NCBI GenBank assembly: GCA_973895155.1
Contig: OZ316893.1
Span: forward strand, 2,316,420 to 2,380,419
Direction: 5' to 3'
Length of the DNA stretch: 64,000 bases
Source of the DNA: Marsupella aquatica
Lineage: Eukaryota; Plantae; Marchantiophyta
Part shown: positions 1 through 64,000 of the stretch, in pieces
Position numbering within the stretch: position 1 is the first letter of the stretch
Layout: the number at the start of each line of letters is the position of its first letter
Notes under the pieces: model-generated
The model's input: the letters and a program-made list of their open reading frames with translations, nothing else
Told to the model about the DNA's origin: nothing
Databases searched by the model: none
Made by a program: the position numbers and the translations under genes

Positions 1-302
1 AAGCTCCTTTGAGTAGTCCTTACGCAAACCAAGTATATGTTAGTTTTGAGTCCGCACGTTTCAATCAATTTGGGACAGTGCCCAACGTTCATGTCATGCA
101 CACAAGATCTCTGCCTATAATTGCCAACTTTCGATTCGTGTTGAAAGGAAAATTTAAGTTGCCACAAAATGAACGACGCATTCATCCATCATGTAGTCCT
201 GACAACACCAAAAATACTTGACATTTTCTTGTTTCTCAACATTTCTTGGCCAGTCCTGCTAACTTCTTTGTCATTTTAATGGTCGGACGCTATCAAACAA
301 AC

Positions 303-647
303 TGTTGAGCATAGACGACGATCGCAACGGCAAGCCCATGAACCATCCAACGCACAATAGTCGACACAGAGAGATATGTGGTTCACCTCCACATGAAGCT
401 ACGTCCACGGGAACACACAAGAACTTTACTGCACTCTAGGCCGACCGGCCATACCAAGCATGCACAGCACAAGCTCTCCCTATCTCTCAACTGGCTCCGT
501 AACAATGAGTCTGAGTTCCACCTCTCCAAGCAAACATCGCTTGGTTATAGAGTGTGCACAACATGACTAACCTAACCAAATATGCGATTAAGGTTAGTCT
601 TAATTACGGTATATTCGTAACTCTAGACCTAAGAGTAAATCTTAACA
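303..647 (-). repeat. 3' LTR of copia element 1
   Basis: TGTTGAGC...CTTAACA on +, adjacent to the PPT; about 20 mismatches to 5764-6108 by manual alignment. Confidence 0.97.
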
Positions 648-838
648 ATCTCCTCCTTGACTCTGGTCTAGGGGAGGGTAAAGACTGCTACCAATATGAC
701 TGCTCAACGGGAAGTTCTGGAAAGGAAAACCAAACCGGTTTTTCCCTCTTTATACGAGAGTAGACCAAAACTAAGCCGTAGCCTATACAAGGAATAAGCA
801 AGAGCATATCTCAGTATCTACACAAATATTAAGTAACC

Positions 839-3800
839 CTACTTGTGAGGCAATTGCAAAACCTGCAACACATCACGGTGTCTAGAAAAACTCTCCAAAG
901 GAATCACTTTGGTAAAAGCGTAAGCCGGGTTGAGTTTACCGTCAATCCTGACTAGCTCAAACATATTATCAGACACAGCCTGCCTGATAAAATGGTACCT
1001 AACGTCGATGTGCTTCACTCTGCTGTCCATCACCTGGTTCACAGCAAGGTGGAGTGCACTTTGACTATCACAATGGAGGTTCACATTCCCCTTGTGGCAA
1101 TCCCATCTCAGTGATAAGTCTATCCAACCAAATCGCTTCCTTTGCTGTTTTCGCTGTTGCAACATACTCCGCTTCTGTAGTAGACTGAGCAATACACTTA
1201 TGCAAAGTAGACCTCCAACTTATGCATCCACCTCCAAGTGTGAACACATAACCTGTTGTTGACCTCCTCCGATCCAGATCCTGTGCATAGTCAGCATCTA
1301 CATAGCCCATCAATGATCTAGCATTATCAGCATGTGCATCAAACAATAGACCATGATTCACGGTACCCTTCAAATACCGAATAATCCACTTCACTACTTT
1401 CCAGTGTACTTTCCCTGGATTCGACATGTACCTGCTCACCTTGCCCATAGCCATGGCAAGATCAGGTCTAGTGCAAGTCATCAAATACATGAGACTCCCC
1501 ACTGCCTTGTCATACGGGACCTTTGACATCAACCCCTTCTCTGTGTCATCTGTAGGACAGAATGCTAATGATAACTTGAAATGTGGAGCCAACGGGGTAC
1601 TTACTGGCTTGCTATTCCCCATGTTGAACCTTGCAATTACCTTCCTCGCATAATTGCTCTGTGTCAACCATAGTTTGCCAGTCTCCAAGTCCCTAGTGAT
1701 CTCCATACCCAAAATCCTCTTAGCTGGCCCTAGTCCTTCATCTTAAACTCTGCACTAAACAGTGCCTTGAGCTTAACAATCTCAGACCTATCCTTGGCTG
1801 CAATTAGCATGTCATCCACATAAAATACTAAAACAATGAACCCAAAGATAACATTCTTCACCGGTTTAAGATACACACATGGGTCAAACACACTCCTGTG
1901 AAAGCCTTGTGCACGAATCCAATCATCAAACCGCTTATTCCACTGTCTTGGTGACTGCTTCAACCCGTACAAGGATCTCAGCAATCTGCAAACCAAATCC
2001 TCTTGCCTTTTCTTCACAAAACCTAGCGGCTGTCTCATGAAGATCACCTCTTCCAAGGTGCCATAGAGGAAAGCTGTGACAACATCCATCTGATCTAGTA
2101 GCAGACCAAACATAACAACAAGCACACACAATAGCCGTATTGTTGAGTACTTAGCAACTGGTGAGAAGACCTCATTGTAAATCCTTTTTCCTGTGTGAAT
2201 CCCTTGGCTACCAACCTAGCCTTGTAGACCTTCGATCCACCTCCTATGGACTGATCCTTCAGCTTGTATATCCATTTTGTTGTCCACCACTTGCTGTCCC
2301 TTAGGCAGCTTGACAAGCTCCCAAGTTTTGTTGTCCTTCAGTGACTGCATCTTCGTTTGCATTGTTGTAGTCCACTCCTGCTTCTCCTTTGAAGCACTTG
2401 CTTCATGAAATGAAGAAGGTGTGAACCTTCCAAAATCAACACATCACCCTCATCGTCAGTAACAAAATCTTCCTCTTGCAACTGAGATGAATCAACCCAC
2501 TGTCCATACCTTGGTGGAGCGCGTACAGTGCGACCAGATGCTCTTCTAGCCGATGACTCCGGTTGATCTGCGTGTGCTGGTACAATTTGAAGCTCAGCAG
2601 CATCAACAAACTTCCCTGGTTCCTCTGGCACAGGAACCAGCTCCATAATTGGAGCAACTCCTTCTCTCCGATCATGCACCTCATAACCAATCTCCCCCTC
2701 AACGAGATCCGAGATAGAAGATTTTCCTTTGTCAGTACGAGAGACCTGAGTATTCTCCCCTTCCTTCAATAATCTGGATTCATTGAAGGAAACATCCCTA
2801 CTGACAACGAGCTTATAGGCAATAGGATCCCATAGCCTATAGGCTTTCACACCACTCTGGTACCCAAGAAAAATACATTTCTTGGAGGTAGGATCCAACT
2901 TGGTCCTATTCTGCTTCGGTGTGAGAGCATATGCATCACTTCCAAAAACTACCAAGCCATGATAGTCTGCTTGCCGCTTATAGCGCATCTCAAACGGCGT
3001 TTTGAAATTAATAGCACTAGAAGGAGAAAGATTTACCAAATAAGCTGCGATATTGACAGCTTTTGCCCAAAATTCTTGTGGTAAACCTGATTGGCTCAAC
3101 ATACTTCGTGACCGCTCCAATAGTGTCTGATTGAGCCTCTCAGCGACACCATTCTGCTGTAGAGTATAAACTGTGGTGAGATGGCGAGTTATCCCCTGTT
3201 CTGAATAGTACTCTTCAAATTCTATTGAATTTACTCCCCGCCGTTGTCTGACCTCAGACTCTTCACCCTTGTATCCAAACACTTGGCCGTATTTCCAGTC
3301 TGATTTTCCACCTGGGCCTTCCACTTCTTAAAAATGGACAAGACATCAGACTTATGCGTCATGAAATAAATCCACACAAATCTTGAGTAATCGTCAATAA
3401 ATGATACATAGTACAACTTTCCAGAGTGTGAGGGAGTCGGGGATGGACCCCATACGTCACTATGTATGTACTCAAGAACCGCTTTGGAACAATGAGTTCC
3501 AACACCAAAAGCATGACGATGCTGCTTTCCAAGAATGCAATGCTCACAGAACTCTAATTTACAAGATTGCAAATAAGAAATGATTCCATTCTTCCGTAAG
3601 ATAGCCAAACCCTTCTCACTCATGTGGCCTAGCCGTGAATGCCACAGTTGAGTCATCTCCTCGTGAGACTTGGTTACATTGGCCTCTCCACATACAGTAT
3701 TGCCCTGTAACACATACAAATTCTTTTGTCTGCTCCCCTTCAAAATCAGTGTCTCCCGACCTGACTTGAAGTTCACCATCAATAACACTCCATTGATGAC

Positions 3801-5093
3801 CATTTGAATCCAACACACCGAGTGAAATCAGATTCTTATGCATGCTAGGTACATACCTGACTCCGGACACTGTGCGCACAGCGCCATCAAACATTTGAAT
3901 CTTCACAGACCCAATTCCCTCAATTTGACAGGAGTGATCATTTCCCATCAGAACTGAACCGTTTGAAACAGAGTAAGAACTGAAAAACTCACGAATGTAA
4001 CAAATATGAAAAGAGCAAGCACAATCAAGAATCCACACATCATCTGCTCTCCTAGATGACGTGCATAGGGCATACCCCCGGCTTCATAAAACATACTCAT
4101 CATTGAGTAAATCAACTTCTCCATCAGCCCTAGCCACATTTGCCAATGAAGTTTCCGTTGCCTTTCCCTTACAGTCTCGCTTGAAGTGTCCAACTTGGTT
4201 GCACTTCCAACATGTCACCTGCCTCCTCTGAGGGGATTTACCCCTGGACTTAGATCTGGATTAGATCTAAATTGGGTTCTACGGTCCCCAGTTGGTCGTT
4301 GCATACTCCTCCCACGGTTAACATTGAGGGCAACACCAGATGATGAAGGCTGTGACGTGATGTGCATCTTCTGCTGAAGATCATCACTAAGCAGAGAACT
4401 TATCACGTCATTGTATGAAATAGTATCCCTATCACAATGCAACAACACTCGTGATAGGGACTGGTAAGATGGAGACAATGAACTAAGAAGCTACAAAGCC
4501 TTCGTCTCATCATTCAAAGTCTCCCCAAGGTTTTCCAAGTCAATGACCATGTCGTTGAAAGCATCCACATGGTCTTGCAACTTCGTACCGGATTCTTTCA
4601 TCCTGAAACTCATCAGTTTGTAGGAAGTGTAGAGCCGGTTCGACAACTCCTTGCGCTGATACTTGCTCTGCAATTCTGCAAACAAGGACATGCAATCTTT
4701 ATGTGCACCCAACTGCTTGATGATGGGAGGCATGAGATAGAGTGTAACACACCACACTCCCTGCTCCTACATGCGGTCCCATTGTTTCTCATCAACATCG
4801 TCTTCACGAGGGCTCAGCAGTTGGCCCATCCCTGACGCATAGAGCACTCCCTTCACCTGCTTCTCCCATAGCAAGTAGTCAGAGCGCCCATGATACTTTG
4901 TCACTTCATACTTGGGTCCCCCAAACTTGAAAGTCCCCATCTTCTTCTTTGGTACTACCGTGAGCTCCGGTAGTAGTACTACTTCCTCCACCACACGCAG
5001 CACCGGTGATGGTATCGGTGTCACGTGCTCTTCTTCCTGCTCCTCTCTCTGCCCCTCAAACCGCCGCGGTGATCCTCGTGCTTCAAGTTCCAA
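839..5093 (-). pseudogene. Fragmented copia gag-pol polyprotein
   Basis: About ten consecutive minus-strand ORF pieces (4767-5093, 4491-4757, 4215-4478, 3616-4038, 3231-3818, 2338-3324, 2095-2316, 1730-2131, 1068-1712, 839-1192) separated by stops and frameshifts. Confidence 0.95.
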
Positions 5094-5763
5094 GTCTTGT
5101 CAACAACGAATGTTGATGAATTGCACTTGGTGCCGTCACCAAGTCCAACAAGGTAATTGATTTTGCTTAGCCTTCCTCTTCGCATCAAAGAGCCAATCCC
5201 GAACTCAAAATAATCATCTTGCGTCAATCTCTCCGTTGAGTCAAAACACTTGACGCTTCTCCCTCCGAGTCGATTGTCACGACAAGAAACCCCGATCAGG
5301 CAAAAGAGGACTCCATAGCCGGTCAGAAAATCAGAATGCTTCTTTTGCTCGTCCCGTCGCACACGGTACACACTTGGTAACAAATCAGCTACCAAAACAA
5401 ACAGCTCATCCCGATCTACAAGCAGAGCTACAACATGCAATGCCTCCTTCGCCGTAGAGCTCAAACCGTCGAGAAAACAAACTCTGGTCCCTCCTCCGAA
5501 AAACCATCGAACACGAATGTTGCCAAATTTTTTCACAAAATCCAGAACGATAAAAACTTAGATCTCTCTGCACCACGAGCTCCGTTCAGCGATTTCTTCA
5601 CACTGTTAGAAAACTCTTGCCCCGATCTATCCGTTGAGCCCATAAACTCCAAGTTCCATGCGACGGAACTCCAGGAAATCCACCGACACTCAACACTGGA
5701 AAAAACCGTCACAAAATCCTGTCACGAACACACGTCACCTCCCAGGCATGCTCTGATACCAAT

Positions 5764-6108
5764 TGTTGAGCATAGACGACGATCGCAACGGCAAGCCCAT
5801 GAACCATCCAACGCACAATAGTCGACACAGAGAGATACGTGGTTCACCTCCACATGAGACTACGTCCACGGGAACACACAAGAGCTTTATTGCACTCTAG
5901 GCCGACCGACTATACCAAGCATCCACAGCACAAGCTCTCCCTATCTCTCAACTGGCTTCGTAACAATGAGCCTGAGTTCCACCTCTCCAAGCAAACACCG
6001 TTTGATTATAGAGTGTGCACAACATGACTAACCTAACCAAGTCTGCGACTAAGGTTAGTCTTAACTACGGTACATTCGTAACTCTAGACCTAAAAGTAAA
6101 TCCTAACA
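5764..6108 (-). repeat. 5' LTR of copia element 1
   Basis: Direct repeat of 303-647, adjacent to the PBS at 5750-5761. Confidence 0.97.
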
Positions 6109-6209
6109 CAAACTACCTGCAACCAATTGCATGCAGAGGAATCTTTAGTTGGATGCTTTCAAGATGTTCAGCTCACAATCCAAGATCTGTCGGACAGTCC
6201 CGAAAGGTC

Positions 6210-7700
6210 TTAGTCCACTCCAAAGGTATTCCTAATAATTTTGGCAAGGTATTTGTAAGGTCCAGTCTGCGTCCTTACAAGTACACCACGAGCTCGCTTT
6301 CTCATGCAAAATGAGCATCGACAGGACCGAGATGTCAAAATAAGGAACATACAAAAGTCAAAAGATGTTGTGGACTTTGAAACATACATTTCATCAAAGT
6401 TGTTAGGACAGAGGTCAGGTTTAGAGTCGAGTTTGAAAGAGCATTGTACTTTCTCCCACGCGATTATCCTTTCCCTCTCACCAAACTCGATGCTACGGAA
6501 AACGCATGTTTCGCTTCTTTGGGAATCGGTGTGCAGCATCGTTAGCAGCTCATTCTCCACAGCCACGGTCACCAACGAAGCTTCCGTATAAGAAAGTGAA
6601 TGCCGAGGTAAACTAACAAAATGCCTTCGTTTCCATGAATTTTTATCGACATCGTAGACAACAATGCCATTCATATACATCACATGGAGCTTCCCTTGCG
6701 TTTTGAACACACTGTCCCGGAAGAGCACAAAATTCTGAACCCTTCTCCACTCGTCCTTGCCTGGATGATACACGTCTAGAAAATTTGCTGCCTGAGACCT
6801 GTAACCTGGTTCATTATCATCATCGTTTTCTTCATCGTCAACATCGTCCCCGTCAAAGTCGTTTTTCATCAATATGATCGCTGACACCATCGACACCGTT
6901 ATCGGTAAATTCGAAATCCATCTTCCTTGTCCAATAACTCGGATCAAGAAGTATCCTTCCGCCGTGAATGAAAAGCTCCTCGCCCATAGTTGTAACACCG
7001 TGATCGAATCTCAAGAATATCTTAGACCTGATCGACTGCCAAGTATCAAACTTCGGGTCATAAACTTCTGACACCAAAATAGGTCCATTCTCCTGAGAAC
7101 TACCCCCCAATGCGTAAATATTACCATCTACCACGCCAACCCCAAAATCTTCCCTTTCGTAATGCATACTTTCACATTCTTCCCACAGACCATGCGCAGC
7201 TATATCCATCACATACACTTCGTTACTCGAGAACGAATTGTCCAACTGTCCTCCCAAGATATACACTTTACCGTCTAGAGAAATGCATCCGCAAGCCCAT
7301 GGGATTCCTGTCTCGAGATGGGGGATTTGAGAAAGCCGATAAAAAGCGTTTTCTCTCCCGGAATAAAGACCCAGTGCACAACACCCGACGTCTCCCACTT
7401 GAAAATTATTGATCACAACCAGTGTCTCTATTGAATGAGACCGAATTCTGGCATCATAGACCTTCCGGCTCCGAATTGCTTGCTTCTAGCCACGGCTCAC
7501 TGATGAGAGGGTGTAAAAAGTCCTCCATGGCAGCTTAGGAGAAATGTGATCGAGTGTGACCTCATCCGGGATGCCCGGAAGGAGATGCTGGCCCTGGTCT
7601 ACCTCCTCAAAGCCCTGGAATTCATCGTTGGTCTGCGTCCTGACAGGAGCTAGCTAGGACCCTCGGCTGGAACCAATATGAGTCATAAGTTCCTCCATAT
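6210..7700 (-). pseudogene. F-box/kelch-repeat protein pseudogene (intronless)
   Basis: F-box LLPGIPDEVTLDHISPKLPW at ~7520-7590, then an in-frame TAG at 7486-7488 (likely TGG>TAG). Kelch motifs follow (SLDGKVYILGG, GVVDGNIYALGG, SEVYDPKFDTW). A frameshift separates ORFs 6853-7416 and 6210-6998. Ends are approximate. Confidence 0.85.
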
Positions 7701-9329
7701 TCAGGGTTCAGAGTTTCTGTCATTACCCATCTGACCCCGTCTCCGATTGTGCTTAGAAGAACTCAAATCTCCATCTCATCAGGTCTGGTGACAGTTCTGA
7801 GACCTCCAAGCTCTCCAGGCAGCGCTCTCTACAGGACTAGCTGGAACAAAGATGAGCCATCAAATCCTCCATATTCAGGGCTCAGAGGTGCAATTCCTGT
7901 AATTTCTCCCCTGTCTTCCTCTCCTCCGTCATTAATAATCTGACCACCGTCACCCATTGCAACCAAGAAACCTCATATCTTCTCCCACTGTGGTGCTCTG
8001 GTGTCATTCCTGGGTGTCCTTTCGAGGGGTTAGCCTTTGCTGTTGGTCCTCAGTGTTCACTTTAGTATCAACACTAAAGTATGAATACATCTCAATGACA
8101 TTCTCGTGTAGGAATGAAACTCCATACAGAAATGGTCTTGCTTGGAGGTTTTTGGGGCTCTTCACCTTATCTTTGATTATTTCCCATAGGACCTTTGATT
8201 ATTTCCCATAGGGCTTGTACAGTGTTTTGTGCAGAGCGGAGTCCTTATCCACCAGATTTGATCTTCACTGGTTTTTTGGGGTTAGACATGCACTATTCTT
8301 TGTAAAATGAGACGATTGGGTTTAGGGGCCTCTAGTCAAATTTCTTCTCATGACCCCCTATGCAATTTACTCTCAAATTCTGCCACTCAGCAAAATTTTT
8401 AGTAAGATTGAGCAAAATTAGCTCAATAAGATTTTAGTATTTTTGCCATTTTTGGGGACTCTTTGGCTTTTGGCTTTTGGTTCTTTGGTCTTTCCTTTGT
8501 TCTCACCCCTTTATTGAGTCTCCTGCCCTTGATGTCCTGTCTCGCAATATTGGAGCTTTTTATTGATTGGCAGAGTATACTCTGTCTCCTACTATGGAGC
8601 TTTTGTTGTTTGGTAGAGTAGGACTATTTTTGTGTGCCATAGCTCATGACATTTTTGAATTAGATGTGTACCATTAGTTCACCACACTATTGAAATGCAC
8701 TGGTAGTTTTTTCCCCCTTTTTCTATTTCCTCTTTCTAGATTTTTCATGTTTGCATTTGCCTCTTCTCTAGTACACTTCGTTAGTGTTTGTCCCTTTTGG
8801 ACCTCTTTTGCTTTCCCTTTAGTGTTTTAAGAGAGAAACCATAATTTATATGGAAGGGAAGAAACAAAGTACAATGAAGGGAAACCAAAAAAGATCCAAG
8901 AGGACAAGCACCAAACATAAATAATAGCCAAATGCAACCGGAAAATCAAAAAGAAGAAGTAAAGAAAAGGGGGAAATTGTTATCACTTCCCCAGTGAATT
9001 GGACAAGAGGTCTACAGCTAAAGCAAATGTCGCTAATGGTCCACACCCACACTAGTATCGTAACTAAATTTGCAAGAGTGACAGGAATATACTCTAGGGG
9101 GGACACGAGCATTGTAACTAAATTTCCAAGAGTGACAGAAATATACTCTAGGGCGGCTTGAGTGCCCTTTGTTTGGCCCTTTTTTTTGGTAAAGTATGAC
9201 CACTTTACATATGTTTTCTCTTTGCCACTATTATATCTAACCTCCTGCAGCTACTCAACCAAGAAAAACATTTTAAATTGGAGTGACCCTGGAAAAGTAG
9301 ATTCACAGATCGGAGTGTCCACAATGGCT

Positions 9330-9990
9330 CAGCGTTGCAGGTCTGTAGAGAGCCATCAGCTCCATCGACAAAGGTATAAGCTGAACCTGAACTCCATTCA
9401 GATTGCAAGACTTTCATTTACAGTAGAGGTTTCCCATGTGGATGCAGCTTGATCGCTATAGTGCAGAACAATTCCCTAGCCTGTTTGTTTTTGCTACTGT
9501 AGTGGAGCCAAACCCTGGACCCAAAGCTTGAAGGGACCTTTGAAAGAACCTTTGGAATGCTGAGCCAAGTCTGTAAAGAGTCATCGGTTCCATCGACAAA
9601 GGTATGAGCTGAGCTGAAAGATGTATCGGGAAACTCCATTCAGATTGCAAATACTTTCATGTATAGTAGAGGTTTCCCATCTGGATGCAGCTTGATCGCC
9701 CGAGTGCAGGCCTATTCCACAGCCTGCTTGTTTTGCAACTGTAGTGGAGCCAAACCCTTGACCCAAAGCTTGAAGGGACCTTTGGAGTGCTGAGCCAAGT
9801 CTCTAAAGAGTCATTAGCTCCATCGACAAAGGTGTCAGCTGAGCTGAAAGTTTTATCCGGAAATTCTTTTCAGATTGCAAGACTTTCGTAAGAGTAGAGC
9901 TTTCCCAACAGATCCAGCTTGATCGCCCGAGCGCAGACCTATGCCATAGCTTGTTTGTCTTTGCAACTGTAGTGGAGCATCCCCTTGATT
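9330..9990. repeat. ~230-240-bp tandem repeat (about 3 units) immediately upstream of P450 copy 1
   Basis: CCATCGACAAAGGT recurs at ~9362, ~9590 and ~9820; GCTTGATCGC recurs at ~9447, ~9690 and ~9918. Mirrored at ~31770-32430. Confidence 0.9.
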
Positions 9991-10044
9991 CAAAGCTCGA
10001 AGGGAACATTGGAAAAAGATTCACGCTCTTGGAGGTCCATCAGG

Positions 10045-11526
10045 ATGGGGATAACGATGACAACAGCTCTCATCGTGGGTTTCCTACCTCTCTTGTTATT
10101 GTTGTTGCGGAGCTTTTTGCTACCACCGGCCCCGAAATTGCCTCCTGGGCCACGGCCGCTGCCGATTGTGGGCAATTTGCTGTTGATTAGGAAGTATCCA
10201 TCTTTAAACGACTTCGCCAACGAAATGAAGCGCCAATACGGTCCGATAGTGAGTATCTGGATGGGCTCCACGCCTATGGTCATCATATCGGGGCCGGAAA
10301 TCATCCAGGAAGCCATGATCTCGCAGGGGAGCATTTTCAATGCACGCGGACGAAGCGAGTCCTTCCGCATTTTGACAGACGGCTACAGAATACTCGAAGG
10401 GGAGCGTCACCGGTTCGTCCGGAAGCTAATGGTCTCCGGCTTTCTGAGCAACAAGAGATTGGCGGAATTCAGACCCATCCGTGAGCAAGAAGTAGACTTC
10501 CTGGTCGAGAGGTTGAAGAAGCAACTTCGGGAAAACAGAGGAATTGTGTCGATTTTTCGTGAACTAATCCGTTTGACAGTCTGCAATTTGATTGTAGGCA
10601 ATCTCTTCGGGAGGAGATTGACTGCGGAGGAGTACGTGGACCTGGACGAGGTGATGGTCAAGCGCTTCCAAACAGCGGTGGGTGGACCGAGCGACTTCAT
10701 ACCGTTGCTAGCATGGCTTCCGAAGAGGACAGGGGCCGACTTCATGCTGGAATTGCGAAGGGATATCTCTCGAATCGTAGAGCCGCTGATTGAGGAGAGG
10801 AAGCAAGTCCTCAAGTCCGGGAACACGGGTCAAGGCACACTTGTGGATACCCTACTGGGGCTGCAAGAGGGCGAGATCCCAAGTCCAGTAGAAATTTTGG
10901 ATTCAGATGTGGTACTGATATGTATGGAAATTCTCAATGCCGGGACAGACACCACCGCACTAAATTTGGAGTACTGCATCGCCAATCTCATCAACCATCC
11001 GGAGATACAGGAGAAGTTAGCTCAAGAGATTTCTGCCGTTGTGGGCGAGAGGGTTGTGAATGAGGATGACATACCTCAGCTCCCTTACTTACGAGCGGTG
11101 GTCAAAGAGGTTCTACGGAGGCATAGTCCAACGCGATTGGCACCATCTCGGAGGGCGTTGTCCGCTACCAAGGTTGCAGGCTACGACATACCAGTGGACA
11201 CAATCGTTTTGCAGCATCTGGAGGCTGTGGCCTTGAGCTCTGAACTCTGGGAGGATCCTCTGGAGTTCAGGCCCGAGCGCTCTCTTAACAAGACAGTGGA
11301 TATCACTGGCTCCACCGAAATCACCATGATACCATTCGGAGTGGGTCGTCGAAACTGCCCAGCTGCCAACATCGCTTTTCTGCATGCAGAATTGATCCTG
11401 GCTCGTCTGATTCAAGCATTCCAGTGGAATCCTGTCACCCCTGGCCAGCTTCTGGACCTTTCCCCTGATGCTGGGCTCACTGCTCCCATGAAGTACCCCC
11501 TTGTTGCGTCTTTACAGGAGCGATAG
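10045..11526 (+). CDS. Cytochrome P450, CYP71 clan, CYP77/CYP89-like, intronless, 493 aa (copy 1)
   Basis: N-terminal TM anchor, proline hinge LPPGPRPLPIVGNL, I-helix AGTDTT, K-helix KEVLRRH, PERS (variant of PERF), heme motif FGVGRRNCPA. DITGSTEITMIPFG resembles CYP89/77. First ATG is at 10045; the ORF track start is a TTG. Confidence 0.95.
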   Translation: MGITMTTALIVGFLPLLLLLLRSFLLPPAPKLPPGPRPLPIVGNLLLIRKYPSLNDFANEMKRQYGPIVSIWMGSTPMVIISGPEIIQEAMISQGSIFNARGRSESFRILTDGYRILEGERHRFVRKLMVSGFLSNKRLAEFRPIREQEVDFLVERLKKQLRENRGIVSIFRELIRLTVCNLIVGNLFGRRLTAEEYVDLDEVMVKRFQTAVGGPSDFIPLLAWLPKRTGADFMLELRRDISRIVEPLIEERKQVLKSGNTGQGTLVDTLLGLQEGEIPSPVEILDSDVVLICMEILNAGTDTTALNLEYCIANLINHPEIQEKLAQEISAVVGERVVNEDDIPQLPYLRAVVKEVLRRHSPTRLAPSRRALSATKVAGYDIPVDTIVLQHLEAVALSSELWEDPLEFRPERSLNKTVDITGSTEITMIPFGVGRRNCPAANIAFLHAELILARLIQAFQWNPVTPGQLLDLSPDAGLTAPMKYPLVASLQER

Positions 11527-11536
11527 GTGGACTCAT

Positions 11537-11690
11537 GAATTTCTTAGTCTAGCGATGGATGGTCTCTTGAATTTCTTAGTGTAGCGATGGATGGTCTCTT
11601 GAATTTCTTTGCAGACTGCACAGAGCTTTCCATCTCAATGTCTTGAGGAATTTCTTAGTCTAGCGATGGATGGTCTCCTGAATTCCATTG
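11537..11690. repeat. ~32-bp repeat GAATTTCTTAGTCTAGCGATGGATGGTCTCTT (3 copies) in P450 3' region
   Basis: Directly visible copies at ~11538, ~11569 and ~11648; mirrored at ~30080-30230. Confidence 0.85.
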
Positions 11691-12019
11691 CAGACCATTC
11701 TCAATTCTCAATTCTCAATCTCAAATGAGATTTGAGAATTTCATTGCTTCCTATCTCAAATGTCTTGACAGCCTACTCGTGAAGAGTTTGCTTCCTGGCA
11801 TCAGCACAAGTGCTTAGATGTAAAGATGAGGAGGTTTGTAAGATGCACTAATTTTTGCCAAGTTTTAGGGAGTCGTGTACAGCCCTCCTGACATTCAGTG
11901 TGAATTTATGTGTAAAGGAAAGTGAGTCCTCCTGAAATTCAGTGTAAATTTGTATAAGTAAAGTCAGCTTTACTGTCTTACATGGCATCGTTGCCATAAA
12001 TAAATATTTGAGATTTGAT

Positions 12020-12280
12020 GGGCTATTATTGTCCATAATTTCGCTGTGTGAATTTGTGTATAAGTACTGTCTTACAATATTGCATTGTTGGTATAAATAA
12101 ATATTTGAGGGGTTATTATTGTCCATAATTTTGCTTGAATTTCTAGAGGCATTTTATAAGTAAATATTTAAGTTTTGAGAGGCTATTGTTGTCTATAATT
12201 CTCTAGTAAGAATATGGACTATTATTGTCCATAATTTTACTTGAGTTTTTAGAAACTATTAATATTGTCCATAATTCTCT
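12020..12280. repeat. Dispersed ATTATTGTCCATAATTT motif repeats
   Basis: About five copies; mirrored at ~29495-29745. Confidence 0.75.
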
Positions 12281-15200
12281 GGTAAGAGTACATATACTCT
12301 TAGAAAGCCTAAGAGGGTTTGATGTTTACTAGTTTTAGTAGAACTAGAGTAGAACAATGAGTTCATGTATTCTTCTCTATAAATGCCCTGAAAATTAGAA
12401 AGTGTATCACCAAGTGTCTCAGGCACCCTTTCTTAGTGAGGGTCCTAGCGAGGTCCCTAGCCTCTTGAGCACCCTTTTGTTGCCAAGGTTGCTGGCCTCC
12501 CAAAACCTCGCCACCATTTGTCGCCGACGTTGCTAGCCTCAATCAAGGGAATTCAAGTGCATTGGTAGGTCCGCAAGTTAGTTATGGGTAATAATTTACA
12601 AATTCCAAATAAATGACACAAACATGAACCTAGAGGGCTAGTGGCCACTTTGCCTATGTGCAGCCTGGATAACTGCATGGTGGTTAAATGCAGGCCAGCC
12701 GTGTAGTCCCCACATATTGCACAGATTTCCTTTGTAAATGCACCAAAAAATGCAGATTTGATGATTATATCTATTCTTATTCAATCTATAAGTGTTTAGA
12801 TGCATTTATGGGGGTTTCAATGCATACAGATCCCCTCAACAAAGTGTAGAGGATATCATTTATGCATTTATCTATATGTGCATGGTTTGCACTATTTAGT
12901 AAGTGCTTGGGACATTACTTATGCACTTACCTGTTTTGTAATCAGGTCACACTCACTCCTCGGACCCCAAGCCCTCACATTGCATGATCAACTGGATAAA
13001 TGCATAAAATTACTTTATGTACTTGTTTGTCGCATTTATGTTCCCTGTGTATGCATTGCAGTAACTTATAAAATGCATTGTACCCTTATAGATGGAAATG
13101 TACTATGTATCTGTCCTTTAGTGCCACTATTTAGTGAGGGTAGATCTTTGCAAAATACAATTTTTGCATTGATAGGACAAAAAATCACTATAATCAGGCT
13201 ACATGGTTGGCCTGATTTATACTCTGAATGCACTTACCACACTGCACTTATCCGAAATTCACTGTAGTGCCTCGTTCAACAGTGACGCTGGATTCGAAAA
13301 CGAAAAGGATACTAGGATAAATACAGGCTTGGGGGTCTTGTAGTGCATACGAGGATAAGTACAGGCTTAAGGGTCTTCCCCGGACCCCTTGTACATAGTT
13401 GTTCATTATCAAATCTTTCTACAATAATTTATTGATGCTCAGTTTATAAGTTGTTCCTTTATCTAGTCTTTCAAGATTACGTTATTGATGCTACATCACA
13501 TATTGTAGAGGGCAATTATTTAAAACTGCAGCTCCTAGGACACACGTCCTCTCTTTTTTTTGGGGAAAGGGGCAAAAGCCCAAACTCATGAAAAGAGGCA
13601 AAAGGGGAAAGGACCCATATCCTCTCTTTTTTGGGTGGGAAGGGGCAGAAGTCCAAACTCATGAAAAGAGGCAAAAGGGGAAAAGAACCCTTCCCTTAAC
13701 ATGTTACTATTCGTTAGTAAACCTATTCTGGAGGCTCTCCCACTCACTTCACAGGATCCTCTTGCCCTAGAAACATTTCTTGATGATTTTGTAAAAAATG
13801 TGAACTACTTTAAGATGTGGTTTTTGTGGAAAAGGAGATCTCACTGTAATCTAAGTTTTGAGCCCCAGTTTGCACCATATGGTGAACTAATCAGGTGACA
13901 TTGATACTCGGGAATCCCCCAAAACAGCATATGCTCTTTCTTAGCTAAGATTGTGCTGTATCTGAAATGAGTACTACTCTACTGATTATCCAAGTACTTT
14001 ATATGAGCACTTTTGCTTAAGGGTTGAGGTGTACTTTTGGGGTTAGTTGAGCACCCCTCCCTTAGGCATAAGTATTTGGCTGACTGAATTGGAAAAGGGA
14101 CCACCTACAGACACCACATTGCTGCTAGGAAACTCATATGAAACCCTACTCATGGGTTGGATCCATGTTCCAGTAGGGCATCTCAATGCTTTGAAATTAT
14201 GGATGATGGCATTTGGCCATAAAGGAATGGTACTAACTTTTTCAGAAGGTTGTGTAATTTTTGTTTTTGTTTTTTCTGTCACCAACCTCTAGAGTGACTG
14301 ATGGTAATGGCATAAGACAAATCCTTATGGCAACAAGTTATAGACTCTTAATAGTCCTTAACTTTTGTGTCCATAACTGGTAACTAGGGACTTAAGGTCC
14401 ATCAAATTATCAGTTGAAGATGCCCTAAGTAATGGTAGTGTAATATTGCACTAAGGACATAAATCAGCATTTAATGTCCAAAACTCGATATTTGATCCCA
14501 TGGAAGAACAAGTAAGGAATGATTTTCTATCGTTTAACACTTATGAATGACTAAGGTAACAAAAACACAGGTTTGAGCCTTTTACTATGATTGCTCAACA
14601 AGGCATAGATTTGAATGTTTGCTTAACATTGTAAATGCAATTAATAAAATGGAAACAAATAACAAAACACAATAAAATCTTGAGGTATGATGAGGGAGTC
14701 TGGAAAACACCAAGGTAACTTCTCAACAATTAACACTTCATTTGATGTGATTTGGGGTGGTATATCCATAAGAACATTTCTGGAATGGTGTATTGTACTA
14801 GGATGATTACTAAAATGCCATCAACACATGTCAACTTTTCCATCCAAAGGTACTCAGAAGAAACTAGTAATAAATCACTTTGATATCCAGTCGGTACTCT
14901 GAGTCACGAATAATAAACACCATCATGATCAAATTGAAGTCACAGGTAATTGGTGAGTAACAATCTTTGCATCCCATGCACAAGCAATGTCACGCCCAAA
15001 ACTATGCATCAAGAGCTCAAGAAGATGGGTTGTCACCACTTAAGGAATCTATTCCCTTATACTTCTGAGATTCAACTCCATACAAATAATTTTACTTCAA
15101 TGATCTAAACTCTCGATCATTCAGACCAAGGAAGGGAGAAGAATTCCTTCTGCATTTGTAAGCTCCATACAAAAACAACATGAAAGCTTTACTTTGCAAA

Positions 15201-15389
15201 GGTGATTCAATGCTGCAACACATGCCACAGACACTACTTTATTTATTCACACTTGAGAATGACACAAATTCTACTTCATATAGGCTAGCAGGAACCCAAG
15301 GAGACTGAGATACTGAAAGGACATGCCCTTTCATATCTGAAGGGTCCTGAATTAATTTTAATGATGGTCATCCTTGAAAAGTGAATGGA

Positions 15390-15960
15390 CACTACTGAAA
15401 GTGTCGAAAATGCAGGGGACGCTTCTCAAAGCGTCGAGGTTTGAGTGGACGCTTTGCAAAGCGTCGGTGTTTTTCGGTAAAACTAATAAACAATGATCTT
15501 AATTTAATTTTAACTTCTAAACTAAGAGTCGAAATGAGTTGAAACTTTTCTAGGGTACTCTACTACATATAATCTCTATGCTAACAAAGTTTCAGACTTT
15601 TTTGAGTCCTATAAGTGTCTCAAATAAATTGGTAAAAGCGGCGCAGTGTTATAAAAGTGCGAAAACTGAAAATTTTTCTAAGTGTCGGGAACATAGTGGA
15701 CGCTTTAGTCAAGCGTCAATACTTGGCGGACGCTTCCGAAAGCGTCGCTTCTCAAAGCGTCCAAAAATACAAGGGACGCTTTACAAAGCGTCAAGCGTCG
15801 GCTAAGTCGCTGCAATGCAAAAAACAACAAAATTTAATTAATTCTAACTTTCAAACCACAAGTTGGTTTGAGCTTAAACTTTTAGGGATGATTCTACTAC
15901 GCAACTACTATCTCCTGAAAAAGTATGAGACTTTTATGATCCTGATAACTATTTAATTAA
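15390..15960 (+). mobile_element. Truncated CACTA (En/Spm)-like element end
   Basis: CACTACTGAAA at 15390 is followed by many direct and inverted GACGC...AAAGCGTC subterminal motifs (15418-15800), as in CACTA subterminal arrays. No matching 3' TIR was found. Confidence 0.6.
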
Positions 15961-17940
15961 AATAGCAGAGATCCGTTGATCGTGATAATTGCACACAGAG
16001 CTCATTCTTGCTGAAGAAGTGTTTTGGAGTCCAGTTCTTGAATCTTCTAGCCTGCATTGCTTCTCCAATGATGTCCAGTCTTCGTTCTTGGTAGCATGCA
16101 AAGAGCAAGGATTTATATTGGTGATTCTTGTCCAATAGAGGCAATAGCCTCCGATGAAGGATAGCATTAGCTAAAGTGTTCAGTTGATCTAAATTTATAT
16201 TGCACCTTTGAGTTAGAAAAAGTTCAAAATTCATAAATTTTCTATCATTTTCAACTAATCTAGTGTATTACAGGTAGAGTTCAATAAGCTTCTCCTTTTT
16301 CCAAATGACATAAATAACTTTCAAGAGCCTGTTACCTTTGTCTTTTGGAGCTGCTTTGGGCTTTTTCCCCCCCTTTTAAGGAATTAAAGCACTTCCCCAC
16401 TCTTCTACCCTAACTGTCCACTTTGGCTTTTGCCTCCTTTTAAGGTTACCTGTTCCTCACGTCTCTACCTTGTACAAGGTCAACCCTTTTGAGGTTCTGG
16501 TTCTTTTTAAGGAAGGAAGCTCCCAGTGGTTTCTGGCCAGATATTTTATTGTTCGTTAGAGTTATACGTTAAAGTAATGGGTAAAAAGATGGGTGAACTC
16601 TCCAATAAAGGCCCCCAAACTAGTAACAGTAAAGTCTCCCCTTGATATAGGATTCACAAAACTCCAGGTGACATAACAAACTGTTACTGCAGGCCTGCTA
16701 AATAGCATTCTATTGTTCTAGCATCAGCAATTACAAGCTGCTCCTCTGCCCAATGTTGCATCTACAGATGTTCTCCCTGCCATAGCCCACACCATTGCCC
16801 TGCCACCGTTGTTTTTGCCATCAATGTTGCTGCCTACTTACACTAGTAAGCCTTTGCTAAATAATCTTCAGCTAAGACCTGCTTCCCTCTCTCCTGACCA
16901 GACTCTCTTGCAGTGCAGCATGACCTTGTCTTGCTATGCACGTAGAACTGCCTTAGCTATAGGGCAAATCTGACACCCTCACAAGACAATTTAGCAGTTT
17001 CAGCCTGCATTTAATCTTGGACTAGTTGACCCAAGACTAATTGACACAAGTTACAATGATTAACTCACCCAACATTGGCAGTATAATTACAGATAACTCT
17101 ATTGCAAGAATAAAAACCAAAGGTGCAGCAAACGATGGGACAACGACCTGAGTCAAACTGGAGTTAAGTATAAATCAAGACCCCAGCAAGGCAGGATGGC
17201 TGAATTGATGACAATCAGGGAGAAAAGTCCTTGAAAAGTCATTTATGGCATTTAGTTGGATTGTTTGCTGCCCACCACAAATGATTATCATTTTTCTGTC
17301 TAATTGTGAAGAGCTTGTCTGAATCCCACTTCTAGGCAGGGTAGTGTAAAAACAGATTTGCTTCCCGGGGCTTTCAACCAAAGCACCTTGGACTCCCCAC
17401 ACAAATAATGTCCCATAGTATCCATAGCCTGTTGGTTGAATAAAGTAGTCTTACTCTTGATATTATCTTGATATCATGTGCCCGATCATGTGTCCATGGC
17501 TCAAGCAGCATGGGGGGCAGCAGGCAAATTGCCTGACAATGCCATAAATGACTTTCCAGAAATCCATTGCCCCAAATGAGATGTAAAGCAGTATGACGAG
17601 GCCTGACTGGCCAGAAGAGCCTAAACCAAACCATGAAGAGAGGAATGTCTCTAGGCCTGGGGAAACCAAACCAAAGAGAGTAGAAAGAACCAATTTCTTG
17701 CTTAAACCACCACTAGCCATGACAAAACCTGGTTACACCATAATTAGTATCCTTTCCTGAATTTGTGGAGCAGTACGGAATGGGAGAGAGAAGAATGGAA
17801 TGGGAGAAGAGAAGAATGAGAGTAAAGTGAGAAATAGGGAGAAGTCTTGGACAATTCCCCCTTTCACATGGCTAGTGGCTGTTTAAGCCATCATCCACAT
17901 CTAAAGTAATTATGGTACAGCGCAACACTCATTTTCCACT

Positions 17941-20900
17941 TGTTGAACATAGACGACATTCGCAACTGCAAGCCCATGAACCATCCAACGTACAAGAGTC
18001 GACACAGAGAGATACATGGTTCACCTCCACATGAGGCTACATCCACTGGAACACACAAGAGCTTTACTGCACTCTAGGTCGATCCGCCATACCAAGCATC
18101 CACAGCACAAGCTCTCCCTATCTCTCAACTAGCTCCGTAACAATGAGCCTAAGTTCCCACCAGGGGCTGGCACCAGCCCTAGCAATATACACAACAGAAC
18201 TACAACTAACATTAGCTAAGTCCTAACCCGAGTTAGCCTAACTGTGGTTAGCTCATGAGTCACAAGACTAAGAGCAATACCTAACAAACTCCCCCTTGAC
18301 TCTTGTCTTCAGTTGGGGATTGGACTAATTGCAACCATATGGAATACTCAGCAGGAAGTTCTAGACAATCACCTAAACAGGTCTCCCGGCCTAAAAACCA
18401 CAAGGGTTAACTACTTATCTGAACTAAGTCGTAGCCAAACTGGAATGAGTAATCCATATACAAATAGTCACACATTGCTAAATAACTCTACTTGCGCTAC
18501 AACTGCAAAACCTGCAAAGTAGCACGGTGTCTTGAGAAACTCTCCAAAGGAATCACTTTGGTAAAGACATTAGCAGGATTGAGCTTTCCATCAATCTTGA
18601 CTAAGTAGTTCAAAAGTTTTATCAGACATTGCTTGCCTGATAAAATGGTCCTTGATATCAATGTGCTTCACCCTGCTATCCATCACCTGGTTAGCAGCCA
18701 AGTGAAGAGCACTCTGACTATCATAATTTAGAGTCATTTGCCATGCTCTAAACCAATCTCCGCAATCAACTTGTCCAACCAAATTGCTTCCTTTGCTGCT
18801 TCTACTACTGCAACATACTCTGCTTTTGTAGTAGACTGAGATGTGCACTTCTGCAAGGTAGATTTCCAACTGATACATCCTCCTCCAAGAGTGTATACAA
18901 ACCCAATTGTAGACCTCCTTGTATCCAGACAGCCTCCATAGTCAGAATCTACATAGCCAACTAACATTCTATTTGATCTATTATCAAATAGTAATTCATA
19001 GTCCTGTGTTCCCTTCACATACTTGAGAATCCATTTCACAGCTTCTCAATGTACCTTCCCTGGATTTGACATGAATCTGCTAACCTTGCCCATCGCTAGG
19101 GCCAAGTCAGGCCTAGTACAAGTCATCAAATACATCAGATTGCCTACTGCCTTCTCGATCATAAGGAATCTTAGCCATCAGACCTTTCTCCATAGCATCC
19201 GTAGGAGAGAAAGCCGATGATAACTTGAAATGTGAAGCTAAAGGAATACTCACTGGCTTACAGTTCTCCATGTTGAATCGTGCAAGTACTTTCCTCGCAT
19301 ACTGGCCTTGACTCAAGCACAACTGTCCAGTATCAGAGTTCCTAAAAATCTCTATCCCTAAGATCCTCTTGGCCTTACCAAGATCCTTCATCCTGAATTC
19401 AGCACTCAATTTCGCCTTGAGACTGTCAACCTTAGATTGATCTTTAGCCACAATCAGCATATCATCCACATAGATCACCAGAATGATGAAACCAAATACA
19501 TCATTCTTGACTGATTTCGTATACACACAAGGATCATACACTGGTCATCCTTGTAAAACCTTGAGCAAGCTTGAAATCATCAAACCGCTTGTTCCACTGT
19601 CTGGGAGACTGCTTCAATCCATACAAGGACTTGAGCAATCTGCAAACTAAGTTCTCTTGGCCCTTCTTCATAAAACCTAGTGGCTGTCTCATGAAGATCA
19701 ACTCTTTCAAGTTGCCATAGAGAAAACCAGTAACAACATCCATCTAATCCATCACCAGACCAAAAAACACAACAAGCTGACACAAGATCCGAATTGTGGA
19801 ATACTTAGCCACCGGTGAAAAGACCTCATTGTAATCCACTCCCTTCTCCTAAGTGAATCCCTTGGCAACAAGCCTTGCCTTGTAGATCTTATCTCCACCC
19901 TCTGAAGGACTGTCCTTTAACTTGTTAATCCACTTGCTGTCCACCACTTGCTGACCTCTTGGAAGCTTCACCAGCTCCCCATGTCTTGTTGTCACTCAAA
20001 GATTGCAACTCCCTCTACATTGCTGCATTCCACTCATGCTTCTGCTAAGCCATGTCATCATCATCAGGTGCAATGTCAATATCATCTAGCTTAGATGAGT
20101 CTGCCCATTGACCATACCTAGTAGGAGCTCTAGTAGAACGACTGGAAGTTCTTCTAGTAGATGACTTAGACTGATCTGTTGCTGCTGCTGGATGAATTTG
20201 AGGTACCCCAACAACAATATGCTCCTCTTGTGCCATCAAAGGAACCAGCTCCAAGCCCGGAGCTTCTCCATCTCTCCTGTCATGAACAGCATCATGATGA
20301 CTAATCTCCCCCTCAACCTGGTCCGGGATGGGAGATTTCCCCTTGTTAGTATGGGAGTCCTAAGAACTCTCTCCCTCCTTTGATGATCTGGATTCATTAA
20401 AGGACACATCTCTACTAACAATTAGTTTACAGGTTACTGGATCCCATAACCTATAACCCTTCACACCTTTCTGATAACCAAGGAAAATGCACTTCTTCGA
20501 CTTGGACTCCAGCTTGGATCTAAGCTGGGAAGGTGTAAGCACATAAGCATCACATCCAAAAATCCTCAGATGTGAGTAATCTGTTGGACGCCCGTACCTC
20601 ATTTCAAATGGTGTCTTGAATGCAATAGAACTTGATGGAGAAAAATTTACCAAATAAGTTGCAGTGTTGACAGCTACAGCCCAAAACTCATGTGGTAAGC
20701 ATGATTGACTCAACATACTCCTCGAGCGGTCCAATAGTGTTTGGTTGTGTCTCTCAGAAACACTATTCTGCTGAGGAGTATAACTTGTTGTGAGATGGCG
20801 GGTAATCCCCTACTCCTTACAATACGTTCCAAATTCCCCGAAACTGTATTTACCGCCATTATCCGATCGAAGATATCTCACCTTATTATCAGTCTGATTC

Positions 20901-22170
20901 TCTAAGTCTTGGGCTTTTCACTCCTTAAAAGTGGCAAGAACATCAGACTTATTGTGTAGAAAGTATATCCACACATACCTTGAGTAATCATCAATGAACG
21001 TGACATAGTATAACCGTCCAGAATGTGAGGGAGTAGGGGCTGGACCCCACACATCACTATGTACATACTCAAGTACCTCCTTGCTGGTGTGAGTTCCAAC
21101 TCCGAAGGGTTTCCTGTGCTGCTTCCCAAACACACAATGCTCACAAAATTCCAACTTACAAGATTGCAAATTAGAAAGTAATCTTTTCTTCTGAAGAATA
21201 ACCAAACTTTTTTCACTAATGTGGCCCAAATGGAAGTGCCACAGCCAATCCGTCTCCTCATGAAATAAGGTTACATTGGCTTCATCACAGAGTACACTGC
21301 CCTCCAAAACGTATAGATTGCTATGTCATTTTCCCTTCAATATAACTTTAGTACCAGTTGAAACCTGAAGGACACCATTAGCAGAACTCCACTGATGCCC
21401 ATTTGCTTCTAAAACTCCAAGTGAAATGAGATTTTTCATCATGCTGGGAATGTGTCTCACATTCCTCAACGTTCTTACAGCACCATCAAACATCTGAAAT
21501 CTTACAGATCCAAGTCCAATAACTGGACATGGGATTCCATTTCCCATCAACATTGACCCGTTGGAAACCGTGTAAGAACTGAAAAAATCTCTCCTAGAGC
21601 AAATGTGAAAAGTACATGCACTATCTAGAATCCAGTCATCACTACCTGGATTCGACACTATATTGAGAGCATAACCTTGGCATCACAATATGTCATCATC
21701 ATCGAGTAAATCTACCTCATGCAAGCTTGATGCTGCGTTAGCAGATGCAGTAGGGACCTTTACTCGACAATCCCTTTTCATGTGGCCTGGCTTGCCACAA
21801 TTCCAACATGCAAGAGGCTTCCTCTCTTGCGATTTCCCTCTAGATTTAGATCTCCCCCGTGATGTAGATCTAAACCTGTTCTGCCCATTCGTGCGCTGCG
21901 CTGCTCTTCCCCTGTTCACATTGAGCGCAGTGCTAGAAGAAGATGCTGTCAGTGATTGACCCAGCTTTTTCTGAGCATCATCAGACAGTAAAGAGCTCAC
22001 CACCTCATTATACAAAATGGACTTCAGATCTCTATACAAGAGCACCTGTTTCAAGCCCTGATATGACGGTGGTAAGGAGCTTAGCAGAAGCAAGGCCTTA
22101 TCCTCATCTTTAACTCCTTTTCCCAGGTTTGACAGATCCACCGCTAGACTGTCAAATTCATCCAGGTGAT
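17941..22170 (-). mobile_element. Copia element 2, 3' part (3' LTR 17941-18286, RNaseH, RT, integrase, protease, 3' gag), decayed
   Basis: LTR TG...CA of 346 bp and PPT (rc of 18287-18300). Motifs: YVDSDYGGC, YVDDML, SLYGLKQSPRQW, YVHSDVWGP, WILDSACTFH, zinc knuckle CWNCGKPGHMKRDC. Gag stops abruptly at 22170. Confidence 0.95.
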
Positions 22171-23766
22171 GGATGCATCCAAGAAGAGTCAAGAGAAGAG
22201 CAAGAGCTTAGAGAAGAAGCTCAAGGAGGTACGTAAATCGTTATGAGAGGCTCAGATCAACACGGGGACCCCGGGGATGCCACCCCGATCTGTCAACCTT
22301 GGGACTCCCATGGCCACCGGGCAGGTTTTACCGTTGGAGTTGCGGTCCGGTGAAGAGGCGGCCTTATGGAAGAACACCATTGGTGAGGGGTACATCAAGG
22401 CGTGGCAGACCTTGGCCAATTTGAGGAAGCAAGGGAGCACTAGCACAAGGAGTACCCCGGTGAAGAAGAAGAGGAATGAAGTGGCACTCACTCCAGTGGA
22501 GAGTGATGAGGAGGCCCACTCACGGGGCTCAAGCCAGGGCACCGTGAGTGAAGAGGAGGAAGATTAGAGTGGTCGTACGGACGTGGTTGTACAGCCCCTT
22601 GACTTTCCAACTTTTTTTTGAGGGGTCACTCACGGGCTTGTTGGAAAGAGCTCACGGAGCTGATTCCAACAAGAGGCAGCGCTCCTCAAACGGAGCCAGG
22701 ATGAGCAAGTTAGGGCCCGGCGAAGTTGGGTTTACGGGATACTGAAACGGCCATAACTTGGTTGTCCGATGTCCGTTTCAAGAGCGGTTGAGTAATTCAT
22801 GATCAGGAGGAGGAGGGCTATCCAGGGGTGAACTCAAAAGTGCAAGTGGAAGGGCACCTAGTTTCGGCCATTGTGGGGTTCCTTGCAATTTCACGGTTCA
22901 CGGAGTAATGTTGGGGTGCCGTCGAAGGCACCGCCGGCCCCATTGTTAGTTTAGGGTTTAGGGTTTTAGAAGCATGTGTGTGCTGCATGCTTTTAGTTTA
23001 AGGGTTTCTTAGTGAAGGGTTTAGCGGCGCCGCTAGGGTAAGCCGCCATCGTTGTGGCCCCGGGAGGGGTGCTTTGGTGTGTTTTTTGGTATTTAGGGGG
23101 AGAGCCCAGGAGTAGTTAGGGGGGAACTCAGTATAGTGTTGGCTTACGGGAAGTTAGCGGAGGACCAGAAGGAGGAACCGAGTCAGAGTAGTGAGGTAGA
23201 GGGTAGCACTTGCCCCATTGAGGCAGGAGTTGGACAGACGGCAGGAGGCTGGGTTGTCCTTGCAATGTGTTATCCTTTTTACCAAAAGATATGGATTTGA
23301 TTGGATTTCTCAAGTTTGGTGTTGCGTTATGTTTTCCGGTTCACGATTGTGTTCTTTCCCAGGAATAGTCTAAGGAATCCTTGCTTGGGTTGGTCAACCA
23401 GTTAAGGAAAGGGGGGGTGGTGACAGCACTCCACAACGACCAGTAGAATGTGTGTGTGTGTGTGTGGAGTAGTCCATGGGACTTGATCAAAAGCAAAGAA
23501 TGGCTAGTCGGTAGACTTGATCAAAAATTATATTTCCGGGAGTGGAATCAAATATACTCATCCTTACGTGTGGAAATCCTCCAAATAGAGTCCCTCCACG
23601 ACCCCGGAACATGATACCAACAGTTTATGCACAGGAGAGTAGTATTTTATGTATAAATGATTGGGTAGACAAGTGACATAAGTGTGGTCCTTGTTTTTGG
23701 TGAGCTATTGAGTTGACCTGACACTAAAATTCTAGAAAGTACCATATGCTCCTTGGTATCATGACA
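22171..23766 (+). mobile_element. Remnant of another, probably LTR-type, element: internal fragment plus putative PPT and LTR
   Basis: Purine tract AAGGAAAGGGGGGGTGG at ~23404-23420 followed by a TG...CA segment 23421-23766. Lys/Glu-rich frame at 22171-22567. The left edge is an inversion breakpoint. No diagnostic enzyme motif. Confidence 0.4.
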
Positions 23767-26639
23767 GAATGTATATGAAATGAGTGTTGCGCTGTAACAT
23801 GATTACTTTAGGTGTGGATGATGGCTTAAACAGTCACTAGCCATGTAAAAGGGGGAAGTGTCCAAGACTTCTCCCTATTTTTCACTTTATTCTCATTCTT
23901 CTCTCTCCCATTCCATCCTGCCCACAAATCTAGGAAAGGATACTACTTATGGTGAAAACTGGTGTAACCAGGTTTTGTCATGATGGCTAGTGGTGGTTTA
24001 AGCAAGAAATTGGGTCGTTCTACTCTCTTTGGTTTGGTTTCCCCAGGCCTAGAGACATCCCTCTCGTCATGGTTTGGTTTAATTAGGCTCTTCTGGCCAG
24101 TCAGGCTTCATCATACTGCTTTACATCTCATTTGGGGCAATGGATTTCTGGAAAGTCATTTATGGCATTGTCAGGCAATTTGCCTACTGCCCCCCATGCT
24201 GCTTGAGCCATGGACACATGATCGGGCACATGATATCAAGATAATATCAAGAGTAAGACTACTTTATTCAACCAACAGGCTATGGATACTATGGGACATT
24301 ATTTGTGTGGGGAGGCGAAGGTGCTATGCAGCATCACTAACGTAATCTTGAAAGATTAGATAAAGGAACAACTTATAAACTGAGCATCAATAAATTATTG
24401 TAGAAAGATTTAATAATGAACAACTATGTACAAGGGGTCCGGGAAGACCCTTAAGCCTGTACTTATCCTTGTATGCCCTACAAGACCCCCAAGCCTGTAT
24501 TTATCCTAGTATGCACTACAGTGAATTGCGGATAAGTGCAGTGTGGTAAGTGCATTCAGAGTACAAATCAGGCCAATGATGTAGCCCCCCCCTATATCAT
24601 AGTGAATGTTTTTCCTATCAGTGCATCAAAAATTGTATTTTGCAAAGATTTACCCTCACTAAAGGACAGATACATAGTACATTTCCATCTATAAGGGTAC
24701 AATGCATTTATAAGTTACTGCAATGCATAACAGGGAACATAAATGCGGCAAACAAGTACATAAAGTAATTTTATGCATTTATCCAGTTTATCATGCAATG
24801 TGAGGGACCCAGGATTGAGTGTGACCTGATTACAAAACAGGTAAGTGCATAAGTAATTTCCCAAGCACTTACTAAATAGTGCAGACCATGCACATATAGA
24901 TAAATGCATAAATGATATCCTCTACACTTTGTTGAGGGGATCTGTATGCATTGAAATACCCCATAAATGCATCTAAACACTAATAGATTGAATTAGAATA
25001 TATATCTACATCTATAATATACAATCCTGTCAAAAGAGGTAATCGTCCGTTTACAAACTAGCTTTTGGTGGGAACTCATGTCCACCTTTAGATTTATTCT
25101 GCCACTTTTGAGAACCGTCAGATTATCTAAAGTTGAGTCAACCTATAAAATGTATATAGATCGAATTATGATGTCTACATACAATTTAATGGACATGAGT
25201 AAATGTATAAAGAGATACAAGTTACAACCTCCACTCAATCATTATTGGGAGAATCCCAAGGAGAGGGAAGGAAGACCTAGAAATAGTTTTTCATTTATTG
25301 ATAGTTTTCTGTCTTTTTTAGAAGGTTTTTATTTCTTTCCATTTTAATTTGTTGGGGGAGATTGGGAGATACCTTTTGGGAGTTTGTTCTTATATATTTA
25401 CTATTGAAGAGACCATTAGGTGATTTTTGTGGGTTGTTGTGTGATGAGGTTCTTTTTCCTTGGGGGAAGATAGGGGCAACGTTTTTTAAAATAGTAAAGT
25501 CAATTAAGGTGTGTGAGAAGGTATGAGTACTCTTGGGTTGATGGTGGCATGTATGAGGGTGCAAGGCCATTATTTACCTGGGCCCTCTTGAGACTTGCCA
25601 ATCTCTCATCAGGATATTGGATCCACCTCTCAAGTGATTAATTATCCTATTAAATTTTGCTTTTGAATTTCTTTCATGTCCTCCCCCCCCCTCTTGCCTT
25701 CCATTTGCTGCCCTCTCCACACTAGCCAGATGTAAGGCAAAATCCAACTGCCCATAACTCACTCCATGGCCATTTGACCCCACCCTACATATGTTCCGCC
25801 TTTTTTCCGCCCTTCGGCTCTCCTTCTGCCCACCCTGACTCCTCAACTCTTGGCACCCAACTACTCCACGGGCCTGTCCAGCACCGCAAGCCCTCTCCAA
25901 GTCATGCGGGGGTGGGGAAGGAAAGGAAAAATCAAGGAGGCAGAAAAAAGACAAAGAAAAAAAAGGTTAAGGGAGAAATTAAGGATGTGATAAAATAAAG
26001 GTCATCTAATTTATGTGACATTTTTGGTGACCATTGGACTCCCCAAACTAGGGGGAGAAGATTATCAGACCAATGGGAGGGAGAAGCCATTAGGGGGCTT
26101 GCATGGTTTCTTTGTTGCCAACACTCTACTTGCCATATGTCTATATTAGTCCAGCTCTAGCTCTCACCTTAGGGCTTGCCTAACCCTTTCTCTAACTCTG
26201 ACTCTCTACCCTTTTGTGTCTTCCATCCCCTATTTGTTTGTTGACTTCTGAAATGTTTGATTGCATGGATTTCTATAGTGGCAACATTTTCTCAATGAGT
26301 GACACACTTTTTGCAATGATAACACAAGGGAGGGTGAGCACGAGAGGGAGGAGAGAAAGGAGAGGGAAGGGACAGTACGGGAAAGGACGGGACAGGAGGC
26401 CACCAGGGTGAGAAAAAAATCTTCATCCACGTACCCTGCAACCGCGCCTGCATGCCCCCCGTTGCTATAGCCTGTTTTTGTGCTCACCCCCATCACTTTG
26501 GCAATAACAACATGCGGGACAACATGGCTACAATGACTTCATGGCTGCTAGCAAAACATGCTCCCAACAACAATCTTGCAACACACTAACATCTTACATA
26601 TTTTACCTTTATCATCTTTGCCTCCTATGACATCTTCTT

Positions 26640-27059
26640 TCACCGTGACGTCTTTGTCCCATCTTGACATCTTTTTCTCATCTCGACGACTTTTCCCTCC
26701 TTGACATGTTTTCTCTAGCTCCTTGACATGTTTTCTTTTCCAAGTTGGCTGTTTTTCCTCGATCTCCTCAACATCTCTTGCTGACCTTCACATCTTTTCT
26801 CTCCTTCAAATCTTTTGCTCACCTCGACATCTTTTCTTTTCCTTGACATCTTTTGTTCACCTTGACATCTTTTCTTTTCTCAATGTCTTTTCATCTCCTT
26901 GACATCTTTTTCTCACCTCAATATTTTTCCTCTCCTTGACATCTTATCTCACCTTGACACGTTGTCTTCTCCTCGGGCTTCTCCTTGATATCTTTTCTCT
27001 TCTCAACCTCTTTTTTTTCACCTCGAGATATTCTGTGCAAGGCACGGGCATTGAGCTAT
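26640..27059 (+). repeat. Degenerate ~19-bp minisatellite followed by a decayed internal Helitron 3' end
   Basis: CTTGACATCTTTT... units, then TGTGCAAGGCACGGGCATTGAGCTAT, paralleling CGTGCAACGCACGGGCATGGGGCTAG at 28990-29015. Confidence 0.75.
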
Positions 27060-27959
27060 CTAACACTGTAATAACCAATGCCGTCATTTTTTGCCTTTCG
27101 TCCATTTACAAAATGAGCTGAGGGTGGGAGTCATCCATGGCCATTGGAGTTTTTTATGTCTTTTAAGGGTCGTTCATTGGTTTGTCTGCCTTGCCTTCAA
27201 ATAATCTTATTACTTGCCTTGAGTCTATGGTGGTGGATGGAGTACGTGTGAAATCATTGATTCATGCAATTTACCCATCTCTTGCTACTGTGGACGACAG
27301 GTTCCCCTGGGCCCCCAACATTATTAATAATGGGCTGGACGTGCGAACGGATGAAGGATGCAAAAAATCTGATTTGAGATTAATTTTTATAATTGGCTTA
27401 GAAATATCAAGGGATGGTTTTATTCAAAGAACCCTTTCTAACTAATATAGGCTTATATAAATGTCGCCCAAATTAATATGCTTCAAGAGGTGATGTAATA
27501 TGGATGTGACACGCGTCACAATAGGATTGGTCCTTGTGGCCACCCTTTATTGGAACATGTGTATATGACATATAATTATGATTGCAACATCTATGATTCA
27601 GAGTAGTTTAGGACTTTGGAGCTTTTGAACCCTGACTACCCTGCCCTGTGGTTCAGAAATGCCCCAAAGTTTAAGTTTGGGTTAAAGGGTCACGAACACA
27701 AAAATGTATGTACCCAAAACCCTTCCAAAACACTCCCTTCAGTTTTAGAACCGTTTGCACATGATGAATTTATAACTTTTCAAGGCTTTCATAAATGGTG
27801 TAAAATGTGAAATTATAATATCTCAAAGGGGCAGATTTATTCTCCAAAATTAGGTTTTTAAGAATAACAAGAGAAATTTTTATAGACTTCCAAAAATAAT
27901 AAGGGGTACTAGGGAGGGGGGTGTACGCACGTATACCTCTTTAGTTTACAAAGGTTGGG

Positions 27960-28620
27960 GCCCAAGGACAGGTTCTTAAGTGAAAGAGCTACCCTGGCGC
28001 TGACAAATGACGAGGCACTAAAAATTAATGAAGTCCTCAGATATCTTAGAAAGACTTCCTGGTGAATCTAGGGGGTTTTTTAGCGTTGATCGTCCGGATC
28101 AGCTCGAAGGGGAGAATTTTTACCCTACGGAGTTCTTGAATACACTCACGCCGAGTGGTGTGCCGCCTCATAAGTTGGTAGTGAAGGTTGGATGCCCTGT
28201 CATTTTACTTTGGATTATAGATCACTCTTTGGGGTTGTGTAATGGTACTCACCTAATTGTGAGAGCAATGAATCGTCGTGTCATTGAGGCACGAGTTCTT
28301 GCAGGAAAGCATGCAAGGACCCTTACATTTATCCCACAGATTCCGTTGACATCTGACAAATCACTTCCTTTTTTATTACGTAGGGTCCAAATTCCCATTC
28401 AAGTGACATATGCAATGACCATAGACAAGGTTCAAGGTCAGACTTTAGATCATGTAGGGTCAAAACTTTCAAAATCTGTATTTAGTCACAGACAGTTGTG
28501 TGTAGCATTTTCAAGGGCAACATCTTCTACAACTATCAAGGTTTTCCTTTCGGATTCCAAGGAGGGTCACTGAAGCAAGGTTGACAAAAAATGTTGTATA
28601 TGATGAGGTTCTTTATTGAA
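27960..28620 (+). pseudogene. PIF1-family helicase C-terminal fragment (Helitron RepHel)
   Basis: YPTEFLNTLTPSGVPPHKLVVKVGCPVILL...GLCNGT...YAMTIDKVQGQTL...VFSHRQLCVAFSR are typical Helitron helicase motifs. No Rep domain is present. Confidence 0.92.
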
Positions 28621-28702
28621 CGCGTGAATAAAGATTGTATCACTTTGGTATTAATCTGTTTGACTTTTTGCTTGAATTATATGTTTGCAATGCATAACCA
28701 TG

Positions 28703-28985
28703 TTTGCCTCACCTCAAAATCTTACCCTCATCTCGACATCTTGACCTCACCTCGACATCTTGCCCTTTCCTCAACATTTTACCATCATCTTCACATCTTG
28801 CCCTCACCTCGACATCTTGTGCTCACCTTAACATCTTGCCCTCACCTCAACATCTTGCCCTCACCTCAACATCTTGCCCTCACCTCGACATCTTACCATC
28901 ACCTCGACATCTTGCCCTCACCTCGACATCTTGCCGTCTCCTCAAAATCTTGCCCTCACCTTTACATCTTGTCCTCACTCGAAGT
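28703..28985 (+). repeat. 19-bp minisatellite (ACATCTTGCCCTCACCTCG)n, about 14-15 units
   Basis: Direct tandem units just inside the Helitron 3' end. Confidence 0.93.
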
Positions 28986-30236
28986 CTTTCGTGCAACGCA
29001 CGGGCATGGGGCTAGTGTAATCATAAAATCTGCATTTTTTGGTGCATTTACAAAGGAAATCTGTGGAATATGTGGGGACTACACGGCTGGCCTGCATTTA
29101 ACCACCATGCAGTTATCCAGGCTGCACATAGGCAAAGTGGCCACTAGTTCATGTTTGTGTCATTGATTTGAAATTTGTAAATTATTACCCATAACTAACT
29201 TGCGGACCTACTGATGCACCTGAATTCCCTTGTAGCAACATCGGCGACAAATGGTGGCGAGGTTTTGGGAGGCCAGCAACCTTGGCAACAAAAGGGTGCT
29301 CAAGAGGCTAGGGACCTCGCTAGGACCCTCACTAAGAAAGGGTGCCTGAGACACTTGGTGATATTTCACTTTATAAGTTTCAGGACATTTATAGAGAAGA
29401 ATACATGAACTCATTGGTCTACTCTAGTTCTACTAAAACTAGTAAACATTAAACCCTCTTAGGCTTTCTAAGAGTACATGTACTCTTACCAGAGAATTAT
29501 GGACAACACATTAAGAGTTTCTCAAAACTCAAGTAAAATTATGGACAATAATAGTACATATCCTTACTAGAGAATTATGGACAATAATAGCCTCTCAAAA
29601 CTCAAATATTTACTTATAAAATGCCTCTAGAAATTCAAGCAAAATTATGGACAATAATAACTCCTCAAATATTTATTTATAACAACACTGCAATGTAAGA
29701 CAGTACTTATACACAAATTCACACTGCTAAATTATGGACAATAATAGCCCATCAAAGCTCAAATATTTATTTATAGCAACGATGCCATGTACGACAGTAA
29801 AGCTGACTTTACTTATACAAATTTACACTGAATTTCAGGAGGACTCACTTTCCTTTACACATAAATTCACACTGAATGTCAGGAGGGCTGTACAGGACTC
29901 CCTAAAACTTGGCAAAAATTAGTGCATCTTACAAACCTCCTCATCTTTACATCTAAGCACTTGTGCTGATGCCAGGAAGCAAACTCTTCACGAGTAGGCT
30001 GTCAAGACATTTGAGATAGGAAGCAATGAAATTCTCAAATCTCATTTGAGATTGAGAATTGAGAATGGTCTGCAATGGAATTCAGGAGACCATCCATCGC
30101 TAGACTAAGAAATTCCTCAAGACATTGAGATGGAAAGCTCTGTGCAGTCTGCAAAGAAATTCAAGAGACCATCCATCGCTACACTAAGAAATTCAAGAGA
30201 CCATCCATCGCTAGACTAAGAAATTCATGAGTCCAC

Positions 30237-31718
30237 CTATCGCTCCTGTAAAGACGCAACAAGGGGGTACTTCATGGGAGCAGTGAGCCCAGCATCAGGG
30301 GAAAGGTCCAGAAGCTGGCCAGGGGTGACAGGATTCCACTGGAATGCTTGAATCAGACGAGCCAGGATCAATTCTGCATGCAGAAAAGCGATGTTGGCAG
30401 CTGGGCAGTTTCGACGACCCACTCCGAATGGTATCATGGTGATTTCGGTGGAGCCAGTGATATCCACTGTCTTGTTGAGAAAGCGCTCGGGCCTGAACTC
30501 CAGAGGATCCTCCCAGAGTTCAGAGCTCAAGGCCACAGCCTCCAGATGCTGCAAAACGATTGTGTCCACTGGTATGTCGTAGCCTGCAACCTTGGTAGCG
30601 GACAACGCCCTCCGAGATGGTGCCAATCGCGCTGGACTATGCCTCCGTAGAACCTCTTTGACCACCGCTCGTAAGTAAGGGAGCTGAGGTATGTCATCCT
30701 CATTCACAACCCTCTCGCCCACAACGGCAGAAATCTCTTGAGCTAACTTCTCCTGTATCTCCGGATGGTTGATGAGATTGGCGATGCAGTACTCCAAATT
30801 TAGTGCGGTGGTGTCTGTCCCGGCATTGAGAATTTCCATACATATCAGTACCACATCTGAATCCAAAATTTCTACTGGACTTGGGATCTCGCCCTCTTGC
30901 AGCCCCAGTAGGGTATCCACAAGTGTGCCTTGACCGGTGTTCCCGGACTTGAGGACTTGCTTCCTCTCCTCAATCAGCGGCTCTACGATTCGAGAGATAT
31001 CCCTTCGCAATTCCAGCATGAAGTCGGCCCCTGTCCTCTTCGGAAGCCATGCTAGCAACGGTATGAAGTCACTCGGTCCACCCACCGCTGTTTGGAAGCG
31101 CTTGACCATCACCTCGTCCAGGTCCACGTACTCCTCCGCAGTCAATCTCCTCCCGAAGAGATTGCCTACAATCAAATTGCAGACTGTCAAACGGATTAGT
31201 TCACGAAAAATCGACACAATTCCTCTGTTTTCCCGAAGTTGCTTCTTCAACCTCTCGACCAGGAAGTCTACTTCTTGCTCACGGATGGGTCTGAATTCCG
31301 CCAATCTCTTGTTGCTCAGAAAGCCGGAGACCATTAGCTTCCGGACGAACCGGTGACGCTCCCCTTCGAGTATTCTGTAGCCGTCTGTCAAAATGCGGAA
31401 GGACTCGCTTCGTTTGCGTGCGTTGAAAATGCTCCCCTGCGAGATCATGGCTTCCTGGATGATTTCCGGCCCCGATATGATGACCACAGGCGTGGAGCCC
31501 ATCCAGATACTCACTATAGGACCGTATTGGCGCTTCATTTCGTTGGCGAAGTCGTTTAAAGATGGATACTTCCTAATCAACAGCAAATTGCCCACAATCG
31601 GCAGCGGCCGTGGCCCAGGAGGCAATTTCGGGGCCGGTGGTAGCAAAAAGCTCCGCAACAACAATAACAAGAGAGGTAGGAAACCCACGATGAGAGCTGT
31701 TGTCATCGTTATCCCCAT
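30237..31718 (-). CDS. Cytochrome P450, CYP77/CYP89-like, intronless, 493 aa (copy 2)
   Basis: Same motifs as copy 1 but with an intact PERF. Four amino-acid differences from copy 1 (M/V, G/K, T/A, S/F). Confidence 0.95.
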   Translation of the reverse strand: MGITMTTALIVGFLPLLLLLLRSFLLPPAPKLPPGPRPLPIVGNLLLIRKYPSLNDFANEMKRQYGPIVSIWMGSTPVVIISGPEIIQEAMISQGSIFNARKRSESFRILTDGYRILEGERHRFVRKLMVSGFLSNKRLAEFRPIREQEVDFLVERLKKQLRENRGIVSIFRELIRLTVCNLIVGNLFGRRLTAEEYVDLDEVMVKRFQTAVGGPSDFIPLLAWLPKRTGADFMLELRRDISRIVEPLIEERKQVLKSGNTGQGTLVDTLLGLQEGEIPSPVEILDSDVVLICMEILNAGTDTTALNLEYCIANLINHPEIQEKLAQEISAVVGERVVNEDDIPQLPYLRAVVKEVLRRHSPARLAPSRRALSATKVAGYDIPVDTIVLQHLEAVALSSELWEDPLEFRPERFLNKTVDITGSTEITMIPFGVGRRNCPAANIAFLHAELILARLIQAFQWNPVTPGQLLDLSPDAGLTAPMKYPLVASLQER

Positions 31719-32882
31719 CCTGATGGACCTCCAAGAGCGTGAATCTTTTTCCAATGTTCCCTTCGAGCTTTGAATCAAGGGTTTCGCTCCACTACAGTTG
31801 CAAAGACAAACAAGCTACGGCATAGGTCTGCGCTCGGGCGATCAAGCTGGATCTATTGGGAAACCTCTACTCTCATGAAAGTCTTGCAATCTGAACAGAA
31901 TTTCCGGATAAAACTTTCAGCTCAGCTGACACCTTTGTCGATGGAGCTAATGACTCTTGAGAGACTTGGCTCAGCACTCCAAAGGTCCCTTCAAGCTTTG
32001 GGTCAAGGGTTTGGCTCCACTACAGTTGCAAAACAAGCAGGCTGTGGAATAGGCCCGCACTCGGGCGATCAAGCTGCATCCAGATGGGAAACCTCTACTA
32101 TACATGAAAGTATTTGCAATCTGAATGGAGTTTCCCGATACATCTTTCAGCTCAGCTCATACCTTTGTCGATGGAACCGATGACTCTTTACAGACTTGGC
32201 TCAGCATTCCAAAGGTTCTTTCAAAGGTCCCTTCAAGCTTTGGGTCCAGGGTTTGGCTCCACTACAGTAGCAAAAACAAACAGGCTAGGGAATTGTTCTG
32301 CACTATAGCGATCAAGCTGCATCCACATGGGAAACCTCTACTGTAAATGAAAGTCTTGCAATCTGAATGGAGTTCAGGTTCAGCTTATACCTTTGTCGAT
32401 GGAGCTGATGGCTCTTTACAGACCTGCAACGCTGAGCCATTGTGGACACTCCGATCTGTGAATCTACTTTTCCAGGGTCACTCCAATTTAAAATGTTTTT
32501 CTTGGTTGAGTAGCTGCAGGAGGTTAGATATAATAGTGGCAAAGGAAAAACATATGTACAGTGGTCATACTTTACCCCAAACAAAGGACCCTCAAGCCGC
32601 CTCAGACTCTCAGAGGCGTGCCCTAGAGAACGTTCCTGTTACAGGCGTGCCCCCCTAGAGTATATTCCTGGCACTCTTGGAAATTTAGTTACCGTGCTCG
32701 TGCCACCCCTAGAGTATATTCCTGTCACTCTTGCAAATTTAGTTACAATAATTAATGTGGGTGTGTATCATTAGCTTTTGTCACATTTGCTTTAGCTCTA
32801 GACCTCTAGAACAATTCACTAGCAAGTGATAACAATTTTCCCCTTTTCTTTTCTTCTTTCTTTTTGATTTTTTGGTTGCATT

Positions 32883-34304
32883 TGTTAGATATTGTTCTAG
32901 TCTTGTGATTCATGAGCTAACCATAGTTAGTCTAACTTAGGTTAGGGTTTAGCTAATATTAACAGTAGTGTTGTTGTGCATATAGCCAAGGTTGATGCCA
33001 GGCCCCGGTGGAACTTAGGCTCATTGTTACAGAGCTAGTTGAGAGATAGGGAAAGTTTGTGCTGTGGATGCTTGGTATGGCCGGTCGGCCTAGAGTGCAG
33101 TAAAGCTCTTGTGTGTTCCCGTGGACGTAGCCTCATGTGGAGGTGAACCACGTATCTCTCTGTGTGGACTCTTGTGCGTTGGATGGTTCATGGGCTTGCC
33201 GTTACGAATGCCGTCTATGTTCAACAAGTGGTATCAGAGCCTATTTTTGGCTCTTTTCTCCTCCTCTTCGCTTCCTCTTGTTTTACTTGGTGCTGGGACC
33301 TGCCGCCCTCCGTTTTCACCGCTCCGACAGGGGGAACGGCCCCCTGTGAGACCTGTCGAACTGTGCGGGAATATTCCCAAAAAACAGAGAGTTTTTTTTG
33401 GCCGTTCGACAAAGATTCCGTCCGCTGAACGGTAACTTTTTTGGTGCTTTTTTGGCGAGGACGTTGCCACTGGAGTTAGCAACGCAGCGCACGGATCACA
33501 TCGCGATTTTGACGACGGGTTGTACTTGGTATTTCGGTTATTCCCTGAGGTGGTCAAAACGGAGGAGTTTCCCAAGGTTTTACACACCCCGACCAAAATT
33601 TAAATAACTTTTCCGTTGAATTTTGATTTTGATTTTGACTTTCAGTTTTGGACTCCTAGCTTCGTGGGCTACACGGCGGTGTTGAGTTTTGAGTTTTGTG
33701 AGAAGTTTTGAGAAAAGATGTTTTTTCGTGATTGTTTCACATGAGTGACTCAGAAGATACTGGAACAATTGGTGGTCGGTGGAGCTTGGGATCGCGACGA
33801 TCAAACGGAGAGTCTGAGGAGGAGCTGCTACCATTTGAGGAAGAACTAGTGTCACCGGTACAATCACCGGTGCGACGTGCAGTGGAGGAAGCTATACTAC
33901 TACCAGAGCTATTGGTAGTTGGAAAGAAGAGGGAGATGGCTAGATTTGGAGGAATGAAGTTTGAGGTAGAGAAGTACGATGGACGTACTGATTACTTGCT
34001 TTGGGAGAAGCAAGTGAAGGGTGTTCTACGGGCCATGGGCTTAGCTCATCTGCTTTCATCGCGAGAGCAATATGATGGAGAGGAGGAGATTTCTGTGAGA
34101 CAATGGAGACAGGAGCAGGTGATTATTGTCAACGCAGTGATGCTATATCTCAAGTCGCACATCATCAAGCAACTGGATGATTATGCGGATTGCGCGTCAC
34201 TGTTCAAGGCTCTAAGAGAGAAGTACTACAGGGAAGATGCGTCAGACCGGCTGTACAAGAAGTCTTGATTAGCCTCAGGCTCAAGGAAGGGAGCAAGATG
34301 CAGG
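32883..34304 (+). mobile_element. Copia element 2, 5' part (5' LTR 32883-33226, PBS, leader, 5' gag)
   Basis: 344-bp LTR TG...CA homologous to rc of 17941-18286. PBS TGGTATCAGAGC at 33229-33240. Gag KFEVEKYDGRTDYLLWEKQVKGVL ends at ...GSKMQ. Confidence 0.93.
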
Positions 34305-34759
34305 CACTCCCTTTTCTTGACATTCAAGATAGGAAGAACTCTCGATTTGTGAGACTTTCTATTTCTGTTCTTTACGGACCCCCATTAGGGGTCTCTTGCA
34401 AATTCTTTGCCATGAGGTTGCGCCACATCATCACAACCAGCCACAAACAGGAATGATCATACTTTTAACAATAACAAACGTGCACATTCCTGTTTGTGGC
34501 AAAAGCAACGTAAGTTTTGGGGCGCCATGCCGTAAATATTAAACGTAAAAAAACCAAAATACAAAGGAAGATATGTTATTTAGTAAAACAAAGTTACCAT
34601 TTTGATGTTTGTCAAAGATATATTAGTGTTTTATATCAAAATGCTTGTATGTTTTAATTGTTTGCAAGTTTGAAAAACTCAATCGATAAAAATGTACATA
34701 GTTAAAACCCCTTTGGCTTCACATTGTAAAACTAACTAAATAATAAATCTCCTTAGTAC

Positions 34760-35240
34760 TTGATAAAATAGATTTGCCAATGTTTGATTCATTGGAAAAT
34801 TCAAAATCAAGATTTAGAAACTCGTGATCTCGTTAGTAATGTCTTGATAAAATCTCTCAATGTCACTCATTGGAAAGCTAAAGTAAAATTAAAAACTCAT
34901 CATCTCTTTAGTACTTGACAAAATCTATCAATGTTAGGTTCATTGGAAAGCTAGAGAAATTTAGATACTCATGATCTCTCTATTTCTTGACAAATAATCT
35001 CAATGTCACACATTAGAAAGCTAAAGAGATTGAAAACCTCCTGATCTCTTGAATACCGTGACAAAATCTGACATGAATTTGTCAATGTCGGACTCAATGT
35101 TAGAAAGCTAAGAGAATTCATGAACTCATGATCAAAATTTCTTATACTCACACTCATTGGAAAGACACAAAAATTCAAAAACTCATATGAAACTTGACAA
35201 AATTTGTCAATTTGAGGCTCATTGGAAACCATTTCTCGAT
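34760..35240. repeat. Degenerate ~60-80-bp tandem repeat
   Basis: Recurring TTGACAAAAT...CAATGT...CATTGGAAAGCTAA...AAACTCATGATCTC, about 7 units. Confidence 0.75.
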
Positions 35241-37443
35241 TAAGAGATATCACAATCTCGTCACCGTCACAAACTTAGCCGCTACAAATTGATTTCTTTG
35301 ATTACATTGAGCCTTGTCCACAATGCTTGCTTCCCGGCTTGAATTGTTCGCATCTCTTAGATAGTCTTCAACTAAAGCTCACTCTAAACACAAGTTGACG
35401 CTAAATGCAGCCTCTATGTCAAAGAAACAATTGTTGGTGTTCCCATCACACCATAGCTTTCTTAAATAAAAATAATTATAAATCTTTTGTTCTAAGTGAT
35501 GGCTCGTTCATTTTGTGTGTTCTTCCCACCGAATCGACAAACGCTCTTTTGCCAACAGGTGAGTGTTGTGCTCCAGTCTGTCTTGTGGCGGTAATGCTCA
35601 ATGTAACTCACAAATAATCAATCAAGAATGGTTGAAAGATGATTTCTCCAATGTGTAAGCAAAACCTATAAGAAAATTCAATTCCTCCACATTCAACCTT
35701 CCGTTTGATAAATCTCTATCTTTTGAGCATTTGTTTTTGTACGAGCACACACCAACACCATCGGGAGACTCAAAACCATTGGTTACCGCCTTGATGAAAA
35801 TTGATTTCACTTAATCATACACATTCCTTGGATGAACATGTGACTCCACTGATTAATTCATTGTGAACCCTTAAATAAATGTAAAAAATATTCAGATAGC
35901 CAGGCAAAATAATAATTATAATATGACAGCAAAACAAAATAATAAATTATATCAAAGATTACAAAATTTGATTTTAACTTCTTTCATGTCTTTGGCCAAT
36001 TGCATAGCAAACACTCCTTGCATGGCCCTTGAACTTGGATTTTCTATTTCAAAGATTCACTTTTTCTTGTGTCTTACCAAAAAATCACTCAAGTTTTTAA
36101 GTTAAAACTTGGGCCGCCCTCGTGTTGCATGACATTATATATCAGAGTGCCCCCTAACGAGGACATTATCCTATTCAAATGAGGAGGTCCTGTAAACCTT
36201 GTATAGAAGAAGGAAATCATTTCACTAAATTTGGTGTTGGCCAAACACTTCCAAATTGAGTGGGCGTTTGGAACAATTATGGCACTTGATCTATATCCCA
36301 GCGGTAAAAGCTATCAATAGCCGTTCTATCACACATGACTCATCCCTCCAGAATCACGCAAATTCGTTCTACTTTCGTCACTATCATAACAGAGATTCAC
36401 TCTGAGGACTCGATGAATGTCGAGGACTACCAGAATTATCATTCTGCGAAGCAGTAGAGCTCCGATTATGATGTCGTCCTCGTCTGTGAGAAAGTGAAGC
36501 CTCTGCAAATGTAGTAGAAGCTATCTTAATGCTGTGGCTCTCACTGTGCTGTGGCTGTCTACACTGCAGCCTCAAGATTCAGCGCTGAGACCCACGAATT
36601 ACGTACTTAGAACCTATTGTGCAGATTTCACTAAGAAATAGGCGTTCGAATCAAGTCAATGCACTGCACTGATTTGCAGAGCAGCATCGCTACTCGCTGC
36701 CCCTCTGGACAGGAAAATACTCTGATACGGATCTCAATAGCTCCGTAGTAAGCGTTATTTGGATTCTTTCTATTGCTCAACTCCTTCAAGATGAACCAAG
36801 CAGACGGACGGATTGACCCCAAGAGGTCACCTCGTGGGAAACTGCGAATTGGGAATTGGAATGATCCCACATGTCCAGCAAGTTGCGCGTTGTGTTACGT
36901 GACGGGAGCTAATACTGAGGTTCGCGTCGACCTTTCATGTTGGCGTTCGGTCAGCTTCAGCTAATTGAGTCACCTTGTAATATGTACGTTCCCGAAACGT
37001 CGACCCGAAACGAATGTGTAGTATGTAGTGTACAAGGTAGTCATTCGGACTTTCACTGCGGAGCGGAATAGATACTTCAGAAGAAGAATCCTTCCTTCGC
37101 GAACCTGGGCATGAGCCTTGCCTTTGCACTGAAAAACCGAAGGTTTACCCTGTGCACTACACACGTAATAAGTCTCTGACCCTGTCGATTGTCACAAGAG
37201 ACATCCTCACATTAATTGCGGGTGTATTCGATTCTTCGTAGCTAGGACTCCAGTTTTCGCACCATATATACGAATTGCTTCTGACAGAAGTGTCCGCTGT
37301 AGATCTCGAATTGCAGCCATTCAAGCTGAGGGACGCAATCAATCTCGATCCACTTCGGCTCGGCTCCTTGTTGGTCAAATATGTAGCTCGAGGAAGATGT
37401 CACTAGTGAAGTAATAAAGCTCGATATTATTTTGAGTGACCAT

Positions 37444-40400
37444 TTAAATTTTGACCATTTCGATGGATCTCATTTGGTACACCTCCAAGCTCTTGACACG
37501 GATGGGGGTGGTTCCGTTGTTGAAGAGGAAGAGATGCGATTTGGAGTTCAAGGCCACCGTCGGGTAGACTCGCGATGTGATGGCCAGTCTGCCTCCTTGC
37601 ACGAAAGTCTCGACAACTGAGTGATCCACCTGCAGAACATCGTTATGCGCACACAACGTTATTCGGCCGAGTTCACAATGAAGACCAAAAAGTTATGACG
37701 AAGACACGTAAGTTGATGGCAGTACGTTTCTAGAATTGAGCCTATGCCGCCGGAACTGCACATTCTATGGCTCTTTCCAAAACTGTGTGGGGCCAGAAAA
37801 CAATTGATTTTTCATGAGTATATGTGGTACTTACAAGGATTCGCAAGGTCAGGGTGTCCTCGGATGGCAAAACTGTAATAGAGCTGCCATAAACGGTTTT
37901 GTCGAGACCAGATGCCAATGAGGACCTGCATTGCATTTAAGGCAGAACATGTCAATTCCGCGTTTCCTAACTGACACAACAATTACTGTTCACGAGAAAT
38001 TCCCGCTACATGTAAAGTGAACAAAATAATTGCGTGGGTCACAGGTCTGTGATGGTTGCGGTACACGAAACAGGTACTCGCCAAACTTCTTCCACTGTAC
38101 AAATATCGACGAGTCCCAGAAACTTCGTCTTTGCTTCTCACAAGTATAATGAAGGGACACCCAAAAAAACCCGAAATTAAAAGCTACGAAATTAGACCAA
38201 CGAAAAGAAAACTTCAGTTACAAATTAAACTATGGTGTTTGATCTCTGCTGGTTTCTTCAATTGAAGAAGTCAGCATAGACGTGGCTTCTAGCACGTCGA
38301 TTTCGCACTACTAATTTTTCAATATATTACTAGCTGTCGGACTCTGAGATCGGAGACCGGTCACGTCTCCGACTTCGTTGAAACAATTTGAACAGCCTGG
38401 GTGGCAAGAACGCACCTGCTCTGGTCGCTGCACACTCTCGTGGCCCACTGCCCGTTTTTCAGGGGAGAGATGTAGAAGAAAACGCCCGTGTGCTCGGTGA
38501 GTGCGTCATCGGCGTGGACAAGAAGCCCGAAGGGCCCAAACACGCCCCTTTGAGCCGAGCCTCCTTGGCCGCAGTCAAATTCCTGCTCCTCAGCCTCATC
38601 CACTTTGTTTACGTCTGGCTTCTCAAACGCAACCACGATATCCAACTGCACGCATACCATCAGACGAATCAGATGAGTTCTTCTACAGTTTACATGTGCA
38701 AAACCTAGTAAAACTTGGAACATCTCTGAAGAATACCGGGATTTGATCGATCAGACCACATTGCACCCTAGTACATTAAAAGTTGTGAAAGGCAATCTAC
38801 AGTAGAGGGCGACCTTCAGGAACCTTTAAGGTTGGAGTCGCAGGATTATCTGAGCAGATCGACTTGCAGAGTGCTGCTGGCAAATAAGGAAAAGCAGTGA
38901 CGCCTTCTACTGTAGTTTCTTTGCCTGCTCATCTACTGCTCTGCGCCTGTACGTCTCGCGTAGACGCTGTTTAGGATTGATGCGCTTTGAATAAAACACT
39001 TTCGGAGGAACAAAACAATCAGACGGAGTAATTATCTGAGATATTTCACGGCCAGAACATTGTAGACAGCTATGGTCACGGTCGCATGTGACGTCAGAAA
39101 CACCTCCAAAGTTCGGTAACACCTACCAGCTAGAGGATAACCAAATAACTAAAATTCTTGGAGCGAAGCGTTTCCTCTCGACTATGGATGCCGTCACCAC
39201 TACTGTAGCCTTATCCAAAGGGTCTGATGTTTAAGCATATAATTATTGTCCCGCGCTCCAAACAGCATTTCTCTATGAATAATTGGATAAACCACGGTAG
39301 TCGCCAACTTCAAGATCTTGTTTACATTCCACAAGATCACAAGATCCCCAAATACAGCCGTCAATCGAGTTCAACTACAGTAGACAAAGTCGAAACTCAA
39401 AAAGTAGTGGGTACAAGGTGATTATCCCACAGTGAGGGGAGAGTAAGAGACGCTATCGTGTGCACTTTTGTCACGGCTCTACAGGTCACCTTTCATAACT
39501 TAGAATCTTGTGAATGGGATGTGCAAGGTTTCTCAGGGTTGGAGATGCTTTTTACAAACTCCAAACGGGCAGACAACATTTGGCAACGAGTACAAGTTAC
39601 ATCTTGGATACAGAGCCGGGTAGGTAGGGGGTGGGTGGAGCTGGGTATACCTGAGGTCCATCTGCTCCTTTTACTTTCACGACTTCTGTGGGTTGCAAGA
39701 GGATGTTTTCAGAAGAAGATTTCGCTCCACGAAGGGCATCCACTTCCGCAACCGGCCATTGCAGCAGATTTTTGTTGGTTAAGCCATCCAGCCAAACGGT
39801 CCTGGGAATTGTCTGCAGAAAGAAAATAATGGTCCGTGACGATGCACGTCACTTGAGCAGTCAGTTACTTTTCCACAGTACGCGATCGATAAAACATGAT
39901 CCTGTCGAGGGAACTACATTGATTAGGCTAGAAAGATCGAGTCAGAATATAAGTGGATCATTGCATTAAATTATGTACCCGAGATTAATGGTTCCCAATT
40001 CACAGGTGCAGCTTTGAGACGGATACAGAGTGAATGGATTGAAAGAACACAGACCATGACGGACGCCCATCCCTTGATGATGTCGTCCTGAACGCTGTCT
40101 GATTCATTGGCCCAACCCCACAAAATTCGCCTGTTGGTCTTAGAGTCGAAGAATGTCTTAGATGCATAAAACTTTCCGTAGTCATAGCGATATCCTATTC
40201 CCACGTCCAAACTAGGGTCGTCAGGAATGAACGTGTGAGTCTTCATCGAGTAAGTGCCGATGGCGTAGTGATCGTGCCATATCCCGTCCAGACTCGCCTT
40301 CAACACGTACTTGTAAGTGTCCACGTAGTTTTCTGCTCGCAAGACAGAGTGGTTCAGCCCAGTCTTGCCTTGGACCAAAACTGGATAAAAATCGACGCAC

Positions 40401-42211
40401 TCCCACATGCCTGTGCCTTTCACTTCGTGCAGAAGCTGCTCCTTCATGTCCCAGTGTTGGAAATCAGCGCTCTGATATAGCAGTGCAAATCCATCTTTAG
40501 TTCCGTCAGGATTATCTCTCTTGGCTCCCACAACGAGCCTCCACATCCCATCATCCTCCAGCCAAGCAGTGGTAGGATCTCGGAAATCCTGAGGATTGAC
40601 GTGCTCAGGATTAACGATGATAGGATTGTTTTCCGCTTTCTTCCATTTTCTCAACAATGGATCGGAGGGGTCCACGGGCAAGGCCAATTCTTGAGTTTGT
40701 GTCAAACCACCGTCTCGTGCGCCGGTGTAGAGAATTGCAGGAGTTCCATCTTGTAGGATAGTAGCAGAACCGGACCAAGCCCCAGCCGCGTCGTACCACT
40801 GATCAGGCATTATGGCGAGCTCGAGATGCAGCCAGTGGACAAGGTCGGTGGACACCGCATGGCCCCAGGCGATGTCTCCCCACAAGGAACTGTTGGGATT
40901 ATATTGATAAAACAAGTGGTAGTATCCCATGTAGTACATCGGTGCTGCATATCCATTGTTTTCGGTCCAACATTTCACATGTCAGTAAAGCGTCAAAGAC
41001 TTCCAATGCAAGTAGGTTACATGATCGAGCATTCGAGTATATATATGGTAAAGAGTAGTTGAGGACCACATTACGACGAATTCTACTCTTGATTTCCTGA
41101 CCTCCAAGCACATGGCGGCTCATATGTTGGACGCAAGAGGTTCTACTGTACATCGAGGTTACGATCAACAGAAGGAAGATGCCGATATATACAAGACACA
41201 GACGGTGCGTCGCATGTCTAGTGCATGGAAGAAGCAAGGTCAATCAATCTACTGTAGGGTGCTGTCAATCCAGGTAGTTCTCCTGAAGTCGTTGGCGCCT
41301 GGACAAGCCTAGCTAGAACTCGACATTCAAGTCGTAGACTTGCCACCTGCCAGCGTTACATTTTCTCACGTAAATTGACAAATTCCCATGACAAACTTCA
41401 TCTGGTCGTCTTGAGATCTAATTGACCAACCCTGCGCATAGACGGACTTTTCGCTGTAGGACACATGTGTCCCAAGAAGCAATTAAATACTGTCTATATA
41501 CACAACATTCATTTTTTCGGCGCCTTTCAGGCTGAAAGTGCAGAGAGTGATCGAGAGCAGCTCGGTGCTTTAGAAACATACCATTTGGATCTGTTGACAA
41601 AAGGAAAGGTCGTCGTTCAATTCCGTCCATCAACGTTATGGAGTCGAAGACACAAGTGAACTAGTTAGCATTGAACCGAACATATGTAGATCACTGTATC
41701 CATATCTAGTTCCCAACCTTCTCACTATATATATGACAGGAAACATGGAATGAGACAACGTACACCAGGACGGCTTTATGGATCTATCGAGGATGAAATT
41801 GGATAGAAGGAATCGATTCAGCTCACCGTTCATCCAGTTCTTGGTGGGCTGGAAGTGGTAGCCAGTGCGGGACGCTTTGTAGAAATCATTGGCACCATCG
41901 GCGTTTGGTTCAGCCTCAATTAGGCCGCCGCCTCCATTTTGCTTAATTACTGCGTTGTACGAGACCATTGCTCCGACGGCCAGCAGGATTGCTGCAGTGC
42001 AGCAGATGGTGATCACAAGAGCCACATTCCGGGTCCTCCTCTGAGGACGTGCACGTTCCACAGCTTCTTCTGGTATTTCAGTTGCCCCTTGTTCTGCTGA
42101 CGATGGGAGGGCAATGTAATCCTCGTTCACCGTCGAAATTCTTGCATTGCTGCAACTTTCGATGTCCTCATCATGGAGCAAGGATTCCTCCAACATATCA
42201 GACTTTCCCAT
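37444..42211 (-). CDS. Acid beta-fructofuranosidase (GH32), vacuolar-invertase type, 7 exons, ~650 aa
   Basis: Exons 42211-41827, 41590-41582, 40944-40055, 39812-39651, 38645-38416, 37925-37835, 37629-37444; all GT-AG and in phase (1953 nt). Motifs WMNDPNA, WSGSAT, FRDP, WECVD, DYGKFYASKTF, VDHSVVETF. N-terminal YIALP, a basic patch and a TM anchor are typical of vacuolar invertases. Confidence 0.95.
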
Positions 42212-45200
42212 AGTTCCACCAGTTTGCGATCCGGCCGAGTTCTTCCTCAAAGATTTTCTAAATCAAGGGACCTCTATCTCCAAGATCATGGAGGTCGGCA
42301 GCTGTTGGCACGAGCCACCGTTGCGTAATCGTCGAAGGACGAAGCAAAGGAAATCAAAGGCAGTCCGAGCGAGAAACTTGTGCACAGAGCGATTGAACAC
42401 CCTCTCCCGCTTATGGTGGGGAAGTAATTTATCCTCCTCCGATCACACGCTGCTAGATCTGAAACTTGTTGCGGGATTTATACGCTAGACCAGAGCGACA
42501 GCTTGTGGTCGCCGTTGTCTGCGGAACGACACGATGAAGTGCGAGGTCGTCCCACACACCCGGATCAGTTGAGCTAAGGTGATTCAAAGCAGCGTCATGG
42601 CCCGGAATAAATCTACAGTAGCTACGTCAATTCGAATTTTGGGTAGACACTCTGTGAGTGCACGAGGCTTCATTCACATTAACTCGTGATTGCCCCGGTC
42701 AAAAGCATGATTATCACGCCAGCAATCCTCCTCTCCATCTGAGTTCTACACGACTATTCAACAAAACAATCAGGACAGGTTCAGGACAGGATTCCGAATG
42801 CCGGTCGGTTCGCCGCCGGGGTTCGCCGGGACGAAGTTCCCCTTTGAGGATTAATTACTCAGTCTGAGAAAACAAATGTACTCCTCGATATATCAGGAGG
42901 ATTACACAGCCGCCAGTGTCATTTTGCAAAGATTTTTATTTTACTCAAGGTCACGTGCAATGAATGGGCCGGGCTTACAACAGCGTCCATGGGCACAAAC
43001 ACCCCTCAGAACAGTGTCTTCAAGCTTCAGAGGCGATTTACGCACGAGGAACGACTTTTCCGTGTTCACTATCTAGAGCCGAACCATAGATATTCCGCGG
43101 ACTAGATTCATAGACATCTGGACCAATGATCATCTTCCATGGTAGTTCTAAGATATATATTACTCTTGTATAGTTCTTTTTGCCGTTGGAAAGTGAGATT
43201 TGTCAGCCAAGTGGGTCCCCGTTGTGTTGTTTTCCTGAAGTAAGTATCGATCGTTTTCTATTTGCATGATTTAGAACATAATCAGCATGCGCCGTCTGTT
43301 ACGATGTTCAACAGGTACATTCCTGCTATACTCTACCGTGTTAATTTCTGCAAAATAATGCACTTTGTGCTTAAGCTCTTTCGACCCGCAGAACACGCGA
43401 TCTCTCACGCACTATGATTGATTCAATCATTCAATTTTAGGATGGAGTGGGGTTACGTGTGTCGGCTGTGAACCTTAAATTACGAGGAAGGCTAGGTCCT
43501 CAGTTCCCTCCGTTCCCTATATATCTTGCACGCAATATGATTGAACATGCATGGAGATACCAAGCACTGGCTAACGCAAAATTATATGACAAATGTACAA
43601 GTGTACAAGTGTCTTGAGATGAAGCTCATCGCCTAGAACGGATGAGCTGTCCTTCTTTTAACACTTGTACTTGGAACTCGGAGGAAATCAAGGATAGGCC
43701 GTGAAGCAACGATTCCTCTCGCTGGTTTACGGGCTTTTGGGACACAACTTCTGGAATGGAAGAATCACGAATTAAGAATGTGGAGATGAGCTCATCGTGA
43801 CGGGAGAGTTTGGGACAATGTAAATTCTATTTGATACCATAGAAATTCGCATTGCCCACACTTCCTTTCTTCTGAATTCTGGCCGATAGAAAGTCGGTAC
43901 CGCCCGAGCTAGCGCAGGGCAGCCATGCAACCATGGACAGAAAAGCTGCTACTATCCAAATTTTGATTGTCTTATGTACGTGCTTTTCCTTTATGAAAAA
44001 TTATGTGAAGAGTTGGGATTTTGTGGACAGGTTTGGATGTGGTTTGGGACTTTGGACAGCTCATCAGTTTTTTTCTTCAAGCCTTCGTTAGATGTCGTCA
44101 CTTTTCCCATTCAATGTCGTTATTTGTCTCTCCTTTCCTTTCTCTATATCTTTTTTGATCACTACTAAGGTAAGCTCATATATAACCCATGCCTTCCTGA
44201 TAGGCACTACTTTTTCCTTTCTCGTTCATGGACACGAGTTTTACACCAATCTATGTAGAGTGGTTCCAATGGAATGGTTTGAAATGGAAGAGAGGATTAA
44301 AGACATGCCAATATGGAGAGTGGCTCCTATGGGAAGAAGCTCGCCAAACATATATGACTCAACTCAATGTGCATGGTTTGTAACTATCCAATGTGTGACT
44401 AGCTATGTCATTCTATGTAAGTGCTTAAAAAATGGTTTAATGCAGCTGGCTGGGTCTTGTTTGCCAACTTTGGAAGTTTCTCTGGCACTACACCTTAGCT
44501 TGCTGATGGTAGCACATGAGGTGATTTCAGAGGTCAAAACCTAGGCTTTATCCACATATTAAGAAACCTCCATTGTGAAATCAGAAAAAAATGGGGACTA
44601 CCTTTCCTAGCTCACATGACCTGGTAGTCATGTGAGCTGGTAAAGGCTATAGACAGGTCATGTGAGCTGTTAAAGGCTATAGTCACCTGAGAGTTCCATC
44701 TGTCCCCCAAGGAATTTGGCAAAGCAACTACACAGAAGCTTGTGATTACATATATTCCTAAAATATAGAGATGAAAAGCTTCTATTAAGAGTGGACTGCA
44801 CGTACTGTAGGGCCCCACCAAAATTTATGTGGATGGAAAAACCCAAGGCATGTTATGCATTTCAAAATCATGATCATGGATGATGATTGCTGTCAACATT
44901 TCTATTAACATTCAAAGAATTGGCATTTAGGTTTGTTTAAATGAGCTTGGAGTGGCACAAAGTGCACGCACTCACTTTGTGGGTCCAGCTCCATTTTTCA
45001 GGAAGAGAACATTGCCAAGTCCATTCACGGTTGAATCAAAGACAAAAGCAATTCCACGATTCACCAAAAATGGCCCAACAAAGTAAAATGGAACAAAAGC
45101 AAACGAGGAGCTCCATAATCTGGTAGAGACATGCCCAACATGACCTCAAGGTTAAATCTGTCAGCACAAAAGTACCAATTTACTAGAAAGGGCCAAGCAA

Positions 45201-45563
45201 AGTGCAATGGAGCAAAGCCAAAGAGATCGTGAGAGGACAAACAGAAACAACCCACATTCAAGAGTGTTGTGTATTTGTTGTTTTAAATTGATTTCATGAT
45301 TGTACAGATTAATCTTAATTTGGTGTGAATGAGTAGCCCAATGCCTGCCATTGCACACTTGTTGTCAAATGGAGGTTGTTGTTGGAGAAATGTGTTACCA
45401 TAGAAATGGTGTTGTTTCTTGAGAGTTTGTCCTTGTGGGAAGAGTTTTGTGCGTGCAGTCCAGTGGTTGCAAGATGAAAGTACATACGGGTTGTGGAATG
45501 ATGCAGAGCACCAGAAGTCAAAAAGCAAGGGATGATGCAAGGGTTACACTGTAGATGCCCTGC

Positions 45564-46109
45564 TGATAATCACACATCAAAATGTGATAATATATGGTGT
45601 GCAGTCACTCATTTAAAGAAATAACGACATTGTTCACCCTAATTAGTGTTATGCAAGAATTAGTGTTAGTACATAATTAATGTTACTAACACTAATTTTG
45701 GTAAAAATGATTTTGAGTCCAAATAACACTAATTTTTGTTGGTTTTCAAAACAAATTGACTTGACTTCACTTTAGTATAAATTGCTTGTAAAAAATGGTG
45801 ATCTTTAGTCCAAAGTAACACTAATTGTTGTGTATTTTTCAAAATAGTTGTATTTTACTTTACTTTGCCACTTTTAAGACCATAGTAACACTAATTCATG
45901 TGCGCACAAATAGTGTTAGCACAAAATTAGTGTGACTAACACTAATTCACAAGTAGACCCTGAAAATGGGCGCTCTCAAATTAGTGTTAGTCACACTAAT
46001 TACGGTGAATAGTGTACATTTATCATTAATTACGGTGAACAGTGTACATTTATCATGGTATGGAGTGATGTAGTACACCATATATGTCATATTTTGATGT
46101 GCAGTTACC
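45564..46109. mobile_element. MITE-like non-autonomous DNA element
   Basis: Imperfect TIRs: CACATCAAAATGTGATAATATATGGTGTGC (~45573-45602) vs GTACACCATATATGTCATATTTTGATGTG (~46073-46101). Interior is rich in TTAGTGTT/AACACTAA motifs. TSD not resolved. Confidence 0.75.
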
Positions 46110-48113
46110 GGGACTTGTTTAAATGGGTAGTGAGCAGGGGTCGGGGGAGCTGCTTGGGTGAGAATCAAGCCAAGAGCTGAAGTAAGGATAATTTAGATGC
46201 AAGGTCAGGTGAAGGTGTTTGGCAGAAAACCTTTGATTAATCCCCTTTTCATTTGGCCTCCTGTTGTTCAATTTCCTTCCCTCCCCACATCTGTGGTCAA
46301 TATTATAAATTTTGTAGATGTTGACCATAAGTTGTCATTCTTAACAACATTGAGAGATGCAAGTATTGTTGAGATGTCAAGAACCACCCCAACACACAAA
46401 AATGACGGGAGAAGTTCAAATTAGGGTGTCTTTCATTAAAAACAGACAGCATTTGTAACACCAGGATGATATTGGGTGAGTAAAAATTAAAGCTTGTTGT
46501 TAGGTTGTAAAAAGATCTTCACCCCAATAATATGACTTGAGCTTATTGCTATGCAAAGTGCTTTTAAGACCAGGGTTTGTAACACGCTACCAAACATGAA
46601 TCACCAGCGAGGAAGGGTACTGCAAATCCGAGGCAAAGCGAGGTGGCTAGCTAGAGTAGCGTCCAATGTTGGATTTCTACTGCATTTGTAGAACTCTAGA
46701 TGCTCAGTGAGTTGATCTCTTCTGATGAATGCCAAATTTGGACTTCGGAAGCCATTTCAATCCTGCTGAATCCTGTCATGTACATTGGACGAATTTGCTT
46801 TCCATCGTGGTCAGGTGAACAAACCCCTCGGTTTTGCTTTGGCTTAGCTCAGCTGCAAGCCATCAATTTCCCAGGGTGCCAGTCCATCCACCTCCAAGTA
46901 TGTTGTGTAGAACGAGAGGATCCAGCCCCGATCCAGCAGCAGCTAGCAAGATTGGATGTTCGCGTGGAAGGAAGATGATTGGGCTGTTCCTAAGAAAAGC
47001 AAGGTTGAGAAGAAACTTGCTGTATGACAACTGTTGTATAGTGCAATGCTCCTCGCTAGCCACCTCTAGCCGCAGGCAGGCAGGTGCACACCATATCCAC
47101 ATCCATCAGGATGCATGCACTCTTCCTTCCCCGGCCTCACCTCTCGCGGGTAGCCGTTCTTCTCAGAGCCTCCAGCATCTTTCCATTAGTTTGATGCACT
47201 GGAGTTCCAAGTAGGTCCTCTTAAATCCTTTGTATCACCTGGAAAAGTTTATAGCCTCTCATGAAATTATGCACATTGAAACACATCAATGGGAGGTGAT
47301 GATGTGTTATGGCAACAATGTACCGTAGTGACACCCCGAAGTACAGTTTTCTGTGGACGGTCATGCTGTGAAATTTTGTATACAGCAGAGGGAGATCGAA
47401 GGTGTGCGCTGCCACCTGGGAGAAAAGCCCTGACCCAGAAGAGGCAATGGTCATTCATTGCTGTCGAAGTGTTGAAGGCATGCCTGGAATGTACGCCAGT
47501 CAGTGCATTGGTCTCACCTGCTGCCTTGGATTGCGCGTTGTCCAGCTGTGACTTACGAAGCGTTGATCTTACGGTATCTTTGGCAAGCTCCTTCGTTCAT
47601 GTAAGATCAGCATGAACCGCGTCCTCCGTTGAATCTTGTCGTCTCTCAAGTAACATAGTGCAAGTAATTCGTGACATAACGTGCACTGTAAGACTCGGAT
47701 CAGCAACAGTTGCTCGGACAAAGCTTTAGAAATCCTGTTGGTTCCATGTCAATCCTCGCTCTGACAATCAATTCTAGGATGTGAAGGCTTCCGAAGCCTC
47801 CAAAGTGTAATGCGCGTAAACAGTACTGACCATTTGGTTATCGAAGCCGCTTGAATTTGTTACCGAAATTAAGGCGAGGATTGAAATCGGCGACGAGAAT
47901 TCCAACTGTCTTGATGTTTTCGCACTTATTAAGTGTGAACGTGAAAGAGAAATATCTTGATTTGTATATACATTTAGACCAGTTTTTGTGCAATCCTCAT
48001 GCTCGATTTTCTGCGAAAACCTGCAATTTCATCATCATTATTTTTGCATCCACGCCTCCATCTAGATTCTCAACACCATTGGACCAAACTCGGGATTTTC
48101 CAAGGGTGAATTC

Positions 48114-51100
48114 ATGGACTATACTGGAGTGCAACAAGGAACGAAGCGAGAAGGGATGGAGCCTGCTCGATTGTGCTACAATCGAGACAATCTGGCATTA
48201 GTAGGCTCTGGCATTGATGCCATAGCTCGGGCGTCGGTGCCTCACATTCCTGTCCGCGCTGAATCAGATGGTCCTTACCTTATCATCGTCGCAACCGAGG
48301 ATGAACTTCGTCAATCATCTGAGGGATTCGACGAATCGTCACTGTCGGTCGTCAGTGACCAAGAGTCCATCATTGATCTCGGACTAGTGAGCAACCAAGG
48401 CGGATTCTACTTCAAAGCAATTTTCTGGAAGGAAGGGATCGAAATGAGGCGGAATCTGGGACTTCCTTTCAAGCAACTCCACATAGTTCTCAATGGAACG
48501 GACCGTCCCATTATCTCGGAGGTCAATTTGAGATCGGTAGCAAAGGCCTTGAATCTCGTGGAATCTTCCACCAGTTCTGTCGACCATGATCATCAAGTCT
48601 CGTTGGTCATCGACTACTGCAAGTTTCTAGCGCGGGATCCCTGTTTGATAGCAACAACTGGAACGGACATTGTGGCTATCTTATCTCATATGTCATCAAT
48701 CCCGCAACTCCGAGGTAGAGATGCAGCACTGCTGGACTTACTTGCAGTGGTGCTGTACAAGATAAAAGATATGGAGAGATGTGTGGCGGCGTCCAAGGAA
48801 TTGATGTCACTGTTCCCAAACGACCCTCGTGGCTACTTCCGATGTGCTTCTTGCTACTTTCACATGGGTAAGTCCTCTCTAGGTGAACGCCATGGAGCTG
48901 CTCCGGCTTACTGTTGGAAGCTTGCAATGATGCTCTATGCAGAAACGGTGAAGCTTGCTCAGATTGCTGGTGCTAAAGAAAGTCTGCAAGATGAGCAACA
49001 ACAAGCTGCATGCCGCTTTGCCGACAAGTTGATGCTGCAAGCGTGCCAAGCCATCCTCCATTGTGCCAGGTACACCGAATTCGGATGCTTGACAACAGGT
49101 GCTGAATCTGAGCTCTTCCCGGAAGAGTACCTCCATCTCACACTTCCTTGGAATCCGGGAGTGCGCGATGCAGTGCTCCAGGCTTTCATTGCAAGAGGGG
49201 AGCCTGCAGATACACAATTGCTGAGCTTGGAGTCACGCGAGAGATTGTGCATCTACGACAGTGAATCGAAGCAATTTCTCAAACTGCCGAGGTTCTTTCG
49301 GTGGATCACGCCGTTCCGAGTGGCGGCAATGTCGACGCCTAAAAGTGCAGAAGACGTTCGGTTACTGTCCAAGCTTGGAATTGGCACGGTAGTCACTCTC
49401 ACGAAGGAGGAACAGTTGAATTCCAAATGGTTCGAATTTACGGCAGCGTCGACTGACCCCAGGCCGAGCAATGTATTCCTTCCTGTGACTAACTACAAAG
49501 CACCCACAATTGCACAGATTGACTACTTCTTCTCTATCATCATTCAGTCCCGTCAGACAAATTCAGCAGTATTGGTGCATTGTGGTGGTGGCAAGGGGAG
49601 GGCGGGTACATTTGTCGCCTGCTACCTGGCCAGGTATGGATTCATTGGCATGGCAGATCAGCAACCAAAGTATGGCCCTACCGAAGTCGTTAAAACCCTT
49701 CGTCACATGCGACCTGGGAGCATTGAGACTGATGAGCAGGAGCTATTCATTTCTACTTTTGTGAAAGAGCTTTGGAGACGTGCACAGACAGGCGGGAAAC
49801 TCCTCCTGCTTCCAGAACCTGAGTCGCAGGACGTGAAGGATGATCTCCAAATTGAGGGGAAGTTCAATCCAAAATGCAAGATTTTGGTGTGCTGTGGCAT
49901 TCCAGGTACTATAAATTTCACCTTCCATGTGCAGAACCTCGTTGTTGGACTCCTGAGTTGAATTGGCGAGCTAGCTGGCTTAACGAGAGGCAATCTAAGC
50001 ACAGTATATGTTGTTTGGAACTGAGAGCTTTAATTCCTAGATCTTGAGCAAGATATACAACCGTACAGATATAATTGTCTGAACAAACATGTGTGGAATT
50101 CCTTGGAAAGCAGAGAATTTGATCATACACCTTTGTTAGTTGAAGAAGTGAATTTGCCGTCATCCCTTGTAGCTTCTGCAATCACAAACTTTCTATTCTA
50201 TTTTTTGTTTCAATCACTCGATCCGACCATGCTCCGATTCAATGATCAAGGTGGCTAGGACGGAGCCACATGTTGCGAGCGAATAAGTCACCCATGTGAT
50301 GAGATTTGTTCTCGGCGCAATCCATGTTACTTTGTCATTTGTCCTTGGATGGAGTTTTCGCATTGATCTCATTGCTAATGTAAGAGTTTCACCTTTCATG
50401 GTCTACTGTGATCTCAGGAAGTGGTAAGAGTACTGTCTCGAAATCTCTCGGACGGGCAGGCTGGACAGTTGCTTCACAGGATGAGACCGGATCTAGGGAT
50501 GGTTGCGCTGCCGTGGTGTCCAATGCAATGCGCCAAAGCAAGTCTGTCATCGTCGATAGGTGTAACCCAACAATTCATGATAGGAGGGAGTGGATCGAGC
50601 TGGCTATGGTGTCGCCCCACGAGGTATCGTGTGTCTTCTTCGACTATGACGAAAGTCTATGTCTTCAACGCGCTAAGTTGAGATTGGACCATCCTACTTT
50701 GACATCCGACAGGTACAAACTCGTCAACTTAGCTCAACCTTTCTCCAGAAAGTTTTCCTCACGTACATGCTCTGTTTTCTAGGACTTTGAATCAACTCCA
50801 GTAGTTCAACAATTCTAGATGCGTTGTCTAGCTGCACATATTGAAAGTTTAGTGGAACCTCCACTGACGATGAACATTTCTTGATCATCGACTAGCATTG
50901 ACTTCATTATTGGAGGTCCACAAACAAACAAACATACCAGTGCACTAATTTAATGGACAATTCCGATTTAGTGCAAGTCTCCTCCGTCAGCCTGTTTCTG
51001 GGAGTCACTTTGCAATGTACTGATGAGAGCTTCCGGTCTTGGATCAACAGTCAGTGTACAAATGCAATCCGAAGCATGAGCAAGAATTTAAAGCGGCCAT

Positions 51101-52323
51101 CGATGAGCGAGGGATTCGGATCCATTGTAATTATCAGGAGCATAGCAGCAGCAAATAAGTTCGTTCAGAAGTGCTGCGGAACAGTGAAGTCTGGGGGCTC
51201 GAAAGCATCCAGCTCCTCGTCGTCGTCATCATCATCACCAAAAGCATCAGAACCGGAGTTAAGGTTGTCGAAGTTCCACAAGTTCCCGCGCACGAGGCAT
51301 CTGTTCAACTTTGGATCAGCGACACGAGACGACCTGGTCATGACAAAAGCCGAGGCGGCGGCTTTCTTCAGCAGTTCTACGGTCCGAGACGAGGAAGGCG
51401 AGAAATCGAAGGTGACAGTAACATTCGAGGAGAAGGTGGATGGCGCCAACCTAGGCTTCTCGATCGACCCTGAAACTGGCCATATCACAGCTCAAAACCG
51501 CTCCCATTTCGTCAACTCGAAAAGTCACCCTCAGTTCAAGAAATTGGACTTTTGGATCGAGACCCATCGAGAGGATTTAATGAATCTTCTTTGTCCTCCG
51601 CGTCCACACTGCAAGGTAATATCAATTACGGTCGATCTCAACGAATCAAACATTTGAAAGAAATGTCAGTCAGAGCTTTGAAATTGCAAGAGATGACGAG
51701 TAACATGGCAGTGACATTTTTGGGTATATGGCATTCTCATGTAGGGTGCTACGAGCTCCAGTTTCCAGAAGGCCCTATCCGTTCATCTCGCCAGGAATTA
51801 CATGTGATTAGAGCTGATCGACACATCTTTGAAAGATTTGCTCTCCTCAAATTCTCACGTTTTGTGTTGAGAACAATTTGATTGAAATGTGGATGGCCTT
51901 GTTCAGCAGGATGACAACGGCAAGCAGGGGCCTCTTATTTTGTTTGGCGAGTGGCTTCAGGCGACGCATTCCATCCGATACACAAAACTGCCAGACTATT
52001 TTCTCGCTTTCGATGTGTACGATGTGGCGCAGCGAAAATTCTGGTCGAGGGAGCGATTTTGGGCGGCAACTAAGAGCACTTCGATCCATGCCGTGTCGCA
52101 AATACCGTTTTCGGAGGACATGATCCATGAGGGAGTCTTCAAAGAGCTGATGGGGAGGCAATCTGCGTTCTACGACGGGAGCATTGAGGGAGTTTATGTG
52201 CGGCGGGACATGGGCCAGTTTTTGCTGGATCGGGGTAAGGTCGTGAGGAGTGACTTCATTAGCGGCAATACACACTGGTCAAAGCAATCTGTGGCCTCCG
52301 AGAATGTTGTCAGAAGGTTTTAA
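48114..52323 (+). CDS. Multidomain RNA-repair-like protein: degenerate 2H phosphoesterase, TPR-like region, DSP/PTP phosphatase, P-loop (AAA_33/PNK-like) kinase, ATP-dependent RNA ligase; 4 exons, ~1022 aa
   Basis: Exons 48114-49905, 50418-50712, 51051-51615, 51907(or 51910)-52323; GT-AG and in phase. Motifs: RRNLGLPFKQLHIVL; VHCGGGKGRAG (49575-49607); RPGSIET; Walker A GIPG|SGKST formed across intron 1; IVDRCN; FHKFPRTRHL; EEKVDGAN; FGEW; FDVYD; EGVYVR; GKVVRSDF. Confidence 0.9.
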
Positions 52324-53605
52324 GTCTCGATTTCTCAATAGAGCTTTACCTCTCATCAAAATCGAATCGAAGCTGGGATTCAAAAAGAGACCTCTGGTCC
52401 GCTGAGTATCGATAACAAGCGATTGGATATTGGGTGATGCTTTACATTGAATTCTTACCTCAAAGCTGTTCAGCTTGCGAAGATGCACAATGATAATTGC
52501 GATTCGATACTGGGAACGGAAATCAACTCGTGGCACGAGCTAAGATGTCAATGTATGTGACTCCAACCAACGCTGTCTCTACTTCGAAGGAGCTGTTGAA
52601 ATCATATTTCAGGCGAGAGAGGAAACAATCCCCAGCAAGAATAAGAAGAGACTCTGTAGTACCGAAACAAAGCTTCTTGCATTACTTGAATTCCCAATTA
52701 CAAGGAGATAGATGGATTGGACCAGGGCTGGACATTCACAATGAAAGAGACAGACGATTATATTGGAACCACGTTCTCTTCAGGGGATCAAATCCAGATT
52801 GAACTTCTCCTTCGTTGCTCCTGGCTGGCCTGCACATACCTGCCGCCTTTGCACTGCCTGCAGTGTACATTACGCTATGAGTCCGTCTGGCCAGTGAAGA
52901 GTTCTACAAGACAGCGAGATCCAGTGGGTTGGAACAGGAAGTACGGGAAATTTTGAGTCTGGTTATGAACGGTCACCATTGTCGTTCGAGCGTTAACCGC
53001 CCACCCTGTCCCGGCCCATCAGAAGTAGCACCATGCTTGCCCTTTTCGTACAAGGGATCAGAAGCCTGTTCTCAGAAGTTGATCGAAGAACAGAGAGTCA
53101 GAGACAGTCCGGACCCAATTGACACGCTGCTGGCTTGATTGGGAACATGCTCGTCCATGGATTGGAACTGGATTAGTTCAGATCACCACCCCGACGAACA
53201 TGTTTCCCCGGGTGGAAATCTAGACCTCTACAGGAGCGATAACATGGGAAGCCGGGGTCACGCTGGCTCCAGTAAAGGTCCTGCTCCATCTACTTTGGGC
53301 GTAGCAAATTCAACTGCCAACACGATGTAGATGCAGAGTTTTGGTCCATATCCGGTCTGTTGGCAGATGAAATTGGGTACGGATCTAGACCGAGGTTCTC
53401 GCCATGGAAGAAGATTTGAGCAAATGCACAACAAAGTTGCGGATGGAATAACCATCCGAGAAAAGCGATTGAAACCTAAACAATGACACAAATGACGGTC
53501 TCAGGAGCCGAACGAGTGAAGTATTGAGCACCGCCATCAATTTGCTGGCAATCCGTGATGAAATGATACCGATTTGGTGGCATCGCATGTAACGAATTCG
53601 TTGCA

Positions 53606-53881
53606 ATGCCAACCGGTGATGTGGTGCGACTGATGAATATTTTGGGTATGGGAGCCCGAATTGTTGCAAGGTTCCATTCCCATTGCCCTCAAACGGCCCG
53701 GATGTACTATAAGCCCCCTCTGAGTTCCCCTGCTGCAGCGGAGGAGCCAGAGAGGGGAGTTCTACTGCAGCCGACAACGGATTGCGCTCGTTCGCGTTTG
53801 TCCTGCGTCGCAAAGGGCACGAATGCTCAATCATTTCTGCCGTTCGGAGTTTGCACCAGAGCAAATCGGTTCGACAGATAA
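53606..53881 (+). CDS. Small conserved plant protein of unknown function
   Basis: Contains RIVARFHSHCPQTARMYYKPP, which I recall as the signature of a family of short land-plant proteins (R-I-x-A-R-F-H-S-H-C-P-Q-T-A-R-x-Y-Y-x-P-P). Start codon uncertain (53606 or 53633). Confidence 0.65.
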   Translation: MPTGDVVRLMNILGMGARIVARFHSHCPQTARMYYKPPLSSPAAAEEPERGVLLQPTTDCARSRLSCVAKGTNAQSFLPFGVCTRANRFDR

Positions 53882-56800
53882 CATACGTTCAAAATTATGC
53901 TTTTGCAATAATGAACTACTGTAGAACGAAACACAATTTCATCGTGGATGATGATTCGGCGCTCACAGAACCCTTGGTTTTGCTTGGCTGTCTGGATGTA
54001 GCACAAATCCGTTTTCGTCGTTGAGCCCTCCACCCTCTAGTTATAATTCGGAGGCAGATTGATACCCAACCCAACTCAATTGATCTCAACTCAACCTTGG
54101 ATTGATCAATCCGTCCATACATTGTGCACATTCTTCCTTCTGCTGTTCGTTACAGAGGGTTGGTGAGAGCTGAAGGCACGGTCTGAACATTGCGGAGCGC
54201 ATACCTTCCTTTCTAGTGGAGTGTTTTTCTGGATCGATGAAGTGAGTACTTTGTTCTTTTCATTCTTTGTTCTCCTCAGTTTCCTTCCCTCGATGTACAT
54301 CAGTCGGAGGAGCTCTACGACTAAGTTTCCATACGAATCGAATCAGCAGGTGATACCGCGCAAATCAAATGTCTTAAGTAGTAGTTTCTTCCTAGAATCC
54401 TCTGCATGCATGCGATCCGACGAGTGAATGAAATCAGTAATCGTCCCACCTCAGACGGAGATTTTACCATCACACTGTCTGCACGGAACATAATGATGTG
54501 CTCCATCGAGGCAAATGTAAGTCTCCAATCTAACTGTAGTTGTAGTTGTCGTTGATGAATGAATGAGAATCAGCGATGAAGCCATAACACCAAACTCGAA
54601 CATGAACCAGTGTTTCTCAACGTAGTCAATTTCGTGGCGTATGATTGCAAGTCACCTTAATCAACCACCATGCACCCTGTCTAACTTCGACATCTGCCAT
54701 AAGCAGAAATTGTCTTTTTGCTCCATAATCATATCTGAATCAGGTTTCCAATGGAATCCAATTATTGAACGTAATGGACGCATAGGCAACGAACCCTGCC
54801 TACCTCTTGCAGTAGGGCATTACCCACTACTATCCAAGGTTTTCTAGACTCAATGGCGCTGTGAGCTATTTCGATGAGCATATCAAAGCAGCAATTGAGC
54901 CTGTAACACGTCATGAGCCGTAATCAGAATCAATTTCGCAATAGAGAATCGCGTCCGATCACAAGCCATCGTCAAATCAAAGATAGATTTTCAACAGACA
55001 CCTCCATACCCAGTCTAGTCATGAGCAATCATCATTGAAGATCAATTTCTGAGCAGACAGTTGCACAGCCTATGAAGAGAAATCTACGTCCCCAAACCGG
55101 TAATCCCGTAGGAACAGGTAGCACTGGGAACCTCGCCGCCACCAACATTATCTAGGCTGCCTCTGGTCCAGTATACCTGGAATGCTGGTATATCTGGTTC
55201 GACTTGGGTGCTTCACAGGCGGTGGCGAGGTTCGGCTACGGCTTACATGCCATTTCCTTTCCTTGGTAGGCAAATTTTTCCATTCTGCTGAGCAGAGATG
55301 AGAGCATTGTTTTGGTCATACCTTCCTAGCAACTTGTTGGATTTGTTTCAATAACGTGAAAGGACTATTTTCGTGCTATGTGATTGGGGTCAGGAAATTT
55401 GATCCCACCGAAACCCACTCAGTTCAATTGGGATTTTTCCCAAGCTATCTCCTAGGATGGATTGTACAGAGAACCGGAGTTGCTGACTTCTTTCCCCGAG
55501 TACAACATCGAGCAATGTACCTTGTTCTTCTGTGAACGAACAATGGACATTCCGTCTTCACTCCGATTTTCAATGTTTGTGTGTTGTCTGAACTAAGCTG
55601 GAAGAGCAGTATGAAAGGCAAGCGTATCAGTTTCTGGAGAAACCTGAGTTGGAAACTCATTTAGTGCGGATGAGGCGTTGTTTTCTAAAGTGACTGAAGG
55701 TCGTGAAGTATTGCCATTCAATAGTCCTGAAAGCAACTTGTGCATTCTTGTAATGGATAAACTTGGCAATGTTACTAAAGCCTTGTAATCGGTCTGTTGG
55801 TACGGTGACATGTCCACTAAAAACAGATCAACATGGTTTTTTCACAGTACATAAGCTCACACATACAACTGCTGTCACCCAGATTCGGGGAAAATTTGCG
55901 TATGCGTGCAATTGGGTTTCGCGTACATAATGCGTGCGTACCTTCTTACTTGGCGACATCGCTCGATCTAGAAGGGGATCTGTCTGCCCAGTGTGAGAAT
56001 GTTTGACGGCTTGAGGATGGCTGGAACAATGCTGCGTCCCACAAATCTCTGATCGAATGCATCTGTGGCATCCGTTCCAGCCATCCACATGTCTTCAACA
56101 CTTCTCTCGTTTCGTAGCTCCGGAATTCATGACCACAACAATGTCAGCTCTGAAAATGTTCCCTTCTCGCGCGATGTGAAGTTCCCCATCAGCCCAGAAA
56201 TATCAGTACATTCGTAGAAGATCACCAGCATTTGTTAAATACTGGGCTGTGAAAGTCTTCAGCAGGGGGTACAACCCTGCATGTCAACAGACTGAGCAAT
56301 AGTGTCGCCATAATTGTGAATGACAACATTTCCCTCAATTAGCATGTATAACTATGACTTGTTCTGTCTCGAAAGCAATTTTATTTTGTTAATAAAAGCG
56401 CAGAACGATATCTAATCGTTGTGAACTTTAGGCATCGTACGGAAGCTATGGTGGATCATGTCCTTAAACACTCAACATATGACGCTACCGAAAATTGTGA
56501 ATGTCAACATTTCCCACCTCATTTCCCACCTCATTTCCCACAGCATGTAGAACGATATCTAGCCCGTGTAAACTCTAAAACCCCAGTGTGAACTAGAGGG
56601 CCCCACAGAAGTGCACTAAAAACACCTTCCGGACTTCTCGCCTGGAATTGCGGCTCTCCTCTAAGATTCATGGCTCTAATCGTAGATGCATTCGGTCATC
56701 CTGGAAAGTGTTTTCTCCCGGAAAAAGCGTCATTGTTCGGAGTATTCTTTTCAGTCCCCCATTGATCTCCTCTTAACCACGATTTGGCGAATGTGCTGTG

Positions 56801-57230
56801 AGAGAGCAACATCTCTTTATGTTTCCAGCACTTCACTGGCAGCGAGCAATTCTGAGCTCTGGATTCTGAGACTGAGAACGTGTTGTAGCGCTTCGTGAAA
56901 CGCTTGTTCGACGAGTGACTAATTCGTGGAGAAATCGGCATAAATTCTCCAAAGGTGAAGTCTCTCTGGGAAAGGACCCTTTACCTCCCTTAATCGCCTT
57001 CTTTCAATTTGGATACTCCTCTGTCTCGGGGCAGCACGTCCTTTGCCCACACCCCACTTGAATTTATGTACAATCGGGTTGTACAATACTCGAACTTCTG
57101 GGGGTAGCAGATTATACACCATTCCCTTCACTCTCTGACATTCAATCCCAGTTGGTAGCGGATTATTAGGCTTAAGGAGTTTTCTGCAAGGAGAATCTTG
57201 AAAGCAGGTAGTCAGAATTAACATAGTCAG

Positions 57231-58747
57231 ATGCTGGGAGCGGGGCTGGGAGGTGGCGAGGGGCAAACGGAGGAGAAGCTCAGGGTGAGCGAGAGCGAAA
57301 GGGAGGAGGAGGGGGTAGTGAATGCGAAGAGGAGACAAGCAGCGCTGCAGAAGTATGTAGCTCTTCGAGATCAATTTTTCCCCGAAGTGCCGGAGATTTC
57401 TGGTGAGGAGTTGCTGCAGCTTGTGGAGCAGGGTGCCATTGGAAAGTCGAAGGTTCTGGTGGATTGTCGTTCGGATGCGGAGCGCAAGGTCAGGCCCGCT
57501 CTTTCCTCCTTGTCCTGGACTCACTGAATTTGTCTTTGGATGTGTTGTGTCCATAACAAATTGGATCTGCCTACCAAGGATCCAATTTCCTTTCCATACG
57601 AGGTGAAGAGAACTCAGACAAGCCCGTATACAAGTGATAACAGCATTCCTCAGACCTAGAACACAAGAGTAATCCCGGTTGTATTCTAAATGTGTAGATG
57701 AGAAAGTGAAATTTTGGTCCCAAATTCTAGTCTAAACTAGTTGCTAATTACCTCAGAATAAATCGTTCAATGGACGTACTCCTGTAAAACTCCTGCGAGG
57801 ACTCGACTCTGTCTGACTGTCCTCATGAAATCGGCATTACTCTCCAATAATATACCCATTTGCGGATCTTCATCTAAATTCAGAATTCCATACATTTTAT
57901 TACGTCCGTTAGTCAGCTCTCGACAGCAGGTGCACAATCTCTTCCGCAATATTTTCAAACCTTTGAACCGTGCTGCCCTCTTGTTGGATACACAAAATTA
58001 TCTTTGACTTCACCGCACTCCTGCAAACGTGCTGCAATTGGTTTTTTTCTTCAAAGCCTTTAGGCTATATTATTCTGATAGATACTAAAGATGGAGGCCA
58101 GATTTTAGAACCATGTGTTGAAACAGAAGTGACCATGTATGAGTGCTCAATGTGGTTATTTGGGCGTTGCATTGCTCTGTAGGTCTCTATTTACAAAGGT
58201 GCAATATCCAAGGCAGAATTCGAGGCAAATGCTGACAAGTACAAGAACAAGGAGATCATTGTTTACTGGTAAAGCCTACTCACGCCCATTTGAGTGGCCC
58301 GTTGTCATTTATTGGTTGTCATTTCCCTTTTATAACGGGAATCGAAAACCAGCATATCGGAGTGAATGAAGTGCTGAATATGGTCATCCAATGTGTACTC
58401 GTGGTCACCTTGTACTAGATTTTCAGTGTGGTCCTAATTAGCTTTATCAAAATTTCTTGCTCCAGCTTACCCTCAAAATCGATAGGCTCTGATAATGTTT
58501 TTGTTTTCTTGTAACCAAATACAGTGCCATCGGCAGGCGGTCAGGACTATTTGCCAAGGACCTACTGGTGAAGTTTCCAGACATCAAGGTGCGCAATCAT
58601 GCAGGCAGTGTTGTGGACTGGACCCATGTAGGCGGGCCATTTGTGGATGAGACCACTGGTGCTTCCACTCTCCAAGTAGATCCCAACACTACTTGGAATC
58701 CTTATCTTCCAATCGGCAAGGGCCTTCAAGTCTCTGGTGCCCGCTGA
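57231..58747 (+). CDS. Single-domain rhodanese/sulfurtransferase-like protein, 3 exons, ~188 aa
   Basis: Exons 57231-57488, 58183-58268, 58525-58747 are in phase (567 nt). They give LVDCRSDAERK|VSIYKGAI...IIVYC|AIGRRSG...RNHAGSVVDW, with the CxxGxR active-site loop split by intron 2. The ORF track does not show exons 2-3. Confidence 0.88.
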
Positions 58748-59594
58748 ATCACTCGAGCGGTGATTTAATTTTTTTATTTTTCCGGGGCTTACAACTGGTT
58801 CTTGGTGAAGTTTCTCCACGTCTGTAAATAAACTTCTGATTCATCACAGTAGTGCTTCCCAGTGAGGTCTGTTCCAACTATTCATCCTTTCATTACAAGA
58901 ATGTTATGCCCCGGTTTTCAGCAGTGGAAGGAGATGGAACCGTTACTGATCTCGAGCGAGATTGCTGATTCTTGCAGTTTGGTTTGTTATCCTTCATCCC
59001 CTCGCTCGCTCGCCTGCGCTTGCTGGTGTGGTGGCAATGAGCATCTACGATGATGCCAGGCGCGTGGGCCTTGTCTAACGTTCTGGTCAGAATTAGGTAG
59101 CCCAAATCTTCTCGAAATGGCATCTTTCTCTTCTGGAAACCTGCCCTTCAGGTAGCGAGTAGTTAATTGGGGGCATTCAAAGACGAATTGTGTGAATCTA
59201 AGAACATTGACCAGTCACTGTAAAGGGCTGAAGAGATATCTAGGGGTGCTTTTATTGTGCTCACTGAGGCATCATTATCATTGAGCTCTTACAAATCAAA
59301 TGTGCTTAACAAACATGCTCATGGCTTGATGATGGTCAAGACTGGGCCATCTCCATCTCCAAGGATCAGTTATTATCATGTGTAGCAAAAAGCAAAATAT
59401 CAATGTTGCTGATGTGTCCTCAACATGCTTTAACTCAATAACAGGACGGGATCTTCTGCAGAATAGTCAATCTTTATACTATAGGAAGTTACACGTATTG
59501 AAGAACCTGGTCTGAACCACTACGCGTCATCAGTCAGTAGCTCGCAGGGGAAAAGCAAATACGAATTCATGCACAGGACGGTAGCTTTTATGTC

Positions 59595-60340
59595 GTGAGA
59601 GGAACCAGCGTTACTCACCTGGAGGATTTCCAAAATATCTTCGTGCTAGACCTGGCTGGACAGATGCAATGGAAGCAGTGTGCGAGTATGCTAGAGCCCA
59701 GAAAAAACTTTGCGGGTGTGGCGTCATGGATGGGAAGATTTATGTGTTCGGTGGTGCTTCTGCTGATGATAATCGTATTCGTAGATCAGAGGTGTATGAT
59801 CCCAAGGTGAACGCCTGGCTCCCTATTAGGCCCATGAAATACTTTGCGGAAATTACAGATAGAATTACAACAAGGGTGACGAGCTATTTGTGGCATGTCA
59901 GCTTGGATGGGGACCCTCATGGCAAGTTTATCATCCACTCGAGGATGAGTGGAGACTGATGGAAAAAGTCAGGATGTTTCCTGCATTTCTCAGCCAGCTT
60001 GAAAAAATATTCATGCAACAAGAAAAGTCATTTTCAATTAGTTCACACAACCTTCACGCTTACGATGCAGAACAGATGGAATGGAAATATAGATGTTCAA
60101 CATCATGTGATGAACTTGGGCCAATGGACTCTGTCACGTTTAATCAAGTAATCATTTTGCTTGTGGATAACGAGGTGTTAGTAATGGCAGAACGGGAGAG
60201 GACAGACACTGAAACGGAAGGCTACTGTCTCCTCCAAACGAGCAGATTCAGTGACAGTGGAGAGGTTGTGTGATCACAAGTACCGGACTCCTTCACGTCG
60301 TCTGATTTCCACGGTTTGATGTATCTGGCTCAGCTGTGAA
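59595..60340 (+). pseudogene. Kelch-repeat (F-box/kelch family) pseudogene
   Basis: QWKQCASMLEPRKNF / CGVMDGKIYVFGG / SEVYDPKVNAW / QVYHPLEDEWRL are spread over three frames. Similar to 6210-7700. Confidence 0.8.
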
Positions 60341-63147
60341 CAAAGATATGGAGCCAAATGTACAAGTCTCTGGCGATTCGGGACATATATTGCCTGCCCC
60401 CTGGTTACAATGGTTTCTCGTTCTGTAAATTAAGAGCAGGTGATGTGACACTAGGGAAATGAAGTGATCCCAGCGAGGGACTTATGGACAACGTTTTGCT
60501 TCGTTTATTCTGATATATATTGTAAAGCGTGTTTTCTTTACTTTCAGTACAAATAGTAGCAGAGAGCATTGTCGAGTGGTCTTGAACGGTTTGATTGAGT
60601 AGTGTCCTATGCTCATCCACAACATTAAAAAAAAGGAAGTCAACTCTATGTTTTTATAACTGCCTAAGTATGTTCACACATTAGAAGGTTTTGGCTCGAT
60701 CCAGCCTTCGATGATATGAAGGGCTCTTCAATTGAATGCTACCGAGTGCCAGTACTAGTAGAATATTCTCCTGTGAGCTTGCTTACGACAACTTAGCCAC
60801 ATCCCACGCTTTAAGATAGATTAGAAGCAAGAGTTTCAGATGTAAGAATTGCATAGGAAGATTAGAGTTTATTTACTGCAATGAGTTTTAGAGAATTATG
60901 TCCACCTTTGCATTTGTCATGTCAAATGATTAATCTACTCACCTCCGCTTGCAACGCTTAGCGTGAACTTCTCTAAATCCTGGTCTGTAATATGATCTAT
61001 TTGTGACGAGGGCGATCTAAAAGTGTATATTGGGATGTGAGCTATGTTATCACAATTGGTTGAATAGTCAAAGTTCTTACGTCATTTTCTACTACTAAGA
61101 ATGTAAGTAATAGGGAAAGTTCTCGTGATGATACCGTAAGAACCCCAAGGCTTTCTTGATTGCTTCAAATCAGAGAATTAAGATTTAAGACGAGGATTGT
61201 TGAAAAGCCAATGTTGTTTTCATTTCTCGTTAGACACGAAGGATAGTGTTTCGCCTAACCTTCAATTCGGACTGTCTATATCGATTGCTCTTAGCTTTTC
61301 TTCTACTTATCCTCTTTTTCACCTTCGTGAAATGATACATAATCATGATATGAGGATGATTCTTCACCCATCTCTAACTCCTCCCGAATTTGGTATCGAA
61401 ATGGAGGGTTTCCTTTGTATAGAGGATTGTAAGTTTTGATCGAATCATATCATTTGAAGTTTTCCAATTTCTATTCGTAACGTGGCTAATTACTTCAAAC
61501 TGGCAACTTCAATCCTATCTGTGAAATCCGCTCATAGCCTAGATGCCTTAGCCATGACAGGTACTCAGAAAATATGTACGTGTTGTCGATTTAGCAATGG
61601 GTTTCAGATTCTCTATATAGCAAGAAACGTCTCATTGTGAACCTGTGAATGCTTCTTGACTACCAAACTGAAACATCGTCATGGTCTGTCAATTTGATGT
61701 ATTTGCAATTGAATCCCCCATAATAATGATGGTGGAGCTCTCTTGATTGATTGTTTTACGTTCCACCCCAACTCAATGGATCGCATGTGGATCTTTAGGG
61801 TTTTCAAAGAAAATGCTTTAGACTAGATTCTGCCAGAGATTGAAAGAGACAAGTCTCTTGCTATACCTTTCATTTTCACCTTCTAAGGATCCATCAGCCG
61901 TGTTATCATAAAAGTTTTCTGTCTTGCAAATCTCGTAAGCTTTTCTTCTTGGCGACTTCATTCGAACCCACAATATTGTTTTCAAAGTATTTGTGACATT
62001 GTTAGCTTGTAGTCACATCCAATTCATCGTGAATGTTTGGAGAAATTTGTACTGAAGCCCATACTGAAGATTGGGATCCATCATTGTTCCCAGTTGTTTT
62101 ACAAGAACTTATTGAGATCTTGGAGTTGTGCCAGAACGATCAACGTTCATACAGTTTGAATTCCCACCATTTTTGTCGTGAGAATAGCTATCAAGCAGAG
62201 AATGAAATTGAAAGTTTGCGGTGAAATTGTTCCATTATAGAGATTCATTTATCACCTGTACTATTGAGTCTAATTTTAGCTGTATGAGCTTTGAAATGCA
62301 ACTGCTCAAAGCTCAGTTTAGTTCACTCAGTACATTATGTTAAATCTGTTCATTAGATAGCCTGATTCAAACTCGAAAAGCCGTGTGAACCCAATTTGTG
62401 GTCTTGTATATCTGCTTTCCAAGGAGATCTGTACTGATCTCAATATGTAGAGAGTCTACTGGAGTCTACTGGCTGACTCTCTGTACTTTGCGACTCACTC
62501 AATTTGGTTGCCAATCTGGTCTCTTTGTTCTCAATTGTCACGTACATGCAATTGTTGGACGCTTTAGCAAGTGTGTCTGCTTTCTCTGAATTTGCTGGAG
62601 GAAATTGGCAGTCAGCAGAACTCAGTAGGCATTGACATTCAAGGATTGCATTCAGCAATGGCCTGAAGGCAATTTTGCATTGAAGAAAAATGGCATTGCG
62701 AACCCTGGGTCTCCTTCAATGCTCCATGCTTGCTACCATCGAGCCTGGCTCTTAGTACTGAAACGCTTAGAAGAAAAGCTACATCAAGATTTCACAGATT
62801 GCTGAATCCAAAAATGCTATTGATCTTCCATTGTAGCAGCGCAATCCAGTTGATACCTGAAGTATGTTGTGCGACGATATCTAATCGGAGGACTTGCATC
62901 ACACAAATAATGGAGAGAGGCAGATGACTTTCAGTTGATTGAAAGACCTCCTCTCTGGTGCTCCATATTGACCACTTGTCAAGTCTCTTGCCGCGAGCAA
63001 TTCATGCCGATTATTTCTTTTTGAGAGGCGATTTCTGGATCATCAAAAGGAAAGTGCTATTCTATTCCAGGGTTTCTCTCATGAAGTTGGAAATGCAGAC
63101 ATCGTCGTCGTAAGATCAGACAGATAACTTTAGTCTTCAACTAAGAA

Positions 63148-63880
63148 ATGCCTGGGAATCCTATCAAGCTTGAACCATGGGATACCAACTCCCAAAAAGA
63201 GGAGGGTTTCCCTCAAGTTTCCGGCGCGAGCGTTGGATCTTGGGGCCGCTCGGGGTCACCCGTGGACTCCACAGGACAGACTCGGCCGACTACAGGGCTT
63301 TGTGGGCTGGAATGTGATGACCCTCCATCGCCACGCAATGTCAGCCCCAATCTTCGACAACGCTTTGTACTGGCTAATCGCGACAAGGAGTCGTTGTTGG
63401 AGGAGATAATAGATTTGAAACGGGCGCTCTCTGACCAAGCTTACCACCTCAAACTCCATAAAGTCCACTACTCGGCTGTACAACTGGAAAACAGGTTGGA
63501 GTTGTCTTTCCACAACATTTAGTAATTCAACAAAATAGTCGCTTGCTTACCACGACTTTGCAAAATATTTAAATGTAAGTTCTCCTCAAGTCTTGCTTTC
63601 CATCACATCGGCAATGGGCCCAGGTCAATTAGCAGCATGATAAGTTCCGCGTTCTCTCTCCAATGCGCATTGGAATGAAGGCAGTGCATACAGTAGTTTT
63701 GAACTATGCAATCGAGAAACATTATCTAAGCCATGACTCTTTGTTTTCTATAGAAAATTGGAGAAAGATGTTGAGGATCTCGAGGTTTCTGGAAATCTTG
63801 AAGCTCCTCGCACGGGTGGTCCATCCCGGCTCCGCGCCAAACTCCAAGGCTTGAATCTATCCTATTCTCTTAGAAGCTAA
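63148..63880 (+). CDS. Putative coiled-coil protein, first exons; may be incomplete
   Basis: Exon 63148-63494 joins 63754 onward in phase: ...RDKESLLEEIIDLKRALSDQ...QLENR|KLEKDVEDLE, with a heptad pattern. 3' end unresolved. Confidence 0.5.
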
Positions 63881-64000
63881 CATCATTCAGTGAAAAGACT
63901 CTCTCCAGGAAGCCAAGCACAAGCCTAAAGATAAATTATATTAACGAACTACATATCCTTCGTCAATCCTCACTGTCTAAATGCAACCCAGTTCCTTCCT

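Follow-up and report, generated by a model that had tools for sequence, protein, structure and literature searches.

We identified a single copy of a four-exon gene on the forward strand of the window, the 64-kb stretch of DNA analysed here. The exons are joined at three GT-AG introns (48114-52323), and splicing and translation give one open frame of 1022 amino acids. The gene and its domains are arranged as follows:

48114..49905, + strand: exon 1 (aa 1-597 plus 1 nt), with the degenerate 2H domain, TPR-like helices, the cysteine phosphatase and the first half of Walker A
48171..48518, + strand: 2H-SAK domain (aa ~20-135; PF22547 at 31 bits, and alignments), predicted inactive
48711..49103, + strand: helical TPR-like region (aa ~200-330; Pfam TPR at E 0.03-0.05, below the cut-off)
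49266..49793, + strand: DUSP23-like cysteine phosphatase (aa ~385-560; PF22784 at E 3e-51, DUSP23 alignment, Z 22.9 to 4erc)
49906..50417, + strand: intron 1, 512 bp, GT..AG, interrupting the Walker A motif; homology-based, homologue alignments being gap-free there
50418..50712, + strand: exon 2, polynucleotide kinase core (Lys601, Asp619, DRCN, lid arginines; AAA_33 match)
50713..51050, + strand: intron 2, 338 bp, GT..AG; top score among alternative acceptors, precisely missing in contigs of a close relative (organism B)
51051..51615, + strand: exon 3, kinase C-terminus, Ser-rich linker and N-terminal half of the ligase (KFPRTRH, motif I Lys824; PF09414 at E 1e-8)
51616..51906, + strand: intron 3, 291 bp, GT..AG; homology-based
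51907..52323, + strand: exon 4, ligase motifs III, IIIa, IV and V (PF09414 at E 1e-13)

The first-pass annotation had proposed a protein of about 1022 residues spliced from four in-phase open reading frames, with a Walker A motif that requires removal of intron 1. Both proposals held: the 1022-residue frame was recovered by joining the exons across GT..AG introns of 512, 338 and 291 bp, and GIPGSGKST (aa 595-603) arises only across intron 1. The remaining motifs listed there were all found, namely HCGGGKGR (489), EEKVDGAN (822), FGEW (897), FDVYD (919), EGVYVR (978) and GKVVRSDF (994). Many in-phase joins leave the frame of this gene open, so introns 2 and 3 are not fixed by the frame alone. 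Scored on the orthologue from Calypogeia fissa, the chosen model was the best of 56 alternative joins (1546 bits, 15 gaps); an alternative acceptor of intron 3 at 51909, which gives one Gln fewer, scored slightly lower. The GC content is 0.50-0.52 in exons versus 0.41-0.42 in introns. Intron 2 (338 nt) is precisely missing from the organism B contigs in three of three runs (X3, X4 and X5), and this fragment points to past splicing. As modelled, introns 1 and 3 are placed by homology only. Another run, X1, has the stretch unchanged in a single contig and may be the source of the window, so it does not count as support. A second joint in an organism B fragment, from 49900 to 50663, is read as a deletion and not as a splice, given its TC..GT ends and two extra letters, and has no bearing on intron 1.

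The window also contains GH32, P450 and plant-type Kelch genes, as well as copia-like frames recognized by eye, and the best homologue of the protein is from C. fissa, with 77% identity end to end. These features bear out the plant genome setting proposed earlier, and the host is likely a leafy liverwort. The two C. fissa orthologues (CAM6085520.1 and CAM6091679.1; 1017 and 1019 aa, 76-77% identity to the window protein end to end) lie on contigs of 46.8 and 25.0 Mb, which argues against contamination. Fungal contamination of the window was ruled out by the plant neighbours together with these chromosome-scale orthologues. By domain, identity to the C. fissa orthologue is 86% in the kinase, 82% in the phosphatase, 82% in the ligase and 68% in the 2H domain. 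GenBank already lists unnamed proteins of the family from land plants (Calypogeia, Ceratodon and two Adiantum species), those of C. fissa without a functional name.

Pfam searches returned all four of the expected profiles: PTP-SAK (PF22784; E 3e-51, 173.8 bits against a cut-off of 27, with C490 and R496 as its CX5R residues), 2H-SAK (PF22547; E 3e-7, 31 bits against a cut-off of 27), AAA_33 (E 5e-8) and RNA_ligase (E 1e-8 and 1e-13). The resemblance to ‘Swiss Army Knife’ (SAK) RNA repair proteins noted in the first-pass annotation is reflected in the names of the 2H-SAK and PTP-SAK families. Judged by its sequence, the gene is a member of this catalogued family, and its domain order is not new. 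SAK RNA-repair proteins were reportedly defined by Burroughs and Aravind in 2016. They have the same order (2H, TPR-like, PTP, AAA_33 kinase, PF09414 ligase) and the same catalytic residues as the window protein, at 33-39% identity over the whole length, and fungal members are collinear with it in single alignments (aa ~18-1019, 33-36% identity). The window gene differs from the family in its three introns (291-512 bp), degenerate 2H motifs and plant host, and its product exceeds the ~860 aa typical of agaric fungal members by ~150 aa. An NCBIfam search of the protein gave weak sub-threshold matches only. Our literature search, whose coverage did not extend to the plant content of the defining paper, found no description of the SAK family or of the liverwort copy. 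The supplements of PMC13069868 record Pfam RNA_ligase in plants; no SAK-type domain combination was found in them with the terms tried. The tables of horizontally transferred genes in PMC12513842 might already include the family.

The fungal Trl1 and plant AtRNL proteins are likewise single chains with a ligase, a P-loop kinase and a 2H-type module for broken RNA ends. Their order is ligase-kinase-CPD without a cysteine phosphatase, whereas that of the window protein is 2H-PTP-kinase-ligase, confirming the difference previously claimed. The reversed order and the added phosphatase are, however, usual for the family, as phosphatase, kinase and ligase are collinear in all 70 of the 70 selected homologues (aa 381-1015).

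The 2H fold is recognizable but likely catalytically dead, judging from its motifs. L56-I-I58 (codons from 48279) and H123-I-V125 (48480-48488) stand where H-x-T/S is expected; both motifs are kept in 118 of 139 ungapped family rows and degenerate in 21. Both C. fissa copies are similarly degenerate, with L-V-I combined with H-V-A in one and with Q-V-A in the second, which has neither of the 2H histidines. The working 2H domain of the first-pass annotation therefore finds no support in these motifs, and with its degenerate 2H site the single chain is predicted to fall short of a complete heal-and-seal enzyme where ends carry 2',3'-cyclic phosphates. The TPR assignment is weak in the window protein itself (sub-cut-off Pfam matches), but the model of the orthologue has helical hairpins in this region, and a search with the family profile finds consensus TPR proteins.

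The structural model of the C. fissa orthologue has a pLDDT of 86.7. The closest solved relatives of the phosphatase are protein phosphatases (DUSP23/VHZ, Z 22.9, and Tk-PTP, Z 19.6), not RNA phosphatases, and the CX5R loop and the RPGSIET glutamate are common to all. In contrast to these enzymes, the SAK D-loop Asp is replaced by Asn family-wide, the P-loop reads CGGGKGR, and the domain is fused to RNA-repair domains. The window protein retains Cys490 (49581-49583), Arg496 and the RPGSIET Glu538, with Asn460 in place of the D-loop acid. In DUSP23a, Glu134 serves as the primary acid (PMC5965843). Across 150 homologues, the catalytic columns hold Cys in 150, Arg in 150, the IET Glu in 149, the Walker A Lys in 149, the kinase Asp in 148 and the ligase Lys in 149. 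Cysteine-type RNA triphosphatases (PIR1/BVP) have the P-loop HCTHGxNR; this class was rejected here, as the P-loop reads HCGGGKGR and the Z score to BVP (1yn9) is 12.9 versus 22.9 to DUSP23.

The best PDB match of the kinase (Lys601 at 50426-50428; predicted general base Asp619 at 50480-50482) is the Rhizopus RNA kinase 9d8a (E 6e-15). K601, D619, R682 and R686 align to the Walker A Lys, general-base Asp and lid arginines of RazKIN. The Mucorales RNA 5'-OH kinases (RazKIN 9d8a, LcoKIN 9drz and MciKIN) are the closest solved relatives (E 4e-21 with the orthologue), but they are stand-alone tRNA-splicing enzymes with a GTP-selecting G-loop serine, whereas the window kinase is one domain of a fusion. 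The essential Asp36 of the Mucorales kinase and its lid residues Arg99/Arg103 (PMC11571804) map, in an alignment read by eye, onto residues retained in the window protein.

Motif I of the ligase contains Lys824 (51433-51435). DNA ligases and mRNA capping enzymes carry an OB-fold domain downstream of motif V; with only 21 residues from GKVVRSDF to the protein end there is no room for such a domain, and both classes were rejected. Among the 50 fold matches listed, four nucleotidyltransferases align to the ligase region, all of them RNA ligases (5cot, Z 15.6; 1s68, 14.8; 2hvq, 14.8; 1xdn, 14.4), in keeping with the earlier RNA-ligase assignment. The core resembles those of Naegleria Rnl5 (5cot), T4 Rnl2 and trypanosome REL1 (Z 14.4-15.6, 13-17% identity); the window ligase, in contrast, stops right after motif V. 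The listed fold matches, in which one domain can crowd others, included no DNA ligases, capping enzymes or 2H proteins, and in a whole-model search the Trl1 entry 9r3w matched solely over the kinase region. When the ligase halves were searched by sequence against PDB, no meaningful match came up, and no DNA-ligase family was found in Pfam at E 0.1.

Given these analyses, we consider it probable that this SAK-family gene, whose phosphatase, kinase and ligase keep their catalytic residues while the 2H domain is degenerate, functions in RNA repair. It is likely an accessory gene, acquired by horizontal transfer before this lineage and C. fissa diverged and independently of the copies in moss and ferns. 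By homology, the predicted route would be T4-like and not Trl1-like. The cysteine phosphatase would remove a 2'- or 3'-monophosphate with Cys490, Glu538 being the likely acid/base, as in DUSP23, because the usual Asp is Asn460. The 5'-OH would receive a phosphate from the P-loop kinase (Lys601, Asp619), and the Rnl2/Rnl5-type ligase (Lys824) would join the 5'-P to a 3'-OH, leaving a clean junction; the Trl1 ligase, by comparison, requires a 2'-phosphate, which is left behind for Tpt1 (PMC11571804). As the 2H site is gone, 2',3'-cyclic phosphates would need prior opening by another enzyme. The protein may act against ribotoxins and may form a second repair system beside Trl1/RLG1, as the first-pass annotation proposed.

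The phylogeny of the family points to separate gains of the plant copies from microbes, as those of land plants are not monophyletic. A single land-plant clade was rejected by AU tests on subsets of 29 rows (p 0.00016, LG+G4), 38 rows (p 2e-55) and 23 rows (p 5e-9, mixture model), from which near-redundant agarics, Aureobasidium and most unnamed rows were dropped; the trees covered members other than the green-algal and further ones of permuted domain order (such as P0003). Support for placing the liverwort pair in a group that includes chytrids is only 84/59 to 86/87. A grouping of the pair with viral copies was not rejected (p 0.052), and a viral donor is neither favoured nor rejected by the trees. 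The trees suggest that chytrid-like fungi are nearest to the liverwort copies and that the donor was likely a microbial eukaryote. With regard to origin only, the family might instead be ancient in eukaryotes and vertically inherited in plants as several paralogues, with loss in most lineages. It does occur across many eukaryote groups including green algae, the liverwort pair has a long stem (0.5-0.6) without a well-supported sister, and a scatter of plant copies could also result from old paralogues that were lost many times. We regard this history as fairly unlikely, because six further plant/green groupings, picked after viewing the tree, were all rejected (p 2e-9 to 0.01), Ceratodon and Tilletia form a pair (96/96), Adiantum nelumboides is placed among chytrids and Aureobasidium (98/98), and only 4 of the 215 retrieved protein clusters carry land-plant names. 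Among the matches listed (~8000 candidates scored, many rows unnamed) there were no seed-plant, Marchantia or Physcomitrium names, and transfer into bryophytes is described as frequent (PMC12513842).

Alternatives to RNA repair by all three intact domains were also weighed. The phosphatase could be regulatory, acting on proteins or small phosphorylated metabolites while the kinase and ligase repair RNA, so that only 5' ends are healed; its best sequence and fold matches (DUSP23, Tk-PTP, SsoPTP and PTPMT1) and the RPGSIET..QE motif common to DUSP23 and this domain would fit such a role. It is nevertheless improbable, since the fusion to 2H, RNA kinase and RNA ligase spans fungi, oomycetes, rotifers, algae and viruses, the active site is unlike that of DUSP23 family-wide (D-loop Asn in 142 of 150 homologues, P-loop Lys in 146 of 150), and Rnl2-type ligases require a 3'-OH. 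Pseudogenization, in which an unexpressed or no longer needed acquisition began to decay with the loss of 2H, seems quite improbable for the window gene, although it has precedent close by. In runs X3 and X4 of organism B, both from one study, 1 bp is deleted at 49484/5, which would place a stop at codon 458, before Cys490 (run X5, at a depth of ~4, is without it), and exon 1 of X3 has 24 non-synonymous and 10 synonymous changes relative to the window (34 of 36 differences counted), which is near-neutral. The gene is therefore dispensable in this close relative, and both 2H histidines are gone from one C. fissa copy. Against decay stand the open frames of the window gene and both C. fissa copies, all three full-length, ~76-77% identical and with all phosphatase, kinase and ligase motifs kept, better conservation of the catalytic domains than of 2H and linkers, and the past splicing suggested by the intron-2-less fragment. 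That the protein instead repairs DNA ends, analogous to PNKP plus a ligase, is very improbable indeed: many fungal homologues are named ‘ATP dependent DNA ligase’, the kinase resembles mammalian PNKP and the Mucorales kinase also phosphorylates DNA (PMC11571804), but the ligase matches Pfam RNA_ligase, has no OB domain and finds only RNA ligases among its listed fold matches.

A bolder version of the RNA repair reading is speculative and, in our view, unlikely. Seed-free plants may have taken up the whole microbial enzyme up to four times (leafy liverworts, Ceratodon and two Adiantum lineages) as an antidote to RNA-cutting toxins made by fungi or other microbes. The liverwort copy would then have shed its cyclic phosphodiesterase, either specializing on linear 2'/3'-phosphate ends or opening cyclic phosphates with the phosphatase itself; we know of no report of such a reaction.

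The SAK family is widespread (fungi, protists and viruses) and predicted to repair RNA, and no bench test of it was found in our literature search. The architecture itself is not new. With the scattered plant copies, repeated transfer from microbes to plants would gain a further example. The naturally occurring, likely dead 2H domain of a plant copy and the natural frameshifted copy in a close relative make this a convenient case for working out which phosphate each domain removes, and whether plants turn borrowed RNA repair against the ribonucleases of microbes.

Four frames were seen on the forward strand of the window between 48114 and 52323. Removal of three GT..AG introns of 512, 338 and 291 bp joins them into a single frame of 1022 amino acids.

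Exons of the predicted gene (window positions)
48114-49905, + strand: exon 1, joined reading frame, GT..AG intron on its 3' side
50418-50712, + strand: exon 2, joined reading frame, GT..AG introns on both sides
51051-51615, + strand: exon 3, joined reading frame, GT..AG introns on both sides
51907-52323, + strand: exon 4, joined reading frame, GT..AG intron on its 5' side

GC content is 50-52% in the exons versus 41-42% in the introns. Many alternative in-phase joins keep an open frame; the 1022-residue model, the join proposed in the first-pass annotation, scored highest among 56 alternatives aligned to the Calypogeia fissa orthologue, and distant fungal homologues align gap-free across junctions 1 and 2. 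Every motif named in that annotation was recovered in the spliced model, where Walker A (GIPGSGKST) is formed, as had been noted, solely by removal of intron 1. Sequence homology establishes this predicted structure; the gene is real, and annotation of this previously unnamed plant protein is sound.

Intron 2 receives indirect support from its precise absence in a fragment found in a close relative, organism B (runs X3 and X4 from one study, X5 from another). Contigs from all three runs examined lack a stretch of exactly 338 nt, bounded by GT..AG, that corresponds to intron 2. The fragment covers window 49601-51200, with an internal deletion and unrelated sequence on both flanks.

Pieces of the organism B fragment (contigs of X3, X4 and X5)
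49601-49900: fragment piece
50663-50712: fragment piece
51051-51200: fragment piece

Its depth, which is not equivalent to copy number, is several-fold above that of the gene's own contigs, and no such fragment turned up in organism A (run X1). We suggest that it is a processed, mRNA-derived piece, likely carried in a repeat.

Pfam searches of the protein returned PTP-SAK (E 3e-51), 2H-SAK (31 bits; cut-off 27), AAA_33 and RNA_ligase, and both SAK models bear the name 'Swiss Army Knife'. This family was reportedly defined computationally by Burroughs and Aravind in 2016. The same combination of domains is found in homologues from basidiomycetes, ascomycetes, chytrids, oomycetes, rotifers, green algae and other protists, and 4 of the 215 retrieved clusters carry land-plant names (Calypogeia, Ceratodon purpureus, Adiantum nelumboides and A. 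capillus-veneris). The first-pass view that this architecture is new to plants is not borne out, the family being catalogued already and having other land-plant members. Judged by sequence, the gene adds one more member to this known family, and its 2H domain is degenerate. The phosphatase-kinase-ligase region is collinear in 70/70 selected homologues, and is spanned by 5 of 79 retained loci on viral contigs. Order is permuted in some members: the Chlamydomonas eustigma homologue P0003 has its ligase before the kinase, and another, P0002, has 2H at the C-terminus. The sources of many fungal homologues label them 'ATP dependent DNA ligase' or 'DNA ligase', yet these proteins carry Pfam RNA_ligase; the names are probably misannotations. 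PMC7824862 describes a general repair scheme in which 2H acts first, followed by phosphatase, kinase and ligase, and applies 'Swiss-army-knife' to a HAD phosphatase family, citing Burroughs and Aravind 2016.

The window also contains the following genes.

Neighbouring genes (window positions)
6210-7485, - strand: Kelch-repeat gene (FKB95-like, plant-type), apparently split over frames
9973-11526, + strand: cytochrome P450 gene, single frame
30237-31814, - strand: cytochrome P450 gene, single frame
39971-42262, - strand: GH32 gene (invertase/fructosyltransferase-type), several exons (Pfam Glyco_hydro_32N, E 7e-85)
59585-60273, + strand: Kelch-repeat gene (FKB95-like, plant-type), apparently split over frames

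The P450 genes are almost identical and inverted, with ~19 kb between them, reflecting either a recent duplication or an assembly feature. Motifs read by eye point to decayed frames of copia-type retrotransposons and a piece of a Helitron/Pif1-like helicase at 839-5099 (-), 18591-22207 (-), 33732-34268 (+) and 28022-28573 (+). The best homologue is a C. fissa protein of 1017 aa without a functional name (74% identity over exon 1, ~77% overall); there is also a second copy of 1019 aa, and the contigs carrying the two copies measure 46.8 and 25.0 Mb. From this context the host is probably a leafy liverwort. Fungal contamination is ruled out by these orthologues on large contigs together with the GH32, P450 and plant-type Kelch neighbours.

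Phylogenies built from the phosphatase-kinase-ligase region (71, 29, 38 and 23 rows) united the window protein and C. fissa (support 100, long stem). Ceratodon was sister to Tilletia, the pair lying near trebouxiophyte algae; A. capillus-veneris fell among unnamed sequences. The A. nelumboides copies (P0146 and P0327), on contigs of 267 and 136 kb, nest among chytrid and Aureobasidium proteins; they may reflect transfer or, given these short contigs, contamination. A single land-plant clade was rejected (p 0.00016 and 2e-55 under LG+G4; 5e-9 under a mixture model), as was a liverwort-moss grouping (p 0.0001, in a set whose groupings were picked after a tree was seen, and 0.002 in a mixture-model run). 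With five viral rows outermost, the liverwort pair grouped at 95/91 with chytrids, Aureobasidium, ferns and unnamed rows; its immediate sister was weakly supported, and grouping with the viral rows stood unrejected (p 0.052). Old paralogy with loss is a possible alternative. Separate transfers are the simplest reading of the scattered land-plant copies, transfer into bryophytes being described as common in PMC12513842, and we consider an independent horizontal origin of the liverwort gene likely from these sequence comparisons.

A less likely reading is that the gene is a decaying copy. In X3 and X4, a 1-base deletion at 49484/5 would truncate the protein at codon 458, ahead of the phosphatase cysteine, and comparison of exon 1 between X3 and the window shows 24 replacement changes against 10 silent ones; the deletion is absent from X5, where depth is low. 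Further indels in organism B (48338, 49211 and 51225) are in-frame. On the frameshift and exon 1 counts, at least one close relative can do without the gene, consistent with an accessory gene.

H-x-T/S occurs twice in 118 of the 139 family rows left after 11 gapped rows of the 150 were set aside, and 2H is degenerate in ~15% of rows examined. The window protein has L56-I-I58 and H123-I-V125, and the C. fissa copies have L-V-I plus H-V-A or Q-V-A. Identity to C. fissa is lowest among enzyme domains in 2H (68%, versus 82% in phosphatase, 86% in kinase and 82% in ligase). This degeneration is apparent in the aligned residues, and we predict that the domain is inactive.

In the phosphatase, Cys490 and Arg496 are invariant (150/150 rows). 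Where DUSP23 has its general-acid D-loop Asp, 142/150 rows carry Asn (family alignment A1, residue 460 of the window protein), whereas the RPGSIET Glu, common to both, is retained in 149/150; D-loop Asn plus IET Glu forms an active-site signature across the family. As this Glu is the primary acid/base of DUSP23a according to PMC5965843, phosphatase activity with Asn in place of Asp is plausible by analogy. The C. fissa orthologue model matches DUSP23 (Z 22.9, rmsd 1.6 A, 150 residues). The closest solved relatives of the kinase are Mucorales RNA 5'-OH kinases, described in PMC11571804 as phosphorylating 5'-OH RNA and DNA, preferring GTP and requiring Asp36; by our own residue mapping Asp619 is its counterpart, and the lid arginines are also kept.

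The ligase retains intact motifs I, Ia, III, IIIa, IV and V. Only 21 residues follow motif V, leaving no place for the OB domain that DNA ligases and capping enzymes have. In the structure model, made for the C. fissa orthologue rather than the window protein (78-sequence alignment, pLDDT 86.7, pTM 0.71), the ligase region resembles in fold Naegleria RNA ligase (Z 15.6, rmsd 3.4, 194 aligned), T4 Rnl2 (Z 14.8) and REL1 (Z 14.4); PMC6379707 classes the Naegleria enzyme as Rnl5 and the T4 enzyme as Rnl2.

Given the family membership and residue conservation evident in these alignments, we propose a T4-like route. The phosphatase would strip a 2'- or 3'-monophosphate, the kinase would add a 5'-phosphate and the ligase would close a clean 3'-5' bond, unlike Trl1, which requires a 2'-phosphate and leaves it behind; cyclic ends would require another enzyme. 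From the family's proposed role, we conjecture that the substrate may be tRNA or rRNA that microbial nucleases or stress have cleaved.
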